Positions 1 through 64,000 of a stretch of 64,000 nt of DNA are shown in pieces. The stretch is taken from contig CAXXFF010000001.1 of the NCBI GenBank assembly GCA_963676835.2, positions 64,001-128,000 of the forward strand, given 5' to 3'. The number at the start of each line of letters is the position of its first letter. The stretch's first letter is position 1. Origin of the DNA: Marispirochaeta sp. GTDB taxonomy: Bacteria > Spirochaetota > Spirochaetia > JC444 > Marispirochaetaceae. Position numbers and translations under genes: made by a program. The notes beneath the pieces were generated by a model that did not search any database, was not told where the DNA came from, and saw nothing but the letters and a program-made list of their open reading frames with translations.

Positions 1-209
1 TGAAAAAGGTTACCACCCTTATGGCAGCCGAAACAGTAATACAGTTTTTTGTCCTCATCCACGGAAAATGAAGGGGTTTTTTCCGAGTGGAAGGGACAGA
101 TGCCAGTGAAACCGTTTCCTGAAGGCTTGAGGCTTGTATACTGATTTACAATTTCAACCATTGAGGTACGGTCGGAAATCTCCTGTATTTTGGATTGTGG
201 TATCGCCAT
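1..209 (-). CDS. dnaG: DNA primase, N-terminal part (runs off window)
   Basis: Own translation from ATG 209: MAIPQSKIQEI...GICPFHSEKTPSFSV...YYCFGCHKGGN, the CHC2 zinc finger of DnaG; follows mltG. Confidence 0.93.
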   Translation of the reverse strand, partial: MAIPQSKIQEISDRTSMVEIVNQYTSLKPSGNGFTGICPFHSEKTPSFSVDEDKKLYYCFGCHKGGNLF

Positions 210-224
210 TAAGCTGTCTGTTAC

Positions 225-1247
225 CTACTTTGCCTTTATGTAGAGTCTTTTTGCGGCATTATGCTCGTACAGGGTTTCTGAAAATTTATGATTTCCCGCC
301 TGTGGATCCTCGAGAACAAAATAAAGGTATGGACTTTTTTCCGGATTAAACGCTGCCCCAAGGGCGATCTCACCGGGATTGCATATCGGGCCCGGAGGCA
401 GACCGTAATGCTGATAGGTGTTGTAGTCAGAATCAATTTCAAGATCCCGGTAGGTAAGATAGGCAGGGTGTTCTTTCCCCTGCAGCTCTGTAATAACATA
501 TACCACAGTTGCACAGGACTGCAGGGGCATATTAATATCAAGGCGGTTATAAAAAACAGAGGCAATCAGGGGCGCTTCAGAAGGCTGCCTGTATTCACGT
601 TCGATTATACTGGCAAGAATAACCCGGCGATGCAGCTCTTCCGGCTTAATGCCGGTCAGATCAATATTGTTCCGTTCCAGGGTATTTTTAAAGGTTGAAA
701 CCATGTGCCGGAGAACCATTTCAGCCGGGGTCTCAAGGGCCATCCTGTATGTATCCGGATATATGTAACCCTCTGCGGAATCTGCAGGAATTCCCAGTTC
801 ATCAAGGAGTTCCCCGTTTTTCGCCGCTGCAAGAAAATCAGATGATGAAACTATACCGTTTTTTTCAAGAATGTCTGCTGCCTGATGAAGGGTATATCCT
901 TCGGGTATGGTGAGAGTAACCAGATACTGTTTTCCCGTTAAAAGGAGATCATGGACCTCAACAAGGCCCGCCCCCTCGGGCACAGTATAATATCCGGTCT
1001 GAAGATTTCCTTCGGTCTTCATCAGGCGGGCATAGATTTTTAGAGCCATTGCAGAGCGGATAATGCCTTTATCTTCCAGCATAGAAGCAATACCGCTGAC
1101 GGTCTCACCTCTTTTTACCTGAAAGAAAAGATCATCGGCGGCGGTTTCCGGGGCCCTTGTATAGGTATAGGCAGCCCAGCCTGCAGCGCCCGCTCCCATT
1201 AATAGCAGAAGCAGCAGACCGGAAAAGATGTATATAGCTTTTCTCAT
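225..1247 (-). CDS. mltG: Endolytic transglycosylase MltG
   Basis: N-terminal TM helix; LASIIERE, SVFYNRL, YNTY..GLPPGPICNPG, YLYFV motifs of YceG/MltG. Confidence 0.95.
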   Translation of the reverse strand: MRKAIYIFSGLLLLLLMGAGAAGWAAYTYTRAPETAADDLFFQVKRGETVSGIASMLEDKGIIRSAMALKIYARLMKTEGNLQTGYYTVPEGAGLVEVHDLLLTGKQYLVTLTIPEGYTLHQAADILEKNGIVSSSDFLAAAKNGELLDELGIPADSAEGYIYPDTYRMALETPAEMVLRHMVSTFKNTLERNNIDLTGIKPEELHRRVILASIIEREYRQPSEAPLIASVFYNRLDINMPLQSCATVVYVITELQGKEHPAYLTYRDLEIDSDYNTYQHYGLPPGPICNPGEIALGAAFNPEKSPYLYFVLEDPQAGNHKFSETLYEHNAAKRLYIKAK

Positions 1248-4200
1248 TTCTCCAGGATGAACTCCACTCGTCTGTTTTTCCAGTTAACATCCCTGTCGGC
1301 GGGGTCAGCAATCGTTCGGGTTCCTCCCAGGCCTGTAACCTGAAGTCTGCCGGGATGTATACCCCGCTCGATAAGAGAATCCCTTACCGCCGCCGCCCTG
1401 TCTCTGGACAATGGTGCAAGTTCTTCCTGTTCTTCCTTTGGTCCCCGCACCGGATCTCCAGCGTATACAGGGTTTGCATGGCCTTCGATGGTTATACGAT
1501 AGTTTCTGTATTTATTCAGGATTTCGGCGATCCGGTCCAGTACAAACATATTCTTATCTGCAGTTTGTTGGTCCCGCTGGCTAAATTTCGCACTGTTCGG
1601 TTCGAAAACTATTGAAGCTATCTGAATTTTAAGCTTATCCCCTTCACGAATAACCAGAACATCAATGGGCAGACTGCCGTTAACCATGCTGGTGTTGCCA
1701 AGGTCATCCTCAATACTGAATCTGAAAGGATAATCTTCAGCAGCTATTACCAGTTCGCCGTTATTAGCACGACCGTCCCAGATAATATTGCTTTTGGGAG
1801 TTCCTTCCCCGGAAAAGGTGTTAAAAGGATTCATCTGCCGATCGAAAATTTCAAGCTTCCAGTTTTTTATCGGGCTCAGATCATCCACACTGATAGAGAA
1901 ATTCAGTTCATCATCGATACCGTCATTATCGGGGCTGAAAGGCAGGGGTGTCGCATTCATTGAGACGACGGGACTGCTGGCATCTACACGCAAGGGTTTA
2001 AGTTCTGCAGTGGGGGTATCTCCTTTCAGATAGTTAACCGTAAGCCCGGGAGTATACATTCCGTCACGGACAAATCCTTCATTATCAGCACCGTTCCACA
2101 CTATTTCTTCAGGCACAGTTCCATCACCGGAGAAAACGGCATAGTTTTTTACTGCCGTGTCTTTTATTGTCAAAGTCCAGTCACGAATACCGTCACTCAA
2201 AGCAACAATGGGATAGAAAGTTATGGTATCGAATGCCCCGTCATTATTGGGGGAGATCTTGCCCGAATCAGACGTAAGATAAGCTGCGGTATCCCTGTTA
2301 TCGATTCTCAACCCTTCGAGACTGATTGAAGTACTGTTTCCGGCTGGATCTTCAGCACTGAGCTGGTATGTGTATTCACCGTCGACAGCTATATTTCCTG
2401 CTTCATCCCTTCCATGCCAGAGAAAGCTTTCGGGGATTCCTTTCCACCGGTAACTGCGGACAACAGCCCCCTTGCTGTCTTTAACAATGCCCTGCCAGAG
2501 CAGTTCACTGCTTCCACTTTGTACAATGCGAACCTGATCTTTGCTATTATCACCGTTTGGAGAGAAAAGAAGATAATCGGTTTTTATTTCAGCCTTCGGG
2601 GCTACCCGGTCCAGAATAAATGACTGGGAAACTGATTCGGCTCCCGTACCGTTTCTGTCAACAAGTGAAATTCGCGCTTTATACTCACCATCTGCAGCAC
2701 GCTGGCCATCATCGCCGATGCCGTCCCACCGGTATACATCAGAGAGATTTCCGCCTCCGCTGTACTTTTTAACTACATTAGACTGACCGTCTACAATCTG
2801 TATGGTATAGCTTTCTACCCCTTCAGCTACTTTAATCTGCGGTTTAAGTAGAAGTTCATCTTTTTTACCGTCCCCGTTGGGAGAAAAAGCTTCTTTGTCC
2901 GGAAACAGGGCAACCACAGTCTCCCCGGTGGAGACACGGATAGTACGTGTTTCCAGTGAAAAGCTGTTTCCCGCCCGGTCGACAGAAGTCAGGATATACC
3001 TGTAGTCACCATCAGCGGCAATTTCGCCATTGGCGCTGGTTCCATTCCAGACAACTTCAGGGTCAGGCGTTTCGATCCAGCGATATTCACGTACTGTATT
3101 GCCGCCGGCATCCACAATTCTGCTGATCCACTCGGGTTCGATGGAGGTATCCTGGGTTATGACAGAAACATCCCTGTTGCCGTCACCGTTGGGAGAGAAA
3201 ATCAACGGGGATGCGGAGACAGACGCCTTTGGAGGTGTTATATCCAGGGTAAACTCCGGAGAAATGCTGAATGGATTGTTTCCGTTACTGTAACGGGCTT
3301 CGATACGGGCGGTATATGTACCTTCGGGCAGAACAGTGCCACTGTCCGCCTTACCGGTAAATACGAGCGGCCCTGGCGCTTGCGTTGTTCCGGACTGCTG
3401 CCATCTTACCGTACCGGCAGCATCCAGTACCGATATGGACCAGGTACGCAGGGTTTCGGGAGAAGGGACTCCGGGGCTCAAAGTAACCGTATCCTGAACA
3501 TCATCTCCATTGGGAGAAAACCAGGCATTACTGATATTTATGGTAACAGGTCTCGGCCTGGTATCAATAATAAGATTATCCACCGACTTACTGGCGTTGT
3601 TCCCTGCCCGGTCTGCAGCACTTATTGTATAGGTATACACCCCGTCTGCGACCAGGTCCCCATTACGGTTGCGGCCGTCCCAGACAAAATCCGAGGGTTC
3701 TGCATCGGAGATCTTTTTACGGAAAACCTCCCGGCCGCCGTGAGCGGTAATCGCAATGGTCCAGGTCTCTTCCAGGGAGCCGTCCTGCTCTATAAGAACA
3801 GTATCTTTACTTCCGTCATCGTCAGGACTGAAGATAAGCTCCAGGGGCTTTTTTTCTGTTATTTCAATCTCCGGAGGCCGGGTATCAATAACAATTGAAT
3901 ACCTTGGAGATTCTGAACGGTTATTATTGTCATCCCATGCAATAACCCGAAAGCTGTATTCTCCGTCTGCGGCTACTGCACCTTCTTCGGTGGTACCATC
4001 CCAGCGCAGGGTATCGGGAACGGGTATCCCGCTTTTGGTTTTAAACACCCGGGAGAACATATCCTTGAAACTGAAAGATTCCGGCCGTTCTTCCTTGTTA
4101 CCAATGGAACGGACCAGATTTCCTGCGGCATCGTAAATTTCAAGTGCATAGCCTTTTATATACCTGGTATCGTTGAGTTTAAAGGGGAAAACCAGTTCAT

Positions 4201-5500
4201 CCCTGGTGCCGTCATTATTGGGAGAAAGGTAAACTGCACCATCAATCTTAATCAGCTCATTGGGTACTTTAACACCGTCGGATGAACCAGACTGATCCTT
4301 GCTGCTGTCCTGTACAAGAAGCTGTGTTCCATGTGATTTTTCACCAGACTTAAAAGCAGCACCTTTTATAGCGGCTGCAGGGCTCACAGGAGAAACAGGG
4401 AAAGGAGAACCAAGGCTCACCGGTACGTTTTCAGTTTCAGACTCTCCTTCTTCAACCGGTGTATAAGGCAGATCTCCAAGATCGATTTCTATTTCCGGTG
4501 GTGTTTTGTCGATTATTCCAAGAGGCAGGCTTACCCCCGCACCGATTCCCCAGGCACCGCCGGCAAGAGGGGCCATGCCAAACTGGGGCTGAATATCACC
4601 CTGGGCATAGCCTTTACTGGAAAAATCAACAATCTTGCTGCTGCTTAAATTTGTCTGAAAGCTGAAACGAAGACCGAAGGAGGGGATAAAACGGTATGTA
4701 TCAAAATCACCGTCAATTACATCATCGAAATCAACCGCCTCGGAGAGGCCAATCTGCAGGTTCTGCCCGATGTTAGCCTGAAGCCCTGCAGTGAGTCTCA
4801 GGTTCTGCATAGAGGCAAGTGCCGCATCGGCGTTTACGTCCAGGGTAAATCCTTCCTTTACCAGAGGAGTAAAAGCGCCACCAAGCTGAAGAGTAAACGG
4901 TGACGGAATGGAAGAATAATTGTCTGAAGGGTTATACCAGAGGCCGAAATCCTTGGCGGTAAGACCCCAGCGAAAATCGTTCAGGAGCTGGTATTTACCA
5001 AGAAAGTGAATAAAACCGGCATCGAGGGTGGCTCCGTAATCAAAAAAATCGTTGGACCCCAGATAGATGTTCAGGCCGCCGCCTACATAAAGGTTCTCAT
5101 ACACATCCTTGGCAAAGCCGCCGTTAGCCATGAAGGTACTGCCAAGATCAAGCCCTTCGTAATCGGCAGAAAGGAAATGACCGCCCCAGGTAAACACCCC
5201 GGTTTTACTGGGATGCGAACCTGACAGGCTCATGGAGTGGCCGGCTATTCCCTGATCATATTCACTGTCATAGATTGCGACATAACCGAGATCGAAGGTT
5301 GGGCGTTGTGTACCTGCTGCGGCAGCGGGGTTCCAGGCCGCTGCCGCAGGAGCATCGGTAGAAACGACAGAAGTTCCACGTCCAAGCATCCATGGAGATA
5401 AGAGCCTGAAATAGCTTTCTTCTCCGGCGGGTGGATTATATTGCGCAAATGCAGACCCGGTAAAAATCAGTATAAGAGCAATAAAGAAAAATTTTCTCAT
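1244..5500 (-). CDS. Large secreted protein with FlgD Ig-like repeats and C-terminal OmpA-like peptidoglycan-binding domain
   Basis: Signal peptide; about 8 repeats of FSPNxD...W(D/N)G...DGxY; C-terminal IEGHAN...LSxDRA...NRRVEF. Confidence 0.85.
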   Translation of the reverse strand: MRKFFFIALILIFTGSAFAQYNPPAGEESYFRLLSPWMLGRGTSVVSTDAPAAAAWNPAAAAGTQRPTFDLGYVAIYDSEYDQGIAGHSMSLSGSHPSKTGVFTWGGHFLSADYEGLDLGSTFMANGGFAKDVYENLYVGGGLNIYLGSNDFFDYGATLDAGFIHFLGKYQLLNDFRWGLTAKDFGLWYNPSDNYSSIPSPFTLQLGGAFTPLVKEGFTLDVNADAALASMQNLRLTAGLQANIGQNLQIGLSEAVDFDDVIDGDFDTYRFIPSFGLRFSFQTNLSSSKIVDFSSKGYAQGDIQPQFGMAPLAGGAWGIGAGVSLPLGIIDKTPPEIEIDLGDLPYTPVEEGESETENVPVSLGSPFPVSPVSPAAAIKGAAFKSGEKSHGTQLLVQDSSKDQSGSSDGVKVPNELIKIDGAVYLSPNNDGTRDELVFPFKLNDTRYIKGYALEIYDAAGNLVRSIGNKEERPESFSFKDMFSRVFKTKSGIPVPDTLRWDGTTEEGAVAADGEYSFRVIAWDDNNNRSESPRYSIVIDTRPPEIEITEKKPLELIFSPDDDGSKDTVLIEQDGSLEETWTIAITAHGGREVFRKKISDAEPSDFVWDGRNRNGDLVADGVYTYTISAADRAGNNASKSVDNLIIDTRPRPVTINISNAWFSPNGDDVQDTVTLSPGVPSPETLRTWSISVLDAAGTVRWQQSGTTQAPGPLVFTGKADSGTVLPEGTYTARIEARYSNGNNPFSISPEFTLDITPPKASVSASPLIFSPNGDGNRDVSVITQDTSIEPEWISRIVDAGGNTVREYRWIETPDPEVVWNGTSANGEIAADGDYRYILTSVDRAGNSFSLETRTIRVSTGETVVALFPDKEAFSPNGDGKKDELLLKPQIKVAEGVESYTIQIVDGQSNVVKKYSGGGNLSDVYRWDGIGDDGQRAADGEYKARISLVDRNGTGAESVSQSFILDRVAPKAEIKTDYLLFSPNGDNSKDQVRIVQSGSSELLWQGIVKDSKGAVVRSYRWKGIPESFLWHGRDEAGNIAVDGEYTYQLSAEDPAGNSTSISLEGLRIDNRDTAAYLTSDSGKISPNNDGAFDTITFYPIVALSDGIRDWTLTIKDTAVKNYAVFSGDGTVPEEIVWNGADNEGFVRDGMYTPGLTVNYLKGDTPTAELKPLRVDASSPVVSMNATPLPFSPDNDGIDDELNFSISVDDLSPIKNWKLEIFDRQMNPFNTFSGEGTPKSNIIWDGRANNGELVIAAEDYPFRFSIEDDLGNTSMVNGSLPIDVLVIREGDKLKIQIASIVFEPNSAKFSQRDQQTADKNMFVLDRIAEILNKYRNYRITIEGHANPVYAGDPVRGPKEEQEELAPLSRDRAAAVRDSLIERGIHPGRLQVTGLGGTRTIADPADRDVNWKNRRVEFILEK

Positions 5501-5532
5501 TGGATCCTCCGTTTGATTACATGGGGGTAAAT

Positions 5533-5742
5533 TTATTGATTTTGTTTAAGAACATCAATGTTTCTGGAATAAAGCTCAGATAATTTCTCCAACTCATCAA
5601 TGGATAGGTTATCATAAAGCCGTTCAGAAATCCGCTTCAGCAGGTTTTCCATAACAGAATCAAGCTCTTTGCTGCCGTCGTTTAAATGAAGATATAGGGC
5701 TACAATTTCCCGTGAACTTAATTCGAATCCGGCATTCTTCAT
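5533..5742 (-). CDS. Small hypothetical protein
   Basis: 69-aa ORF, ATGA overlap with upstream gene. Confidence 0.7.
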   Translation of the reverse strand: MKNAGFELSSREIVALYLHLNDGSKELDSVMENLLKRISERLYDNLSIDELEKLSELYSRNIDVLKQNQ

Positions 5743-6683
5743 AAGCTGAACTCTTTTCCTTCAACGGCCAACTCGATCTGCAGATCACGGCTTTTCTGAT
5801 GATGCATGTACCACCGGGCAGATTGTTCAATACCGTACAGTTTCTTGTCGTCATAATGCGGTTCATGATGAAACAGAAAAAGCCTCTTAACCTTCCAGGC
5901 AGCCGCAAAGTCAACGGCAAGACTATATGACGAATGACCCCAGTCATATTTTTCGATTGCTTCGTCCAGGGTATATTGACTGTCCATGATTAAAGCATCG
6001 GCATTACTGTAAAAACGAATATTATCTTCTGTGTGTATGAAGTCATCCTGTACAAGTTCGGTATCGGTGGAAAAAATAACCGACTTGCCCTCTTCTGTAA
6101 CTTTATAGGAGACAGAACTTCCGGGATGTTTCATTTTTCTCCAGGATATCCGTGATGTTCCAAGGCGAATTTCTTTAGCCTTCAGATGATGAAAACTAAT
6201 GGCAGCATTCATACTCTCCATACCAATGGGGAAAAAGGGCTGCTGCATCTGTTTTTCGAGGATACTTTTCAGGTTTTCAACGGGGCTGTAAAAATGTATT
6301 TCACAGCGGCTGTCGTACACCTGGGGAGCAAAAAAAGGCAGCCCCTGAAGATGATCCCAGTGAAAGTGGGTAAAGAAGATATGATATACACGGATATGCT
6401 TGTCCTGGCGTCGCAGCTGATTACCAAGCTCTCGGATACCGGATCCGGCATCGATAATAATCATGGTATCGTCGGACAGGTTTATTTCCAGACAGGTGGT
6501 GTTTCCCCCGACTGTTCCCATAATGTATTCCGGCAGTTCTGATAGAAACTTCTCTCTGGAAGCCATCGATTCAAGATGATACGGCTCTATACGCTGAACC
6601 GCAGCGGCAATCCTGCTTTGAATCTGGGCAGAACTCAAAGGTGTTGGAATCGACCCGCGAACCCCCCAGAAACGAACCCTCAT
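5739..6683 (-). CDS. MBL-fold metallo-hydrolase
   Basis: GVRGSIPTP, GGNTTC, THFHWDHLQG (HxHxDH), DTE, GHSS, FHHEP. Confidence 0.92.
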   Translation of the reverse strand: MRVRFWGVRGSIPTPLSSAQIQSRIAAAVQRIEPYHLESMASREKFLSELPEYIMGTVGGNTTCLEINLSDDTMIIIDAGSGIRELGNQLRRQDKHIRVYHIFFTHFHWDHLQGLPFFAPQVYDSRCEIHFYSPVENLKSILEKQMQQPFFPIGMESMNAAISFHHLKAKEIRLGTSRISWRKMKHPGSSVSYKVTEEGKSVIFSTDTELVQDDFIHTEDNIRFYSNADALIMDSQYTLDEAIEKYDWGHSSYSLAVDFAAAWKVKRLFLFHHEPHYDDKKLYGIEQSARWYMHHQKSRDLQIELAVEGKEFSL

Positions 6684-7174
6684 TCATCACCTTCCAGAAG
6701 TGGTTCCTCCACTCTCTGCTGAAGCCGGTCTTTAATTTCACGCATGGAGTACAAACGGCCTCTGTTTGCGCCTGGACACAGCCTGGCAAGATGATTCCAG
6801 TCATCTTTGGAACCAAGATTATTGCTCCAGAAAGGGTACGTGCTGCACTGCACAGGCCGGGCTTTATATACTGAACATCCGCCCTCTTCCCAGAATATAC
6901 AGTCGTAATTATCCTTTTCCTTAAGGCTAAGACGGCTGAATCCGCCTATATTCACAGAACGGCAGTACTTTTTCCGGAATTCACCATTACGCAGGCCTAA
7001 AGCATCTGAGAGTTTTAAGAGATCTGTTCTGGTAAGAAATACATATCCGGGTTCATGTCTGCAGCAGCTGGAACAGCCGGTACATTCAAAACGAAGACCA
7101 TTTACATAGAACGGTTCCGTACTCACATAAACCTCCCGGCACAATCGCCTAAAAGTTACTTTAAGGTACCTCAA
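6680..7174 (-). CDS. YkgJ-family cysteine-cluster protein (true start probably ~7129)
   Basis: FECTGCSSCC...CIFW..GCSVY..RPVQCSTYPFW...CPG. Confidence 0.88.
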   Translation of the reverse strand: MRYLKVTFRRLCREVYVSTEPFYVNGLRFECTGCSSCCRHEPGYVFLTRTDLLKLSDALGLRNGEFRKKYCRSVNIGGFSRLSLKEKDNYDCIFWEEGGCSVYKARPVQCSTYPFWSNNLGSKDDWNHLARLCPGANRGRLYSMREIKDRLQQRVEEPLLEGDE

Positions 7175-7202
7175 AAACTACTGTTTGAGAATTCATGTAA
7201 AT

Positions 7203-7243
7203 AAAAAAAGGCTCTCCAGCTGTACAGCTTTGGAGAGCCTTTT
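7203..7243 (-). terminator. Intrinsic terminator after tRNA-Tyr
   Basis: AAAAAAAGGCTCTCCA...TGGAGAGCCTTTT hairpin with A/T tracts. Confidence 0.8.
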
Positions 7244-7325
7244 TGGGGAGAGAAGGATTCGAACCTTCGAAGGCTGAGCCAACAGATTTACAGTCTGCCC
7301 CCTTTGGCCACTCGGGAACCTCCCC
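7244..7325 (-). tRNA. tRNA-Tyr(GTA)
   Basis: GGGGAGG/TCTCCCC acceptor, GCAGA-CTGTAAA-TCTGT anticodon arm, long variable arm, GGTTCGAATCC T loop. Confidence 0.97.
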
Positions 7326-7336
7326 AGGTAGGCAGG

Positions 7337-7365
7337 ATATTAACAAAGCCTGTAAAACATGTCAA
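7337..7365 (-). promoter_or_regulatory. Sigma70 promoter of tRNA-Tyr
   Basis: TTGACA-17 bp-TAATAT just upstream of the tRNA. Confidence 0.8.
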
Positions 7366-7371
7366 TAAGTT

Positions 7372-8124
7372 TTATTTAAAAACTCTGCCTGCATCCACAA
7401 TTAAACTCTGTCCGGTAATACTGTCGTTTTTCACGAACATAACAACCGCATCGGTTACATCATCTTTGTCTGCGGCACGCTTTAAAACACTTAAATCAAC
7501 AGAGCTTTTTCTGTGAGAGTCGGTCAGATTTCCGGTCATTCTGGTCCCTTCCATAAGTCCCGGCGCTACATCGTTTACCAGGATGTTATCCGGCGCAAGA
7601 CCGACTGCAAGACAGCGGGACAGGTGCTGAAGCCCTGCTTTGGAAACAGAGTATGCAATGCTGCTGGAATTGGGAATATTACCACCAATGGATGAAATGG
7701 TAACGATACGCCCTCCTCCCCTTTTTTTCATATAAGAAGCAGCCTGCCGTGCTGCGACATAGGGAGAAAGAAGGTTGAAATGGAGAATATACTCAAACTT
7801 TTCCGGTGTAAGTGTTTCCAGATCGGAAAATGCAATCGCCTCGTTATAGGCAGCATCAAGAACAAGAATATCAATACCGCCGAATGCATCGGCTGCCGCC
7901 TTGAGCATGGAAGCTGTGCCTTCTTCGCTGGTAACATCCGCCTGAGTGATGATAGCCTCTGCACCCATGGCTTTAATTTCCGCCAGATAGCCTTCGGCCT
8001 TCTCTTTTGAACGGCCGTAAACCATGCACAGTTTAGCTCCCTCTTCAGCAAGACGTCGGCAGATTCTCCAGCCGAGTCCGCCTGTGGCTCCTGTGACCAC
8101 TGCAACCTTATCTTTAATATCCAT
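7372..8124 (-). CDS. SDR-family NAD(P)-dependent oxidoreductase
   Basis: TGATGGLG, YSVSK (YxxxK), VAPG, ITGQ..VDAG. Confidence 0.93.
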   Translation of the reverse strand: MDIKDKVAVVTGATGGLGWRICRRLAEEGAKLCMVYGRSKEKAEGYLAEIKAMGAEAIITQADVTSEEGTASMLKAAADAFGGIDILVLDAAYNEAIAFSDLETLTPEKFEYILHFNLLSPYVAARQAASYMKKRGGGRIVTISSIGGNIPNSSSIAYSVSKAGLQHLSRCLAVGLAPDNILVNDVAPGLMEGTRMTGNLTDSHRKSSVDLSVLKRAADKDDVTDAVVMFVKNDSITGQSLIVDAGRVFK

Positions 8125-8252
8125 AGTAACTCCTTGTCAGCTGTAATACGTTTAATGCGATATTGCTGTCATTCTATTTCATTATGGCTATGGTGAAAAG
8201 ATGCTATAGCAATACTTTCCTCTTTTGAACTTTAAACTTTTGCGGGAAAACG

Positions 8253-8287
8253 AAAAAAACCCTGCAGCATGAGAGCCTGCAGGGTTT
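8253..8287 (-). terminator. Intrinsic terminator of the ABC-amidohydrolase operon
   Basis: AAACCCTGCAG...CTGCAGGGTTT stem followed by U-tract on minus strand. Confidence 0.75.
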
Positions 8288-8319
8288 AAATAAAACATGT
8301 ACGAAACAGAGCAGAATTC

Positions 8320-9057
8320 TCAACTCAAGTTAAAGACCTTCTCTGCTGTTCCTGCAAAGCACATTTCCAGAGCATCGTCGGAGAGCCCGATTGCCCGGTA
8401 TTTTGCAAGTTCCACAGGAACATTCGCAAGCAGATCCGACCCGAACATCATTCTGTCCGGTCCGACTCCGCCTACCATAGCTTTAAGATCGTAAACGGTA
8501 GCCCAGCTGGTTTCCAGATATACATTGCTGCATTCCTGAGCAACGATAACTGCTTCTGATCCGAAAACACCGCCTCCGGAATGTGCCATAACAATGGTAA
8601 GATCCGGGTACTTTCGCGCCACCGGGATTATCAGTGACGGCAGCGCAACCGGCATTCCGGTGCCGGTATGTATCATAACCGGCACACCCAGCTCCAGGGC
8701 TGTTCGGTAAATCTTATCCGCCCCGGGATGGGTTGGGGCCATACAGAAGGCATAAGGCTGCAGCTTTAGTGCAACAAATCCAAGATCATTCACTGCCCAA
8801 CGCACCGATTCGATATAACTCTTCTCGTCCATATAGGGGTTGAAACAGGTCAGGCCATAGGCCCGGCCGGGATTGTCATCCACAAAACGTTTAATACGTT
8901 CATGGGCTTTTACCGGATCATTGGTAACCATTCCGGGCTGAACAATCTGGGCTGTGAGGCCGTTTTCCTCCATTGACTTCAGCAGCTCCTGTTCCGTATC
9001 GTCCGTAAGAAACATAAGATCCTCACCAAGGTGCATATGGGCATCGATAATCTTCAT
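8320..9057 (-). CDS. Amidohydrolase family protein (Amidohydro_2-like)
   Basis: IIDAHMH, IHTG, AHSG, FGSD motifs. Confidence 0.9.
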   Translation of the reverse strand: MKIIDAHMHLGEDLMFLTDDTEQELLKSMEENGLTAQIVQPGMVTNDPVKAHERIKRFVDDNPGRAYGLTCFNPYMDEKSYIESVRWAVNDLGFVALKLQPYAFCMAPTHPGADKIYRTALELGVPVMIHTGTGMPVALPSLIIPVARKYPDLTIVMAHSGGGVFGSEAVIVAQECSNVYLETSWATVYDLKAMVGGVGPDRMMFGSDLLANVPVELAKYRAIGLSDDALEMCFAGTAEKVFNLS

Positions 9058-9107
9058 AATTCTATGCTACTCCTGTTTCGCCTTCTTCTCTAACTTACCC
9101 TGTTTTC

Positions 9108-10085
9108 CTATTTTTCCATTGCGGGAAATACGTTTTCGATGAGGGTATCCATGGAAGCTTCAACTGTTTCCTTGGTTACCAGGAATGTGGGTACACTGAC
9201 TTTTTTGGCAGGAGTCTTCCCGTTCAGGTAATCAACTGCTGCACGCAGTGCTTCACGTCCCATGAGTACACCCTGCTGTATTGCCATGGCACCAACTTTT
9301 CCGTCTTTCATGGCACCGATGGATTCGGGGCTGCCGTCAAAACCGGCAAGAACCATTTCGTTAGTCCGCCCGACATTCTCGATTGCAACCATGGCTCCGA
9401 GAGTTCCTTCATCGTATCCGGTAAAAATACCGCGCAGATTCGGGTGTGCTACGAGCAGATCCTGAGCATACTTCATTGCTTCCGCCCGGGTATAGTTCTT
9501 GGCTTCAAGTACAGCAACAACCTTGGAACCGGCTTTTTCTACTGCATCTTTCATTCCCGCAAGACGATCTTTTCCGTTCTGTCTGGTAAGAGAGATATTG
9601 ATCATGGCCACATCGCCGCCTTTCCAGCCATTGGCTTCCATCTGCTGCGCGATGTATTCACCGGCAGCATTAGCTCCGCCGTAGTTATCGGAGATAACAA
9701 AAGAGACATACTCACCGGAATCAGTTCCGATATCGCAGACAACCACAGGGACATTGGCTTGTGCAGCAAGCTCAAGAACCGGAGGACATGATGCACTGTC
9801 AGTGGGAGAAATGATAATAGCATCAACACCCGCGGTGATCAGGTCCTGAACATTCTTAAGCTGAGTAGACGCGCTGTTACGGGAATCTGAATCGATAATC
9901 TTCACACCAAGTTTATCTGCTTCAGCATGAATACCGCCGGCCAGATCCCGCCAGAACGGAATATCCAGGCCGGGAGTCACATAAGCGATCCGGGTCTGGC
10001 CACCATCGGCCTCCTGCCCACCTTTTGCCATAAGTGACACTCCGCAGAGCATCACTATAAGAACAATAAGTCCAAGTTTTTTCAT
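9108..10085 (-). CDS. Sugar ABC transporter substrate-binding protein (RbsB-like)
   Basis: Signal peptide; PFW, VDAIIISPTDS, SDNYGG, GFDG motifs. Confidence 0.92.
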   Translation of the reverse strand: MKKLGLIVLIVMLCGVSLMAKGGQEADGGQTRIAYVTPGLDIPFWRDLAGGIHAEADKLGVKIIDSDSRNSASTQLKNVQDLITAGVDAIIISPTDSASCPPVLELAAQANVPVVVCDIGTDSGEYVSFVISDNYGGANAAGEYIAQQMEANGWKGGDVAMINISLTRQNGKDRLAGMKDAVEKAGSKVVAVLEAKNYTRAEAMKYAQDLLVAHPNLRGIFTGYDEGTLGAMVAIENVGRTNEMVLAGFDGSPESIGAMKDGKVGAMAIQQGVLMGREALRAAVDYLNGKTPAKKVSVPTFLVTKETVEASMDTLIENVFPAMEK

Positions 10086-10144
10086 AATCTTTCCTCCTTA
10101 TTGGTTATGAAAAAGTGCTTTTGAAAATATGTCATCATCCCCGT

Positions 10145-11125
10145 CTAACGACGGCGACGAAGCATCCTGTCCAGCATTACAGATACAATAATTACCGCAC
10201 CGACGGCACTGCCCTGCCAGAACGGAGAAACCCCGATCAGGTTAAGTCCGTTATGAAGCACAGTAATAAGCAGTACTCCGATGAATGTACCAACCAGAGA
10301 CCCCTTTCCGCCGGCAAGGCTGCATCCACCGATTACAACTGCCGCTATTGTATCAAGCTCTATCCCGAGACCGGTATCCGGGTCTATGGCTCCAAGTCTT
10401 GATGTAAGAATAATGACCGCTACGGCACATAAAAATCCGGTGACAGCATACGCCATGGCCTTGTACAGCCTGACATTGACCCCGGCTAAGCGTGAAGCCT
10501 CTTCGTTACTGCCGATGGCATACCAGAAACGGCCGACTTTTGTACGGGTCAGCACAATATGACCGATAACAAAGAGCCCAATTAGAATTACCGTATAGAT
10601 GGGTATACCCATTATTTTTTCATAGCTGAAAAATCGGTAGCTTTGAGGTAGTCCGGTAACCGAATGTCCGTTTGTACTTACATAGGTAAGGGAACGGCTT
10701 ATGGACATTACGCCCAGGGTAACTATAAAAGGAGCAAGCTGGGCATACGCTATAAGCATTCCGTTTACCAGTCCAACCATTGTCCCGGTTATAAGAATTG
10801 TAACTACACCGGCTATCATTCCGTGGTTAAGCATGACGATTCCGCCGAACATTGCACTAATACCTGCAATGGCACCTACAGAAAGGTCTATTCCGAAAGT
10901 AAGAATTATAAATGTCTGACCAATGGCTATAATACCTACCATGGTTGCCTGCCAGAACAGGTTTCCGATATTTCCGATAGTCAGGAAACGGGGGGCAAGA
11001 ATACTTAAAAAGGCACATAATAGAAGAAATGCCGCAAGCATTGCCATCTCGACCCTGTATTCCCCGAGAAAAACCTTTGATTTTTGTTTTAAACTGCTAT
11101 TTATCACCATTTGCTCCTTGTGCAC
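10145..11125 (-). CDS. Sugar ABC transporter permease (RbsC-like)
   Basis: GIDLSVG, PFIVTLG, AIGSNEEASRLAG, ELDTIAAVVIGG. Confidence 0.93.
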   Translation of the reverse strand: MHKEQMVINSSLKQKSKVFLGEYRVEMAMLAAFLLLCAFLSILAPRFLTIGNIGNLFWQATMVGIIAIGQTFIILTFGIDLSVGAIAGISAMFGGIVMLNHGMIAGVVTILITGTMVGLVNGMLIAYAQLAPFIVTLGVMSISRSLTYVSTNGHSVTGLPQSYRFFSYEKIMGIPIYTVILIGLFVIGHIVLTRTKVGRFWYAIGSNEEASRLAGVNVRLYKAMAYAVTGFLCAVAVIILTSRLGAIDPDTGLGIELDTIAAVVIGGCSLAGGKGSLVGTFIGVLLITVLHNGLNLIGVSPFWQGSAVGAVIIVSVMLDRMLRRRR

Positions 11126-12608
11126 AATATGTAAGTATTATCTCTTCACTTGCCTCATGATGTTGCATCTCTTTAACAATTCTCCCTTCCCGCATTACAA
11201 GAATACGATCTGAAAGTGCAAGAATTTCCGGAAGTTCAGATGATACAAGAATGATGGCGACACCGCCGGCTGCAAGTTTATCGATCAGGTTATAGATTTC
11301 AAACTTGGCTCCGATATCTATACCCCTGGTAGGCTCATCGAGAATAAGCACATCCGGTTTGTTGGCCAGCCACTTTCCGATAACGACCTTCTGCTGATTT
11401 CCGCCGCTTAAAGACTCAACAGCAGAATTGGCAGTATCGGTCTTTATTTTAAGATCTTTGACCATCTGATTAACAATGCTGTTTTCAGTACCTTTGTTTA
11501 TCCAGAAATGTTTATCCCTGGTAAAATAGGAAAGGGTTATATTGTTTCTTACCGGCAGCTTTATCAGAACACCATGGTTCTTCCGATCTTCCGGCACCAT
11601 TGCAATCCCGGCCTTTACAGCCTCAGCGGGTGATTTAAAATCAACCTCCCGGTCCATAACTGTTACTGTGCCGCTGTCCGGTTTATCTGCACCGAAGAGA
11701 AGGCGGACAAGTTCGGTGCGCCCTGCACCTACAAGGCCGGACAGACCGAGAATTTCCCCCCTGCTTACATGCAGGGAACAGTCTATAACCCGGTCTCCCC
11801 TGTTAAGGTTGGCAGCTTTAACCAGTACCTCACCTGCTTCATTCCGGTTGCGGATACTGAACATATTACCGATATCCCGTCCAACCATGGCGGTAATCAG
11901 CTCGTCTGCAGTGGTGTTGTCTTTAATAAACTCTTTAACCTTCTTTCCATCCCGCAAAACGACAATCCTGTCGCTTATCTCCATGATTTCCTCAAGACGA
12001 TGGCTGACAAAGATTATGGTTACCCCTTCCGCTTTCAGCTTTCGCAGCAGACCAAACAGCTTTGCAGTTTCCGAACTGGTCAGAGTGGCGGTCGGCTCAT
12101 CAAGAATAAGAAGTTTGGATGAAACAGAAACCGCCTTTGCGACTTCCACGAGCTGCTGTTCCGCGACAGAAAGAGATTCAACCTTGCGTGCGGGATCAAG
12201 ATGAAGATCGATATCCACCTTGTCAAAAAGCTCTTTTGTATTTTTATTAATCCGTTTTCTGTTAAGCCAGACACCACCTGAATAGGTCTCTTTGTCGGTA
12301 AGAAAAATGTTTTCGGCAATACTGAGATGCGGCACAAAACTGAATTCCTGAAGCACAATGGATATTCCTGCGTGTACCGCATCCCTGATACTCCTGAAAT
12401 GTACTTCATTGCCGTCAAAAATAACGGTTCCATTATCCCGTCCGATTATTCCGGAAATTATTTTTGCCAGGGTAGATTTACCTGCCCCGTTTTCACCGAT
12501 CAACGCAAGTACTTCGCCTTTTTTAACTTCCACACTGACAGAATCCAGCGCCTGAATCCCTCCGAAGCTTTTACTTACATCTTTTATGCTTAATAGATTC
12601 TCGTCCAA
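11097..12608 (-). CDS. Sugar ABC transporter ATP-binding protein (RbsA-like, tandem NBDs)
   Basis: GENGAGKST, LDEPT, LSGGNQQKV, DEPTRGIDIG; start placed at TTG 12608 behind GGGAG RBS and downstream of the sigma54 promoter. Confidence 0.93.
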   Translation of the reverse strand: MDENLLSIKDVSKSFGGIQALDSVSVEVKKGEVLALIGENGAGKSTLAKIISGIIGRDNGTVIFDGNEVHFRSIRDAVHAGISIVLQEFSFVPHLSIAENIFLTDKETYSGGVWLNRKRINKNTKELFDKVDIDLHLDPARKVESLSVAEQQLVEVAKAVSVSSKLLILDEPTATLTSSETAKLFGLLRKLKAEGVTIIFVSHRLEEIMEISDRIVVLRDGKKVKEFIKDNTTADELITAMVGRDIGNMFSIRNRNEAGEVLVKAANLNRGDRVIDCSLHVSRGEILGLSGLVGAGRTELVRLLFGADKPDSGTVTVMDREVDFKSPAEAVKAGIAMVPEDRKNHGVLIKLPVRNNITLSYFTRDKHFWINKGTENSIVNQMVKDLKIKTDTANSAVESLSGGNQQKVVIGKWLANKPDVLILDEPTRGIDIGAKFEIYNLIDKLAAGGVAIILVSSELPEILALSDRILVMREGRIVKEMQHHEASEEIILTYCAQGANGDK

Positions 12609-12644
12609 ACTTTCTCTCCCGGCGTTTGACTTATATCTGTTCAA

Positions 12645-12661
12645 TGCAGGATCAATGCCAA
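12645..12661 (-). promoter_or_regulatory. Sigma54 (-24/-12) promoter of the ABC operon
   Basis: Minus strand TTGGCATTGATCCTGCA = GG-N10-GC; adjacent gene encodes a sigma54 activator. Confidence 0.78.
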
Positions 12662-12747
12662 TACCAAAGTGATTAATGTAATTTGTATAATGCCAATGAA
12701 TTATAGTTTAAGCTCAGTTCCAGAGCTGCCGGTGAGTAACTGGTATT

Positions 12748-12795
12748 GGGAATACATTTACCCGGAAACGGGAACCTGCGGGTAAATTTTTACCC
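12748..12795. promoter_or_regulatory. Two candidate enhancer (UAS) sites for the sigma54 activator
   Basis: GGGAATACATTTACCC (12748-63) and GGGTAAATTTTTACCC (12780-95), 32 bp apart, ~90-135 bp upstream of the -24 box, AT-rich spacer between. Confidence 0.65.
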
Positions 12796-12841
12796 ACATA
12801 TTTTTCTTGACGGCCTGTGTCCAGCGTACAATACTATTGTG

Positions 12842-14155
12842 ATGATTTTTCGTATTCTGATAGTTGATGATGAGCCTGAAGTATGCAGTTCCTTATGTGA
12901 AATATTAGCCGAAAACGGCTATGACACTGATTATCTTACCAACCCCACCCTGGTTTTCGCCTATTTGCAGGAAAACCGGATAGATCTGATTCTTCTGGAT
13001 ATAAGGATGCCCGGCATTGGTGGTATAGACCTTCTGGAACAGATCCGCGGAAATCATCCGGATACAGGTATAATTGTAATTTCCGGTTTCGCCACAGTTG
13101 AACATGCGGTTAAAGCCATGAAATACGGCGCCATAAATCTTCTTACCAAACCACTTAAGATATCAACCTTACTGATTGAAATTCAGCAGTTTTTCAGCAG
13201 CAGAATTATCCGGTCAAAAGTGAGCGATGAAAACTCCATAGTAACGGCGGACCCTGCGGTAAATAGTATAGTTTCCCAGGTTAAAGTTGCCGCATCCACG
13301 CCGGCACCGGTACTTATTCAGGGTGAAAGCGGAACCGGCAAGGAACTTATTGCAGAAATGCTGCACCGGCACAGCAAGCGCGCCGCAAACCCGCTTACAA
13401 AAATCAATTGTGCAGCCATTCCTGAACACCTTCTCGAAAGTGAACTGTTCGGCTACGAAAAAGGGGCATTTACCGACGCGAAAGAGAAGAAAACCGGACT
13501 GCTTGAGTATGCAGACAAGGGAACTGTGTTTCTTGATGAAATCGGTGATATGAGCATTCACACCCAGGCAAAAATGCTGAGAGTACTTCAGGATAAGCAG
13601 TTTACCCGGGTTGGCGGAATTCACCCCATACAGAGTGACTTCAGGATCATTGCCGCTACCAATAAAAATCTCAAAGAAGAGGTTGCCAGAGGCAACTTCC
13701 GCAAAGATCTTTATTACCGACTCACGGTAGTAGAGATCAATATGCCGCCCTTGCGTGAACGATCCGGAGATATACTGCTTCTGGTAAATCACTTTATTAA
13801 ATATTTCAACAGCGTATACGAAAAAAACATACTCAACATAGGCCCCCGGGCACAGAAGGCTCTTGAGCAGCATATCTGGCCGGGAAACATACGGGAGCTT
13901 AAAAACGTCGTGGAACGGGCGGTTATTTTCAGCCCGGGGAACACTATTGATTTATCATGCCTGCCGGAACAATACCGGAGCATATTCAGCTCACCGGAAA
14001 CAGAGGAGTTCTCAAACCGTTACGATTCTGTCAGCAGAGAGATAATTATGGATGCCCTCTCCCGCTCCAATGGAGTCCGTCAGGAAGCGGCCAGACTTCT
14101 GCATATAAGCCGTAAAACGCTGTACAACCGTATGCGCAGACTTAATATACAATGA
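12842..14155 (+). CDS. Sigma54-dependent response regulator (NtrC/AtoC family)
   Basis: Receiver (IVDDE, LLDIRMP), GESGTGKE, GAFTDA, LDEIGD, WPGNIREL, Fis-type HTH. Confidence 0.95.
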   Translation: MIFRILIVDDEPEVCSSLCEILAENGYDTDYLTNPTLVFAYLQENRIDLILLDIRMPGIGGIDLLEQIRGNHPDTGIIVISGFATVEHAVKAMKYGAINLLTKPLKISTLLIEIQQFFSSRIIRSKVSDENSIVTADPAVNSIVSQVKVAASTPAPVLIQGESGTGKELIAEMLHRHSKRAANPLTKINCAAIPEHLLESELFGYEKGAFTDAKEKKTGLLEYADKGTVFLDEIGDMSIHTQAKMLRVLQDKQFTRVGGIHPIQSDFRIIAATNKNLKEEVARGNFRKDLYYRLTVVEINMPPLRERSGDILLLVNHFIKYFNSVYEKNILNIGPRAQKALEQHIWPGNIRELKNVVERAVIFSPGNTIDLSCLPEQYRSIFSSPETEEFSNRYDSVSREIIMDALSRSNGVRQEAARLLHISRKTLYNRMRRLNIQ

Positions 14156-15984
14156 ACAGGTCTGCCCCCACAGCCAATACGCCTCTGCTGAAAATGCGCA
14201 ATATTCATGTTTCCTATGGCTCTTTAAAGGCCTTGAACGGTGTGGACTTCGACCTCTACCGTGGAGAAATCCATGCACTTATGGGCGAGCACAGAGCAGG
14301 AAAATCCACCCTGGTAAAACTGCTCTCCGGCGCAGAAAAACGCGATCGGGGGGAAATATTCATAAAAGGTAAATCCTGCGGTCATCTTAGTCCGGAAAGC
14401 TCCATGAAGCATGGCATCGGCATTGTTTATCAGAATCTGATGGTCATACCGGATTTGAATACAATAGAGAATATCTTTTCTCCCAACCTGAAGATCAACA
14501 GATTCGGTCTCCTTGATCAACAGTCAATGCTCAAGACTACTGCATCCCTGCTGGAACGTCTGGACTGCCGTTTTGACTGCAGGATACCCCTTAACCGTCT
14601 GACAGTTGGTAATCAGCTTATGGTTGAGTTTGCCAGGGCACTTCGTATCAATCCTGCTATCCTGATTCTGGATGAAATTTCCAACAAGCTGACACCCCAG
14701 GAAATGAAAAGTGTCTACCGTATAATGTTTGATCTGAAACACAGCGGCACCAGCATTATCTACATCAGCCACGATATGGATGAGATTCAGCGAATTGCAG
14801 ACCGGGTCACAATTCTTAAAAACGGATACCGCAGAGAAACCGAAATGGTCCGCAACCTCAGTCAATTGCGACTGGTACAGATGACATATTCCTTTTCTGC
14901 AAAACAGGAAAGGCTTGATCAGCATGATGAAAGTTTTGCCCAGGTTAAAAAACATTTTGAAAGTGTCATACAGGACTTCCCCGCTGGAATTCTTCTAATC
15001 GATAGACAGAAAAAAGTTCAGCTTATGAATTTTGAAGCGGTGAATATAATCGGCCTTCCTCAAAAAAGATTTGAAGATTTTCCCATCTCCGATCTTTCCT
15101 TTCTGCGTGAACCGATGCTTTCGCAACTGATAGAGGCGATAGACAATCAGGAGCAGTGGTCTTCCGGTGAAACAGAAACAAGTGATGGTAAAAATCTCAG
15201 CCTGAAAACTTTTCCTATTCGCAACGATGAACAGCAGTTTATAGGAACTACCCTCCTCATTCAGGACGAATCTCTGACAAAATGTATTGATGACTACCTG
15301 ATTCAGACCGAGAAAATGGCCTCGGTTGCAGAAGTTGCGGTGGGGGTGGCCCATGAAATTAATAACCCTCTCTGCATAATCCAGAATTACATAGAGTTAA
15401 TACGGGGAAGAAACAGCGACGATGACACGTTGTTAAAAATAAGCAAGATAGAAAACGAACTGGAGCGTATAGTATCCATAATTTCCAGTCTTCTTTCGTT
15501 CAGCAGGATACAGGCACTGCCGGGAAACATGATTGATGTTGGTTCGGTATTGAATGAGGTACTGCTCCTGCTGGGCCATTCCCTGAATGACAAGCGGGTT
15601 GAGTTAGAGTGGAAACCACCCAGGACCGCCTACTATGTCGCAGGCAATGAGAATAAACTGAAACAGGTATTTATGAACCTTATTATGAACAGTCTTGAAG
15701 CAGTCCTGGATAGCGGCAGAATTGAGGTCAGGATTAAAAGTTCCAGAAGCAATGAATTCGTGGATATATTTATTCAGGACACTGGAGCCGGTATTCCCGA
15801 AGAAATTGCTGAAAACATTTTTAATCCGTTTTATACCACGAAAATAAGCAGAAAAAACAGCGGCTTAGGGCTGTCGATATGCAGGCATATAGTTGAGGAG
15901 CATAAGGGAACAATAGGCTTTAAAAGCACCCCGGGAGAATCTACGGTTTTTACTGTGAGGTTGCCTCTGGCGAGAACCTCTTAA
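14152..15984 (+). CDS. ABC-ATPase-like domain fused to PAS-like domain and histidine kinase
   Basis: N-term ALMGEHRAGKST...ILILDEIS...ISH (RbsA NBD1-like); C-term VAHEINNPL, QVFMNLIMNS, DTGAGI, FNPFYTTK, GLGLS; no TM segment seen. Confidence 0.88.
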   Translation: MNRSAPTANTPLLKMRNIHVSYGSLKALNGVDFDLYRGEIHALMGEHRAGKSTLVKLLSGAEKRDRGEIFIKGKSCGHLSPESSMKHGIGIVYQNLMVIPDLNTIENIFSPNLKINRFGLLDQQSMLKTTASLLERLDCRFDCRIPLNRLTVGNQLMVEFARALRINPAILILDEISNKLTPQEMKSVYRIMFDLKHSGTSIIYISHDMDEIQRIADRVTILKNGYRRETEMVRNLSQLRLVQMTYSFSAKQERLDQHDESFAQVKKHFESVIQDFPAGILLIDRQKKVQLMNFEAVNIIGLPQKRFEDFPISDLSFLREPMLSQLIEAIDNQEQWSSGETETSDGKNLSLKTFPIRNDEQQFIGTTLLIQDESLTKCIDDYLIQTEKMASVAEVAVGVAHEINNPLCIIQNYIELIRGRNSDDDTLLKISKIENELERIVSIISSLLSFSRIQALPGNMIDVGSVLNEVLLLLGHSLNDKRVELEWKPPRTAYYVAGNENKLKQVFMNLIMNSLEAVLDSGRIEVRIKSSRSNEFVDIFIQDTGAGIPEEIAENIFNPFYTTKISRKNSGLGLSICRHIVEEHKGTIGFKSTPGESTVFTVRLPLARTS

Positions 15985-16020
15985 CTGCCTGGAAACTCAG
16001 CAAAAACCTGTTTTTCCATC

Positions 16021-16929
16021 TTATTTGTCAGACTTCTTACTATCTATTCGTTCGACTTCCACCGGTAGTCTTTCCGGAGGATGTACCTCAAGCAGGCCGG
16101 ATCCTCTTCTATGAAAGAGGGACACTATTCCACAGTCCCATTTCAGATGCTTTCTAATATACAACTCCACATCATAACGCGTTCTATCGTGAAGTCCTCT
16201 ATGAACGGTAACGATTGTGTCGGTATGGTTTACTATCGGGCATATCCTATCCAGGGATTCAAGTGTTATATCCTGATCATAGGGGATCTCCGGAGGCAAT
16301 TCCAACGCAACAAGTATCGCACAATTATGTTCTCTTGCACTCTCCTGCAGAAGCCGAATCTTTTCTACAATATTTGTATCACGTACAGTCAAACCATCAA
16401 TAATAACAAGTTTTACATCCTGAATATCTTTCACAGGGTCTTCTGACCCGGGAGGTAAATAGTAGAACGCTTCACCAACCTCGGGCATAAACGGATTGTG
16501 AATCACATTAAAAGAATTGACGGAGATAACGGTCATGGGCGCACCAGCTATATGATTTGCTGCTTTCTCCAAGACCTCTTCATCATAATCACTGGCGGAA
16601 AACGGAATCCCTGCCAATTCCCGCACAAACAATTCTAATTGGTACTCTATATCCGAGTGGCTACTTACAAGGCTGACAGGTATACGCTTTAATACACTTA
16701 ATCGATACAGAATAGTCCTTAGAACCGTACTTTTACCCACCCTGGCTGCCCCAGCCAACAGGTGCAGCCCTGATTTAGTAAATCCACCGCCGAATGCTTT
16801 ATCGAGGGTTTTTAATCCGGTTCTTAAAAATGGAGTATATGAATCATCATCGATAGAATGCTGAATCCGCCGGACAGCTTCCTTAACAGCATCATCTATA
16901 TCGATATTCACAACACCATCTTTGCACAT
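16021..16929 (-). CDS. DnaB-like helicase C-terminal (RecA-fold) domain protein
   Basis: TGLKTLDKAFGGGF..SGLHLLAGAARVGKST, LVIIDGL, AREHNCAILV, TDTIVTVHR; lacks DnaB N-terminal domain; GGAGG RBS. Confidence 0.75.
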   Translation of the reverse strand: MCKDGVVNIDIDDAVKEAVRRIQHSIDDDSYTPFLRTGLKTLDKAFGGGFTKSGLHLLAGAARVGKSTVLRTILYRLSVLKRIPVSLVSSHSDIEYQLELFVRELAGIPFSASDYDEEVLEKAANHIAGAPMTVISVNSFNVIHNPFMPEVGEAFYYLPPGSEDPVKDIQDVKLVIIDGLTVRDTNIVEKIRLLQESAREHNCAILVALELPPEIPYDQDITLESLDRICPIVNHTDTIVTVHRGLHDRTRYDVELYIRKHLKWDCGIVSLFHRRGSGLLEVHPPERLPVEVERIDSKKSDK

Positions 16930-17113
16930 GGTTTACCTCCATTAATCTGAATTGAAAAACTACTGATCGCCTTAGGGTTAACGTTTCGGCAATAATCACC
17001 TGAATTTGCCGATAAAATGGTCTTTCGCTCTGCCGATATATCTTCGACAAATACTTTGCAGTCACTTCGCCATAAGCTGATTCTTTTCATGTTATAGATG
17101 TTATGTTCGGTCC

Positions 17114-17130
17114 ACGTCATATTATGTCGT
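17114..17130. promoter_or_regulatory. Candidate WYL operator 1
   Basis: ACGTCA-TATTA-TGTCGT between divergent DnaB-like and WYL genes; TAnnnT hexamers 10 bp (left) and 11 bp (right) away. Confidence 0.7.
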
Positions 17131-17171
17131 TTATATTTTTTTATTGTGCTTCCAGGTAAAATATAAGTACA

Positions 17172-18167
17172 ATGGGCGATATGAGTTTCAGAGCACAAAT
17201 AACCCGCATAAATTATATTGATCAACGTTTACGCAACATGAAAGACTACCCTTCCTCCAATCAGCTTCTTCAGGGGCTTCTGGATGCAACCGGTGAAACT
17301 GTCTGCAAACGAACAATGCAGCGGGATATTACCTGGATGCGGGATGAGGGTGCTCCTATAGAATATGACAGCCGCAACAGAGGCTATTACTACTCCCACG
17401 AAAACTGGCAGATGCCGGCCATCAGCATGACAGAAGGAGACCTGCTTGCACTTCTGGTGGCAGACCGGGCCTTGTCAGGTTACCGAAACAGCCCCTATTA
17501 CGATAAATTGAAGCAGGTTTTCGAGCGACTGACACACCTCCTGCCGGAGAAGGTAACGGTTGCCTCCGAGGACCTGGCAGCGGGTGTATCGGTTGTCAGC
17601 GATCCTGTTACTAGAATCTACCCGGAAATATGGGACCTGATTCGGGAAGGAATGGACAGCCGCAAATCGGTCGGCATACAGTACCAGAGCCCCGGGTATT
17701 CCGAAGCGGTGGAAAGGACTATCGACCCCCTGCATATCGTTGGCCACCGGGGCGAGTGGTATGTACTGGGCTGGTGCCACAGGAAGGAGCAGGTACGTAT
17801 CTATGCCTTTGCCAGAATCAAGTACTGCAAGGTAACCGGAAAATCATTTCAGCCGCCGGAAGGGTTTAAAGCGGAAAACTATATTGACCCAAACATCGGT
17901 ATTTTTGTCAGCGAAGAGTCTGTGGATATGCTTATCCGCTTTAAAAATGAGGCGGCGGTAAAAATTCAGGAACGGAGATGGCATCCGGACCAGCAGATTA
18001 CAAAAAACCCCGACGGCAGCATAACCCTATCCTTCAACACAAATCAGCAGTCTCAAATTCTCTTCTGGGTATCCCAGTGGGGACCGGATGCGGAGATTCT
18101 GAAACCTGAAGGGCTGCGGCAAAGAGCGAAGGAACGGTTTGAGGCGATGGCAGCGTTGTACAGGTAG
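17172..18167 (+). CDS. WYL-domain transcriptional regulator (HTH-WYL-WCX, DriD/PafBC-like)
   Basis: N-terminal HTH (CKRTMQRDITWMR...GYYY), RTIDPLHI..GEWYV.GWC...RIYAFARI, C-terminal WGPDAEILKPEGLR. Confidence 0.93.
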   Translation: MGDMSFRAQITRINYIDQRLRNMKDYPSSNQLLQGLLDATGETVCKRTMQRDITWMRDEGAPIEYDSRNRGYYYSHENWQMPAISMTEGDLLALLVADRALSGYRNSPYYDKLKQVFERLTHLLPEKVTVASEDLAAGVSVVSDPVTRIYPEIWDLIREGMDSRKSVGIQYQSPGYSEAVERTIDPLHIVGHRGEWYVLGWCHRKEQVRIYAFARIKYCKVTGKSFQPPEGFKAENYIDPNIGIFVSEESVDMLIRFKNEAAVKIQERRWHPDQQITKNPDGSITLSFNTNQQSQILFWVSQWGPDAEILKPEGLRQRAKERFEAMAALYR

Positions 18168-18176
18168 AATTTCAGC

Positions 18177-18270
18177 CTAGTCAACAGCCCAGCCTTCGAA
18201 TATGATAGCGTCTACTGATGTATATTCCCATTGATCATCACCATCCATATTGTTGAAAACAATCGGATCA
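18177..18270 (-). pseudogene. Duplicated 3' end of the 18986-19249 gene
   Basis: Encodes DPIVFNNMDGDDQWEYTSVDAIIFEGWAVD* vs DPIVIHNMDGDDQWEYTSVNAIIYDGWAVD*; 38-bp identical core. Confidence 0.9.
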
Positions 18271-18318
18271 ACAATAAAATAGTAATCCCTTATAATTAAT
18301 AATTGCTTGAAAAGCAGA

Positions 18319-18358
18319 CTCCGATGTGTATATTATAACCATTATATACACATCGGAG
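18319..18358. promoter_or_regulatory. vapBC autoregulatory operator
   Basis: Perfect 14-bp inverted repeat CTCCGATGTGTATA/TATACACATCGGAG overlapping the promoter and RBS. Confidence 0.75.
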
Positions 18359-18366
18359 GCAGGCAT

Positions 18367-18561
18367 ATGCGAACAAATATCGTGATTGATGATAGTTTAA
18401 TGAATCAAGCCATTGAATTATCCGGATATAAAACAAAGAAGGAAACTGTCGAAGAAGCATTACGTATGCTGATCAAATTCAAACAGCAGAATGCTATAAG
18501 ATCATTAAGGGGAAAATTAAAATGGGAAGGTGATCTTGATGCAATGAGAAATGATAAATGA
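18367..18561 (+). CDS. vapB: Type II TA antitoxin VapB
   Basis: MRTNIVIDDSLM...TKKETVEEALR...LRGKLKWEGDLDAMR; ATGA overlap with PIN gene. Confidence 0.92.
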   Translation: MRTNIVIDDSLMNQAIELSGYKTKKETVEEALRMLIKFKQQNAIRSLRGKLKWEGDLDAMRNDK

Positions 18562-18950
18562 TTGTTGTGGATACATCAGCCTGGATAGACTATTTTAACG
18601 GAAAAACAGCTCCTCATACAGATAGATTGGATAAAGATTTAGGAATAGAAAGAGTAATTATAGGAGATTTGATAATTACAGAATTACTGCAGGGATTTAA
18701 AAACGACACAGAGTATGGAATAGCCAAGAAATTATTAGAAAGTCTGGAATATAGAGATTTCGTAGGTAAAAAAATCGCAATCCAGGCAGCAGATAATTAT
18801 AGATATTTACGAAAAACGGGAGTAACTGTTAGAAAAACAATAGATGTTATAATAGCTACTTTTTGTATAGAAAATGAATACGAACTAATCCATAACGACA
18901 AAGATTTCGACCCATTTGAAGAATATCTCGGGTTAAAGATTAGAAATTAA
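18558..18950 (+). CDS. vapC: Type II TA PIN-domain toxin VapC
   Basis: IVVDTSAWIDY, ELLQG, TIDVIIA, HNDKDF. Confidence 0.94.
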   Translation: MIVVDTSAWIDYFNGKTAPHTDRLDKDLGIERVIIGDLIITELLQGFKNDTEYGIAKKLLESLEYRDFVGKKIAIQAADNYRYLRKTGVTVRKTIDVIIATFCIENEYELIHNDKDFDPFEEYLGLKIRN

Positions 18951-18985
18951 AAATCTTAGTCTGAGAGCTTAATCTGCCCGCCTGC

Positions 18986-19249
18986 TCAGTCGACAGCCCA
19001 TCCATCGTAGATGATGGCATTAACTGATGTATATTCCCATTGATCATCACCATCCATATTATGGATAACAATAGGGTCATCGGTTTTTCGGGTCATATAG
19101 GAAGGGTCGTTTTCTATATAGCCATAGATACGTCCATCGTCCTTTCGTTTCTTAAGAATGCATTTGGGCCCGGGGAAACCGCCATCAAGCATATCTTCCA
19201 GTGTTTTCCGGCTCATTTCAGTTAATTCATCAGACCAGCTATTTTTCAT
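18986..19249 (-). CDS. Hypothetical protein (87 aa)
   Basis: AAGGAG RBS; C-terminus conserved at amino-acid level in the duplicate at 18177-18270. Confidence 0.75.
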   Translation of the reverse strand: MKNSWSDELTEMSRKTLEDMLDGGFPGPKCILKKRKDDGRIYGYIENDPSYMTRKTDDPIVIHNMDGDDQWEYTSVNAIIYDGWAVD

Positions 19250-19305
19250 ATAAAATCTCCTTGTAATGTTTATTGCATCTGCCTACCAAAGAAGCATCCA
19301 TAGAT

Positions 19306-19611
19306 TCAAAACAGGCCCATCTGTTCATAGTGCCTTCGGTTCTTAGGTAATTCATCCATGTCCTCAGACCATCCTTCTTCATGCAGATCATCAACAATGT
19401 GCTGCAGTGCTGCAGCCCTGGACTCTTCGCCAAAGATTTTTACTGCTTCTTCAATACCGGAGAGATGATGCCGTACCTTTCGATGCCGCATTCCATATTC
19501 TTTGGAACCGGCGAATTCATCCAGCCATACATGTATTTCCGTATAGGGTTTGCCGAATTGTTCGATGCTGTGTTTTTCATGGTCAGAGAGCTTAATAATC
19601 AACCTCCACAA
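19306..19611 (-). CDS. His-rich small protein, probable metal-binding hydrolase-like family; start uncertain
   Basis: H..S...FG....IHVWLDE...RHRKVRHH...QHIVDDL; best RBS (GGAGG) precedes ATT at 19596, not ATG. Confidence 0.7.
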   Translation of the reverse strand: MWRLIIKLSDHEKHSIEQFGKPYTEIHVWLDEFAGSKEYGMRHRKVRHHLSGIEEAVKIFGEESRAAALQHIVDDLHEEGWSEDMDELPKNRRHYEQMGLF

Positions 19612-19658
19612 AGGTGTGATCCTCTAATACAAATCATTTTTAGTTTATTCACAGGTAT

Positions 19659-19675
19659 ACGACATAAATTGTCGC
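19659..19675. promoter_or_regulatory. Candidate WYL operator 2
   Basis: ACGACA-TAAAT-TGTCGC; TACTAT 11 bp to the right, TAAACT 11 bp to the left on the minus strand. Confidence 0.78.
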
Positions 19676-19742
19676 GGTCAGGGAATTACTATCTTTTTAT
19701 GAATATTGAATCATTCGAGAAAATGATGGTAGCGTTGCATAT

Positions 19743-20207
19743 ATGAAAACAGTTTTTAAACGAAAAAGACTACCCTACCATGGAGCCGGAGTGTTGATCT
19801 GGCGTGAAGGTAATAATGGTATTCCTGAAATCCTGTTAGGCAAACGATCACAGAATGTCGGACATGGAGCCGGGAAATGGAGTACTTTCGGCGGCAAACA
19901 GGAGCGCCACGAAAGCGTTTACCGGTGCGCTATGCGGGAAGCAGCGGAAGAGACCGGCCTGCAATCTGAGGTTCTATTGGATCAGGAATTCTTTATCTTC
20001 AACCCGCGACCTTTTAAGAAAAGGACTATCCCTTTTGTCTATTCATTTACCTACTACTCCTGCGAAGCTATAAAGGCGCCGAAGGGATGGCCGCGCAAAA
20101 ACCGGGAACACACTGAAATAGGCTGGTTTTCTGTACAGCAACTGCCGGAGCCGCTTCACAGGGAAGCTCGGAGGGTAATAAAACGATGGATAAGAAACAA
20201 CAAATAA
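19743..20207 (+). CDS. Nudix hydrolase
   Basis: GGKQERHESVYRCAMREAAEETG Nudix box. Confidence 0.92.
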   Translation: MKTVFKRKRLPYHGAGVLIWREGNNGIPEILLGKRSQNVGHGAGKWSTFGGKQERHESVYRCAMREAAEETGLQSEVLLDQEFFIFNPRPFKKRTIPFVYSFTYYSCEAIKAPKGWPRKNREHTEIGWFSVQQLPEPLHREARRVIKRWIRNNK

Positions 20208-21139
20208 AAGGCGGCATCCTTGGACTTGCTGTCGGTGATGCCCTGGGGGTACCGGTAGAGTTCAGCAGCAGAGAAGCGCGTGACATGGCCCCGGTTACGA
20301 CCATGCAGGGATGGGGTACTCACAATCAACCGCCGGGGACCTGGTCGGATGATACATCCATGGCACTTTGCGTACTTGAGTCAATTATCGAAAATGAATG
20401 GGACTTTGAGGACCAAGGAGAGCGTTTTACTCGCTGGCTTGATAATGCTCATCTTACTGCGCACGATGAAGTGTTTGATGTCGGGATTGCAACAACCAAA
20501 GCGATAAATCGGCTCCGCACCGGAACGCCGGCGGCTCAGGCCGGAGGCGACAGCGAATATTCCAACGGGAACGGTTCCTTAATGCGGAATCTTCCCGCCG
20601 CCATCTATTGTTCCCTTTCTGTAACAGATGAAGAGCTGGTGACTATGATCGGCGAGTCCTCATCCATTACCCATGCCCATCCCCGCAGCCGACTGGGTTG
20701 TATTATCCATGCTATTATTGTATCAGAGCTGCTTCAGAGCAGGGATATTATGCAGGCTGTCGAACAGTCCCGAAAGCGCCTGGATGTTCTCATAGAGCGT
20801 AATATTCTGATGGATGATCTGAAACAGGAACTTTCGGCATATGGTCGCCTGCTAAATAGCAATATCCATATTCTTGAACGCCATGAGATTTCATCATCAG
20901 GCTACGTTGTCTCCACGCTGGAAGCGGCTGTCTGGTGCCTGGCAACCAGCAGTTCCTTTGAAGAGTGCCTGTTAAAGGCAGTCAATCTGGGAGATGACAC
21001 CGATACCGTAGGAGCCGTTGCCGGGGGGCTTGCCGGGCTCTATTGGGGAATAGAGGGTATTCCGGCAGAATGGCTTGAGGCTTTGGCAAAGGGCGAGATA
21101 ATTTTCTCAATGGTTGAGTGGTTTATCGGGTTGGTTTAG
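20186..21139 (+). CDS. ADP-ribosylglycohydrolase (DraG/ARH family)
   Basis: GDALGVPVEF, WSDDTSM, GNGSLMR, SITH, AVNLGDDTDT. Confidence 0.95.
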   Translation: MDKKQQIKGGILGLAVGDALGVPVEFSSREARDMAPVTTMQGWGTHNQPPGTWSDDTSMALCVLESIIENEWDFEDQGERFTRWLDNAHLTAHDEVFDVGIATTKAINRLRTGTPAAQAGGDSEYSNGNGSLMRNLPAAIYCSLSVTDEELVTMIGESSSITHAHPRSRLGCIIHAIIVSELLQSRDIMQAVEQSRKRLDVLIERNILMDDLKQELSAYGRLLNSNIHILERHEISSSGYVVSTLEAAVWCLATSSSFEECLLKAVNLGDDTDTVGAVAGGLAGLYWGIEGIPAEWLEALAKGEIIFSMVEWFIGLV

Positions 21140-21406
21140 CAGTTTTTCAGGGTTCCCCACCCTTGCGAACAGTCTGTCTGCTAAAGTAATTGCAGGCAGC
21201 TTTCATTCTGCAGACCGGTCCGCAGTTCGGGCGGAAGATTCGTTTGTACTCTTCAACTGTGTAGACACTGAAGTTCACATCAGTAATGTCCCACGAATTA
21301 TACAGCTTCTTATAATTCCCGCCGCTATACACTTTTTTGGCTCTTCGGACTTTCCGGTTTGCCATTTGTTTATGCAGCTTCCTTCCTCTTTGTTTAGGGA
21401 ATTTGA
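20645..21406. repeat. Direct repeat copy 1 (762 bp) of 24106-24867
   Basis: Colinear at constant offset 3461 bp, scattered substitutions; covers ARH 3' half and small convergent ORF. Confidence 0.95.
21147..21365 (-). CDS. Small basic hypothetical protein, copy 1 (5' region cut by primase fragment)
   Basis: MANRKVRRAKK..GGNYKKLYNSWDI; near-identical to 24608-24826. Confidence 0.55.
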   Translation of the reverse strand: MANRKVRRAKKVYSGGNYKKLYNSWDITDVNFSVYTVEEYKRIFRPNCGPVCRMKAACNYFSRQTVRKGGEP

Positions 21407-21990
21407 TGGCTGAAAGTCTTGATTCAGGAATACAGAATGATTTTTCTCCCTGGCTCTTTTCTGCAATGGGAGAGCAATGAGATTCCCGGATCCTCCCTTG
21501 GGGAGGGTATCCTGATTGGGAAAGAAACGGTCGAATGAGTCCAGCCCTATTTCCGGTCGCTGGTCCAGGGATTTCGTTAATAAGGCGGATCCCAGACTCC
21601 GAGCCAGCCGGGCCGAAACGACTTCATCAAAGAAGATCCAGATATGTCCGCCGTTGCCGGATCTCGACCGTTCCAGATAGGCCGGGATTCCTTCTGTCTC
21701 ACAGGTTTTCATAAAAGCCGCTGTATCCTGCTCCCAATTCTCTTTGTCAAAATCCAAAGCCAGGAAATAACAGGTTTCATCCGGTAGAAGCGGATAAATC
21801 CCCATAACAAAGGGCTGAGGTTCCCCTTTTGGATAGGTGGATGGAGATTCTCCTTTCAGATGATAGGATATGATTTCGTTTGTTACGGGCAGAAACTGTC
21901 TATTGGAACAGACGGCACATTTTACTTCCGGTTTTCCACAAAGCCCCGGCTGCCATTCGTTTATACGGGGCGTTTTGGCCGGCTTCTTTT
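21407..21990 (-). pseudogene. Internal fragment of an archaeo-eukaryotic-primase (TOTE-type) domain gene
   Basis: GIYPLL.DETCYFLALDFD, ERSRSGNGGHIWIFF, SFDRFFPNQD..PKGG.GNLIALPLQ; no own start, ends at the repeat junction without the usual helicase part. Confidence 0.75.
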
Positions 21991-22004
21991 CTTCAACATC
22001 ACTT

Positions 22005-22535
22005 CTATTCTTCTTCTGCGTCCTCATAATGTTCATATACAAGACTCGCGATTTCATCATGAAACCCCCAGCCTATGCCTTCGGTTTCATCTATAAAACC
22101 GAAACACTGATCCTTGTATTTCTTCAGCAGGTCATTTTCACTTATATGCACAAGAAACCGTTCCAATGATTTTACAATATTTTCGTAAAACCGTTCATCA
22201 ATGTCTCCGTATTCATTGGTAAAATCTATTCCGCATCTGACATGTGTAAAAAGAAGTTCTGCCATGTAACCGGAATCTTTTGATATTTTATTGAATTTTG
22301 TAATGGCCTCTCGGATATTAGCATACCGAAGCTTACCTAATCCCTTTTCAGGGAAGAATTCATCGATAATCTGCTTTTTGTATTTCTGAAAGATAATATC
22401 AGGATTTGTATAACCGTAGCTCTCATCAAGAATTTCTTTGGCAAGTGGGACTTTTCTGTATAAATCTATGATTATTGCCATCAATTCGTTTTTTTGCATG
22501 GAGTTTATTTCTTTCTTTAATTCTCTTATTCCCAT
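22005..22535 (-). CDS. Hypothetical alpha-helical protein (DUF6155-like)
   Basis: YKKQIIDEFFP, FTNEYGDIDERFY, GIGWGFHD pattern. Confidence 0.7.
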   Translation of the reverse strand: MGIRELKKEINSMQKNELMAIIIDLYRKVPLAKEILDESYGYTNPDIIFQKYKKQIIDEFFPEKGLGKLRYANIREAITKFNKISKDSGYMAELLFTHVRCGIDFTNEYGDIDERFYENIVKSLERFLVHISENDLLKKYKDQCFGFIDETEGIGWGFHDEIASLVYEHYEDAEEE

Positions 22536-22536
22536 T

Positions 22537-23601
22537 TTATTCCTTTTCAGCCTTCTTTTTTTCTATCATCTTTTTGATTTCCTTATCGAAATCAGATTCG
22601 ATCTTCTGGATTTTATTAAATTCATCATACTCGGAATAGGCTTTTTTCTCAGCAATTCTGTGAGAAACAGATCCTTTCCCTTCAAGAATCCTGTACTCAT
22701 TAAAATCAAGGAATTTGTTCACTGATTCTGTTAAAGATTCCATGGTAAAAGTAGTTCTGTTTTCGATAAGCCGTTCAATATAATCAAAATAACCGGTTAT
22801 AGCCCGTTCCAGCTTTTTAATCTCATCTTCTTTAAGGTAATTCTTTGCAACAACTGTGTCAGATTTGAGGATACGCCCGTCAGGAGCATTCTTCCATGTT
22901 GTCATTCCCATAAAAGGCTTGTCTTTATCGGCTTTAGAATGCACAATTTCTGCAGATGTCTGGCCAGTAATTGCGAAATGAAATTTATTCTGGATCATTG
23001 CATAGAATGATTTAGTAATATCCGATTTCGGGTCATAGTCAATGGTACATTCAGCAAAAATATCAGTAATCTGCTGATATATTCGCCTTTCACTGCTGCG
23101 AATTGAGCGGACTCTTTCAAGTAACTCTTGGAAATAATCCTGACCAAAGAAACGGCCGTTCTTTAGCCGTTCATCATCCATAACAAAACCTTTGATAATA
23201 TATTCCTTTAGGGTGTTAGTCGCCCAAATACGGAATTGTGTGGCTTGTCGAGAATTTACTCTATAACCCACAGAAAGCACAGCATCAAGATTAAAGTATT
23301 TGACTAGTTTTTTTTGAGTTTTACCCTCTATTGCACCATGCTGAGTGGTATTTTCCAAAATGGAAACAACCACTTTTTCATCAAGTTCCCCACTTTCAAA
23401 AATGTTCTTCAGGTGTTTAGATATAGCGGCTATACCAACTCCGAACAGTTCGGCCATTCGCTTTTGAGTCAACCAGATCGTCTCATTATTGAGAAAGACT
23501 TCTACCTTTACATTTCCGTCGTCAGCGGTATATAACAGGAATTCAGTAAGTTCGTCTCTTGTAGAGAGTGGCTTTTTTCGTTCTTTACCCATCAGATACA
23601 A
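22537..23601 (-). CDS. rhuM: RhuM-family (virulence RhuM) protein
   Basis: ETIWLTQKRMAELFG, YFNLDAVLSVGYRVNS..ATQFRIWAT, DYFQELLERVRSIRSSERR. Confidence 0.92.
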   Translation of the reverse strand: MYLMGKERKKPLSTRDELTEFLLYTADDGNVKVEVFLNNETIWLTQKRMAELFGVGIAAISKHLKNIFESGELDEKVVVSILENTTQHGAIEGKTQKKLVKYFNLDAVLSVGYRVNSRQATQFRIWATNTLKEYIIKGFVMDDERLKNGRFFGQDYFQELLERVRSIRSSERRIYQQITDIFAECTIDYDPKSDITKSFYAMIQNKFHFAITGQTSAEIVHSKADKDKPFMGMTTWKNAPDGRILKSDTVVAKNYLKEDEIKKLERAITGYFDYIERLIENRTTFTMESLTESVNKFLDFNEYRILEGKGSVSHRIAEKKAYSEYDEFNKIQKIESDFDKEIKKMIEKKKAEKE

Positions 23602-23861
23602 CCTCCTGAACAGGATCCTATGGTGATGTTATTATGTTGAACTGTTTCCATTTTAGAAATAGTTGCTTCCCGGTTGAGTTGCCCCTCTTCGAATATGTTT
23701 TTCAAGTGCTTTGATATTGCGGAAACATTAACCCCGAAAAGTTCAGCCATTGCATTCTGGTGGTGCCAGATAGTTTCATTTTGTAAGATAGTATCGACTT
23801 TGTTGTCGCCTTCCGGGGTGGTGTACAGGAGTATTTGGGATTGGGTGGAATGTTCCTTCAT
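23592..23861 (-). pseudogene. Truncated second RhuM N-terminus
   Basis: ILLYTTPEG...NETIW...MAELFGV..SAISKHLKNIFEEG.L..EATISKMETV then similarity stops. Confidence 0.8.
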
Positions 23862-24105
23862 GGATTCTTTTCCTATTGCCCTTCACTTTCCTTAATCACT
23901 TTGCTTAGCACGGCACGGACTTGGTGCGATTCGATAAGCACCAATGGATTCCTGGGCGCGGGGATTGTAAGACTGTATTTGTTTATTTATATCATATATT
24001 TAACCAGATAGACACGGAGTTGCCTATAATGTTCCGCGAATATACGAGGTTGGCAGAAGGCAAATTTGGTTAAAGTAAAGCAGATCGGATGACAATCTGG
24101 CAACG

Positions 24106-24600
24106 ATGATCAGCGAGACTTCATCCATTATTCACGGCCAGCCCCGCAGCCGGATGGGTTGTATTATCCATTCTTTTATTGTATCAGAACTGCTTCAGAG
24201 CAGGGATATTATGCAGGCTGTCGAGCAGTCCCGAAAGCGCCTGGATGTTCTCAAAGAGCGTAATATTCTGATGAATGATCTGCAACAGGAACTTTCGGCA
24301 TATGGTCGCCTGCTAAATAGCAATATCGATATTCTTGAACGCCATGAGATTTCATCATCAGGCTACGTTGTCTCCACACTGGAAGCGGCTGTCTGGTGCC
24401 TTGCTACCAGCGGTTCCTTTGAAGAATGCCTGTTAAAGGCAGTCAATCTGGGAGATGACACCGATACCGTAGGAGCCGTTGCCGGGGGGCTTGCCGGGCT
24501 CTATTGGGGAATAGAGGGTATTCCGGCAGAATGGCTTGAGGCTTTGGCTAAGGGCGAGATGATTTTCTCAATGGTTGAGAGGTTTATCGGGTTGGTTTAG
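24106..24600 (+). pseudogene. 5'-truncated ADP-ribosylglycohydrolase copy
   Basis: C-terminal 164 aa near-identical to 20186-21139; N-terminal catalytic motifs absent. Confidence 0.9.
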
Positions 24601-24607
24601 CAGTTTT

Positions 24608-24826
24608 TCAGGGTTCCCCACCCTTGCGAACAGTCTGTCTGCTAAAGTAATTGCAGGCAGCTTTCATTCTGCAGACCGGGCCGCAATTCGGGCGGAAGAT
24701 TCGTTTGTACTCTTCAACGGTGTAGACACAGAAGTTCACATCAGTAATGTCCCACGAATTATACAGCTTCTTATAATTCCCGCCGCTATAACCTTTTTTG
24801 GCTCTTCGGACTTTCCGGTTTGCCAT
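24608..24826 (-). CDS. Small basic hypothetical protein, copy 2 (frame extends upstream to a TGA near 24914)
   Basis: Upstream in-frame SKTWKKYPSVKFPKQRGRKLQKQ lacks an ATG; AAGGAGG-ATG at 24943 is in frame but hits TGA at codon 10. Confidence 0.55.
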   Translation of the reverse strand: MANRKVRRAKKGYSGGNYKKLYNSWDITDVNFCVYTVEEYKRIFRPNCGPVCRMKAACNYFSRQTVRKGGEP

Positions 24827-24997
24827 TTGTTTTTGCAGCTTCCTTCCTCTTTGTTTAGGGAATTTGACAGATGGGTATTTTTTCCAGGTCTTGCTGTTTT
24901 TTCTAACTCCGTATCAGGTTGTTAGAAACAGGGCATATTTCATGCAGGACCTCCTTTGTGGGTTTGTTTGCTATGATTGGATGGTAGCATTTTTAGG

Positions 24998-25014
24998 GCG
25001 TCATGGGATGTCGC
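24998..25014. promoter_or_regulatory. Candidate WYL operator 3
   Basis: GCGTCA-TGGGA-TGTCGC; on the minus strand TACCAT lies 11 bp downstream, then AAGGAGG-ATG. Confidence 0.7.
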
Positions 25015-25262
25015 TGGTTATGAATGAATTCTCTATAGTGGTACGGTTTATAGGACTATGTCGCAGGTATGAAGTATTCCTGATAGATATTCTTGTACCA
25101 ATACGAGGCATAACTTGATACCCACTTATATCAAGTAAATAGAAAAAATAGGCGAAAACACCTAAAGTGCGTCACACCTTGCCATCAACACAAAACTACA
25201 CCACATATAGTGCCTACACCCAGAATAGCCCAATGATGCGCAAATGGGCGAAAACACAGTAT

Positions 25263-25840
25263 CTATTCGCTAGATACACTCCAAAACGGAACATACGATG
25301 TATCCCTTCTTGATTCGGATAAGCTAGAGTTGATTATCAGTCCAGCTCCAACCGTAGAGTTAATCACCCTGGTCACGATCGATCCTTTATCTTCTGGTAG
25401 TCCAAACCGCTCTCGTAAGCTTTTATTTGTCATCTTCTCTCTATTCACAAACTGTAGACATGCATGAAGGTAACAAGCCCGGATGCGGTCATCTTTGTTC
25501 ATTTCATCAAAATCTAAAGGCGCAAACAAGGTTGCCTTTGTAAAACCATTCGGGATTTCAAATAATGGTGCTGGTAACTGGAAAAGCTCCGTTTGGTAAA
25601 CAACCTTATCTATTCCACTTCCGCGCTCTTCACAAATCCCGAAACGCCTCATCAAGGAGGCCAACTTCTCGTTTCGTGATTTAGGCGGACTATCAAGAAA
25701 TCGTTGAGTCTCTATCAAGGGACTACCAGGATTGGTTATCTCAATACGATCATCAAATATTTCGATCATAGGTCCTGTCCCATGCTCAAAGAAATCTTGA
25801 TGAATAACAGCATTTGCAATCAATTCTCTCACTGCCAATT
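25263..25840 (-). pseudogene. C-terminal fragment of an ATP-binding/RecG-C-terminal-like (HATPase_c_4) regulator, cut by IS3
   Basis: AVRELIANAVIHQDF, DDRIEITNPG, SRNEKLA..MRR.GICEERGSG; frame begins at the IS end. Confidence 0.85.
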
Positions 25841-25897
25841 TGGAATTCCCCCAAAATTGTCGACACCTGTTATGCTTAGAATCTAAGGAGAAATCAG

Positions 25898-26185
25898 GTG
25901 TCTAAGAGTCCATATTCGGAAGAATTTAAGGCAGAAACTATCAAGCAAATCATGGAAGAAGGCGTTGGCGTTTTGGCTGTTGCCAAGGCAACCGGTGTTA
26001 GCGACGTCACCTTATACAAGTGGCTCAAAGTTGCCGGGTGGAAATCAGGCGAGTCAAAAGACAAAAAGAAAATTACTGAAGCTGACCAGGAAATAAAGGC
26101 GCTTAAGGCAGAGCTTAAGCAGGTCAAAATGGAGCGTGACATCCTAAAAAAGGCCGCAGCGTACTTTGCCGGGGAGTCCCTGTAA
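25898..26185 (+). CDS. IS3 transposase OrfA
   Basis: YSEEFKAE, HTH, ERDILKKAAAYF; AAAAAAG slippery site at 26146-26152. Confidence 0.93.
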   Translation: MSKSPYSEEFKAETIKQIMEEGVGVLAVAKATGVSDVTLYKWLKVAGWKSGESKDKKKITEADQEIKALKAELKQVKMERDILKKAAAYFAGESL

Positions 26186-26223
26186 AGTACGCATTTATCA
26201 AAGAACATCGTAGCACTTACCCG

Positions 26224-27042
26224 GTGCGACAGATGTGCAGGGCCATGAAAGTCCATCCATCAGGCTTCTATCGGTGGATTAAGAACCCAGAATCCAAACG
26301 AGCCATCCAAAACCGGGTAATAACCCAAGAGATCCGCCATTATTGGGAAGAAAGTGGAGGCACTTACGGAAGTCCCAATATTCATCAGGATTTCAAGGAG
26401 GCTGGCTATTCTTACAGTGTTAACCGTATTGCGCGACTTATGAAAGAAGCAGGTATACAGGGTGCTCACCGCCGCAAAAAGCATCCTTACATTCCTCCAG
26501 AAGGACCTGTACACAGTCTTAATCAGCTCAATCGTGAGTTCACTGTTAGCGATCCTAATCGTGTCTGGTGTATCGACATAACATATATTCGAACCTGTGA
26601 GGGCTGGCTGTACCTGGCAGTTGTCATAGATCTGTTCAGCAGGCGAATAGTTGGATGGTCTATGAAGAGTAACCAGAAAACAGCCTTGGTCATGGATGCT
26701 TTGTTTATGGCAGTCAAACGAAGACGGCCAAAACAGACAGTTCTAATTCACTCCGATCAAGGTACCCAGTTCACCAGCTATGAATGGGATAGCTTCTGTG
26801 AGTTCCACAATTTGGATCCGAGTATGAGTCGAAGAGGCAATTGCTGGGATAATGCCGTTGTTGAATCCTTCTTCTCCAGCTTGAAAAAAGAACGGGTAAA
26901 GAAAAAAATCTACAAAAACAGGGAGGTAGCACGCAAAGATATTTTCAATTACATAGAGTTATTTTACAATCCTAAAAGGCGGCATAGCCATTTGGACCGT
27001 CGAAGTCCGGCTCAATTCGAAGCTATGTATTTAACCCCGTAA
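26224..27042 (+). CDS. IS3 transposase OrfB (DDE)
   Basis: WCIDITYI, HSDQGTQF, GNCWDNAVVESFF, YNPKRRHS. Confidence 0.95.
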   Translation: MRQMCRAMKVHPSGFYRWIKNPESKRAIQNRVITQEIRHYWEESGGTYGSPNIHQDFKEAGYSYSVNRIARLMKEAGIQGAHRRKKHPYIPPEGPVHSLNQLNREFTVSDPNRVWCIDITYIRTCEGWLYLAVVIDLFSRRIVGWSMKSNQKTALVMDALFMAVKRRRPKQTVLIHSDQGTQFTSYEWDSFCEFHNLDPSMSRRGNCWDNAVVESFFSSLKKERVKKKIYKNREVARKDIFNYIELFYNPKRRHSHLDRRSPAQFEAMYLTP

Positions 27043-27103
27043 AGTGTCGACAGAATCGGGGGAATTCCATGCCGCATATTCGACATATGTTTAAACCAGA
27101 GCA

Positions 27104-27256
27104 TTACATGTCTCTCGTATAACGATTCTGTTCACCATTTCGGCAAACATTGCAAAGCCGCAGTTTGTCGTCCTTGCCGTCTTTGATACGAATAACAACC
27201 GCCCGACATTCCGGATTTGAGCAAATATACTTAATCAGATTCGGGTTATTTTTCAT
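27104..27256 (-). CDS. 50-aa zinc-ribbon-like protein (not in ORF track)
   Basis: MKNNPNLIKYICSNPEC...LCNVCRNGEQNRYTRDM*; overlaps upstream gene end. Confidence 0.55.
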   Translation of the reverse strand: MKNNPNLIKYICSNPECRAVVIRIKDGKDDKLRLCNVCRNGEQNRYTRDM

Positions 27257-27473
27257 GAGCCGGAATCCTCAATATGCCGGAGTCTATTAACTCCTGTAGT
27301 CGCTCTGCATCTGATAGCAATCGCTCCCGTTGGGAACGCTTATCTCTGCCCTCTTTTCGAGTGACCCATTCTTCAAATGCAATAAGCCCGAAAGCTGAGC
27401 GTAATTTTTCAGACGGAATATACCGTGCTGCCCTGTTCCATAGTTCGTCCGGTACCTGGAATTGAATTATCAA
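27246..27473 (-). CDS. Hypothetical protein (possible RHH-like DNA binder)
   Basis: GGAGG RBS; beta-strand-helix-helix pattern IIQFQVPDELW. Confidence 0.55.
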   Translation of the reverse strand: MIIQFQVPDELWNRAARYIPSEKLRSAFGLIAFEEWVTRKEGRDKRSQRERLLSDAERLQELIDSGILRIPAHEK

Positions 27474-27610
27474 AACGTCCTCCCTATCCGTTTTTTCGTA
27501 CTGCTTACCGGTACTTATTCGCTTTTCCTGTTTTCATTACAGGCCTGTACCGGATTACTTGCACACAGGGCTTATTGTTTGCCTGTCGTGCCTGTATTCT
27601 TCAATTTCTT

Positions 27611-28117
27611 CTATTGTTCCGGATTATTCTTCTTTTTCTTATGCGCACCTCCTTTCTCCCATCCGTATTTTAATGGGTTTTCCAAGATCCAAAGGTGACG
27701 CATGTTTGCAACATTCACGACATCACAATTCTTTGGATAGACTTCTATTGCATACTTATCACCACGACCCACCTGATCTTTAATTTGCTGAAGTTGTTCC
27801 CAGGTTAGCCGGTCAATATATTCAAGTTGAGTATTATATTCGGTACGACATATAGAGAGACGCTCAACATTCTCAGGTTCTTCGAAAACCTGTACTATAT
27901 ATTTTCTCGAATGCCAGACTTCTTTAAGGACTCGAGGTCCTTTCTTCCTCATAGCATCAGGCCATTCAGGTTTTGGTATTAAAGAAAGATTGTGTGGCCG
28001 AAGAGTATTTTCTCTACTGACAGCTTTCTTGTATTGTCTCCGTTGTTCACGGTTCATATTCTTTATGTTTGTTTTATTCTTCATTTTCTCTATCAACCTC
28101 CGATTCCCGGTTTTCAA
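27611..28117 (-). CDS. Phage-type hypothetical protein
   Basis: LTWEQLQQIK..VG.GD.YAIEVYP...VVNVANMRHLW pattern typical of a phage family. Confidence 0.75.
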   Translation of the reverse strand: MKTGNRRLIEKMKNKTNIKNMNREQRRQYKKAVSRENTLRPHNLSLIPKPEWPDAMRKKGPRVLKEVWHSRKYIVQVFEEPENVERLSICRTEYNTQLEYIDRLTWEQLQQIKDQVGRGDKYAIEVYPKNCDVVNVANMRHLWILENPLKYGWEKGGAHKKKKNNPEQ

Positions 28118-28298
28118 TAAATGCGATTATTCCAAACACTAAAAGTCCTACCACGACTGCACCGACGCATCCACCAATAGACGCCCAGAAGCCAAACAGA
28201 AACGGGTTCATATTTCCTCCACTGAGGTTCGCCGGAAGGCAACCATTCTTTTTTCGCTTGAAGAATTTACTTCTCCACAACGGCCGTATTTTTTGCAT
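28074..28298 (-). CDS. Small membrane protein (likely start at MNPFLFG)
   Basis: Single hydrophobic helix; GGAGG before internal ATG. Confidence 0.5.
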   Translation of the reverse strand: MQKIRPLWRSKFFKRKKNGCLPANLSGGNMNPFLFGFWASIGGCVGAVVVGLLVFGIIAFIENRESEVDRENEE

Positions 28299-28393
28299 CT
28301 GTTAGCACCGTCCTTCTTAATCCGGTAAGAACAGTTTCGTCCGTCACCACAATTTCCGCCGCCAAGATAATAGATACACTTCGATTCGCTCAT
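28208..28393 (-). CDS. Small Cys-rich hypothetical protein
   Basis: 61 aa, five Cys, ATGA coupling to upstream gene. Confidence 0.5.
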   Translation of the reverse strand: MSESKCIYYLGGGNCGDGRNCSYRIKKDGANRCKKYGRCGEVNSSSEKRMVAFRRTSVEEI

Positions 28394-28665
28394 GCCGTAC
28401 CCCGTAACCGCTCAACCTTGTCGCATTTCTGAATTATCATGTGTGCATAATTGGCGATGTCAGCCGCTTCCAACCTGATTAGATCGGTGTCCTGGTGGTG
28501 ATTGTCTATTTCTTTTTCCAGCTCATTAAGCTCTTCCTGTAGCATGACAAAGAGCTGCCCGAACGAAAGGTTATTCCATCCTCCTTTCTCTTCATTCATT
28601 TTCAGCTTAACCAGCTGGGCTTGGTTGCCTGCTTTAAGCAGTTTTTCATAATTCCGCTTTTCCAT
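28390..28665 (-). CDS. MazG-like nucleotide pyrophosphohydrolase-like protein
   Basis: LQEELNELEKEI...EAADIANYAHMI acidic motif. Confidence 0.6.
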   Translation of the reverse strand: MEKRNYEKLLKAGNQAQLVKLKMNEEKGGWNNLSFGQLFVMLQEELNELEKEIDNHHQDTDLIRLEAADIANYAHMIIQKCDKVERLRGTA

Positions 28666-28826
28666 TCATTACTCCATAAATTGTATTTATCCATAATGCG
28701 AAGCATGGCCATATTCTCCGCGCGCGTTCTTTTCATTCCGCCGTCATATTCCATAATGGCGGCGCGTTCTTCGAGCTCTTCACGGTATCGCGGATACCGT
28801 TCAAGAAACTCGGTATACGTCATCAC
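28602..28826 (-). CDS. Phage-type hypothetical protein
   Basis: EERAAIMEYDGG.R..AE motif seen in phage proteins. Confidence 0.6.
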   Translation of the reverse strand: MMTYTEFLERYPRYREELEERAAIMEYDGGMKRTRAENMAMLRIMDKYNLWSNEWKSGIMKNCLKQATKPSWLS

Positions 28827-29797
28827 TCGTTGGTCCCTGATGATTCTCTTTTCGTTAACCGCTTTTCAAAATCGGGGATTTCTTCAAGTTTCACTGTTGT
28901 ATGGATGTACATGTCCGCGGTTAACTCTGTTTTTGCATGTCCGAGGTAGTCGCTTACTGCTTTCAGGTCTTTTCCGTTCTGCAGCATCATCATGGCAAAG
29001 GAATGCCGGAATACATGAGGCCCGATCTTGCGGTTTATAATGTCGACTGATAACTCTTGTATCTTTTTATAGATAAACTTGCGGTCAAGAATGGTCTTGT
29101 CCCGGGTGCAGAAAAGATAGTCATGCCCCTGATACAGTCTTTCTATACGGGTCCATAGGCTTTTAGTTATCTGAACATGCCGCTCTTTGTTGCCTTTTCC
29201 GGTAACGACAATATCAACGAAATCATCATGTACTGTTGCTGCGCTCCGCCGGCAGTTGGTCAGCTCAGATACCCGGCAACCAGTTGTAATAAGAAAAAGG
29301 ATAATCGCCTGAGTGTGCCTGTCTGCTTTTTTAAGAAATACGTCTACCTCATCCGGTGTCAGGTATCGCTCTCGCGGAATGCGCTTCGTCTGGATCCGCT
29401 TGGTTTTGATAGAGCGAAAAAGCCGGTCAATGAAGAATTGATCAAGACGGCTCCAGCGTTCCGGATTCTGTGCAATCAGTTCAGCAACTATCTTTTTAAC
29501 TGCACATTTTTTCCGGTTAAGTGTTTGGGCCCGTTCATCTGCAGCCGCCGCCAGCTCTATATACTGGATCAGGCTCAAGAGCGTGAACGGTCTGTTGAAT
29601 GCCTCAAGGTAGCTGATGATATGTGTATTGGTTGGAAGGTAGCTACCGAAGATCCGACTATTGAGTAGAAACCCCTGAACCTGCTCTAACGGGAAGATTT
29701 CCTGTTCCAGGCTACTGATATGCCTGATATCCTCCCCCATGGGCTCTAAATAGACAGAAGATTGATTCTGTATATTATTTTCTGTCGTTTTATTCAC
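28823..29797 (-). CDS. Tyrosine recombinase (XerC/D-like)
   Basis: TGCRVSEL, GKGNKER, PHVFRHSFA, YLGH, MYIH. Confidence 0.93.
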   Translation of the reverse strand: MNKTTENNIQNQSSVYLEPMGEDIRHISSLEQEIFPLEQVQGFLLNSRIFGSYLPTNTHIISYLEAFNRPFTLLSLIQYIELAAAADERAQTLNRKKCAVKKIVAELIAQNPERWSRLDQFFIDRLFRSIKTKRIQTKRIPRERYLTPDEVDVFLKKADRHTQAIILFLITTGCRVSELTNCRRSAATVHDDFVDIVVTGKGNKERHVQITKSLWTRIERLYQGHDYLFCTRDKTILDRKFIYKKIQELSVDIINRKIGPHVFRHSFAMMMLQNGKDLKAVSDYLGHAKTELTADMYIHTTVKLEEIPDFEKRLTKRESSGTNE

Positions 29798-30588
29798 GCA
29801 ATTTCACCACCGCGTTCAACCAGTAGATCAATTATTGCTTTAAAAGTTGATTCTTCAGCACAGTATACTTTCAGGTTTGAGTGGGTCCGGTCGAGCTTCA
29901 GGTAAAACATACCGATATCCTGTTTGCCGGCTTTCGATACCGTTTTTCCGTTTTTCCGTTTTTCCGTTATCTTCTTCTTTGGATCAACAATCTGTTCGCA
30001 GTATTCTTCGAGTTTATCCGGCATCCACCGTTTACCAAGTACGGCAGCAGACATCTTTAACCAGTATTTCTTTTCATGCCGAGTTACAATGCGCCCTATT
30101 TCAAGGGTCATCTGGTTAATTACATGAATGGGTATTTTCCCTGATTCAATCAGGTATGTGCGCAGGACATGGTATCCGATGCGGCGCTCTACCCAGATAT
30201 GTGCCCGGCCGAGTATTTGCCCGAGTCGTGTTTTTGATATATCCAGTTCCTGGAATAGCTCGAATACACATTTTGCCTCTTCATGCACAAGCATATTTGC
30301 ACGCTGCATATTCTCCGTAAGCTGTACGGCTTTAACATTTTTAAAGCTTTCCACTATCGCCGGGATCTTTTCCCAGCCCAAAGCTTTACAGGCGTTATAT
30401 CTTCTATGCCCTGCCACAAGGTGAAAATCTCCATCATTAACAGAAACAAGAATTGGCTGCAGCAGACCATGTGCTTCAATAGAGGCTTTTAGATCATCGA
30501 TATCGACTGAATCATCACGGATGTTTTTTACCTTGTGAATTTTTTCAATAGGAATGTGTTGAATGTCGTTCATCTTCTTCTCCTTCAT
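29794..30588 (-). CDS. ParB/RepB/Spo0J-family protein
   Basis: LKASIEAHGLLQPILV, VAGHRRYNA, ENMQR, HTH. Confidence 0.92.
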   Translation of the reverse strand: MKEKKMNDIQHIPIEKIHKVKNIRDDSVDIDDLKASIEAHGLLQPILVSVNDGDFHLVAGHRRYNACKALGWEKIPAIVESFKNVKAVQLTENMQRANMLVHEEAKCVFELFQELDISKTRLGQILGRAHIWVERRIGYHVLRTYLIESGKIPIHVINQMTLEIGRIVTRHEKKYWLKMSAAVLGKRWMPDKLEEYCEQIVDPKKKITEKRKNGKTVSKAGKQDIGMFYLKLDRTHSNLKVYCAEESTFKAIIDLLVERGGEIA

Positions 30589-30827
30589 GGCAGTACCATT
30601 AAATTCTCACCAGCTGCAGCACGGCGGGATAATTCTCGTTCCAGTGGTTCGACACTCTTGGACAGGAGTTTGTCGGTCTTTTCGTACAGCTCAATAATTA
30701 ATTTGGTATAGTCTACGGGAAGGTCATCGAATACATCACCAAGTTTCAAAAGATTCCGCCGCAGTTCATCGATGCGATACCATGTGGATGGATTTCTTAC
30801 TTCCGGCATGCCTGTCCCTCCCTGCAT
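30585..30827 (-). CDS. Hypothetical protein
   Basis: ORF tightly packed in the operon. Confidence 0.55.
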   Translation of the reverse strand: MQGGTGMPEVRNPSTWYRIDELRRNLLKLGDVFDDLPVDYTKLIIELYEKTDKLLSKSVEPLERELSRRAAAGENLMVLP

Positions 30828-30991
30828 TCAGAACATTTCAGTGTATGTATTCTTGTTTTGAGCTCTACGAACATCGGTGTAAGTTCAGAAGCAGGCTTTT
30901 TCTCCATGACCGATTTTCGCTGAATTGATGCCATATCATCGATGTATTGATACAATGCGTTTATTCCCTGGCTCATTGTGTAATCCTGCAA
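30797..30991 (-). CDS. Hypothetical protein
   Basis: ORF tightly packed in the operon. Confidence 0.5.
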   Translation of the reverse strand: MQDYTMSQGINALYQYIDDMASIQRKSVMEKKPASELTPMFVELKTRIHTLKCSECREGQACRK

Positions 30992-31740
30992 AAAAGAGAA
31001 GACTGTGAGTAGGTAAGTACTTTTTTATTTGCCAATTTGAAAAAGTCTTTTTTTATTTCAAATCCATAACCTCTGCGGTTAAGATTTTTAGCAGCAAGCA
31101 ATGAAACAGCGGATCCTGCCACCGGATCAATTACGACTTCATTTTCATCGGTGAATATTTCAATAAACCGTTCCAAGAGTCTTACCGGTTTTTGTGTCGG
31201 GTGTACTTTTGGTGTTTCATTATCACGCGGCCAGTCCATATTATTAAAAACCATATTTCCGTGGTTGTTGAATTTGGGCAGCTTGTCACGGTAAAACAGG
31301 ATTGCATATTCTGCATTCCCAACTATCCGCATATTGGCTTTTAATACCTGAGGTGAAAAATCTTTCTTAAAAACAAGGTTGATGAATTTCGGAAATCCGT
31401 GTTTCTTTGCTTCTTCGATCAATTCAAACTGCTGCTCAAATGCGCAGAAGACTATCATACAGCCGGCTTTACCGCGTTCTTTCGGTTCAGGCTTTAACAG
31501 CCTACCGCAGAAGTGAAAGAATTCTGGAATGCGGAAATCGTTGTCAGTATCGAAAAAAGCTTTCCCGGCAAGGTTACTTTCTCCGTTTTTATTATCACCA
31601 TCAATGTACCAAGAAGGATTACTGCCGTATGCATTAATCCCGACATTGTAAGGAATATCTGCAATGACCAGCTGGGCTTTCGGTATGTTGTAAAGCTTAT
31701 AGTTCTGGAAGTGATCATTGAACAGTTTGATTTTATCCAC
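30973..31740 (-). CDS. DNA N6-adenine/N4-cytosine methyltransferase (beta class, phage-type)
   Basis: ADIPY catalytic variant, HPTQKP, DPVAGS, GFEI; GTG start at 31740 behind AAGGA. Confidence 0.9.
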   Translation of the reverse strand: MDKIKLFNDHFQNYKLYNIPKAQLVIADIPYNVGINAYGSNPSWYIDGDNKNGESNLAGKAFFDTDNDFRIPEFFHFCGRLLKPEPKERGKAGCMIVFCAFEQQFELIEEAKKHGFPKFINLVFKKDFSPQVLKANMRIVGNAEYAILFYRDKLPKFNNHGNMVFNNMDWPRDNETPKVHPTQKPVRLLERFIEIFTDENEVVIDPVAGSAVSLLAAKNLNRRGYGFEIKKDFFKLANKKVLTYSQSSLFCRITQ

Positions 31741-31925
31741 TATCTTTCCTTTACTTGTAATTACAGGGAGCAGGAGGAGTCGAACCTCCTTCCGGTGTAT
31801 GGACCGTCCACCAAGTCCCACGACGGTTTATCCAAAACCCTCCACAGATGGCGGAGCACCACACAACCCGGGACCCCCAAGATCGCCGGGCTTCCACCGA
31901 CTGCTCCGGACTTTTCCGGATCTGA

Positions 31926-31997
31926 TAGCGGGGGGCGGAATCGAACCGCCTACCTGGAGGATATGAGCCTCCCGAGCTGCCAATGCTCTACTCCACG
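31926..31997 (-). tRNA. tRNA-Met(CAT), initiator-like, possibly degenerate
   Basis: CGTGGAG/CCCCGCT acceptor with C1:U72 and A6:C67 mismatches, GAGC/GCTC D stem, GGAGG-CTCATAT-CCTCC, GGCGG-TTCGATT-CCGCC. Confidence 0.82.
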
Positions 31998-32115
31998 ATG
32001 TGCCGCACTCTCACGGCAGTCCCGTTTCCACCACATTCATGCTCCAGGCAAACGGCCGGACGCGACCTCTTTAATGCGCCCGGGAAAGGTCAGGAGCCTT
32101 ACCGAAGTAAGGATC

Positions 32116-32188
32116 TGCAGCCGCCGGGGATTTGAACCCCGGGAGGCCCGGGCCGGCTTTTACACCGTCTCATTGCCTGCCCGGCTGC
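32116..32188 (-). ncRNA. tRNA-like RNA/pseudo-tRNA lacking a D stem
   Basis: 7-bp GCAGCCG/CGGCTGC acceptor, CCGGGG-TTCAAAT-CCCCGG T arm, short CGGT-GTAAAA-GCCG arm. Confidence 0.6.
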
Positions 32189-32224
32189 GGGACGTTTTCA
32201 CGCGCCCCATGCTGCTTCTTATAT

Positions 32225-32512
32225 CTAAGCCGTGAGCTTGCTCCGTTCACGGATCGACATTCGTAACCACTGCCGCTTTCGTATCTCCGGCGGTGTCATA
32301 AACCATTGCCCTACCGTTTCCGGCAACCAGCGCCGCTCTCTTCCCGGGTAATCTGATCGCCCGAAGTTGGGCATGGTCCACTGGTTGTGGTACATAAAGC
32401 TCTTTGACCAGCCATGCATAATCCCAATGTCTTCCATGGTTATGTATTCCCGGGTCGGGATTGCTTCCAATAGCCGGTCAAGCTTTGCCTCAAGGCGCTG
32501 AATGTCCGTCAT
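32225..32512 (-). CDS. Excisionase/AlpA-like winged-HTH protein
   Basis: YITMEDIG..HGWSKSFMY...P.FG......RRW...V..W pattern; prophage context. Confidence 0.5.
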   Translation of the reverse strand: MTDIQRLEAKLDRLLEAIPTREYITMEDIGIMHGWSKSFMYHNQWTMPNFGRSDYPGRERRWLPETVGQWFMTPPEIRKRQWLRMSIRERSKLTA

Positions 32513-32700
32513 TACCGCAACACCTTTTCAAAAACAGGCTGATTGTTGACTTCAAGGAATTCCAGAAAGGTATCTGCATGGATAAAACCGGTCATATCCG
32601 CAACGGTAACGGTTCCCCAGGCTGATCGGTCGCCATGTTGAGCACGGAAAATACTGGAAAGTTCGTTAATAGGTCGTGGCGCAGGTGAAGTCTGTATCAT
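32512..32700 (-). CDS. Hypothetical protein
   Basis: Coupled to both neighbours by stop/start overlaps. Confidence 0.55.
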   Translation of the reverse strand: MIQTSPAPRPINELSSIFRAQHGDRSAWGTVTVADMTGFIHADTFLEFLEVNNQPVFEKVLR

Positions 32701-33926
32701 GCTACATCTCCCAATCCAGCCGCGGCTAATGCCTTTGCCGTATTTACTGGTACTGCATTTCCAATCTGCTTTACCTGATCAGTTTTGTTCCCGGAAAACC
32801 AGTAATCTTTCGGGAATCCCTGGGCGGCCGCCAATTCGTGAGGCTGCAGCATCCGGAATGTGATATCGAGTCCGGCTTTGCCTTCAATCAGAGCAAACCG
32901 GTCTTTTGTCGTAATAGTTGCCAGCGGAATCCGTACGGGAACGGCATCTCCATTTCCGTAATAATGGATAAGAAACGGTTCAGTAAGCGAAATAGCGCCA
33001 GCGGTTGAGACTGTGGCCAATGGCTTTGACACAGGTCGAGGCGCAGCGCACGACTGCTGACCGAGTGTAAAGGCTTCGACAAGTCCATAACGATTTGATG
33101 TATCGAGTGTACCAATAGGCATATCAACAGCTTGGTGACGATCATCCCCGCCGTTATATCTGACAAGAAACGGGACAGCCCATTTACCCCAATACCGTAA
33201 GATTCCAGCTTCAATTCTTCGAAGTGTCGCAGGCTGAAGCGGCCTTTTGCGCTTGAAAATGCTTTCGCCCTGAATTGACCAGTCAATTACATCCCTGGCC
33301 GGCACCCATGGCTTTAAGCCGAAAAGCCCGGATACTTCTGCATGAGACTGCTCCGGCCATCGGATCTTTTCGTGGCCCCTAACAGCTTGCAGAAAAAATC
33401 GTCTTCTTGTTGTTGGATCACCATAATCAGCGGCCTTGAGTATTTGCCAGTCAACACGGTACCCGAGGGATTTCAGAGCGCCTATATATGCTTCGAATGT
33501 TGCCCCCTTCTTACTCTGTAATGGTCTTCCATCAGATCCGAGCGGGCCCCATGTGGTAAATTCCGGCACATTCTCCATATAAAACCTGCGTACATACACC
33601 TCGGATAACCATTTCAGAGCTAACCATGCAGACGCCCGGCTCTGATCAGACCTTGGGCGGCCTCCTCTGGCAATGCTATGATGGGTACATTCAGGGGAAG
33701 CCCAGAGAAGATCAAGCTTCTGCCGTGGATCAACAACCTCATGAGGGTTAAGATTTTGAATATCCGCTTGAAAATGGCGGGCATTCGGGTGGTTGCGGGT
33801 ATGCGTTTCAATTGCCCGTTCCCAATGATTAACAGCGGCAAGATCATGTTTTGCGCCGTTGAGTGCCTGGATAATACCGGTACTTTCTCCGCCGGCACCT
33901 GCAAATAGATCTACTATCCGTATCAT
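32697..33926 (-). CDS. DNA cytosine-C5 methyltransferase (phage-type)
   Basis: DLFAGAGG, WASPECTHHS, MENVPEF, PTTRRRFF, QIGNAVP. Confidence 0.95.
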   Translation of the reverse strand: MIRIVDLFAGAGGESTGIIQALNGAKHDLAAVNHWERAIETHTRNHPNARHFQADIQNLNPHEVVDPRQKLDLLWASPECTHHSIARGGRPRSDQSRASAWLALKWLSEVYVRRFYMENVPEFTTWGPLGSDGRPLQSKKGATFEAYIGALKSLGYRVDWQILKAADYGDPTTRRRFFLQAVRGHEKIRWPEQSHAEVSGLFGLKPWVPARDVIDWSIQGESIFKRKRPLQPATLRRIEAGILRYWGKWAVPFLVRYNGGDDRHQAVDMPIGTLDTSNRYGLVEAFTLGQQSCAAPRPVSKPLATVSTAGAISLTEPFLIHYYGNGDAVPVRIPLATITTKDRFALIEGKAGLDITFRMLQPHELAAAQGFPKDYWFSGNKTDQVKQIGNAVPVNTAKALAAAGLGDVA

Positions 33927-34513
33927 GCCGCCACCCCATACATGGAAACAGCCAGCGCCAGCAGTTCCGGTAAAAGTCCTTCCAGATCCGCATATTCAAT
34001 GGTGTCCATTTCCCGGTTTTTGGCGCATTCCCGAAGATTGCGATGATATCGGTAGTAATATTCGGAATAGAGATCCCGCCATAGGCTTGAATGACTTGCT
34101 CCGGTTCGGTATGCATGCTTATTTATCATGCGGCGAAGCTGATCGCGGTAGCTCAATTCGGTCGCTGCAGGCAGAGCCGGTACTGAAGATTCAGGCAGAG
34201 AGCCTTTTATAGCGGCAATAATTGCCGGTACCATGGCGGCTACTGTCTCCCTGACTATGGTTGCAATTTCTGCAACTCCGTTCTGATTCTGCCGATTTTC
34301 GGCATTCGCCCGGAAGATCCCCGCAGCATTGCGGCCCATGCCAGCCTCGATAATGGAACATGTTTCGTCCAAGGTGTAATCGGCAGGCTTCCCATGGCCT
34401 GCTGCGGTCATTTTTACCTTAACTGCGGGTATTTTGCCCGCAGATTTCCTCACCCACCGTCTTACTGTACTTTCATCCTTGCTTACAGCGTCTGCAATCT
34501 GCTTGGTTGTCAT
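33923..34513 (-). CDS. Phage antirepressor-like HTH protein
   Basis: N-terminal MTTKQIADAV..DESTVRRW HTH; helical C-terminal domain typical of phage early regulators. Confidence 0.6.
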   Translation of the reverse strand: MTTKQIADAVSKDESTVRRWVRKSAGKIPAVKVKMTAAGHGKPADYTLDETCSIIEAGMGRNAAGIFRANAENRQNQNGVAEIATIVRETVAAMVPAIIAAIKGSLPESSVPALPAATELSYRDQLRRMINKHAYRTGASHSSLWRDLYSEYYYRYHRNLRECAKNREMDTIEYADLEGLLPELLALAVSMYGVAA

Positions 34514-34701
34514 TCCACAACCTCCGCCTTCACACCATCCAGACAGGAGAAATCAGCACCCCACAATAGCCGCCTGGCACCGACAAGCCGGTCCTGAAGC
34601 AGCCGGGGAACCTCAACAGACTGCATTACATCATTGTTCAGAGCTTCGATTTGCTTCTGGATATCCCCTGCTCTTTTCTCTGCTTCGCGTCTGGTAATCA
34701 C
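34510..34701 (-). CDS. Hypothetical protein
   Basis: GTGA/ATGA coupling to neighbours. Confidence 0.55.
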   Translation of the reverse strand: MITRREAEKRAGDIQKQIEALNNDVMQSVEVPRLLQDRLVGARRLLWGADFSCLDGVKAEVVE

Positions 34702-34883
34702 CGGAGAGCCTCCACATCGAGTTGAGAGTTATTCGCCGAAATTGAATCATTCGTTCTGATCCAATCACTGAGGATTGTCTCAACAAGATCTTGGATTTTT
34801 TCGCCTTTTACACAAGCAGCGATTTTCAATCTTCTGTGAGTTTCATTTAATATTTTAATATTTGTACTATTTCTCGTACTCAT
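34698..34883 (-). CDS. Ribbon-helix-helix-like regulator (Cro position)
   Basis: STNIKILNETHRRLKIAA...IQDLVETIL; first gene divergent from the repressor. Confidence 0.6.
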   Translation of the reverse strand: MSTRNSTNIKILNETHRRLKIAACVKGEKIQDLVETILSDWIRTNDSISANNSQLDVEALR

Positions 34884-34972
34884 GCAATTATTAAAGTACG
34901 TGTTCCAGTATTTTGTCAAGTGTTTTTTTGTTTTATTGTCCCATTTGTCGTACAATAACCGATATAATAACT

Positions 34973-35320
34973 ATGACAAAATTGATGGAGAACGTTTTAA
35001 GCCAGATGAAACGTCTCGGGATCTCGCAAGCAAAGCTTGCCGAAGCTATAGGTAAATCTCGCTCAACAGTGAATGGTTGGTTCATCGCTGAATATGAACC
35101 AAAAACACTCGAAGCCGTAAAAATTGCAGAGGCGCTCAATACTACGGTTGAATACCTGGTTACCGGAGAATCAACACCTCAAAAAAGCCCGATCAGAACA
35201 GAATTCGATAGATATATAGACCGGTTTTCAGATGATGAAATAACCAGGGCAAAAGGTATGCTCGAACTTGCTTTTCCGGAAAAAAAACATGCATCGCATG
35301 GCGGAACGGCAGTGTCATAG
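34973..35320 (+). CDS. XRE-family HTH repressor (cI-like)
   Basis: ISQAKLAEAIGKSRSTVNGW...P....KIAEALNTTVEYLVTG. Confidence 0.9.
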   Translation: MTKLMENVLSQMKRLGISQAKLAEAIGKSRSTVNGWFIAEYEPKTLEAVKIAEALNTTVEYLVTGESTPQKSPIRTEFDRYIDRFSDDEITRAKGMLELAFPEKKHASHGGTAVS

Positions 35321-35376
35321 GGGTAGATTTCGGCGTTTTAAGTAATTGAGATAATGCACAAATGTGGAGGTAATAA

Positions 35377-36285
35377 ATGAAGGATCATGATTCACTCGAA
35401 TACACCAGATATACATCGAAAATGGAGTTTGAGAAGGCTATCCATACCCTTGAAGGCCTTATGGCCGGTATTGCGATCGATGGAATAATTGAGAAATCAG
35501 AGCTTGAAGAGCTGTCTGCCTGGTGTTTCAGTAATTATCAATATATTGATCGCCAGCCCTACAAAGAACTTATCCCCTATATTCAGGAAGCAATTTCTGA
35601 TGATTATCTCGATGAAGAAGAGCAGCAAAATATCCTATGGTTCTGCAAGCAGTTCAAAACTGAAAACGAATACTACGATGTGATTACATCAGATATTCAA
35701 CGCCTGCAAGGGATTATGCATGGGATTCTATCAAATAACCATATATCTACCGCTGAGATTCAAAACCTTGAGAAATGGCTTGATCAGAATACTCACCTGG
35801 CAGGCGTTTATCCCTATGATGAACTTCAGAGCATGATTATGTGTGTTTTAGCAGACGGGATAGTCGATGAACAGGAAGAGAAACAGTTGAAGGTGTTTTT
35901 CTATGACTATATTATCCCTGCAGAACGCGGATCGATAAACCAGGCTGAGATCGAAGAATACAAAAAGACCATTTCATTATCTGGAGTATGCGCTGTTTGT
36001 CCTGAGATTATCCTGGACAACCATTATTTTTGTTTTACCGGTAAATCATCACGAACGAAACGGAGCGATTTTGTAAATACAGTTAGCAAATATGATGGGA
36101 AATATCTTAATAATGTTACCGGGAAACTGGATTATCTCATCATTGGGGATAATGGTAACCCGTGTTGGGCTTATTCCTGCTATGGGCGAAAGGTTGAGCA
36201 AGTATTACAAAAACGTAAAGAAGGCGCATCCATCATTATTGCTCATGAGACTGACTTCTGGGACGCCGTTGAAGACCTTGTATAG
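35377..36285 (+). CDS. BRCT-domain protein with N-terminal TerB-like helical repeats
   Basis: Repeated G...DG.I...E...L..W units; FCFTG...V...G......VT.KLDYLIIG...YGRKVE...E.DFW. Confidence 0.8.
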   Translation: MKDHDSLEYTRYTSKMEFEKAIHTLEGLMAGIAIDGIIEKSELEELSAWCFSNYQYIDRQPYKELIPYIQEAISDDYLDEEEQQNILWFCKQFKTENEYYDVITSDIQRLQGIMHGILSNNHISTAEIQNLEKWLDQNTHLAGVYPYDELQSMIMCVLADGIVDEQEEKQLKVFFYDYIIPAERGSINQAEIEEYKKTISLSGVCAVCPEIILDNHYFCFTGKSSRTKRSDFVNTVSKYDGKYLNNVTGKLDYLIIGDNGNPCWAYSCYGRKVEQVLQKRKEGASIIIAHETDFWDAVEDLV

Positions 36286-36460
36286 CGATTATCCAGATCC
36301 ATACAAAGACCCGTTCAAGCTGCAATTAGCATTTAAAAACCTTCGACTCTGCAGGACATGCCGCCATGGGAGAGATGTTAATCAGTATCGTGAGGCTACC
36401 TGTGATCTGGATAAGGTCAAGCGGGATGATAATTGCATGTGTGATCGGTGGGAAGAATAA
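36278..36460 (+). CDS. Small Cys-rich hypothetical protein
   Basis: TTG start overlapping the BRCT gene stop; CRTC...C...CMC; ends 1 nt before tcmP. Confidence 0.45.
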   Translation: MYSDYPDPYKDPFKLQLAFKNLRLCRTCRHGRDVNQYREATCDLDKVKRDDNCMCDRWEE

Positions 36461-36461
36461 A

Positions 36462-37418
36462 ATGATAGATCTTAATGTGATACGAAATACAGATTGCTTA
36501 ACTCATTGTTCAAAAGAAAAACGGAAAGATATAACTATCGGTGATCGTTGCTCTGAATGTACGTCAGTGATAGATGGACTTGAAGTAAGATGTGTTGGTC
36601 CATGGGGTAAAGAGAAAATACATCACCTCATCCAGTATTTTGGAATATTTGCAAGAGGAATGAAAGATAAATGGTCCGGGAAATTAAACTATATTGAAAT
36701 CTGTTCTGGACCAGGCCGTTGTATTGATCGTGAAACCGGCGACGAATTCAATGGTACACCTATAGCTATTGCAGAACATCCTGACAGGAAATACTTAAAT
36801 ACCGCCCTATTTTTTGATTATGAAAGTGAAATTGTCCACAGTCTCAATCATAGACTGAGCAAATATGCAGGGTCATCAATTAAAGCATCCCTTGGGGATT
36901 ACAATGATAGTAATACAATATGCAATATCTTGAATGATGCAATCGGGGGGAGGCAGTATTTAAACCTTGTTTTCATTGATCCGACTGATTGCAGTATCCC
37001 ATTCGCAACAATCAGAGATATAAAAAAAACCTTGAAATCGGCTGATCTCATAATTAACGTCGCAACAAAAACAGACTTCAACAGAAATGTACGTAATATT
37101 ATCGAAAAGAATGATAGATATCAAAATGCTTATAATAAATACACTGCATTTCTCGGGTCTGACAGCTATTTTCATAATAAAGATGTTGTAAGGTTTACAG
37201 CAAATAGAGATTATATAAATCTACGAAGATTATTTCGTGAACATTATATTGATTCTCTGCGGTCGATTGGATATAGCCATTTTGCCGTCACACCCATTAA
37301 CAATTATTATGATCTTCTTTTTGCTTGCGGTCACTCGCGTGGGCTTGATTTCTGGAATAAGATAAAAATGATTGATCATACAGGGCAGAGGGAGTTTGAT
37401 TTGTTCCAGGAAGATTAA
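36462..37418 (+). CDS. tcmP: Three-Cys-motif partner protein TcmP (methyltransferase-like fold)
   Basis: VGPWGKEK, YIEICSGPG, GTP, LVFIDP, YDLLFA..H.RG.DFW. Confidence 0.8.
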   Translation: MIDLNVIRNTDCLTHCSKEKRKDITIGDRCSECTSVIDGLEVRCVGPWGKEKIHHLIQYFGIFARGMKDKWSGKLNYIEICSGPGRCIDRETGDEFNGTPIAIAEHPDRKYLNTALFFDYESEIVHSLNHRLSKYAGSSIKASLGDYNDSNTICNILNDAIGGRQYLNLVFIDPTDCSIPFATIRDIKKTLKSADLIINVATKTDFNRNVRNIIEKNDRYQNAYNKYTAFLGSDSYFHNKDVVRFTANRDYINLRRLFREHYIDSLRSIGYSHFAVTPINNYYDLLFACGHSRGLDFWNKIKMIDHTGQREFDLFQED

Positions 37419-38228
37419 TTATTTATCTAAACCTGATTCGCTATACTGCTTGAGTCCGAACCTTTTTTTTAAACTATCCTTCCAGAATATCTTTTCATCA
37501 TCTTTATAGAGATCATATAGATTGTTAAAATATGGCGATTCATACAGATTAAGAAGTTCAATAGCCTTCTTTCGATTATTCTCAGAAAGAACTCCGTTTT
37601 GCCGCATCCGTTGAAACAGAAAGTTTGCTTCTCCTATCCATATCCCACCACTGATAAAATCATAAATATCTTCAATCAAGTCCTGTGCGGAATCGTCTAA
37701 TACAGGCTCCATAGAAATACTTGTACTGAATCCATTTCTATAAGCATAACGAACAGAACTGAGCCGTTCAGAAATGTCCGGTGCTCCAGGCTCCCAGAAA
37801 CTCAATGTTTCGTTATCAATAGATCCAATAGTAAAACGGAATAAGATTTTTTCTTTCTCTCCATAGAAAGTAGAACAAATTTTCTCAATGCACTCTGAAT
37901 GCGGTTTTGTGACAATCAGTAACTCGTTTCCCGTAGCCAAGATATCAGAAATAGCTGCGAGAGCCTCCTCTATAAAATCTGGAACAATATCATGCGTAGA
38001 TGGGTACATTACCCTGCCGTCGTAGATTTTCTTTTTGCTATATTTGTTATGGGTATAAACTGGATCTTTCCAAGACTCAGAAGTGCTACGTTTAAAGCGA
38101 ATTGCCATAGCTTTGCTATAACAGTACAGACAGTCATGCGGACAACCGAGGATGTTATTGAAGGTACATGATGCCCATTCTTCTGTTCCGAAAGCAGAGC
38201 GTTTACTTTTTTCAACTACCACCGGCAT
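37419..38228 (-). CDS. Radical SAM protein (SPL/DUF5131-related)
   Basis: GCPHDCLYCY (CX3CX2C), LIVTK, WEPGAP...R, SISMEP, IWIG. Confidence 0.85.
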   Translation of the reverse strand: MPVVVEKSKRSAFGTEEWASCTFNNILGCPHDCLYCYSKAMAIRFKRSTSESWKDPVYTHNKYSKKKIYDGRVMYPSTHDIVPDFIEEALAAISDILATGNELLIVTKPHSECIEKICSTFYGEKEKILFRFTIGSIDNETLSFWEPGAPDISERLSSVRYAYRNGFSTSISMEPVLDDSAQDLIEDIYDFISGGIWIGEANFLFQRMRQNGVLSENNRKKAIELLNLYESPYFNNLYDLYKDDEKIFWKDSLKKRFGLKQYSESGLDK

Positions 38229-38310
38229 AATAATTTCCCCTTATTTCTTTTTCAAGTATATAACTTTTAACCTCATCTTGCACTATTTTTGATTAGTTAA
38301 CTTGCAATTC

Positions 38311-39492
38311 TTACTCCCACAATTGATTTATCTTATCCCTTACACCTTCCGGGATCCGCTCAATCAACTGCTGATCTGTCGGGTGATCATATCGCCTTGT
38401 CATTGCCTCAGTCCTGTGCCCCATAAGGCCCTGGGTCTCTTTTCTATCAAGAATCTGTAGCGCATAGGTATTAAAACTGTGACGAAGGTTATATTGAGTG
38501 CGGTCGCGGCGGTCTATTCCGGCCCTATCACAGCTGGCCTTGAAATGTTTATTTGAGGTGTCTGATTGAACACCACCTTTCGCCTCCTGCGGCGTAAATA
38601 TCTGATCAGACGGCTCTGTGTGCTCGCTGGTGGCCTCGTGGAGCAATAAAAGCTCCTCTGCCCTTCTCGGTAGTGTTACGGCACGTGTATACCCTGTTTT
38701 TGTGCCTCTCATGATCTTTTTCGTGTCAGGATCAACCTTCTGGGTGATTGCAAGACCATGAAGTGTTCTTGACCATTTACCCCATGTCAGGGCACCAACT
38801 TCTTGCGGCCTGAGACCTGCAGATCCCATCACCATGAAGTATGCAGCCCATTCCAGGGATCCCCAGATCATTATCAGATCATCGAGGTCATGAGGAAAAA
38901 GTTTCCCAAGCTCTTCCGGAGAAAATATCTCCTGCTCGACTTTATCAATATCCTGATACCAGACCATCCCCTGTGTCGGATCCCGTTCAAGAATTCCCTG
39001 GGTAACAGCCTCACGCATAATATGCCTGAAAGCGGTAAGTATCTTGTTCTTTGCTTCAGCTTTAAGTGGTGTTCTTCCGTCCCTGGTAGACTTGATATCG
39101 AGTAGATAATCATCTATTGCACCCTGGCGGATAGCCGGCAGAATCAGGTTGCCGAATCCAGGGAGTATATAATTCTCCAGACAGCTGCGCATTCGCTTGA
39201 TATGCAAGGATGAAAAGGTCTGTCCCTTTGCCTGCATTCTGCGAAGCCATGGACAACGCCCGGTGATATAGAAATTACGGGTAAATTCTTTCAGCGTTAA
39301 TTCTGCAGAAATCTCTTCCTGGACGGTTACTTCATAATTTGCAGCCCATATTTCAGCTTCTTCCGGATTATCAGTGCCGGTTGATATCCATTTTCCAGGC
39401 ATTGCACGGAACATTACATAAATAATTTCTCCGGATTTTAACTTTCGATTCATAAATCGATACGGTTTTCCGCTGCCTTTTTTTCGTGGCAT
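38311..39492 (-). CDS. Phage integrase (tyrosine recombinase)
   Basis: GLRPQE, TKT, YNLRHSF, LMGH, RRYDH; adjacent to tRNA 3' end. Confidence 0.93.
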   Translation of the reverse strand: MPRKKGSGKPYRFMNRKLKSGEIIYVMFRAMPGKWISTGTDNPEEAEIWAANYEVTVQEEISAELTLKEFTRNFYITGRCPWLRRMQAKGQTFSSLHIKRMRSCLENYILPGFGNLILPAIRQGAIDDYLLDIKSTRDGRTPLKAEAKNKILTAFRHIMREAVTQGILERDPTQGMVWYQDIDKVEQEIFSPEELGKLFPHDLDDLIMIWGSLEWAAYFMVMGSAGLRPQEVGALTWGKWSRTLHGLAITQKVDPDTKKIMRGTKTGYTRAVTLPRRAEELLLLHEATSEHTEPSDQIFTPQEAKGGVQSDTSNKHFKASCDRAGIDRRDRTQYNLRHSFNTYALQILDRKETQGLMGHRTEAMTRRYDHPTDQQLIERIPEGVRDKINQLWE

Positions 39493-39545
39493 AGCGCCCC
39501 CCTTATCGTAAAATGCATCTGGATCCGAACCGAAGACCCGTTTTC

Positions 39546-39603
39546 GTGTGCACAAAAACGAATTTTACAGGTGTTGAAAACATATACAGTGTGTACAAAA
39601 ACG
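39546..39603. repeat. 15-bp direct repeat pair, candidate integrase arm sites
   Basis: GTGTGCACAAAAACG (39546) and GTGTGTACAAAAACG (39589) between int and tRNA. Confidence 0.55.
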
Positions 39604-39681
39604 TGCAAATTACAGCTTGTTGGCCAGTGCTTACAATTATAAAGATAATCCGTAAATCGTTATATGTAAAGAATTAGACAC

Positions 39682-39711
39682 AAAAAAAGCACCTCTGAAA
39701 AGAGGTGCTTT
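39682..39711 (-). terminator. Intrinsic terminator after tRNA-Thr
   Basis: AAAGCACCTCT-GAAA-AGAGGTGCTTT with U-tract on minus strand. Confidence 0.85.
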
Positions 39712-39713
39712 CT

Positions 39714-39787
39714 AGCCGACTCTCGGATTCGAACCGAGGACCCCGAGATTACAAGTCACGTGCTCTGGCCAGCTGAGCTAAGTCGGC
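39714..39787 (-). tRNA. tRNA-Thr(TGT)
   Basis: GCCGACT/AGTCGGC acceptor, CT-TGT-AA anticodon loop, GGTTCGAATCC. Confidence 0.97.
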
Positions 39788-39801
39788 GTTACGTGAGACG
39801 C

Positions 39802-39830
39802 ATACTATTAAACATGGGGAGGAAAGTCAA
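39802..39830 (-). promoter_or_regulatory. Sigma70 promoter of tRNA-Thr
   Basis: TTGACT-17 bp-TAGTAT, overlapping the end of map. Confidence 0.75.
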
Positions 39831-40599
39831 GAGAAATGAAGGAATCTTTTTCCATAGTAAGAACCTCAACATGGTCGGAAAAAACAGCTACGGTATGCTC
39901 AAACTGGGCGGTACTGGCACCGTCTCTGGTAATCTGGGACCAGCCGTCTTCATAGAGAGTTGTCTCCCCGTTTCCGCAGGTAAGGATAGGTTCCACCGTA
40001 AGCACCAGGCCGGGAACTACCGGGATGGGCAACTGGGAAACAGCAGTATGCAGAACCTTCGGATCTTCATGAATCGAACGGCCAATACCATGGCCCACAA
40101 AGTTTGGCAGCACCCGGCAACCGTTCTCTTTTGCTACCTTCTCCACCGCGATACCTACGGTGTTGAGATAACCACCTGCATGCAGAGCCTGTATACCGGC
40201 GTTTGTCGCCTGCCAAGCTGCCTTCAGCAACCGTTTGGACGATGCACTGAGAACACCTATACCGTAGGTCCAGGCCGCATCTCCATGCCAGCCATCTTTT
40301 TCCGTAGTTATATCTACAGAAACAAGGTCTCCATTCTGCAGCACCCCGTCTTTAATCACACCGTGGGCGGCAATGTTATTGATAGAAATGCAGAAGTCCT
40401 CCGGGTAACCGTGAAAACCTCTCAAAGCGGTGTTCACCCCTCTGCCTGCCAGAAACTGCATGCAGAACCTGCGTATATCAGATATGGAAGTTCCAGGAAC
40501 CATCAGAGGAGAAAGCTCCCGAAACAAGTCGCGGATGGGAATACAGGCAGCTTTGATTCTCATAACCTCCAGGCGGGTTTTGAGCTCTACATCTGTCAT
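39808..40599 (-). CDS. map: Type I methionyl aminopeptidase
   Basis: CISIN..AHG, DLVSVD....GWHGD, GHGIG..IHEDP, TVEP, AQFEHT. Confidence 0.95.
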   Translation of the reverse strand: MTDVELKTRLEVMRIKAACIPIRDLFRELSPLMVPGTSISDIRRFCMQFLAGRGVNTALRGFHGYPEDFCISINNIAAHGVIKDGVLQNGDLVSVDITTEKDGWHGDAAWTYGIGVLSASSKRLLKAAWQATNAGIQALHAGGYLNTVGIAVEKVAKENGCRVLPNFVGHGIGRSIHEDPKVLHTAVSQLPIPVVPGLVLTVEPILTCGNGETTLYEDGWSQITRDGASTAQFEHTVAVFSDHVEVLTMEKDSFISLDFPPHV

Positions 40600-40952
40600 A
40601 CAGGGAGAAGCCAGGCCTGAAGAAATTTCATGGAAAAGAGCAGAACAATAATTACAAAAAGGCCTGCGGCAGCACTGATCCAGACAGAAAGTGAAAATTC
40701 ATGACCGATAACCGCAAACAGTAAGGTCCCTCCTAAAAGAACAAAAAGCAATATGCCGCTTATAAGCGAGGTTGTTTCCACCATACCGATGAGAAACTCC
40801 AGAGTGGAATCGAGAAAATTCTGATAATTACCAAGCAGAAACAGAAGAAACAGTATAAGCACTAACAGAAATGAAAAAAGAGAGATTCTTCTGAGAAAAT
40901 GCATAAACCAGATATTTTTAAAATTGCCTTTCACTGAGTTAGACAGTATCAC
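40596..40952 (-). CDS. Hypothetical membrane protein
   Basis: Three hydrophobic segments; overlaps map start. Confidence 0.7.
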   Translation of the reverse strand: MILSNSVKGNFKNIWFMHFLRRISLFSFLLVLILFLLFLLGNYQNFLDSTLEFLIGMVETTSLISGILLFVLLGGTLLFAVIGHEFSLSVWISAAAGLFVIIVLLFSMKFLQAWLLPV

Positions 40953-41014
40953 AGAAAAATAAAAATGAACAATAATCTTGATAGTTACCCGGTCTGAATA
41001 TAGAATACCTCAAG

Positions 41015-41917
41015 ATGAACAAGGCCGCCGAAGATACCGTCACTTCTCTGTATAAAAAATACAGCAGCCAACTTCTTCCCGTACAAACATCCCAAACTCC
41101 GGTACTTCCTCTACTGCCCATAATTGATACAGTTCTTTTTGATGTATACGGAACCCTGGTAATAAGCAGCAGTGGAGATGTGGGTACAACTGCAACTGAT
41201 TCTTCCGCATCTGCCTTTGCTGAAATTTTTACCACTGAAACAGGCTTAGACCTTCCTGACAACGCCGACATCAACATGCTGGTTAAAGATGAAATTCTTA
41301 AAAGCCACGGCAAAAGCCGCGAAAAGGGAATTAAATTCCCCGAGGTTGAAATACGCGATATCTGGAAAAATATTTTTGCCGGACTGAACAGGGATTATGA
41401 CTGCAATCTTCCGGTAGAGAGCAAAACGGTAAGGATTGCTGCGGTTGCTTACGAACTTTCCCGCAACCGGGTCTGGCCTATGCCGGGAAGTGCTTCTCTT
41501 CTTAAGCATCTGAAATCTTCCGGAATTGAACTCGGCATAATTTCCAATGCCCAGTTTTACACACCACAGATGCTGAACTGTTTTTTTCCCCTTGAAACAT
41601 CCTTTTTTCCGGAGAAAAACTGTATCTGGTCATATATTGAAGGCCGGGGAAAGCCTGACACTCAACTTTTTCAGAAATTTTTAACCGAAAATACCGGAAA
41701 ATCCCCTGAGCAAATTCTCTATGTCGGCAATGACATGCTGAATGATATCTATACCGCCGCTGAATGCGGCATGAAAACTGCTCTTTTTGCAGGAGATCAA
41801 CGGTCCCTGCGTTTGCGTGAAAACGATCCAAGGACCAAAAATATTACCCCAGATGCGGTACTGACATCCCTTGATCAGCTGTTGACTGTTCTGGGAATTG
41901 ACAACAGGTGCGAATAG
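41015..41917 (+). CDS. HAD-family hydrolase
   Basis: FDVYGTL, GIISN, KPD, YVGNDMLND. Confidence 0.9.
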   Translation: MNKAAEDTVTSLYKKYSSQLLPVQTSQTPVLPLLPIIDTVLFDVYGTLVISSSGDVGTTATDSSASAFAEIFTTETGLDLPDNADINMLVKDEILKSHGKSREKGIKFPEVEIRDIWKNIFAGLNRDYDCNLPVESKTVRIAAVAYELSRNRVWPMPGSASLLKHLKSSGIELGIISNAQFYTPQMLNCFFPLETSFFPEKNCIWSYIEGRGKPDTQLFQKFLTENTGKSPEQILYVGNDMLNDIYTAAECGMKTALFAGDQRSLRLRENDPRTKNITPDAVLTSLDQLLTVLGIDNRCE

Positions 41918-41946
41918 TCCGCACTCTTTTAACAGGAGATACTTGT

Positions 41947-42792
41947 ATGAGAAAGTTTATGATAAGCCTTGTATTGCTTCTAATAGCCGGAGGAACGGTG
42001 TTCTACTTCGGATATGTACCATTCCGCATCGGCAAGGGCAACTATGGCGTGGTGTACACAAAAACCAACGGGTGGAACCACCCGGTTATTATACCCGGCG
42101 AATTTCACTGGTTCTGGCAGGGAGTCTTTCCGACAAACCTCAAATATTTCCAGATAAGTCTCTCCCGGCGCGATACTGCCGTTAACCTGCAGGGAACTCT
42201 CCCTTCCGGAGAAACATACAGCGACTACTCTGAAACTGCGGAAGATTTCTCCTACACGGTAAAAGCTTCAGTTTCCTATACCCTGGATCCCCATGTGCTG
42301 CCGGATCTTTTATCCAGCCATAAGGTAGAAACCAGTGTGGACTTTAACGCCGAGGCCCTCTCTCTTTCCGATCTGTATCAGAGGCTTGATGCAAGAATAA
42401 TGAGCACCGCCGATGATTCTCTTCAGGCAATACTCAAAAAAGGTGTCAATTATTTAAGCGGAGGAGAATACCGTCAGGAACTGGAAAAAGCCCTGCAGAC
42501 TGCCGTGCCCGAACTTGGTGATCTGGAGGTTATAGTTAAATCTTTTACATTTCCCGATGTAGATCTTTATAACAGCGTTCGCAGCAATTACATAGCCTAC
42601 CTTAACCGAAATAATGAACTTACCCTTACTGCCATGCAGACCGCTTCTTCGGTTAAGGCGAAGGAACTCAGCCGCATAGAGGTTCTCAAGGAGTACGGAG
42701 CACTCCTGGAAGAGTATCCGGTCCTGATGGATTATTATAATACCGGTGCAAGCACCGGGCCGCTTATAGTCCTGCCCGATACCGAGCAGTAA
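41947..42792 (+). CDS. Membrane-anchored hypothetical protein (SPFH-like N-terminus)
   Basis: AGGAG RBS, N-terminal TM, GVVYTKTNG....PG.F.W. Confidence 0.7.
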   Translation: MRKFMISLVLLLIAGGTVFYFGYVPFRIGKGNYGVVYTKTNGWNHPVIIPGEFHWFWQGVFPTNLKYFQISLSRRDTAVNLQGTLPSGETYSDYSETAEDFSYTVKASVSYTLDPHVLPDLLSSHKVETSVDFNAEALSLSDLYQRLDARIMSTADDSLQAILKKGVNYLSGGEYRQELEKALQTAVPELGDLEVIVKSFTFPDVDLYNSVRSNYIAYLNRNNELTLTAMQTASSVKAKELSRIEVLKEYGALLEEYPVLMDYYNTGASTGPLIVLPDTEQ

Positions 42793-42816
42793 TGGTAATT
42801 TCCAGAATGGAACCAG

Positions 42817-43317
42817 ATGGAATTCTTCTTTAATTTTCCCAAAGGTGAATATGTGCGGGCTGCTCATCCGGATGGATGTATCCTCTGCAGGCTCTGTGCA
42901 CACGATCCGGAGGTGCCGAATCTCTGCGTTTTTGCTACCGAACTGTTTGCAGTATCAGTAAACCTCTACCCCTTCAATCCCGGGCATCTTTTGGTCTATC
43001 CACTGCGGCATATAGAAGATGTCAGGGAGTTGAGCAGGGAAGAAGAAACTGAAATGGGACAGATTCGCAACAGCATGCTTGATGCGCTGGATAATTTGTA
43101 TTCTCCCCATGCATACAACATCGGGTTTAATATGGGTCGTGTGGCAGGCGCCTCAATACCGCATATCCATCTTCACATAATTCCCCGTTACCCCAACGAA
43201 ATCGGCATACCGGAGCTTATGGGCGGGAAACGGGTGCTTGTAGAAGATCCCCGGGAGACACGGGAAAAACTTATCAACTACTTTGAACGCCGGCCTTTCT
43301 CTATCCGCAATATCTGA
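42817..43317 (+). CDS. HIT-domain protein
   Basis: CILC, NLYPFNPGHL, HIHLHIIPR. Confidence 0.93.
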   Translation: MEFFFNFPKGEYVRAAHPDGCILCRLCAHDPEVPNLCVFATELFAVSVNLYPFNPGHLLVYPLRHIEDVRELSREEETEMGQIRNSMLDALDNLYSPHAYNIGFNMGRVAGASIPHIHLHIIPRYPNEIGIPELMGGKRVLVEDPRETREKLINYFERRPFSIRNI

Positions 43318-45026
43318 TTAAAGAGATTGAGAAACTGATCAATATGATCGCTCCATACGGTAAGCAGATTCTCAAGGGATGTAGGCTTGTTATTCAGGTA
43401 AAAATGACTTCTCAGCTGTATCTTCACATTGTCTGATTTGCTGTATAGAATTTCCTGAAAAACCTTGGCAAGACCGCTCAGAGACTCATGGGCTCGCTCT
43501 ATGAGCGATTTAACCTCACGGTCCTTCTGAATAACCAGAGTCCGGAACATCTTCTGATGAGTAGGATCTCCAGCCAGAGAAAAACGCAGCCGGTGAAACT
43601 GTTTACCGTCTTCAGCATCATTGGACAAAGAGTTATCAAACTGCATTATCTTGTCCTCAAGATCCTCCAGATTAGATGCATAGGTGAGCAGTCGGTCCCG
43701 GGTAATCCTGTTCTGATCAACCACCGACCGTTCCAGAATCCTTACCACATCCTGCATATGCTCTCTGTAGTAGTTTATAATATAGTTGTAGACAAGATTA
43801 ACCGATTTTGTATGAATAAAAAACGGCAGCTCAGCAGCCTTGTAATCGATGCTGGTGTACATGCGGTAGTTGCGGAAATTAACGAAGCGCTTATTATGAA
43901 AAAACTTGGAGACTTCCCGGTCGATGTAGGTATCTCTAACCTTTTCAAAAATACGGTCCAGGTCTCCTAAAAGCCGTATTTTTAATATCGACAGGTAGAA
44001 TTCCTGAAGGTTCAAAGTGGGCATATAAAAAATCAGCTGATAATAGGGATCTTTGCGGAAATAACGGATAACATCCGCCAGAGGCACATCCCGGTTAAAC
44101 TTCTGGGCTGTCTTTATTGCGGTTTTTATGGCCGGAACCAGATCTGTCACCTCTTCCTCTTCTTCAGAAGAAAAAATCCTCCCAATCAGATCATCATCAA
44201 GATCGGTGTTATCGGAAATCTTGGATACTATGTAAACGGAGTAGTAAAGCCTTTCCATAATATCAAGAACCAGGTTGGCGGAGGCATTTTTGAAAAAAGG
44301 TTCACTCTCCTCAATATCTCTGGGTTCAACATAATGGAAAAACTGGAAGAGACTGTTGAAAGGAAACATGACAATTTCCTTAAGATAATAAACAGGCAGA
44401 ATAGATTCTTCCAGGGTGCTGTAAACTCCCGGATCAATGGAGCGGGTATACTCTTCAAGCTTATCGTGGATTTCGGAACGCAACAAAGCCTTTGTTCCGT
44501 TGGCTGCGTAAATCTCCACCATCTCTTCCAGGCTTAAAAGGTCTTCTATAGAGTGAACCACTTTATCCAGATCTTCTTCTATAAGAAGCGCAAGAACCTC
44601 CTGGAAATATTCCGCCTGGGACCAGAGTTTTTTAAAACCCGGGCGCAGGGGCAGGATATCCTTAAATACCGAAAAGATACGTTTACCAAATTTTTCATAG
44701 AGCACCTGTGTCTCAAAACCGACATATCCGGGGATTTTATGACGAATGGTCCTTCTCACTGCACTGAGCCTGCTGTCGTTAAAAGCGCTGGTGAGAGATT
44801 TCCCGGAAAAAGTACGCCGAAACCAGAGCATAAGCCTCTGTACCCAGTTGAGGCGGGAGATTTCGCCTTCTACCATTCTGCGCCGCTCTTCCCGGTTGGG
44901 ATCCTTATGATAGATATTATCTGCGCTGTCGGCATTGAAACTGAGGCTGTCACTGATTTTCTTTAAAAGAGCCCGGCGTTCATCATCGCCCAACGCCTGG
45001 CTCAACTCTCTAAGTACTTCGCTCAC
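43278..45026 (-). CDS. Conserved spirochaete hypothetical protein (DUF5312-like)
   Basis: 582-aa helical ORF coupled to thiamine diphosphokinase. Confidence 0.65.
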   Translation of the reverse strand: MSEVLRELSQALGDDERRALLKKISDSLSFNADSADNIYHKDPNREERRRMVEGEISRLNWVQRLMLWFRRTFSGKSLTSAFNDSRLSAVRRTIRHKIPGYVGFETQVLYEKFGKRIFSVFKDILPLRPGFKKLWSQAEYFQEVLALLIEEDLDKVVHSIEDLLSLEEMVEIYAANGTKALLRSEIHDKLEEYTRSIDPGVYSTLEESILPVYYLKEIVMFPFNSLFQFFHYVEPRDIEESEPFFKNASANLVLDIMERLYYSVYIVSKISDNTDLDDDLIGRIFSSEEEEEVTDLVPAIKTAIKTAQKFNRDVPLADVIRYFRKDPYYQLIFYMPTLNLQEFYLSILKIRLLGDLDRIFEKVRDTYIDREVSKFFHNKRFVNFRNYRMYTSIDYKAAELPFFIHTKSVNLVYNYIINYYREHMQDVVRILERSVVDQNRITRDRLLTYASNLEDLEDKIMQFDNSLSNDAEDGKQFHRLRFSLAGDPTHQKMFRTLVIQKDREVKSLIERAHESLSGLAKVFQEILYSKSDNVKIQLRSHFYLNNKPTSLENLLTVWSDHIDQFLNLFNQILRIEKGRRSK

Positions 45027-45655
45027 TGCCTGTCCTCCGGCCCCAGATCGTATATCATAATGAGCCGACCACTTTTCATTTTTATCTCTATATGATCATC
45101 AAGTGCAATATTGCTTATCCCGAAATCACCGGGTTTCCACGAAAGCCGATCAAGAGGCCACTTCAGCCCTTCGGTGCTCATTTCAGCAGTCTGCATCCCA
45201 ACGGGGAAAAAGGAAAGCCTTCTACCAGGAACTGTTTTGATATCTGCAGTCCCCGAGATAAGGGATATGTGCTCCCTGTGGGTATACCAGTGATCAGGGG
45301 GATTATCCCGGTGAAACAGTGATATGATGGCATAGAGGTGATCCAGGCGCCCGCCTCCACCGCCAATAACATGTATGGTATCAGCACCTCTATCCCTGAG
45401 CAGATCTATGCCCAATTCGGTATCTGTCTCATCCTTATCGCGCTTGTGGCGATGCTGTATGAGATCGGGATACTGCTCAAGCAGTTCCGGACTGACAGAA
45501 TCAAAATCACCAATGATCTCATCGGGGTACAAACCGAGTGATGCCGCATGGCTTAAACCGGAATCGGCAGCCACGACCACATCCCAGGGCCTGAAAAGCC
45601 CTTCCATATCTTTCTTACTTGGGGCTTTTCCCCCGATCAGCAGACAACCTTCCAT
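45023..45655 (-). CDS. thiN: Thiamine diphosphokinase
   Basis: AADSG, IGDFDS, DKDETDTE, GGRLDH, GLKWPL, GISN. Confidence 0.93.
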   Translation of the reverse strand: MEGCLLIGGKAPSKKDMEGLFRPWDVVVAADSGLSHAASLGLYPDEIIGDFDSVSPELLEQYPDLIQHRHKRDKDETDTELGIDLLRDRGADTIHVIGGGGGRLDHLYAIISLFHRDNPPDHWYTHREHISLISGTADIKTVPGRRLSFFPVGMQTAEMSTEGLKWPLDRLSWKPGDFGISNIALDDHIEIKMKSGRLIMIYDLGPEDRQ

Positions 45656-45720
45656 TGCTTCTTCTTTCGAATAGAATACCAAAGGGGAGAAATATTTGCA
45701 AACTATGTAAGAAAAATTAC

Positions 45721-45747
45721 TTAAGAGCTTTTTAAGAGATCCGAAAA
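45721..45747 (+). promoter_or_regulatory. Sigma28-type promoter of flaB
   Basis: TTAA-N15-TCCGAAAA. Confidence 0.65.
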
Positions 45748-45758
45748 TTAAAGGTGAA

Positions 45759-45774
45759 GGGACAAGGATGTCCC
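45759..45774 (+). promoter_or_regulatory. CsrA-binding hairpin in flagellin leader
   Basis: GGGACA-AGGA-TGTCCC stem-loop; second GGA in the SD (ACGGAGGA). Confidence 0.75.
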
Positions 45775-45799
45775 TAATTACAACATCACGGAGGATGTT

Positions 45800-46672
45800 A
45801 TGATCATCAACCACAATTTGAGCGCTATGTTCGCTCAGCGTACCCTCAAGTTCTCGAACCGTCGCGTAGACAGCAACATGGAATCTCTCAGCTCCGGTAT
45901 GCGGATCAACCGCGCCGGCGATGACGCTTCCGGTCTGGCAGTAAGTGAAAAAATGCGCTCCCAGATTCGCGGTCTCCAGCGGGCGGAACAGAATGCTCAG
46001 GACGGAATCTCCTTTATCCAGACTACCGAAGGTTATCTTCAGGAGACTCAGGACATTCTGCAGAGGATGCGTGAACTGGCAGTACAGTCTTCAAACGGTA
46101 TCTACTCGACAGAAGACCGGATGCAGATCCAGGTTGAAATCTCCCAGCTTGTGGACGAAATCAACCGTATCTCCAGCCATGCACAGTTCAACGGAATGAA
46201 CATGCTCACCGGACGTTTTGCCTCTGAAATGGGCGAAAACGCTGTAACTGCTTCCATGTGGTTTCACATCGGTGCAAACATGGACCAGCGCGAGCGGGTT
46301 TACATTGGTACCATGACTGCCCAGGGACTTGGAATTCAGGGTGCGAGCGGGGTTCCCGAGACTGCGACTTTTATCTCTATGGAGAGTCCCGACAAAGCCA
46401 ACATCGCAATCGGTGTTATCGACGAGGCCCTGAAAAAGGTTTCCAAACAGCGTGCTGACCTTGGCGCATACCAGAACCGTCTGGAATATGCAACTCAGGG
46501 CCTTTCTGTTGGAGCCGAAAACCTCCAGGCCTCTGAATCCCGCATCAGGGATGCCGACATGGCAGCTGAAATGGTGGACTTTACCAGAAACCAGATTCTG
46601 GTACAGAGTGGAACAGCCATGCTGGCCCAGGCCAACCAGAAGACACAGAGCGTTCTTCAGCTTTTCCAGTAA
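45800..46672 (+). CDS. flaB: Flagellar filament core protein FlaB
   Basis: [56 protein letters not shown]. Confidence 0.97.
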
Positions 46673-46691
46673 ACCATTTTCCAACTGCAGT

Positions 46692-46723
46692 AAGCCGCTT
46701 CCTCAGGGGAGCGGCTTTTTTTT
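46692..46723 (+). terminator. flaB intrinsic terminator
   Basis: AAGCCGCTTCC-TCAG-GGGAGCGGC-T8. Confidence 0.9.
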
Positions 46724-46768
46724 ATATTGACACTGCAGGTCTCTCCTGATGTAATCGGAACGAAGATT

Positions 46769-48121
46769 ATGCAGATCCCTGAAAATATAAAAACCATAAA
46801 CAGAGTTCTCACACAGGCTGGTTTTCAATGCTATGTAGTGGGCGGTGCTGTCCGCAACTATGTTGCCGGCTTGAAACCGAAAGATTATGACCTCACCACC
46901 AATGCCCATCCCGACGATGTCATATCTCTTTTTCGCCGCACCGTGCCGACCGGCCTGGAACATGGTACGGTAACCATCCTCATGGGTAAGGAACAGTACG
47001 AAATCACCACTTTTCGTACCGAATCAACCTACTCCGACAGCCGACACCCCGACAAGATCGAATTTGCAGAATCAATCGAAGAGGATCTTTCCCGCAGAGA
47101 TTTCACCATGAATGCCCTGGCCTGGGATGTCAGCCATAAAAAAATTATCGATCTCCATGGAGGAACCGAGGCCATAAAGAAAAAGATCATTAAAGCCATC
47201 GGTTCCGCAGATGAGCGGTTCAAAGAAGATGCTCTGCGTATACTAAGGGCTGTCCGCTTTGTGTCCCAGTTGGGTTTCAGCGTCGAACAGGAAACACTGA
47301 AAGCTGCAGTACAGGCTTCAGAGGGCATACAAAACGTCTCCATGGAGCGAATCAGAGACGAGCTGATAAAAACCATACAGGGAGCCTACTGCTCGGATGC
47401 TTTTTTGCTACTCCATAAAGCTGGAATCCTTGGCCTGATACTTCCCGAACTGGAGGAGTGCAGCAATATTGATCAGAAGGGTATGCACTCTTTTGACGTA
47501 CTTACTCACAGCATATATTCCTGCGAAGGTGCCCCTGGAGAGAATCTGATAGTGAGAACAGCCGCCCTCCTTCATGACATCGGGAAAAATCCGTGCAGAA
47601 AAATAGACGATGAAGGTAATATCAGCTTTCATCACCATGAAAATATCGGCGCTGATATGGCAGAAAAGATTCTCAAACGCATGAAATTCCCCGGAGCAGC
47701 AGTCAAAGAAATCCGCCATCTTATACGGCAGCACATGTTTCATTATACCGATGAATGGTCCGATGCGGCGGTACGCAGGTTTATAGCCAGGGTGGGAGTC
47801 GAAAATATTAACAATCTGTTCCTTCTTCGCGGTGCAGACAGTTACGGGATGCAGCGGACCAGGACTGCACCGGATACTTACAACAGATTCAAACGCCGCA
47901 TACATGAGCAGATTGAGCAGAACCATGCGATTTCGTTAAAAGATTTATCAGTCAACGGTAATGAGCTTGCAGAGGCGGGTATTCCTAAAAGTCCGGTAAT
48001 GGGTGTTATTTTATCTGAACTGCTCGATACAGTTCTTGATGATCCATCTTTAAACAGGCGCGAAAACCTGATTGAAATAGCCTTAAATCTCTATAAGGAA
48101 ATCAGGAGCAGTAAGAGCTGA
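46769..48121 (+). CDS. cca: CCA tRNA nucleotidyltransferase with HD domain
   Basis: VGGAVR..DYDLTT, RRDFTMNA, EDALRILR, LLHDIGK. Confidence 0.9.
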   Translation: MQIPENIKTINRVLTQAGFQCYVVGGAVRNYVAGLKPKDYDLTTNAHPDDVISLFRRTVPTGLEHGTVTILMGKEQYEITTFRTESTYSDSRHPDKIEFAESIEEDLSRRDFTMNALAWDVSHKKIIDLHGGTEAIKKKIIKAIGSADERFKEDALRILRAVRFVSQLGFSVEQETLKAAVQASEGIQNVSMERIRDELIKTIQGAYCSDAFLLLHKAGILGLILPELEECSNIDQKGMHSFDVLTHSIYSCEGAPGENLIVRTAALLHDIGKNPCRKIDDEGNISFHHHENIGADMAEKILKRMKFPGAAVKEIRHLIRQHMFHYTDEWSDAAVRRFIARVGVENINNLFLLRGADSYGMQRTRTAPDTYNRFKRRIHEQIEQNHAISLKDLSVNGNELAEAGIPKSPVMGVILSELLDTVLDDPSLNRRENLIEIALNLYKEIRSSKS

Positions 48122-48128
48122 CTTAGGG

Positions 48129-48911
48129 CTACTCTTTTCGATTATAGTCTTTTTTGTCGTCAGCATCCTGACTATTCAGGCTGGTATAGGCCATTGCAGC
48201 CGCCGCCTGCTCTGCTTCTTTCTTGTTTTTGCCTTTCCCCGGACCAAAACTCTTATTGTTAAGGTCAACCTCAATCCAGAATGTCCGGTCATGATCCGGT
48301 CCAGATTTCTTTACCAGGCGGTAACGGGGATAATTATGATACTTTTTCTGGGCAAATTCCTGCAGAAGAGTTTTGTAGTCTTTTTTATGCCGGTTTTCCA
48401 GAACCTTATTAACCTCGTCTGCAAAAAAGCAGAGAATGAAGTTTCTAACACTTTTTATCCCGGAATCCAGATAGTATGCCCCGATAATTGCTTCCATGCA
48501 GTCCGCAAGAATGGCCTTCTTCGTTCTGCCCCCGGAATACTCTTCGCCCTTACCTATGAGTATGTAATTGTCTACCCTTAGTTTTCTGGCAATCTGGGCG
48601 AGGCTGTTTTCGCTTACAACAAAGGATTTGATTCGTGCAAGGTCGCCTTCTGCTTTATCCGGAAGAGTTTTAAACAGATATTCACTTATTACAATGCCGA
48701 GTACGCTGTCCCCGAGAAACTCCAGTTTTTCGTTGTTATCAACATCTTCATGAGTTTCATTCGCATATGAGCGGTGGGTAAAAGCAAGGTTCAAGAGATC
48801 TGATCTCTTGAACCTTATTTGTGCGTGTTTTTCAAAGAGCGAAAGCTCTTTTTTTCTTTCCGCAACAACCTTGGGGGATTTTAATGCCTGAAGCTTAGGT
48901 AGAGACCCCAC
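48129..48911 (-). CDS. rnc: Ribonuclease III
   Basis: NEKLEFLGDSVL, ADCMEA, dsRBD. Confidence 0.96.
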   Translation of the reverse strand: MGSLPKLQALKSPKVVAERKKELSLFEKHAQIRFKRSDLLNLAFTHRSYANETHEDVDNNEKLEFLGDSVLGIVISEYLFKTLPDKAEGDLARIKSFVVSENSLAQIARKLRVDNYILIGKGEEYSGGRTKKAILADCMEAIIGAYYLDSGIKSVRNFILCFFADEVNKVLENRHKKDYKTLLQEFAQKKYHNYPRYRLVKKSGPDHDRTFWIEVDLNNKSFGPGKGKNKKEAEQAAAAMAYTSLNSQDADDKKDYNRKE

Positions 48912-48925
48912 AGTTTAACGCTGCG

Positions 48926-49162
48926 TTATTTTACCTGAGATTTAATGTAATCGAGAGCATCTGAGACGGTTTCGAACTCATTTGCTTTCTCGTCGGGAAT
49001 GCTGATTCCCAGTTCTTCTTCAATAGCGTAAACAAGCTCGTATGTATCGAGACTGTCTGCGCCCAGATCCTGACGAAAAGAAGATTCCAGTTTGATCTGT
49101 CCTTCTTCAATTTCCAGTTTCTCTGCGATCAACTTTTTCAGTTTCTCAAAAAGATCTTCCAT
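48926..49162 (-). CDS. acpP: Acyl carrier protein
   Basis: DLGADSLD. Confidence 0.96.
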   Translation of the reverse strand: MEDLFEKLKKLIAEKLEIEEGQIKLESSFRQDLGADSLDTYELVYAIEEELGISIPDEKANEFETVSDALDYIKSQVK

Positions 49163-49178
49163 TTCCTACTCCTTCAAC

Positions 49179-49367
49179 TTAAGCCATTTCTTCTAAATCC
49201 AGGACCTGTTTGCCCCGGTAGAAACCGCATTTGGGACAAACGCGGTGAGGAAGTACTTTGTTTCCGCAAGTTCCGCATTCCACGAGCTGCGGTGCAACCA
49301 AACGGTTGTTGATAGAACGACGGCGTCTGCTCCGCGCTTTGGAAGTCTTATATTTAGGTACTGCCAT
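49179..49367 (-). CDS. rpmF: 50S ribosomal protein L32
   Basis: MAVPKYKTSK..CGTC..PHRVCPKCG. Confidence 0.97.
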   Translation of the reverse strand: MAVPKYKTSKARSRRRRSINNRLVAPQLVECGTCGNKVLPHRVCPKCGFYRGKQVLDLEEMA

Positions 49368-49425
49368 GCTTTACAACCTCGCAATCTCTTTAGTGCAACG
49401 AACGTAACCCATATATATAGCAATG

Positions 49426-49908
49426 TCAAGCACCTGTAAGGCGCTCCTTTAAAGCTTCTGCCACAACCGGTGGAACCATGGTATCTATATTACCGCCGAA
49501 CATTGCGATCTCTTTAATTGCACTGGACCTCAGTACAAAATATTTAGGATCTGTGGGCATAAAAATTATTTCAAGTTCAGGATTCAACTCTTTATTGGTC
49601 ATGGCAAGCTCAAACTCATAGCTGAAGTCAGCAAGAGCCCTAACCCCCCTGATCATTACAGAAATATCTTCCTGACGGGCATAATCCACAATCAGCTTAT
49701 CCCATAGGCTTACTTTAACGTTTGGAAGGTCCTTCATAAGCCCCTCCATAAGATCAAGCCTTTCTTCTTCGTCAAAGAGATACTTCTTTCCCCTGTTAAA
49801 TGCTATAACTATGTGAAGTTCATCAAATATCTTTGCAGCCCGGCTAATAAGATTAAGATGACCATGGGTGGGAGGATCAAATGATCCGGGTAAAACGGCT
49901 CTTCGCAT
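49426..49908 (-). CDS. coaD: Pantetheine-phosphate adenylyltransferase
   Basis: PGSFDPPTHGH, IRGVR..DFSYE, SSAIKE. Confidence 0.96.
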   Translation of the reverse strand: MRRAVLPGSFDPPTHGHLNLISRAAKIFDELHIVIAFNRGKKYLFDEEERLDLMEGLMKDLPNVKVSLWDKLIVDYARQEDISVMIRGVRALADFSYEFELAMTNKELNPELEIIFMPTDPKYFVLRSSAIKEIAMFGGNIDTMVPPVVAEALKERLTGA

Positions 49909-50010
49909 ACAGAATAGTACGGGGTGCCCGCATACAATGTCAATGATTGTTTTGGTCAGACATCTTTTTTCGTTTTGACAAACAGTGCGCAAACAGGTAC
50001 ACTTAAATCG

Positions 50011-50565
50011 ATGAAATATAGTACTATATGGCAATTGTCAATGATTGCTCTTCTGGCTGTTATCATTGCGTCCGGATGTGCCGGAGCGCCTGATCCGGCC
50101 CCTGAACCTCAGGTGGAAGAGCCGGAACCTGTTCCCGAGGCGGTAGCGCCTGTACCGGAGGAGCCGGAAGAGTTTGTTGTTACCGAAGAGATTTACAAAC
50201 AGACATTTGAGGATATTGAGGCATTTATACTCAACCTCAATAGTATAATAAAAGCGGAAGATTTTGATACCTGGGATTCCTTTCTCACCGATGAGTACAG
50301 GGCGTATTACAGTGATCCTGCGGTGTTGAAAGGTATTTCAGATGAGCTGAAGAAAAAGTTCCGCTATGAACTGCGGATGCGAACTCTTAAAGATTATTTC
50401 ATCTACATCGTAGTCGGCAGCCGCCAGGAGGCAGCCCTCGATGAGATTGAATTTATCGACGAAACGCATATTTTAGCCTATAGTATAGTGAATGATACAC
50501 CAGCCATACTTTACTATCTGGCATATGAAGAAGATGGCTGGAAAATTGCCAAATGGCAAGGATAG
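50011..50565 (+). CDS. Putative lipoprotein
   Basis: Signal peptide with IASGC lipobox, Pro/Glu linker. Confidence 0.75.
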   Translation: MKYSTIWQLSMIALLAVIIASGCAGAPDPAPEPQVEEPEPVPEAVAPVPEEPEEFVVTEEIYKQTFEDIEAFILNLNSIIKAEDFDTWDSFLTDEYRAYYSDPAVLKGISDELKKKFRYELRMRTLKDYFIYIVVGSRQEAALDEIEFIDETHILAYSIVNDTPAILYYLAYEEDGWKIAKWQG

Positions 50566-50599
50566 GTTTAAATATATAAGTGAGCCCAAGGGAGATACC

Positions 50600-51319
50600 A
50601 TGAAGAAGAAAATTACAGTTACACTGCTTTTAATACTGCTTGTCAGTATCTCTGCTGCTTTTGCACAGAATACCACCGAAGAGAGAAACAAACCTGCAAC
50701 AATCGAAGAGCTGTATCTTCAGAGCGGCGATATAATGATTATGCGGGAAATGGCCTTTATCGATGACAGGGACATGAAAATACAGTCCTTGAACATGATT
50801 GAAGAATCTATCAAGGACGGCACCTTCAGCACCGGCGATCCCGGGGCACACTTCGTTCTTGATTATCTTTCCGAGGAAGGTATCAGCAGAGTAATCAAGG
50901 AAAACAACCGTCTTGTAAACTACTACCCCACAGTTCGCAGACAAGCTTGCAAACTCCTTGGTGAACTCGGCGGAGAAAACTCAAAAGCAACCCTTATCAA
51001 TGTTTTAAAGGTCGATGACGACCCTGTTGTACTTGCGGAAGCAGCCTACGCTCTTGGTGTTATAGGCATTGATGAAGAAGGAGAAGTCAGCAAGGCAATT
51101 GCCTTTGCCCTTCAGAATCAGGATCAGCTCGTTCCCAACGACAACTTCGCCCATGCCTCTCTCCTGGCTATTGAGAAGCTCATAGAGAAAAACGGCGCGG
51201 TAAATAACAGAGAAGTCTACTCAGCGGTTGTACAGATCGCCCAGAACAGCAACTATATCCGTCCGGTAAAGGAAAAGGCCTATCAGGTAATCTCTCTTCT
51301 GAGGACAACTACCAACTAA
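50600..51319 (+). CDS. Secreted HEAT-repeat protein
   Basis: Signal peptide; VRRQACKLLGELG, VLAEAAYALG. Confidence 0.8.
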   Translation: MKKKITVTLLLILLVSISAAFAQNTTEERNKPATIEELYLQSGDIMIMREMAFIDDRDMKIQSLNMIEESIKDGTFSTGDPGAHFVLDYLSEEGISRVIKENNRLVNYYPTVRRQACKLLGELGGENSKATLINVLKVDDDPVVLAEAAYALGVIGIDEEGEVSKAIAFALQNQDQLVPNDNFAHASLLAIEKLIEKNGAVNNREVYSAVVQIAQNSNYIRPVKEKAYQVISLLRTTTN

Positions 51320-51338
51320 ACGTTCCTGGAGTTTGAAT

Positions 51339-51383
51339 AAAAAAGCTGTCATGCACTACTTAACAGTGCAGACAGCTTTTTTT
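51339..51383. terminator. Bidirectional terminator
   Basis: AAAAAAGCTGTC.TGCAC...GTGCA GACAGCTTTTTTT between convergent genes. Confidence 0.75.
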
Positions 51384-51423
51384 ATGTCCATTCTATTTGC
51401 CGATAAATGTTTAAGATATTTTT

Positions 51424-51810
51424 CTATCTTTTCAGTTTTTTACTGACTTTCTTTCGCCAGTCGAGAGCTTCTTCTTTTTCTTCAAGCTGTATCCGCTTGC
51501 GTACAATAAACCGGGATGTACCGCTGCCGGAACGAAACTTAACAACGCCGAAACTGCCTGCACCAAGATAAACAATCTTCTCTCTAGCCTGCATGTCTTC
51601 CTGTACGGCCAGTTCCTTCAATATGCAGTCGAAATGAGCAGGAGTGCGGCCTTCACCCCAGGCTATAGCAGTCAGCAGATCCCGAATACCTTTACCGCAA
51701 ATAGGACATTCCGCATGGAAGCGTTTTCCGCCGTTTCCCTTGCTTCTTCTACGGCCTCTTCCTTTTGGCCGTTTCTTACTGTTCTCGTTACCAGCCGGAC
51801 TATCACTCAT
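51424..51810 (-). CDS. Conserved hypothetical protein with zinc-finger-like motif
   Basis: CPICG...HFDC, YLGAG.FG. Confidence 0.75.
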   Translation of the reverse strand: MSDSPAGNENSKKRPKGRGRRRSKGNGGKRFHAECPICGKGIRDLLTAIAWGEGRTPAHFDCILKELAVQEDMQAREKIVYLGAGSFGVVKFRSGSGTSRFIVRKRIQLEEKEEALDWRKKVSKKLKR

Positions 51811-51813
51811 TTA

Positions 51814-51957
51814 TCAAACCTCATCCACATGCAGCATTTCTTTGGTAATGGTATGGGCGAGACTCTGAATTGCAGTATCAAGATATTTTTTATCGTTGAT
51901 TTTCTTCTTCAATTCCGCAATTTTTTTGGGATCTGAGGGCTTAGCAATTCTTATCAT
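51814..51957 (-). CDS. 47-aa small protein (not in ORF track)
   Basis: MIRIAKPSDPKKIAELKKKINDKKYLDTAIQSLAHTITKEMLHVDEV*; AAGGTGG RBS; ends 3 nt before next start. Confidence 0.7.
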   Translation of the reverse strand: MIRIAKPSDPKKIAELKKKINDKKYLDTAIQSLAHTITKEMLHVDEV

Positions 51958-52048
51958 CTTTCGCCACCTTCAAATGCATGAGGTCTGTATTCTAAACTTT
52001 TGTCGGCCCCGTATACAAGGACAAGATCGATCAGTTTTACAAAACAAT

Positions 52049-53197
52049 TCATAAGTCGGCCTTTTTCCTGTTCAATTCCTGAGGGTTTATCGCCCTGACA
52101 ATAAACAGGGTTTTATTATTAAGCAGATCTATAACTTCTCCACTGTTATCATCAAAACGGGTGCCTTTTTTATCTACCAGTATGCGAATAACAGGCCTCA
52201 GAGGAACCGAAGCATGGCTCTTGATAACAATACCGATAGAACCATCATTCAGGATCACCACGCTGCCCAATGGATAAATACCCATGCTTTTAAGAAAAAC
52301 CTTAACGATATTACTGTCAAAACGTCTGGAATTATCATTGAGAATCTGCCTCATGGCGGTATAGCCGATCAGGGAGTCCCTGTAGGGTTTATCCCGAACC
52401 ATCGCTCCAAAAGCATCTACAAGGGAGACAATTCGCGCCAGAATATATATCTGATCCCCTGCTATCTGATGGGGATATCCTTTTCCATCCCATCGTTCAT
52501 GATGCTGAAGTGCAATAAGACCAATCTCTTCCGGGTAGCCTATTTCCATGGTGATGGTGTTATAGGAGTGAATAGTATGACCATATATAGTTTTACGCTC
52601 ATTTTCCTGAAGATCACCGCTTTTGTTTATAATTGAGTCCGGAACCTTCAGCATGCCGACATCATGAAGAAGCGCTCCCTGTACCAGGCTGTGCAGTTTA
52701 TGATCATCGAGATTAAGATTGATACCGGTCACAAGGCTGAGAATAGCGCAGTTTACAGCATCCGTGGCAGGCCCCTGAGGAACCTTCACTGCCTGAATGG
52801 TTAATGATGTCATTTCTGCCGGTGCTTTTTTAACTGCCTGGAACAGAAGCTCCGCAATTTTGTTAATATCCTTTGCGGAGACCCGTCTACCCTGTTTAAT
52901 AGTAGCGAAGATTATATTTACCTGTTTCACAAGGGTAAGATAAATCTGATACAGCTCTTTATGGGTACGGGAATCCTTCAACTCGTTTATCGACTCATCT
53001 TCAGCGTTACGGGTATACTGTTCGCTGATAATCTCCCCTGAGGTCTGGACTGTTTCTATACCCCATTTTCGAAGGCGATCTATATCTTTATCCTTAAGCG
53101 GTATCTCTGCGGGCACAAGAATACTTTCATCGTCGACATAAACAGGTTGATCAAATTTAATCCCGGGCTTAAGGTCACTTACTCTGATTTTTTTCAT
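52049..53197 (-). CDS. HD-GYP domain protein
   Basis: LLHDVGM, QHHERWDGKGYP, RDKPYR, GIYPLGS. Confidence 0.92.
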   Translation of the reverse strand: MKKIRVSDLKPGIKFDQPVYVDDESILVPAEIPLKDKDIDRLRKWGIETVQTSGEIISEQYTRNAEDESINELKDSRTHKELYQIYLTLVKQVNIIFATIKQGRRVSAKDINKIAELLFQAVKKAPAEMTSLTIQAVKVPQGPATDAVNCAILSLVTGINLNLDDHKLHSLVQGALLHDVGMLKVPDSIINKSGDLQENERKTIYGHTIHSYNTITMEIGYPEEIGLIALQHHERWDGKGYPHQIAGDQIYILARIVSLVDAFGAMVRDKPYRDSLIGYTAMRQILNDNSRRFDSNIVKVFLKSMGIYPLGSVVILNDGSIGIVIKSHASVPLRPVIRILVDKKGTRFDDNSGEVIDLLNNKTLFIVRAINPQELNRKKADL

Positions 53198-53451
53198 TCC
53201 GAATCCTGTAATGAATATAAAAAACTGAAAATTTCAGCGACTACAGTAAAGAGATATTCTGGAATATATTCGCCGGGCTGTCTCAAAAAAAGATCCTCCG
53301 TCAGAGCACTCATCTCCAGTACAGGTATATTATGCTCCTCGGCAATACTCCTGATTCTGGAAGCTGCTGCCCCTTCCCCTTTTGCACTGATAAAAGGTGC
53401 AGGCAGTGCAGTATCATATCTAAGCGCTACTGCTTTTTTACGTCCCTTCAC
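53194..53451 (-). CDS. FlhB C-terminal-like (EscU/YscU/HrcU family) protein
   Basis: KKAVALRYD...AP...AKG.G..A..I...A.E..IP. Confidence 0.88.
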   Translation of the reverse strand: MKGRKKAVALRYDTALPAPFISAKGEGAAASRIRSIAEEHNIPVLEMSALTEDLFLRQPGEYIPEYLFTVVAEIFSFLYSLQDSE

Positions 53452-53453
53452 GG

Positions 53454-54431
53454 CTATACCTCTGTATCTATGCCGGTATGGACATCGCTATATTCAGGGG
53501 TAAATCCGTCACCGGCTCCCCTGTTATTAGTATCGACAAAAACGAAGCCCTCTTTTCGCACTTTTTCGCGGAATTTACCGAGTTTTTCAGCATCAACTGC
53601 AGGCCCTTTAAGAAGATACATTTTTTTCTCTTTTACATCAGAAATACCAAAACACCATTCCTCAGGATTTTCGGGATTCTCACTGCAAAGGGTTAAAACC
53701 CCCTGGGAAACTTTTTTCGCGGAAAGTTCAACACACAACCTTATATCACCCTTATAAGCAGTTTCTTCAAACTTAATTCTTACAGGAAGAACAAGCCAGT
53801 TATATTTTTGCGAGGATCGGGTATGGTTGAATATAGATAAGTCTGTGGGAAAATCAGAACGACGAAGAAGCAGCTGCCTTACCGCGGCGGTATCAATATT
53901 CAGCTGCTTCCATTCTTCCCTGTAATCAGAACCGGATTTTTCATCCGAATCACCGTTAAAAAGCAGAAAATCCGGGTCCACCAGCCCGGTAAGACCTTTT
54001 TCTTCCATAAGAGATGCCAGCCTGGCATATTCCGGATCATCTTTGCGGCCTTTTTCTTCCAGAATCCTCTTCAGACGGTTTAATCTGAACTCTTTCAGAG
54101 GCACACCGGAACGAACAAGTGCTTTTGTAAGCACCGGGTCGGAGCTGAGGAATTCCTGCAAACTATTAAAAGAATAGGCGGCTCTGGATACCGGTTTCTG
54201 AAGAATTTTCAACTCTATAACATTTTTATCTCTGAATACCCGTACAAACAATTCGGCCCCTTTTTCAAGGGGCGTTTTAGTGAGTACAGTAAATGTTTTT
54301 CCAAGGACACTTATTTCTGCCCTGGAGCCCTTACTGCCGATAACTCGCACAGCAAGTACTTTACCATTATGAAAAACCGTATCCGGCTCACTTCCTGCAG
54401 GAACTGTGGCACCGGTTACGATTTGTATCAT
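53454..54431 (-). CDS. Hypothetical protein (FliK-like position)
   Basis: 325-aa ORF between rplS and the FlhB-like gene. Confidence 0.65.
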   Translation of the reverse strand: MIQIVTGATVPAGSEPDTVFHNGKVLAVRVIGSKGSRAEISVLGKTFTVLTKTPLEKGAELFVRVFRDKNVIELKILQKPVSRAAYSFNSLQEFLSSDPVLTKALVRSGVPLKEFRLNRLKRILEEKGRKDDPEYARLASLMEEKGLTGLVDPDFLLFNGDSDEKSGSDYREEWKQLNIDTAAVRQLLLRRSDFPTDLSIFNHTRSSQKYNWLVLPVRIKFEETAYKGDIRLCVELSAKKVSQGVLTLCSENPENPEEWCFGISDVKEKKMYLLKGPAVDAEKLGKFREKVRKEGFVFVDTNNRGAGDGFTPEYSDVHTGIDTEV

Positions 54432-54443
54432 AATAAAGCCGAA

Positions 54444-54812
54444 CTATTTGCTTGCCTGGGGCTGCTTCCGGCGGATAAGTTCCCGTACCTTGGCTGCCTT
54501 ACCGATCCGGTCACGGAGGTAATAGAGCTTTGCACGACGTACGCGTCCGCGTCTTACAACCTCGACATTCTCTACACGGGGGGAATGGAGGGGAAAGACC
54601 CTTTCAACACCTACACCGTAGGAAATTTTCCGTACAGTAAAAGTTTTCCGAATACCGCTGTTATTCTTTGCAATAACAACACCTTCAAAAATCTGTACAC
54701 GCTCGGTTGCACCTTCTACAATCTTGAAGTGAACCTTTACAGTATCACCAATGCTGAAATTCTCAACATTTTCCTTAATCTGCTCTGCTTCTATCGCATT
54801 AATCGTATTCAT
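54444..54812 (-). CDS. rplS: 50S ribosomal protein L19
   Basis: [31 protein letters not shown]. Confidence 0.98.
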
Positions 54813-55542
54813 GGGTTTCCTCCCTTGATTTCAATATATTTTCCAGAATCTTCTGCTCTTCATCACTGCTTTCTCTGTGAGCTAAAAGATCAGGCCTGTT
54901 GGATAAGGTTTTTTCAAGCCTTTTCCCCAGCCTCCAGCTGCGTATATTCTCATGATGTCCGGATAAAAGTATATCCGGCACCTTGATGCCTTTAAACACC
55001 TCAGGCCTGGTGTAGTGAGGATATTCCAGAAGACCATCTGAAAAACTCTCCTCTTCAAGGGATTCGGCACTGATAATACCTTCCCTCAGCCTGTAGACTG
55101 CATCAACCACAACCAGAGATGCAACCTCACCGGATGATAATACATAATCACCGATGCACAGTTCATCCGTAACATATGCATCGATTATTCTCTGATCCAG
55201 CCCTTCATACCTGCCGCAAATAAAGACCAGCTCTTCTTCCGAAGCCAGATCTTCTGCCACAGACTGGGTAAAAGGTCTTCCTGACGGTGTGGGAAACACC
55301 ACCCGTTTACCGGAAGCCTCAATTGAATCAAGGGCCTTTGCAAGCGGTTCCGGTTTAAGAACCATCCCTGCTCCGCCGCCATAAGGCGCATCGTCACAGG
55401 TACGATGCCGGTCTTCAGCGAAATCCCGGAAATTGATAAGGTTATATTCAAATAATCCTTTATCAACTGCCTTCGCCATGATGGAAGACCCGAAATATCC
55501 TTCCAGAATCTCGGGAAAAAGTGTCAGGATTGAAACTTTCAT
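54799..55542 (-). CDS. trmD: tRNA (guanine-N1)-methyltransferase
   Basis: [36 protein letters not shown]. Confidence 0.98.
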
Positions 55543-56042
55543 TCCAGAATCCAGTCCACTGCAAGTTCTATAGTCTTATCAACTACAGAAACCCGTCCCA
55601 CATATTCATCCTTTAAAGGAAGGTAACGAAAACCTTTATCCACGGTTTTGACTTCAAGGAGGTCAGCCTGGCCTATTTCAGCCACACCAATCACCGTGCC
55701 GGCGACTATACCGTTGAAAATCACCGAGCAGCCGATAAGGTCGGAGATGTAATACTCTCCATCCTTCAGCGGCGCGGCAAAAGATCTCTCTGCCCAGAGT
55801 TCTCCGCCGGTAAGCTCCCGTGCATCTTCCGGGTTATCGTAACCGGAAAACTTTATCAGGGCCCGGTCGCTGAAAGGAGACAACTCCTCAACCTGAACAA
55901 TCCGGCTTTTACCGGTCTTAAAACGAACTTCACATTCATTAAGACCGGTTAAATGCTCATATTCCCCGGAAAAACTCATGACCTTAAGATAGCCTTTTAC
56001 CCCATGAGTTTTACCGATTCTGGCAACGGCAATCCGTTCCAT
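55539..56042 (-). CDS. rimM: Ribosome maturation factor RimM
   Basis: IGKTHGVKG, EYYISDLIGC; operon position. Confidence 0.95.
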   Translation of the reverse strand: MERIAVARIGKTHGVKGYLKVMSFSGEYEHLTGLNECEVRFKTGKSRIVQVEELSPFSDRALIKFSGYDNPEDARELTGGELWAERSFAAPLKDGEYYISDLIGCSVIFNGIVAGTVIGVAEIGQADLLEVKTVDKGFRYLPLKDEYVGRVSVVDKTIELAVDWILE

Positions 56043-56275
56043 TAATCCAGGATTTCCAGAACAATCCTTTTGCCGGTTTTGGTTGCGGCTGCACTCAGAA
56101 TTGTGCGGACAGCCTTTGCAATTCTGCCATGCTTGCCAATAACCTTACCGATATCGTCAGCAGAGACCCGGAGTTCGAGAATCGTAGACTTTTCGCCTTC
56201 GATTACATTTACCATCACCTGGGACGGATCATCCACCAGGGATTTTGCTATATACTCTACGAGCTCTTTTTCCAC
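56042..56275 (-). CDS. khpA: KH-domain RNA-binding protein
   Basis: [18 protein letters not shown]; between rpsP and rimM. Confidence 0.92.
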
Positions 56276-56316
56276 AAATTCTTTCCTTGTCTGACTACCT
56301 GATAATCAGGACAGTC

Positions 56317-56568
56317 TTATTTCATGTAAAGATTGAGTTTGTTCAGAAGTCTCTTAACTGTATCGCTGGGTTTTGCACCCTTGGAGATCCAGTCCCGGAT
56401 TCTTTCTTCCTTTACCTGAAGCTGCTTGTCTTCAACCTCGATGGGATGGTAAAAACCAACCTCTTCGATTGCACGTCCGTCTCTTGCTGTTCTGGAATCC
56501 ATAACAACGATTCTGTAGTAAGGCCGCTTCTTTGAGCCGAACCTCTTAAGTCTGATCTTAACGCTCAC
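56317..56568 (-). CDS. rpsP: 30S ribosomal protein S16
   Basis: VKIRLKRFG..KRPYYRIVV.DSR..RDG; GTG start after GGAGG. Confidence 0.97.
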   Translation of the reverse strand: MSVKIRLKRFGSKKRPYYRIVVMDSRTARDGRAIEEVGFYHPIEVEDKQLQVKEERIRDWISKGAKPSDTVKRLLNKLNLYMK

Positions 56569-56599
56569 TCGTTCCTCCTGTGTATATTCGAACCAGTTT

Positions 56600-57937
56600 C
56601 TAAATATTTCCACCAAATTGTGACATCATCTGAGCCTGAAGTTTCTTGTTCCGTGTCATTTTCTTCATCATCAGACGCATCTTTTCAAACTTCTTGATAA
56701 GCCGGTTAACGTGAAAAACGGATGTACCGCTCCCCGAGGCGATCCGCTTACGCCTTGAAGGTCCGATAATCCGGTGATTCTCCCGTTCCTGAAGAGTCAT
56801 TGATAAAATAATTGCCTCTTCCCGCTTCATCTCCCCGGTATCAATGGCATCCTCGTCGATATTCCCTTTCATACCGGGGATCATTTCGACAAGAGATTGC
56901 AGACTACCCATTTTTTTAATTCTTGTAAACTGCTCCAGATAGTCCTGCAGGGTAAATGTGGCAGACTGCAGCTTTCGGTTAAGCTCTTCCGCCTCTTCGG
57001 CCTCGATTGTGTCCTGGGCTTTTTCTACAAGACTGACTACATCGCCCATGCCGAGAATACGACCGGCGATCCGTTCAGGATAAAAAGTCTCAAGATCATC
57101 GATCTTTTCACCCATACCGATAAACTTGATCGGTTTTTTGGTAACACTTTTCAGTGAAAGGGCCGCACCGCCCCTGGTATCGGAGTCAAACTTTGTAAGA
57201 ATAACTCCGCTTATGCCAACCTTTTCGTTGAATTCCTTTGCAATTTCAACAGCCTGTTGACCGGTCATTGCATCGGCCACCAGCAGGGCTTCTTCCGGCT
57301 TCAGAACATTATTAATATCCTGAATCTCTTTCATAAGGGATGCATCAAGATGCATTCTTCCCGAGGTATCAACTATAAGGGTATTGTATCCCTCTTTTTT
57401 GGCATGCCCCTGGGCTTTCTTAACTACCTTTACCGGGTTCTTTTCACCATCAATGCTGAATACATCAACGCCGGCCTGTTCGCCAAGAACATGAAGCTGC
57501 TTAACCGCAGCAGGTCGTACAAGGTCGGCCGCAACAAGAAGAGGCTTACGTCCTTCTTTTTTCAGCTTAAGGGCAAGCTTTGCTGTTGTAGTTGTCTTTC
57601 CAGACCCCTGAAGCCCCATGAACAGTATGGTACTGAGGGTATCCGGCCCTTTGAGTTCCAGCTGTTCATTCTCTGAACCCAGCAGGGTGACCATCCGGTC
57701 GTGGACTGCCTTGATAAACTGCTGTCCGGGATTAACCGAACGAAGAACCTTTTCGCCAAGGGCTTCTTCGATGGTCTGGTTGACAAAGCGCCGTACAACC
57801 CGAAGATTCACATCGGCTTCAAGGAGAGCAATCTTGATCTGCTCTACCGCATCCTGAATATTCTTTTCACTGATGGATGCTTTACCCTGAACCTGACGAA
57901 CCACGTCTGAAAATGTCTGTGTAAGCTTGTCAAACAT
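56600..57937 (-). CDS. ffh: Signal recognition particle protein
   Basis: GLQGSGKTT, DTSGR, TKFD, M domain. Confidence 0.97.
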   Translation of the reverse strand: MFDKLTQTFSDVVRQVQGKASISEKNIQDAVEQIKIALLEADVNLRVVRRFVNQTIEEALGEKVLRSVNPGQQFIKAVHDRMVTLLGSENEQLELKGPDTLSTILFMGLQGSGKTTTTAKLALKLKKEGRKPLLVAADLVRPAAVKQLHVLGEQAGVDVFSIDGEKNPVKVVKKAQGHAKKEGYNTLIVDTSGRMHLDASLMKEIQDINNVLKPEEALLVADAMTGQQAVEIAKEFNEKVGISGVILTKFDSDTRGGAALSLKSVTKKPIKFIGMGEKIDDLETFYPERIAGRILGMGDVVSLVEKAQDTIEAEEAEELNRKLQSATFTLQDYLEQFTRIKKMGSLQSLVEMIPGMKGNIDEDAIDTGEMKREEAIILSMTLQERENHRIIGPSRRKRIASGSGTSVFHVNRLIKKFEKMRLMMKKMTRNKKLQAQMMSQFGGNI

Positions 57938-58035
57938 ACGAAGCGCTTTTATCCCTACCCGAAAGTTTTAGGGGTATTTATATATGAAAAAGTGCATCAG
58001 TGTCAATGCCGACGGCGTGGATGATCTTGATTAAA

Positions 58036-59400
58036 TCACCGTACAAGAAGGAAATGTCTTTCTATATATTTCTTTCTGTAATGTGCCTTTTCCCAGAATG
58101 TACTCAGCGGAAAATCACTGAGAAGACGGTCATAGACACGAACCGCCTTTGTGTAATTTTCTACATTTTCATAGGTTTCATACTCATTACCCAGTTTAAA
58201 CAGAATATAATCAAGACCGCTGAAATCGCTTAAACCCTGGACAATCTCATCCAATAACGCTGTTTTATCCGGGGAAAGAAGATCACCGGAAAGTTTTTCC
58301 GTAAGGTTCAGAAATTTAATCTGCTCCCCGGAGTCCAAAGAGTAGACATCAGCCATTATATCATCAGGCAGTTCCTCACTGCTTAGAAAGCCGAGAATGT
58401 ACAGATACGGCAGCAGGGAATGAGATCTGCTTTCTGAATAAAGCTTTTTAAACCAGGCCAATCCCTGCTTAAGCGTGTTATCATCAACATTACCCGTCCG
58501 CGATGGATCTCCCTGGATCAGGATTTCAGACCAGGCTGTATCAGCATCCTGCCAGATGCCGGCCACAGTATCATCACTGCCTGCATCGGGGTCTTGTTTT
58601 TCACTGTTTTCCACCGGGGATATGCTGCCGGTAACCTTTTGGATAAATATGTCCGGCTCTACCACCTCTACACTGCGTATTTCAATGGAGGCAGCTTCAG
58701 GACTTGATGTGCCCAGAACAAACTTCAAACGGTACCTGCCGGTCTCTCCGGCGGTAAAAATGAGCCTGTCGCCGTTGTCCTCCCTGGAACGGCCTTCATA
58801 TTTTATACCATTTCCGGCAGGAGAAAGTGCAGTGAACAACCAGGGGCTGTTATCAAGATAGATGGAAAACCTGTCACCCGGGCGGGCATAGATATCCGGC
58901 GGACCCATTGCGTCAGAAGAATCCCCTAGCTCTTCTGATTTTTGAGGAGTGCTGACCCCGGCAAGCTGTTCTCCCGGGGCCTGAAGGGAAGTTATTTCAG
59001 ATTTAACCTGCTGAGCCGGTTCTTCAGGGGCTTTTCCTTCAGGTAGCTGAAGATTCTCCGGGACAGTTGTAGTCTTTACCTCACTTCTTTGCTCATCCCT
59101 TACCTCATCCCTTACCTCATCCCTTACCTCATCCCTTTCGTCAGGCTGCTGTACACTCCGGGGAGAATCCTGCGGTGGTTCAATTAAAAGATCTTGTGAA
59201 AAAGGTATTGCAGGAGGAGGGCCTGGCAGATAGGAAAAAGAGTACCCCGGCAGCGGTACTTCAGGTATATCAGGAGTCTCTGAGTAAACCGCAATTATCA
59301 TAAAGAAGAAACACAGACTATAATGAACGGTTGATTTCACCAGTGAATTACGGCACATCGGCAAAGATATCATCCAAAAGTTTTTCATTTTCCTTTGCAA
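58036..59400 (-). CDS. Hypothetical exported protein with C-terminal TPR-like helices (start uncertain, likely ~59340)
   Basis: Hydrophobic N-terminal segment, low-complexity linker, A..Y..L...FP.S.FWEKA. Confidence 0.65.
   Translation of the reverse strand: MQRKMKNFWMISLPMCRNSLVKSTVHYSLCFFFMIIAVYSETPDIPEVPLPGYSFSYLPGPPPAIPFSQDLLIEPPQDSPRSVQQPDERDEVRDEVRDEVRDEQRSEVKTTTVPENLQLPEGKAPEEPAQQVKSEITSLQAPGEQLAGVSTPQKSEELGDSSDAMGPPDIYARPGDRFSIYLDNSPWLFTALSPAGNGIKYEGRSREDNGDRLIFTAGETGRYRLKFVLGTSSPEAASIEIRSVEVVEPDIFIQKVTGSISPVENSEKQDPDAGSDDTVAGIWQDADTAWSEILIQGDPSRTGNVDDNTLKQGLAWFKKLYSESRSHSLLPYLYILGFLSSEELPDDIMADVYSLDSGEQIKFLNLTEKLSGDLLSPDKTALLDEIVQGLSDFSGLDYILFKLGNEYETYENVENYTKAVRVYDRLLSDFPLSTFWEKAHYRKKYIERHFLLVR
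59092..59137. repeat. In-frame 12-bp tandem repeat (3.8 copies)
   Basis: (CTCATCCCTTAC)n encoding RDEV repeats. Confidence 0.9.
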
Positions 59401-59716
59401 GCAGATCGGAGACTACCGGTTCCAGAGGTATCCAGTAGCGCGAAATTTCTTCATCCGTCCAGGCCGATCGTCGTTCTCTGATAAGAACAGGATCTGTTGG
59501 AAAAAGCTGCAGCTTCTCAACCGGCACCATAAGCCGGTTGTAAGGAAAATCATCTCGCTGCAGACTGTTTCCAGCTCCGGTCAAATGGTCAGGCAGCGCT
59601 GGTTTATGCCAGAAAAGAAAGAGCAGAATAACCGCCAGCATGGCAGTACCTGTAACGGAGATCAGGTAGATAAGCATGCCGCGGCTCAACTCTATATTTC
59701 TGATCTTCTCCAGCAT
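59348..59716 (-). CDS. Hypothetical membrane-anchored protein
   Basis: N-terminal TM; immediately downstream of smc. Confidence 0.7.
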   Translation of the reverse strand: MLEKIRNIELSRGMLIYLISVTGTAMLAVILLFLFWHKPALPDHLTGAGNSLQRDDFPYNRLMVPVEKLQLFPTDPVLIRERRSAWTDEEISRYWIPLEPVVSDLLAKENEKLLDDIFADVP

Positions 59717-59719
59717 TAA

Positions 59720-62587
59720 CTATTCCTCTTCCTCCGCAGCTTCATCATCCATGGCAAGTTCAAGTTCCCTGGAGTCTTCATCCAGTTCTTCCTGATCGAA
59801 CCCGCCCCCGCGATCTACCCTGATGGCGATAATCTTGGAGATACCCGACTCTTCCATGGTGATACCAAGCAGCGTCTGAGCTCCGGCAACGGTTTTCTTG
59901 TTATGGGTAATAACAATAAACTGGGATGAGTTTGCAAATTCCATCAGCATATTAACGAAGCGTCCTACGTTATTTTCATCCAGAGCAGCGTCAATCTCAT
60001 CAAGAATACAGAAAGGTGACGGACGAACCATGTAGGTGGCAAAAAGCAGCGCTACCGCCGTAAGTGATCGCTCGCCACCGGAAAGGAGTGTAATATTTTC
60101 GAGCCTTTTACCCGGAGGCTGGGCAAAAATTTCTATTCCGGAATCCAGCACGTGATCAGGATCGGAAAGCTTCAGTTCCGCCCTGCCGCCTCCGAAAAGT
60201 CTGCGGAAGGTAACGTGAAAGTTCTTTTTAATCTTTTCATAGGTAGACAGGAAAAGCTCTGATGATTCTGTTCGTATCTGCTTTGTGATAGAGTTAAGAT
60301 CCTCCCGGGCCTTTCTCAAATCCTGTAGTTGCCCCTCAAGAAAATCATAGCGCTCCTTCACCTCGGTAAACTCTTCCACGGCCATCAGGTTTACATGGCC
60401 GAGATTCTTCAGGTTTTCCCTGTTTTTACTCAGTTCATCCCTAAGGCTGCGCATATCCTCCTGAATTTCGAACATGCGGTCTTCGAACTCTTTCAGGTCC
60501 CGGGAGTGCTTTTCGCGGAAGTTTTCGAACAGGTTCCGTATCTCGGTTTTTACAGTGCTTAACTCCACATGAACCTTTTCCACCATGGACTGAGTCTGGG
60601 CAAGGCTGGACATACGGTCCTTAAGGCTTTTTTCCTTTTTCAGGGCGTCCTTGTTCCGCAGACTTATTCCCTTTTCCAGCTCATCAAGATTCTTCCGAAG
60701 GAGTTTCTCCTCCTCGATAATGGTATTGTGACGGTTCTGCAGTTCCTGAATACGTTTTTCTGTAGTGGCAAGCTTGGCGGCTGTCTCGTCAGCATCTGCC
60801 TGATTTTCTTCCATGGCAGTAACGGAAACATGTATTTCCTTTTCTGTCTGGGCAAGAACATCTTCCGCTGCGGTTATCTGGGCAGATACCTGGGCAGTTG
60901 ATACCCTCAGATCCTCCAGAGTACGGCGGTATTCTTCAATCCTGGTAAACAGTGCCCGGTTTGCCTGCTGAAGTTCAGCTATCTTCTCTCTTGATTCAAC
61001 GATCTCCTTGCGGGCTTTGTCGATTTTATCGTCAATATCCCGTTTCAGGGTCATGGTACCCTCGGGAGCAAGAAAGTCATCCAGAAAGCCCGGGATTGTA
61101 CTGGTGTACTGGCCGAACTCACCCTCTAAGCCGGTAATATCTTCAAGAGCCTCTTCCAGCCCTCCACGTATAGCCTTTAAGAGTTCCGCCCGCTCTTTTT
61201 CTGCAATTTCCGAAAGAGAACCAAGATCCCCGATGAGATCCAGACGTCCCTTAACATGGATACGGATCTTTTCAATCCGTTCCTTGACCTGTTTCTCGAC
61301 CCGGACTCTTTCTGTGTTGGAGTAGCCGCTCTCGGCGAGTTTGCTGTCAAGCTGGCTTACAATATCGTCGGTTATACCCCGCAGCTGTTCCTGCAGTGTC
61401 TCGAGACTCGCATCGAGATCACGGATATTCTGCTCCAGTGTTTTAATTGCATCTTCATTACTGCGGATGGTTGCCTGAGAACTTTTTACCCGTTCTTCAA
61501 ACTCGGCAATATTATTTTTAATTGTTTCGCGCCGTTTTTTAAGCTCTTCTATGACCGATTTCTTCTCTATCAGCGCAGCCTCAAGTTCACTTTTTCGCTC
61601 TTCCAGCTGCTTCTGGCGGTTTTTACAGTACTCCAGGTGTCGGTTGAGTTCTCCTCTCCGCTCCTGAATAATGGCCTGTTGATTCTGCAGGTTACCTTTT
61701 TCTACATCGATACCATAAAGTTTCTTCTGATTTTCAATAAGAGAACTCTCCATGGTATTTACCTGGTCCAGATTCTCTTCAAGATTCTCGTTTATTGCAT
61801 CGATTTCCGCTTTAATCTTGTCCCGCTCTGCACTCTTTTCCGACAATAGCTGCTCACGGCTATGCTCATCCTCCAGAAAACCTTTCAGTTTCAGCAGCTG
61901 AATCTTCAGCTCCAGATCAAAGATAGTCTCCCGGTAACCCCGGTACAGTTCGGTTTTCTCCGCCTGTTTCTTAAGAGAGTCATAGGAGCGCTTAACCTCA
62001 CTGAGGATGCTTTCCACCTGGCGCATATTCTCTTCAGTGCGGGTAAGCTTCCGCTCAGCCTCTGCACCTTTAACTTTATACTTGGTTATTCCTGCGGCTT
62101 CTTCAAATATGTAACGCCGTTCTTCCGGCTTGTTGGAAAGAATCTGGTCAATCTTGCCCTGCTCCATAATTGAATAGGCGGATTTACCCACACCGGTATC
62201 GAAAAACAGTTCCCGCAACTCCCGCAGCTTTACCGGGGTACTGTTAACAAAATATTCGCTCTCCCCGGAGCGGTAGAGTCGGCGTTTTATGGCTATCTCC
62301 GGCATATCCATGGGAAGAAGCCCCTCATCATTACTGAGGGTAAGAGTTACTTCGGCAACATTAAGAGCTTTGCGCTGCTCGGTACCGTTAAAAATAACAT
62401 CTTCCATGCGGTCGGCCCGGAGGGTTCGGGAAGACTGCTCACCAAGCACCCACTTGATAGAATCGACTATATTGCTTTTTCCGCAGCCGTTGGGACCAAG
62501 AAGGGCCGAAATACCCGGAGAAAAGTCTATTTTTACTCTGTCTGCAAAAGATTTAAAGCCGAAAATCTCAATATTCTTTAAGAACAC
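59720..62587 (-). CDS. smc: Chromosome segregation protein SMC (short form)
   Basis: GFKSFAD, GPNGCGKSN, coiled coils, LLSGGE, ILDEIDAALD, ITH. Confidence 0.93.
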   Translation of the reverse strand: MFLKNIEIFGFKSFADRVKIDFSPGISALLGPNGCGKSNIVDSIKWVLGEQSSRTLRADRMEDVIFNGTEQRKALNVAEVTLTLSNDEGLLPMDMPEIAIKRRLYRSGESEYFVNSTPVKLRELRELFFDTGVGKSAYSIMEQGKIDQILSNKPEERRYIFEEAAGITKYKVKGAEAERKLTRTEENMRQVESILSEVKRSYDSLKKQAEKTELYRGYRETIFDLELKIQLLKLKGFLEDEHSREQLLSEKSAERDKIKAEIDAINENLEENLDQVNTMESSLIENQKKLYGIDVEKGNLQNQQAIIQERRGELNRHLEYCKNRQKQLEERKSELEAALIEKKSVIEELKKRRETIKNNIAEFEERVKSSQATIRSNEDAIKTLEQNIRDLDASLETLQEQLRGITDDIVSQLDSKLAESGYSNTERVRVEKQVKERIEKIRIHVKGRLDLIGDLGSLSEIAEKERAELLKAIRGGLEEALEDITGLEGEFGQYTSTIPGFLDDFLAPEGTMTLKRDIDDKIDKARKEIVESREKIAELQQANRALFTRIEEYRRTLEDLRVSTAQVSAQITAAEDVLAQTEKEIHVSVTAMEENQADADETAAKLATTEKRIQELQNRHNTIIEEEKLLRKNLDELEKGISLRNKDALKKEKSLKDRMSSLAQTQSMVEKVHVELSTVKTEIRNLFENFREKHSRDLKEFEDRMFEIQEDMRSLRDELSKNRENLKNLGHVNLMAVEEFTEVKERYDFLEGQLQDLRKAREDLNSITKQIRTESSELFLSTYEKIKKNFHVTFRRLFGGGRAELKLSDPDHVLDSGIEIFAQPPGKRLENITLLSGGERSLTAVALLFATYMVRPSPFCILDEIDAALDENNVGRFVNMLMEFANSSQFIVITHNKKTVAGAQTLLGITMEESGISKIIAIRVDRGGGFDQEELDEDSRELELAMDDEAAEEEE

Positions 62588-62745
62588 CTATGCCGTTCCT
62601 GTATTACTGGTTTGGTTTGTTTCAACATTTATTATGCCTGTACTCTATCTAACACTAGCTACTCTCTATCGTCAAGTTAAGCGAACAAAAAGCAGTCCCC
62701 CATTTGCAGTATACAAAGAGGTTCGGTGTGTATAATCTTATGGTC

Positions 62746-63297
62746 ATGTCACTTTTATGCGGTATAGACGAAGCAGGCAGAGGCCCCGTTGCGGGCCCGG
62801 TAACAGCAGCTGCCGTGATTCTTCCGGATAACTTTCCTGTTAATCTGCTTAACGATTCCAAAAAACTGACCCTGAAATCCAGGGAAAGAGTCCTGAAAAT
62901 GATGTTTTCAATGAATGTTCCCGTGGGTATCGGCTGGTCCTGGCCTGAAGAAATTGACCGTATCAATATACATAATGCAACCCTGCTTGCCATGGCCAGA
63001 GCCTATACAGAACTTAAGGTCACCGCCGATAAAGCCGTTATAGACGGACTCTATGTCCCGCAGCTGCCGATCCCGGCGGAGGCAAAGGTAAAGGCCGATG
63101 CCTCGGTACCGGAAGTTATGGCTGCTTCCATCGCTGCAAAAGTAATCAGAGACAGATGGATGATCCGCTATTCATGGTTCGAGCCGGATTACGGCTATGA
63201 CAGGCATAAAGGCTATCCCACAAAAAGTCACCGTGAAGCGTGTATAAAGTATGGACCAAGCCCTATTCAGCGAATGAGCTTCAGAATAAGGCTTTAG
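62746..63297 (+). CDS. rnhB: Ribonuclease HII
   Basis: GIDEAGRGP, NDSKKL, IDG, AASIAAKV.RD, KGYPT. Confidence 0.95.
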   Translation: MSLLCGIDEAGRGPVAGPVTAAAVILPDNFPVNLLNDSKKLTLKSRERVLKMMFSMNVPVGIGWSWPEEIDRINIHNATLLAMARAYTELKVTADKAVIDGLYVPQLPIPAEAKVKADASVPEVMAASIAAKVIRDRWMIRYSWFEPDYGYDRHKGYPTKSHREACIKYGPSPIQRMSFRIRL

Positions 63298-63300
63298 CCC

Positions 63301-63606
63301 TCAGCTGTCGGCTCTCTTTTCTTCAGGGTTATTCTGCTTTTTGTTTTTACTGGTTACCTTAACGGTGGCTGGTGCTTTTTTCTTGTCCTGCATGAAACCA
63401 ACGGCCTTATGAAACTCATTAACAAAATCTTCCAGATCTTCACTGAAAACTATTACCGAGTGCCGTTCAAAGCCTGATCCCTCGTTTTTTTTACTTTCAA
63501 CTATATTTAAGAAGAGGTCACCATGACGGTTCTCTTTAACATTAAAAAAATAGGTTCTCTTACCAACTGATGTCTTTGATGAAAAGACCTCCCCGCGAAT
63601 TCCCAT
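63301..63606 (-). CDS. DUF3276/PUR-like nucleic-acid-binding protein
   Basis: GEVFS..GKRTYFFNVKE...GDLFL.IVES...FERH. Confidence 0.85.
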   Translation of the reverse strand: MGIRGEVFSSKTSVGKRTYFFNVKENRHGDLFLNIVESKKNEGSGFERHSVIVFSEDLEDFVNEFHKAVGFMQDKKKAPATVKVTSKNKKQNNPEEKRADS

Positions 63607-63752
63607 ACATCCCTTCCTTAAAAATCCCCTCAATGGCGGGTTACCAGAATAGCAAAAATAGTATATGAATCGGGCCTCAGATTCAAGCTGATGAGGGCTG
63701 AATTTACCACCCTATTCTTGTGCAGAAGCTTCAGATGGAATAAGCTGTTTTT

Positions 63753-64000
63753 ATGGATACGGAAAAGAAGCTCTGTGCCGCCCACGAATGCTCTGCTTTA
63801 TCGCTGAGCTTTTCAGATTATTGTGCGGTTCATATGGAAGATAAATGTGCCCATTTTGAGAAGGTCAGAGAACAGCTTTCCAGTTTTACCGACCATAACG
63901 ATCTTTTTCTCATCGATATTGACTTTGACAACATCAACCTTGAAGGGCACAGAGTGATGGACTGCCGCTTTGATTACTCGGTTTTCAGAAACTGCAGCTT
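63753..64000 (+). CDS. Probable pentapeptide-repeat protein, N-terminal part (runs off window)
   Basis: MDTEKKLC....C.......DYCAVH then F/L-periodic IDFDNINLEG...CRFDYSVFRNCS. Confidence 0.6.
   Translation, partial: MDTEKKLCAAHECSALSLSFSDYCAVHMEDKCAHFEKVREQLSSFTDHNDLFLIDIDFDNINLEGHRVMDCRFDYSVFRNCS

Follow-up and report, generated by a model that had tools for sequence, protein, structure and literature searches.

The regulator DdaA of Acinetobacter and other Moraxellaceae recognizes a box, CGWCA-N5-TGWCG, to which DdaA and five homologues bind in EMSA and on which activation depends (PMC12392091, PMC13010146). Outside the Moraxellaceae DdaA is described as regulating genes of unknown function near its own locus (PMC12392091). 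Other activators that bear on the present locus are DriD of Caulobacter (PMC9186387, PMC13004042) and PafBC of mycobacteria (PMC8635444). Section 3.8 of PMC9503650 predicts counter-ADP-ribosylation systems, in which ADP-ribosylglycohydrolases (ARG) are accompanied by R-P phosphatases and by regulators of the WYL or Nudix kind.

We analysed a stretch of 64,000 nucleotides from Marispirochaeta sp. (the window), in which the protein encoded at 17181 is, in our view, probably a DriD/DdaA-type WYL activator of a local accessory regulon, acting through CGWCA-N5-TGWCG. The box is not a new motif; it equals the published DdaA box (PMC12392091). The switch is known, and its spirochaete gene set looks undescribed: no paper on a spirochaete WYL regulon was found in a search conducted outside most of the subscription literature.

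The box and the regulator

The motif RCGWCA-N5-TGTCGY occurs in the window at 17114, 19659 (on both strands) and 24998, against 0.03 expected, and four matches were reached in none of 100 shuffles; these chance figures are post hoc, since the pattern was derived from the window's own sites, and the independent check lies in the orthologue tests described below. The 4,429,379-base genome contains exactly three exact sites, all in the window and within 8 kb of the WYL gene, and is otherwise without copies. The looser CGWCA-N5-TGWCG has six sites genome-wide, and the three that lie beyond the window lack TAnnnT at offset 11–12. The regulatory features are as follows.

17098–17103, minus strand: -10 hexamer TAACAT, 11 nt from the box 1 core
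17114–17130, no strand: box 1, ACGTCA-TATTA-TGTCGT, DdaA-type (motif search and matrix)
17142–17173, plus strand: two candidate promoters for the WYL gene that overlap each other, the box-linked TATTGT (17142–47) and TTGTGC-18-TACAAT (17144–73)
17181–18167, plus strand: wHTH-WYL-WCX regulator, 328 aa (Pfam WYL and WCX; ATG 17172 also possible)
19642–19647, minus strand: -10 hexamer TAAACT, 12 nt from the box 2 core
19659–19675, no strand: box 2, ACGACA-TAAAT-TGTCGC, the top matrix score in the genome
19687–19746, plus strand: -10 hexamer TACTAT with a 15-codon ORF (19699–19746)
24981–24986, minus strand: -10 hexamer TACCAT, 12 nt from the box 3 core
24998–25014, no strand: box 3, GCGTCA-TGGGA-TGTCGC, one direction only

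The same 17 bp dyad had been reported three times, each intergenic, with a TAnnnT hexamer at 10–11 bp in five of six directions, and both observations are borne out. Measured from the 17-mer, four of the five hexamers stand at 11 nt and one at 10 nt, or at 12 and 11 nt when counted from the 15 nt core; per position, TAnnnT has a background frequency of 2.8% in the intergenic stretches concerned. The further claim that each hexamer points at a gene start holds in part: the hexamers are real, but TAACAT, TACTAT and TACCAT lead first to short ORFs. With a matrix trained on the orthologue loci the five directions rank 1–5 in the genome (20.3–27.2 bits; next 15.9), a ranking that is not fully independent as the matrix sites were picked with the same consensus. 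Promoter geometry and matrix ranks support the DnaB-like gene, the His-rich ORF (DUF6915) and the Nudix gene as predicted targets. A single DNA run, which may come from the source sample, yields contigs with no variant letters over 15900–24313 and 24838–25300 among the pieces listed. There was no Rfam match in 15900–25300, and generic sigma70 and terminator scans gave results at chance level.

Orthologues of the WYL protein in Spirochaetota share 46–64% identity with it, and HTH_11 was detected on many of them. The DriD single-stranded DNA (ssDNA) residues Tyr168, Arg178, Tyr192 and Arg204 align with invariant Tyr168, Arg179, Tyr194 and Arg206 here. DriD Arg207 is Ala in the window protein, which also lacks an equivalent of Arg176; the ligand may therefore be another than that of DriD. 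The relatives were found by an alignment-based scan, a single-protein genome scan giving none; at E 1e-20 the WYL gene is absent from all five congeners, and no relative was found in viral contigs. The same genome contains a second WYL gene and an intact LexA system. Self-activation, which the original prediction included, is doubtful because the window gene has a candidate sigma70-like promoter of its own (TTGTGC-18-TACAAT-7-ATG17181), as do 16 of 29 orthologous WYL genes, in leaderless form.

The promoter in orthologous spirochaete loci

Exact boxes number 13 in the 37 orthologue loci, compared with 2.45 in shuffles, while boxes with one mismatch show no overall enrichment (56 versus 61.3). 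Of 112 directions, 23 have TAnnnT at offset 12 from the box, and any other offset is shared by three at most. Box, 12 nt and TAnnnT come together in 12 of the 25 genomes that carry an orthologue (14 hits; control 4), compared with 3 of 40 relatives (three hits; control 9). The complete genome G066 has eight such promoters spread over 576 kb (control 0), and none was found in congeners G002 and G003. An ATG stands at +6/+7 after the hexamer in 22 of 33 promoters, versus 255 of 6418. In every one of these 33 promoters the best match to a -35 element is at most 3/6. Seventeen of the 37 loci, many of them on short contigs, have no box promoter. The motif scan of the whole genome and of homologous WYL loci that had been proposed as a check finds exact copies only in the window and enrichment of exact boxes at the orthologues.

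A sister clade of WYL proteins is associated with an altered box, GGACA-N5-TGTCC. The window's clade is present in all 14 loci that have CG-type promoters, and the sister clade in six of the eight that have GG-type promoters. Exceptions come from G046 and G053, with CG hits, from G042, with GG hits, and from L034 and L045, each with a single GG-type site; the GG control gave five hits. The switch of clade and box is a single split on the tree. The box, its geometry, its enrichment, its co-variation with the regulator clade and the cargo are read directly from the sequences. By sequence comparison, a DriD/DdaA-type activator with a local regulon is a well supported reading. The comparison supports the originally proposed WYL activator and the bidirectional use of a box just upstream of the -10, here in place of a -35; self-activation is doubtful.

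The partners vary. The commonest is a DSP phosphatase (14 of 37 loci), followed by a tandem AAA ATPase (nine), DUF6915 (five) and degenerate DnaB C-terminal domains (four), the last recurring as long open frames (L023, L045); the commonest partners elsewhere are absent from the window. Other cargo includes UDG, DnaB/DnaA-like, Mrr and Schlafen helicase genes and, noticed in L045 only, RtcB divergent from a box. There is no recA, ssb or uvr among annotated targets, no ARH in the 37 loci, and no 87-aa or basic ORF in the orthologue loci searched. The absence of ARH and of the 87-aa and basic ORFs there, the lack of the commonest partners here and the eight promoters of G066 argue against a fixed, self-contained system of the WYL protein and the window genes, as had been envisaged.

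Cargo of the window and its island context

16021–16929, minus strand: degenerate protein consisting of a DnaB C-terminal domain only, 302 aa (Pfam DnaB_C 25.1 bits, cut-off 27; Atlas DnaB-like 0.98)
16908–17090, minus strand: 60-codon ORF in leaderless position, ATG 7 nt after TAACAT; may not be a gene
18179–18270, minus strand: 92 bp segment that duplicates the 87-aa gene's 3' end (85%) and forms the left edge of insertion 1
18367–18950, plus strand: VapB-VapC toxin-antitoxin module, inserted, without a box and with a sigma70-like promoter of its own
18986–19249, minus strand: 87-aa acidic ORF, a singleton (only itself among near-length proteins)
19306–19611, minus strand: DUF6915, His/Arg-rich helical protein (Pfam and alignment; start TTG 19611 or ATT 19596)
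19699–19746, plus strand: 15-codon leaderless ORF, ATG 6 nt after TACTAT, stop overlapping the Nudix start
19743–20207, plus strand: Nudix hydrolase (Pfam NUDIX 1.8e-17)
20186–21139, plus strand: ADP-ribosylglycohydrolase (ARH/ARG), 317 aa (Pfam 2e-81; Tri1 and DraG models below cut-off)
20627–21406, no strand: copy 1 of a 780 bp direct repeat, 95% to 24088–24867
21407–24087, minus strand: insertion 2, with an AEP-TOTE primase fragment, DUF6155, a RhuM-family gene and a fragment; no box
24088–24867, no strand: copy 2 of the repeat, pair of 20627–21406
24608–24943, minus strand: 9-codon mini-ORF with strong RBS, hairpin and basic gene of MSKTY/WRK type

The description of the 16021–16929 product as a DnaB-like ATPase is correct as regards a DnaB_C-type domain with Walker A, but key helicase motifs are lost, which had gone unnoticed. 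Aligned with full host DnaB, the protein retains Walker A and the Walker B Asp, while the positions of the catalytic Glu, Gln sensor, ssDNA loop and Arg finger, all key DnaB helicase motifs, are altered and the N-terminal domain is absent; with these losses it does not qualify as a DnaB replicative helicase. No close relative was found among 1.84 billion representatives, and the relatives in the loci were found by profile, having been missed by tblastn. The single-sequence fold gave pLDDT 39, and the predicted complex with the C-terminal part of host DnaB scored 0.00, which is uninformative either way. The DnaB-like start lies 161 nt downstream of the ATG (17090) of the 60-codon ORF, homologues of which are absent from the orthologue loci and PHROGs.

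The DUF6915 model (pLDDT 89; best Z 5.5) has no Foldseek match at E 0.001 in the PDB or viral libraries, and no paper on the family was found outside most of the subscription literature. Nine loci other than our own with strong DUF6915 matches were found without the WYL query; a clear box lies within 1.5 kb in L096 and L098, L101 has a box at offset 11 (by eye), L108 has one further upstream and the rest have none, so that DUF6915 is not always under the box. One phage DUF6915 gene sits between Ro60/TROVE and a tRNA cluster. The 87-aa ORF falls in unnamed, mostly viral Atlas clusters (0.94, low recognition). The WYL, DUF6915, Nudix and ARH frames are all intact.

The basic ORF, originally listed as a plain target, lacks the start codon of its homologues, which had been missed, and is preceded by the mini-ORF; it is probably dead. 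A conserved hairpin (24901–24927) between the two covers the second RBS; its folding z-scores are weak (-1.3 to -1.9) and one of 76 loci with the hairpin pattern encodes a basic-family gene. Two homologues of the basic gene sit before RlaP. Repeat copy 1 comprises the 3' half of ARH and the 3' part of the basic gene, the basic copy having no promoter or 5' end.

The two repeat-flanked insertions (VapBC; AEP/RhuM) were overlooked when the regulon was called self-contained, and the clone proposed for phage challenge, 16021–21365, does not include box 3. An IS lies near the module. The window contains no repeat of the 3' end of tRNA-Met that would resemble an att site, and G002 shows no simple empty site. 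The regulon is best described as accessory cargo in a tRNA-Met-linked island, beside a LexA system. Among 22 window proteins scanned there was no phosphatase, chaperone or transferase. The gene set had not been recognised as a named system. PADLOC names none for the cargo and gives generic WYL, Nudix, AAA and PrimPol hits only; neighbourhoods of WYL, ARG and phosphatase have been published as putative counter-ADP-ribosylation systems (PMC9503650).

Interpretation and comparison with known systems

We propose that the 17181 protein is a homodimer that takes a damage ligand, most likely ssDNA. The ligand-bound protein would occupy CGWCA-N5-TGWCG at the -35 position, 11–12 nt before a sigma70 -10, and recruit RNA polymerase to otherwise weak promoters, many transcripts starting at the ATG; binding, activation and ssDNA sensing are here taken by analogy from DriD and DdaA. 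The window regulon would consist of the degenerate DnaB domain, DUF6915, the 87-aa ORF, Nudix-ARH and the probably dead basic gene. Across the Spirochaetota the same promoter fronts a changing set of cassettes of one to three genes (phosphatase, tandem AAA ATPase, DUF6915, DnaB/DnaA-like, UDG, nucleases), for which we infer a joint role in clean-up and defence that damage or invaders would induce.

Unlikely, though not negligibly so, is a reading that keeps the regulator and box but takes broken RNA or an ADP-ribose product as the signal; the regulon would then be a kit for cleaning up RNA ends and ADP-ribose (phosphatase, Nudix, ARH, RtcB). Such a kit would suit the ARG associations of PMC9503650, section 3.8, the rank of the DSP phosphatase as top partner, RtcB beside the box in L045, the basic-gene homologues before RlaP and the setting of the phage DUF6915 gene, and the change of Arg207 to Ala may alter ligand choice; but ARH is missing from the orthologue loci, the window has no phosphatase, RtcB is confined to one locus, the four DriD ssDNA residues are invariant, the UDG, DnaB/DnaA-like, Mrr and Schlafen helicase cargo is DNA-centred and PMC9503650 treats WYL as a repressor. 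The whole frames of WYL, DUF6915, Nudix and ARH, five top-scoring promoter directions and the recurrence of degenerate DnaB domains as long open frames make it highly improbable that the module in this genome is a decaying relic with inherited boxes and mostly non-working targets, even given the two insertions, the start-less basic gene, the fragments, the nearby IS, a DnaB-like protein without close relatives and the absence of the WYL gene from the five congeners.

Repressor-type WYL proteins (CapW/BrxR) exist. That the present protein similarly covers its promoters and is released by ssDNA is very unlikely: its box overlaps the -35 region and the context is an island, but no usable -35 lies under or beside the box in any of the 33 promoters, and the WCX-type architecture, box sequence and spacing fit the activators DriD, DdaA and PafBC. 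The dyads might also be due to chance or belong to another regulator, given LexA, the second WYL gene and a pattern drawn post hoc; their confinement to the neighbourhood of the WYL gene, and a promoter that tracks the WYL orthologue across genomes and shifts with its clade, leave this extremely improbable.

A speculative and rather doubtful extension is a plug-in defence regulon, in which one ssDNA sensor would control exchangeable one-gene cassettes, each with a 40 nt box/-10/ATG promoter. A recurring cassette class would be a replication brake of broken replisome look-alikes (catalytically dead DnaB C-terminal domains with linker helix, DnaA-like ATPase, DnaE-like genes), which would poison the loading of phage or host helicases as ssDNA accumulates, the clades being insulated by a one-base box change.

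The locus and its relatives offer a concrete Spirochaetota answer to the gap left in PMC12392091 on DdaA-type targets outside the Moraxellaceae. The promoter rule (box, 12 nt, -10, 6–7 nt, ATG) locates co-regulated uncharacterised genes without expression data; DUF6915, the DSP phosphatase, the tandem AAA ATPase and the degenerate DnaB domains become candidate damage or anti-phage genes, and the two regulator clades with different boxes form a natural pair for specificity studies.

The ARG-centred systems (PMC9503650; predicted) resemble the locus in combining ARG with a WYL regulator, a nearby Nudix and variable R-P phosphatases or nucleases, but there ARG is the core and WYL a repressor, whereas here the WYL protein and promoter are the core and ARG is rare cargo. 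No TY-chaperone, vWA or ARPP was found among the proteins scanned, and membership of such a system is not supported, ARG being no conserved core here. PafBC likewise reads a GTC triplet with two HTH arginines and shares the tGTCgg-N10-tA-N3-T geometry, but acts as a heterodimer on a half site and has a global regulon, compared with a palindrome and one gene here. DriD has its box over the -35 at a fixed distance from the -10, no -35 and a bidirectional site at its own gene, and four of its pocket residues, Tyr168/Arg178/Tyr192/Arg204, are kept; it differs in Arg207, in its other targets, in remote similarity only (E 2e-17 by profile) and in a distance from TGTCG to the -10 of about 11 nt in the printed promoters (our own reading), compared with 12 here, the spacing here being one base longer than in DriD and PafBC. 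A DdaA-like global DNA-damage regulon replacing LexA was rejected, the boxes being local only and LexA present: DdaA is a global DNA-damage regulator (recA, ssb, uvr, CRISPR) that binds about 50 bp upstream of the TSS, while here the cargo is accessory and the box centre lies about 32 nt upstream of the predicted start. Likened by published description (PMC12392091, PMC13010146), DdaA nevertheless shares with the 17181 protein the wHTH-WYL-WCX architecture, the identical box and two HTH arginines four apart (Arg47/Arg51 in DdaA, Arg44/Arg48 here), an Arg to Ala change of one arginine having been reported for DdaA.

The three boxes and the genes around them

All three predicted dyads, RCGWCA-N5-TGTCGY, were found at 17114, 19659 and 24998 (boxes 1, 2 and 3), and all of them are intergenic. 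The original prediction had proposed scanning both the genome and homologous WYL loci for the motif. The scan gave just these three exact copies in the window, where 0.03 would be expected, and no other exact copy in the whole 4.43-Mb genome. The five expected TAnnnT hexamers (TATTGT, TAACAT, TACTAT, TAAACT and TACCAT) are present; the distance from the 15-nt core CGWCA-N5-TGWCG is 12 nt for four of them and 11 nt for the fifth. In a matrix scan of this genome these five directions rank first to fifth (20.3–27.2 bits versus 15.9), the matrix having been built from 33 composite-promoter sites (box, 12 nt, TAnnnT) that were themselves picked with the same consensus. As the pattern was derived from these very sites, it was tested on other genomes.

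Pfam assignments in the window locus
16021–16929: DnaB_C protein, sub-threshold
17181–18167 (+): WYL+WCX protein
18367–18950: VapB-VapC, overlooked in the original prediction
DUF6915 protein (previously a His-rich ORF)
Nudix and ARH proteins
AEP-TOTE fragment, DUF6155, RhuM and a second ARH half

No Pfam family was assigned to the 87-aa or basic ORFs. LexA, a full DnaB and a second WYL gene are present elsewhere in the genome. DUF6915 may begin at an ATT 6 nt past GGAGG (19596–19611, minus strand), where homologues have ATG; its predicted structure is a confidently modelled helical bundle, for which structure comparison gave no known match. Two further ARH genes, one 60% identical and the other distant, flanked by RhuM fragments, lie at G000:C1:345498-347713, with no box there.

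Promoter geometry and its probable regulator

An alignment of 54 close homologues was used to fetch 39 loci, of which 37 (367,559 bases) were analysed, leaving out the duplicate L047 and the distant L050. Exact boxes are enriched (13 versus 2.45 in 20 shuffles), and TAnnnT peaks at offset 12 (23 of 112 directions; at most three at any other offset). One-mismatch boxes show no enrichment in these loci (56 versus 61.3). Of 25 genomes with an orthologue, 12 contain the composite promoter (14 hits, against 4 for the reversed control), as do three of 40 relatives chosen irrespective of the WYL gene (control, 9). ATG follows at +6/+7 in 22 of 33 cases, compared with 255 of 6418 for any TAnnnT, and the best −35 match in the 33 never exceeds 3/6. 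In the complete genome G066, eight composite promoters are spread across 576 kb (control, 0) with a single orthologue present, which shows that the regulon need not be confined to the neighbourhood of the WYL gene.

This geometry, as read from sequence, argues for an activator. In our view a DriD/DdaA-type promoter system, taking regulator, box and activation jointly, is very probably real. The activator part of the earlier reading is supported, with a box at a fixed offset before a −10 that lacks a −35; the proposed ssDNA trigger is likely, at lower confidence. Self-activation of the WYL gene, also predicted, is doubtful. The box-linked TATTGT has the correct spacing, but the gene has a candidate promoter of its own (TTGTGC-18-TACAAT-7-ATG), so that either could be used; among orthologous WYL genes, 16 of 29 have a promoter scoring at least 8/12 with ATG 6 nt past the −10.

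The orthologues form two clades in the tree (support 0.985). All 14 loci with CG-type promoters (CGWCA-N5-TGWCG) carry the clade of the window protein, and six of eight with GG-type promoters (GGACA-N5-TGTCC) carry the sister clade; this switch is a single evolutionary event, with exceptions (G042, G046, G053, L034 and L045) and a GG-type control of 5. Sister-clade loci with GG-type promoters include L026, L035, L046, L025 and L016, the first having five within 3 kb past its WYL gene. A more distant WYL protein (37%; L003, genome G023) has a TGACA-N5-TGTCA dyad separating its gene from a GDSL gene, after which comes DUF6915.

Cargo genes and insertions

Partners over the 37 loci are a DSP-type phosphatase (14), tandem AAA ATPase (9), DUF6915 (5), DnaB_C-only protein (4) and Nudix (1); ARH occurs in none, and searching the loci gave no match to the 87-aa, 60-aa or basic ORFs. 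Also at or after boxes are a DnaA-like ATPase, UDG (2), a PD-(D/E)XK nuclease, SHOCT membrane proteins, an Mrr nuclease with a Schlafen helicase and, in L023, a DnaE-like gene; RtcB is divergent from the box in L045. None of the 53 proteins scanned was recA, ssb or uvr. The cargo may be of damage or defence type. In alignment, the window DnaB-like protein keeps Walker A and has lost the positions that we take to be the catalytic Glu, Gln sensor, ssDNA loop and Arg finger; Walker A is lost too in L045 and L023, and the L026 protein has an internal deletion. In Streptomyces phage NootNoot (L095, 79742–85323) DUF6915 has a Ro60/TROVE gene on one side and a tRNA cluster on the other; homologues occur in 27 phage records.

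Homologues of the basic gene occur in two genomes and one viral contig, and each has the same hairpin over the RBS and then ATG. The window gene has no ATG at that position, so the gene that box 3 would drive may be dead. In this small family (MSKTY/WRK...ANK.VRR...YNSWDI) the hairpin, TTCTAAC...GGAGTTAGAA, is kept in three lineages (window 24901–24943, minus strand; L081, L082, L150) and once precedes RlaP. It is a possible translational control element, with no entry in Rfam.

Direct repeats flank the VapBC block (92 bp, 85%) and the AEP/DUF6155/RhuM block (780 bp, 95%), and the unit was therefore probably ~4.7 kb prior to two insertions. These (18179–19079 and 20627–24867) are each bracketed by a diverged duplicate of a gene 3′ end, as from circle integration via common sequence. 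Contigs of run X1 have a depth of 22.7–23.7 over the unique stretch 18222–20758 and 14.3–16.8 on the flanks, which may hint at amplification between repeats, depth not being copy number. The unit occupies the distal end of a region that carries IS3, integrase, ParB and DNA methylase genes beside tRNA-Met; these lie at 25840–32000 and are the remnant of an integrated element, and four more identical IS3 copies are on contig C3. A truncated HATPase/RecG-C gene occupies 25263–25838. The WYL gene was found in none of five congeners at E 1e-20.

Comparison with known systems

Our literature search, which covered few subscription papers, found no paper on this regulon, and we did not find described the spirochaete cargo, leaderless one-gene cassettes, GG-box sister clade or recurring broken DnaB domains. 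The mechanism itself is already known. According to the accessible text of the reports cited here, the WYL activator DdaA acts at CGWCA-N5-TGWCG, as established by EMSA, ChAP-seq and reporters (PMC12392091), with box and activation confirmed in PMC13010146. Before its capture by Moraxellaceae, DdaA controlled genes of unknown function near its own locus; it is without induction in A. baumannii and self-regulated in basal lineages (PMC12392091). The accessible supplement of that paper contains no 'Spirochaet', DUF6915 or Nudix, and its tree and neighbourhood figures may show such loci. DriD covers the −35 position at constant spacing to the −10 (PMC13004042), and a PafBC motif is given in PMC8635444. 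The DriD residues Y168, R178, Y192 and R204 (PMC9186387) align by eye to invariant Y168, R179, Y194 and R206 of the window protein, in which DriD R207 is replaced by Ala. The gene set, originally thought to be of an unrecognised kind, resembles the ARG-centred systems predicted in section 3.8 of PMC9503650, which have a WYL or Nudix protein as regulator and also comprise phosphatases; there ARG is the core, whereas in the window it is not.
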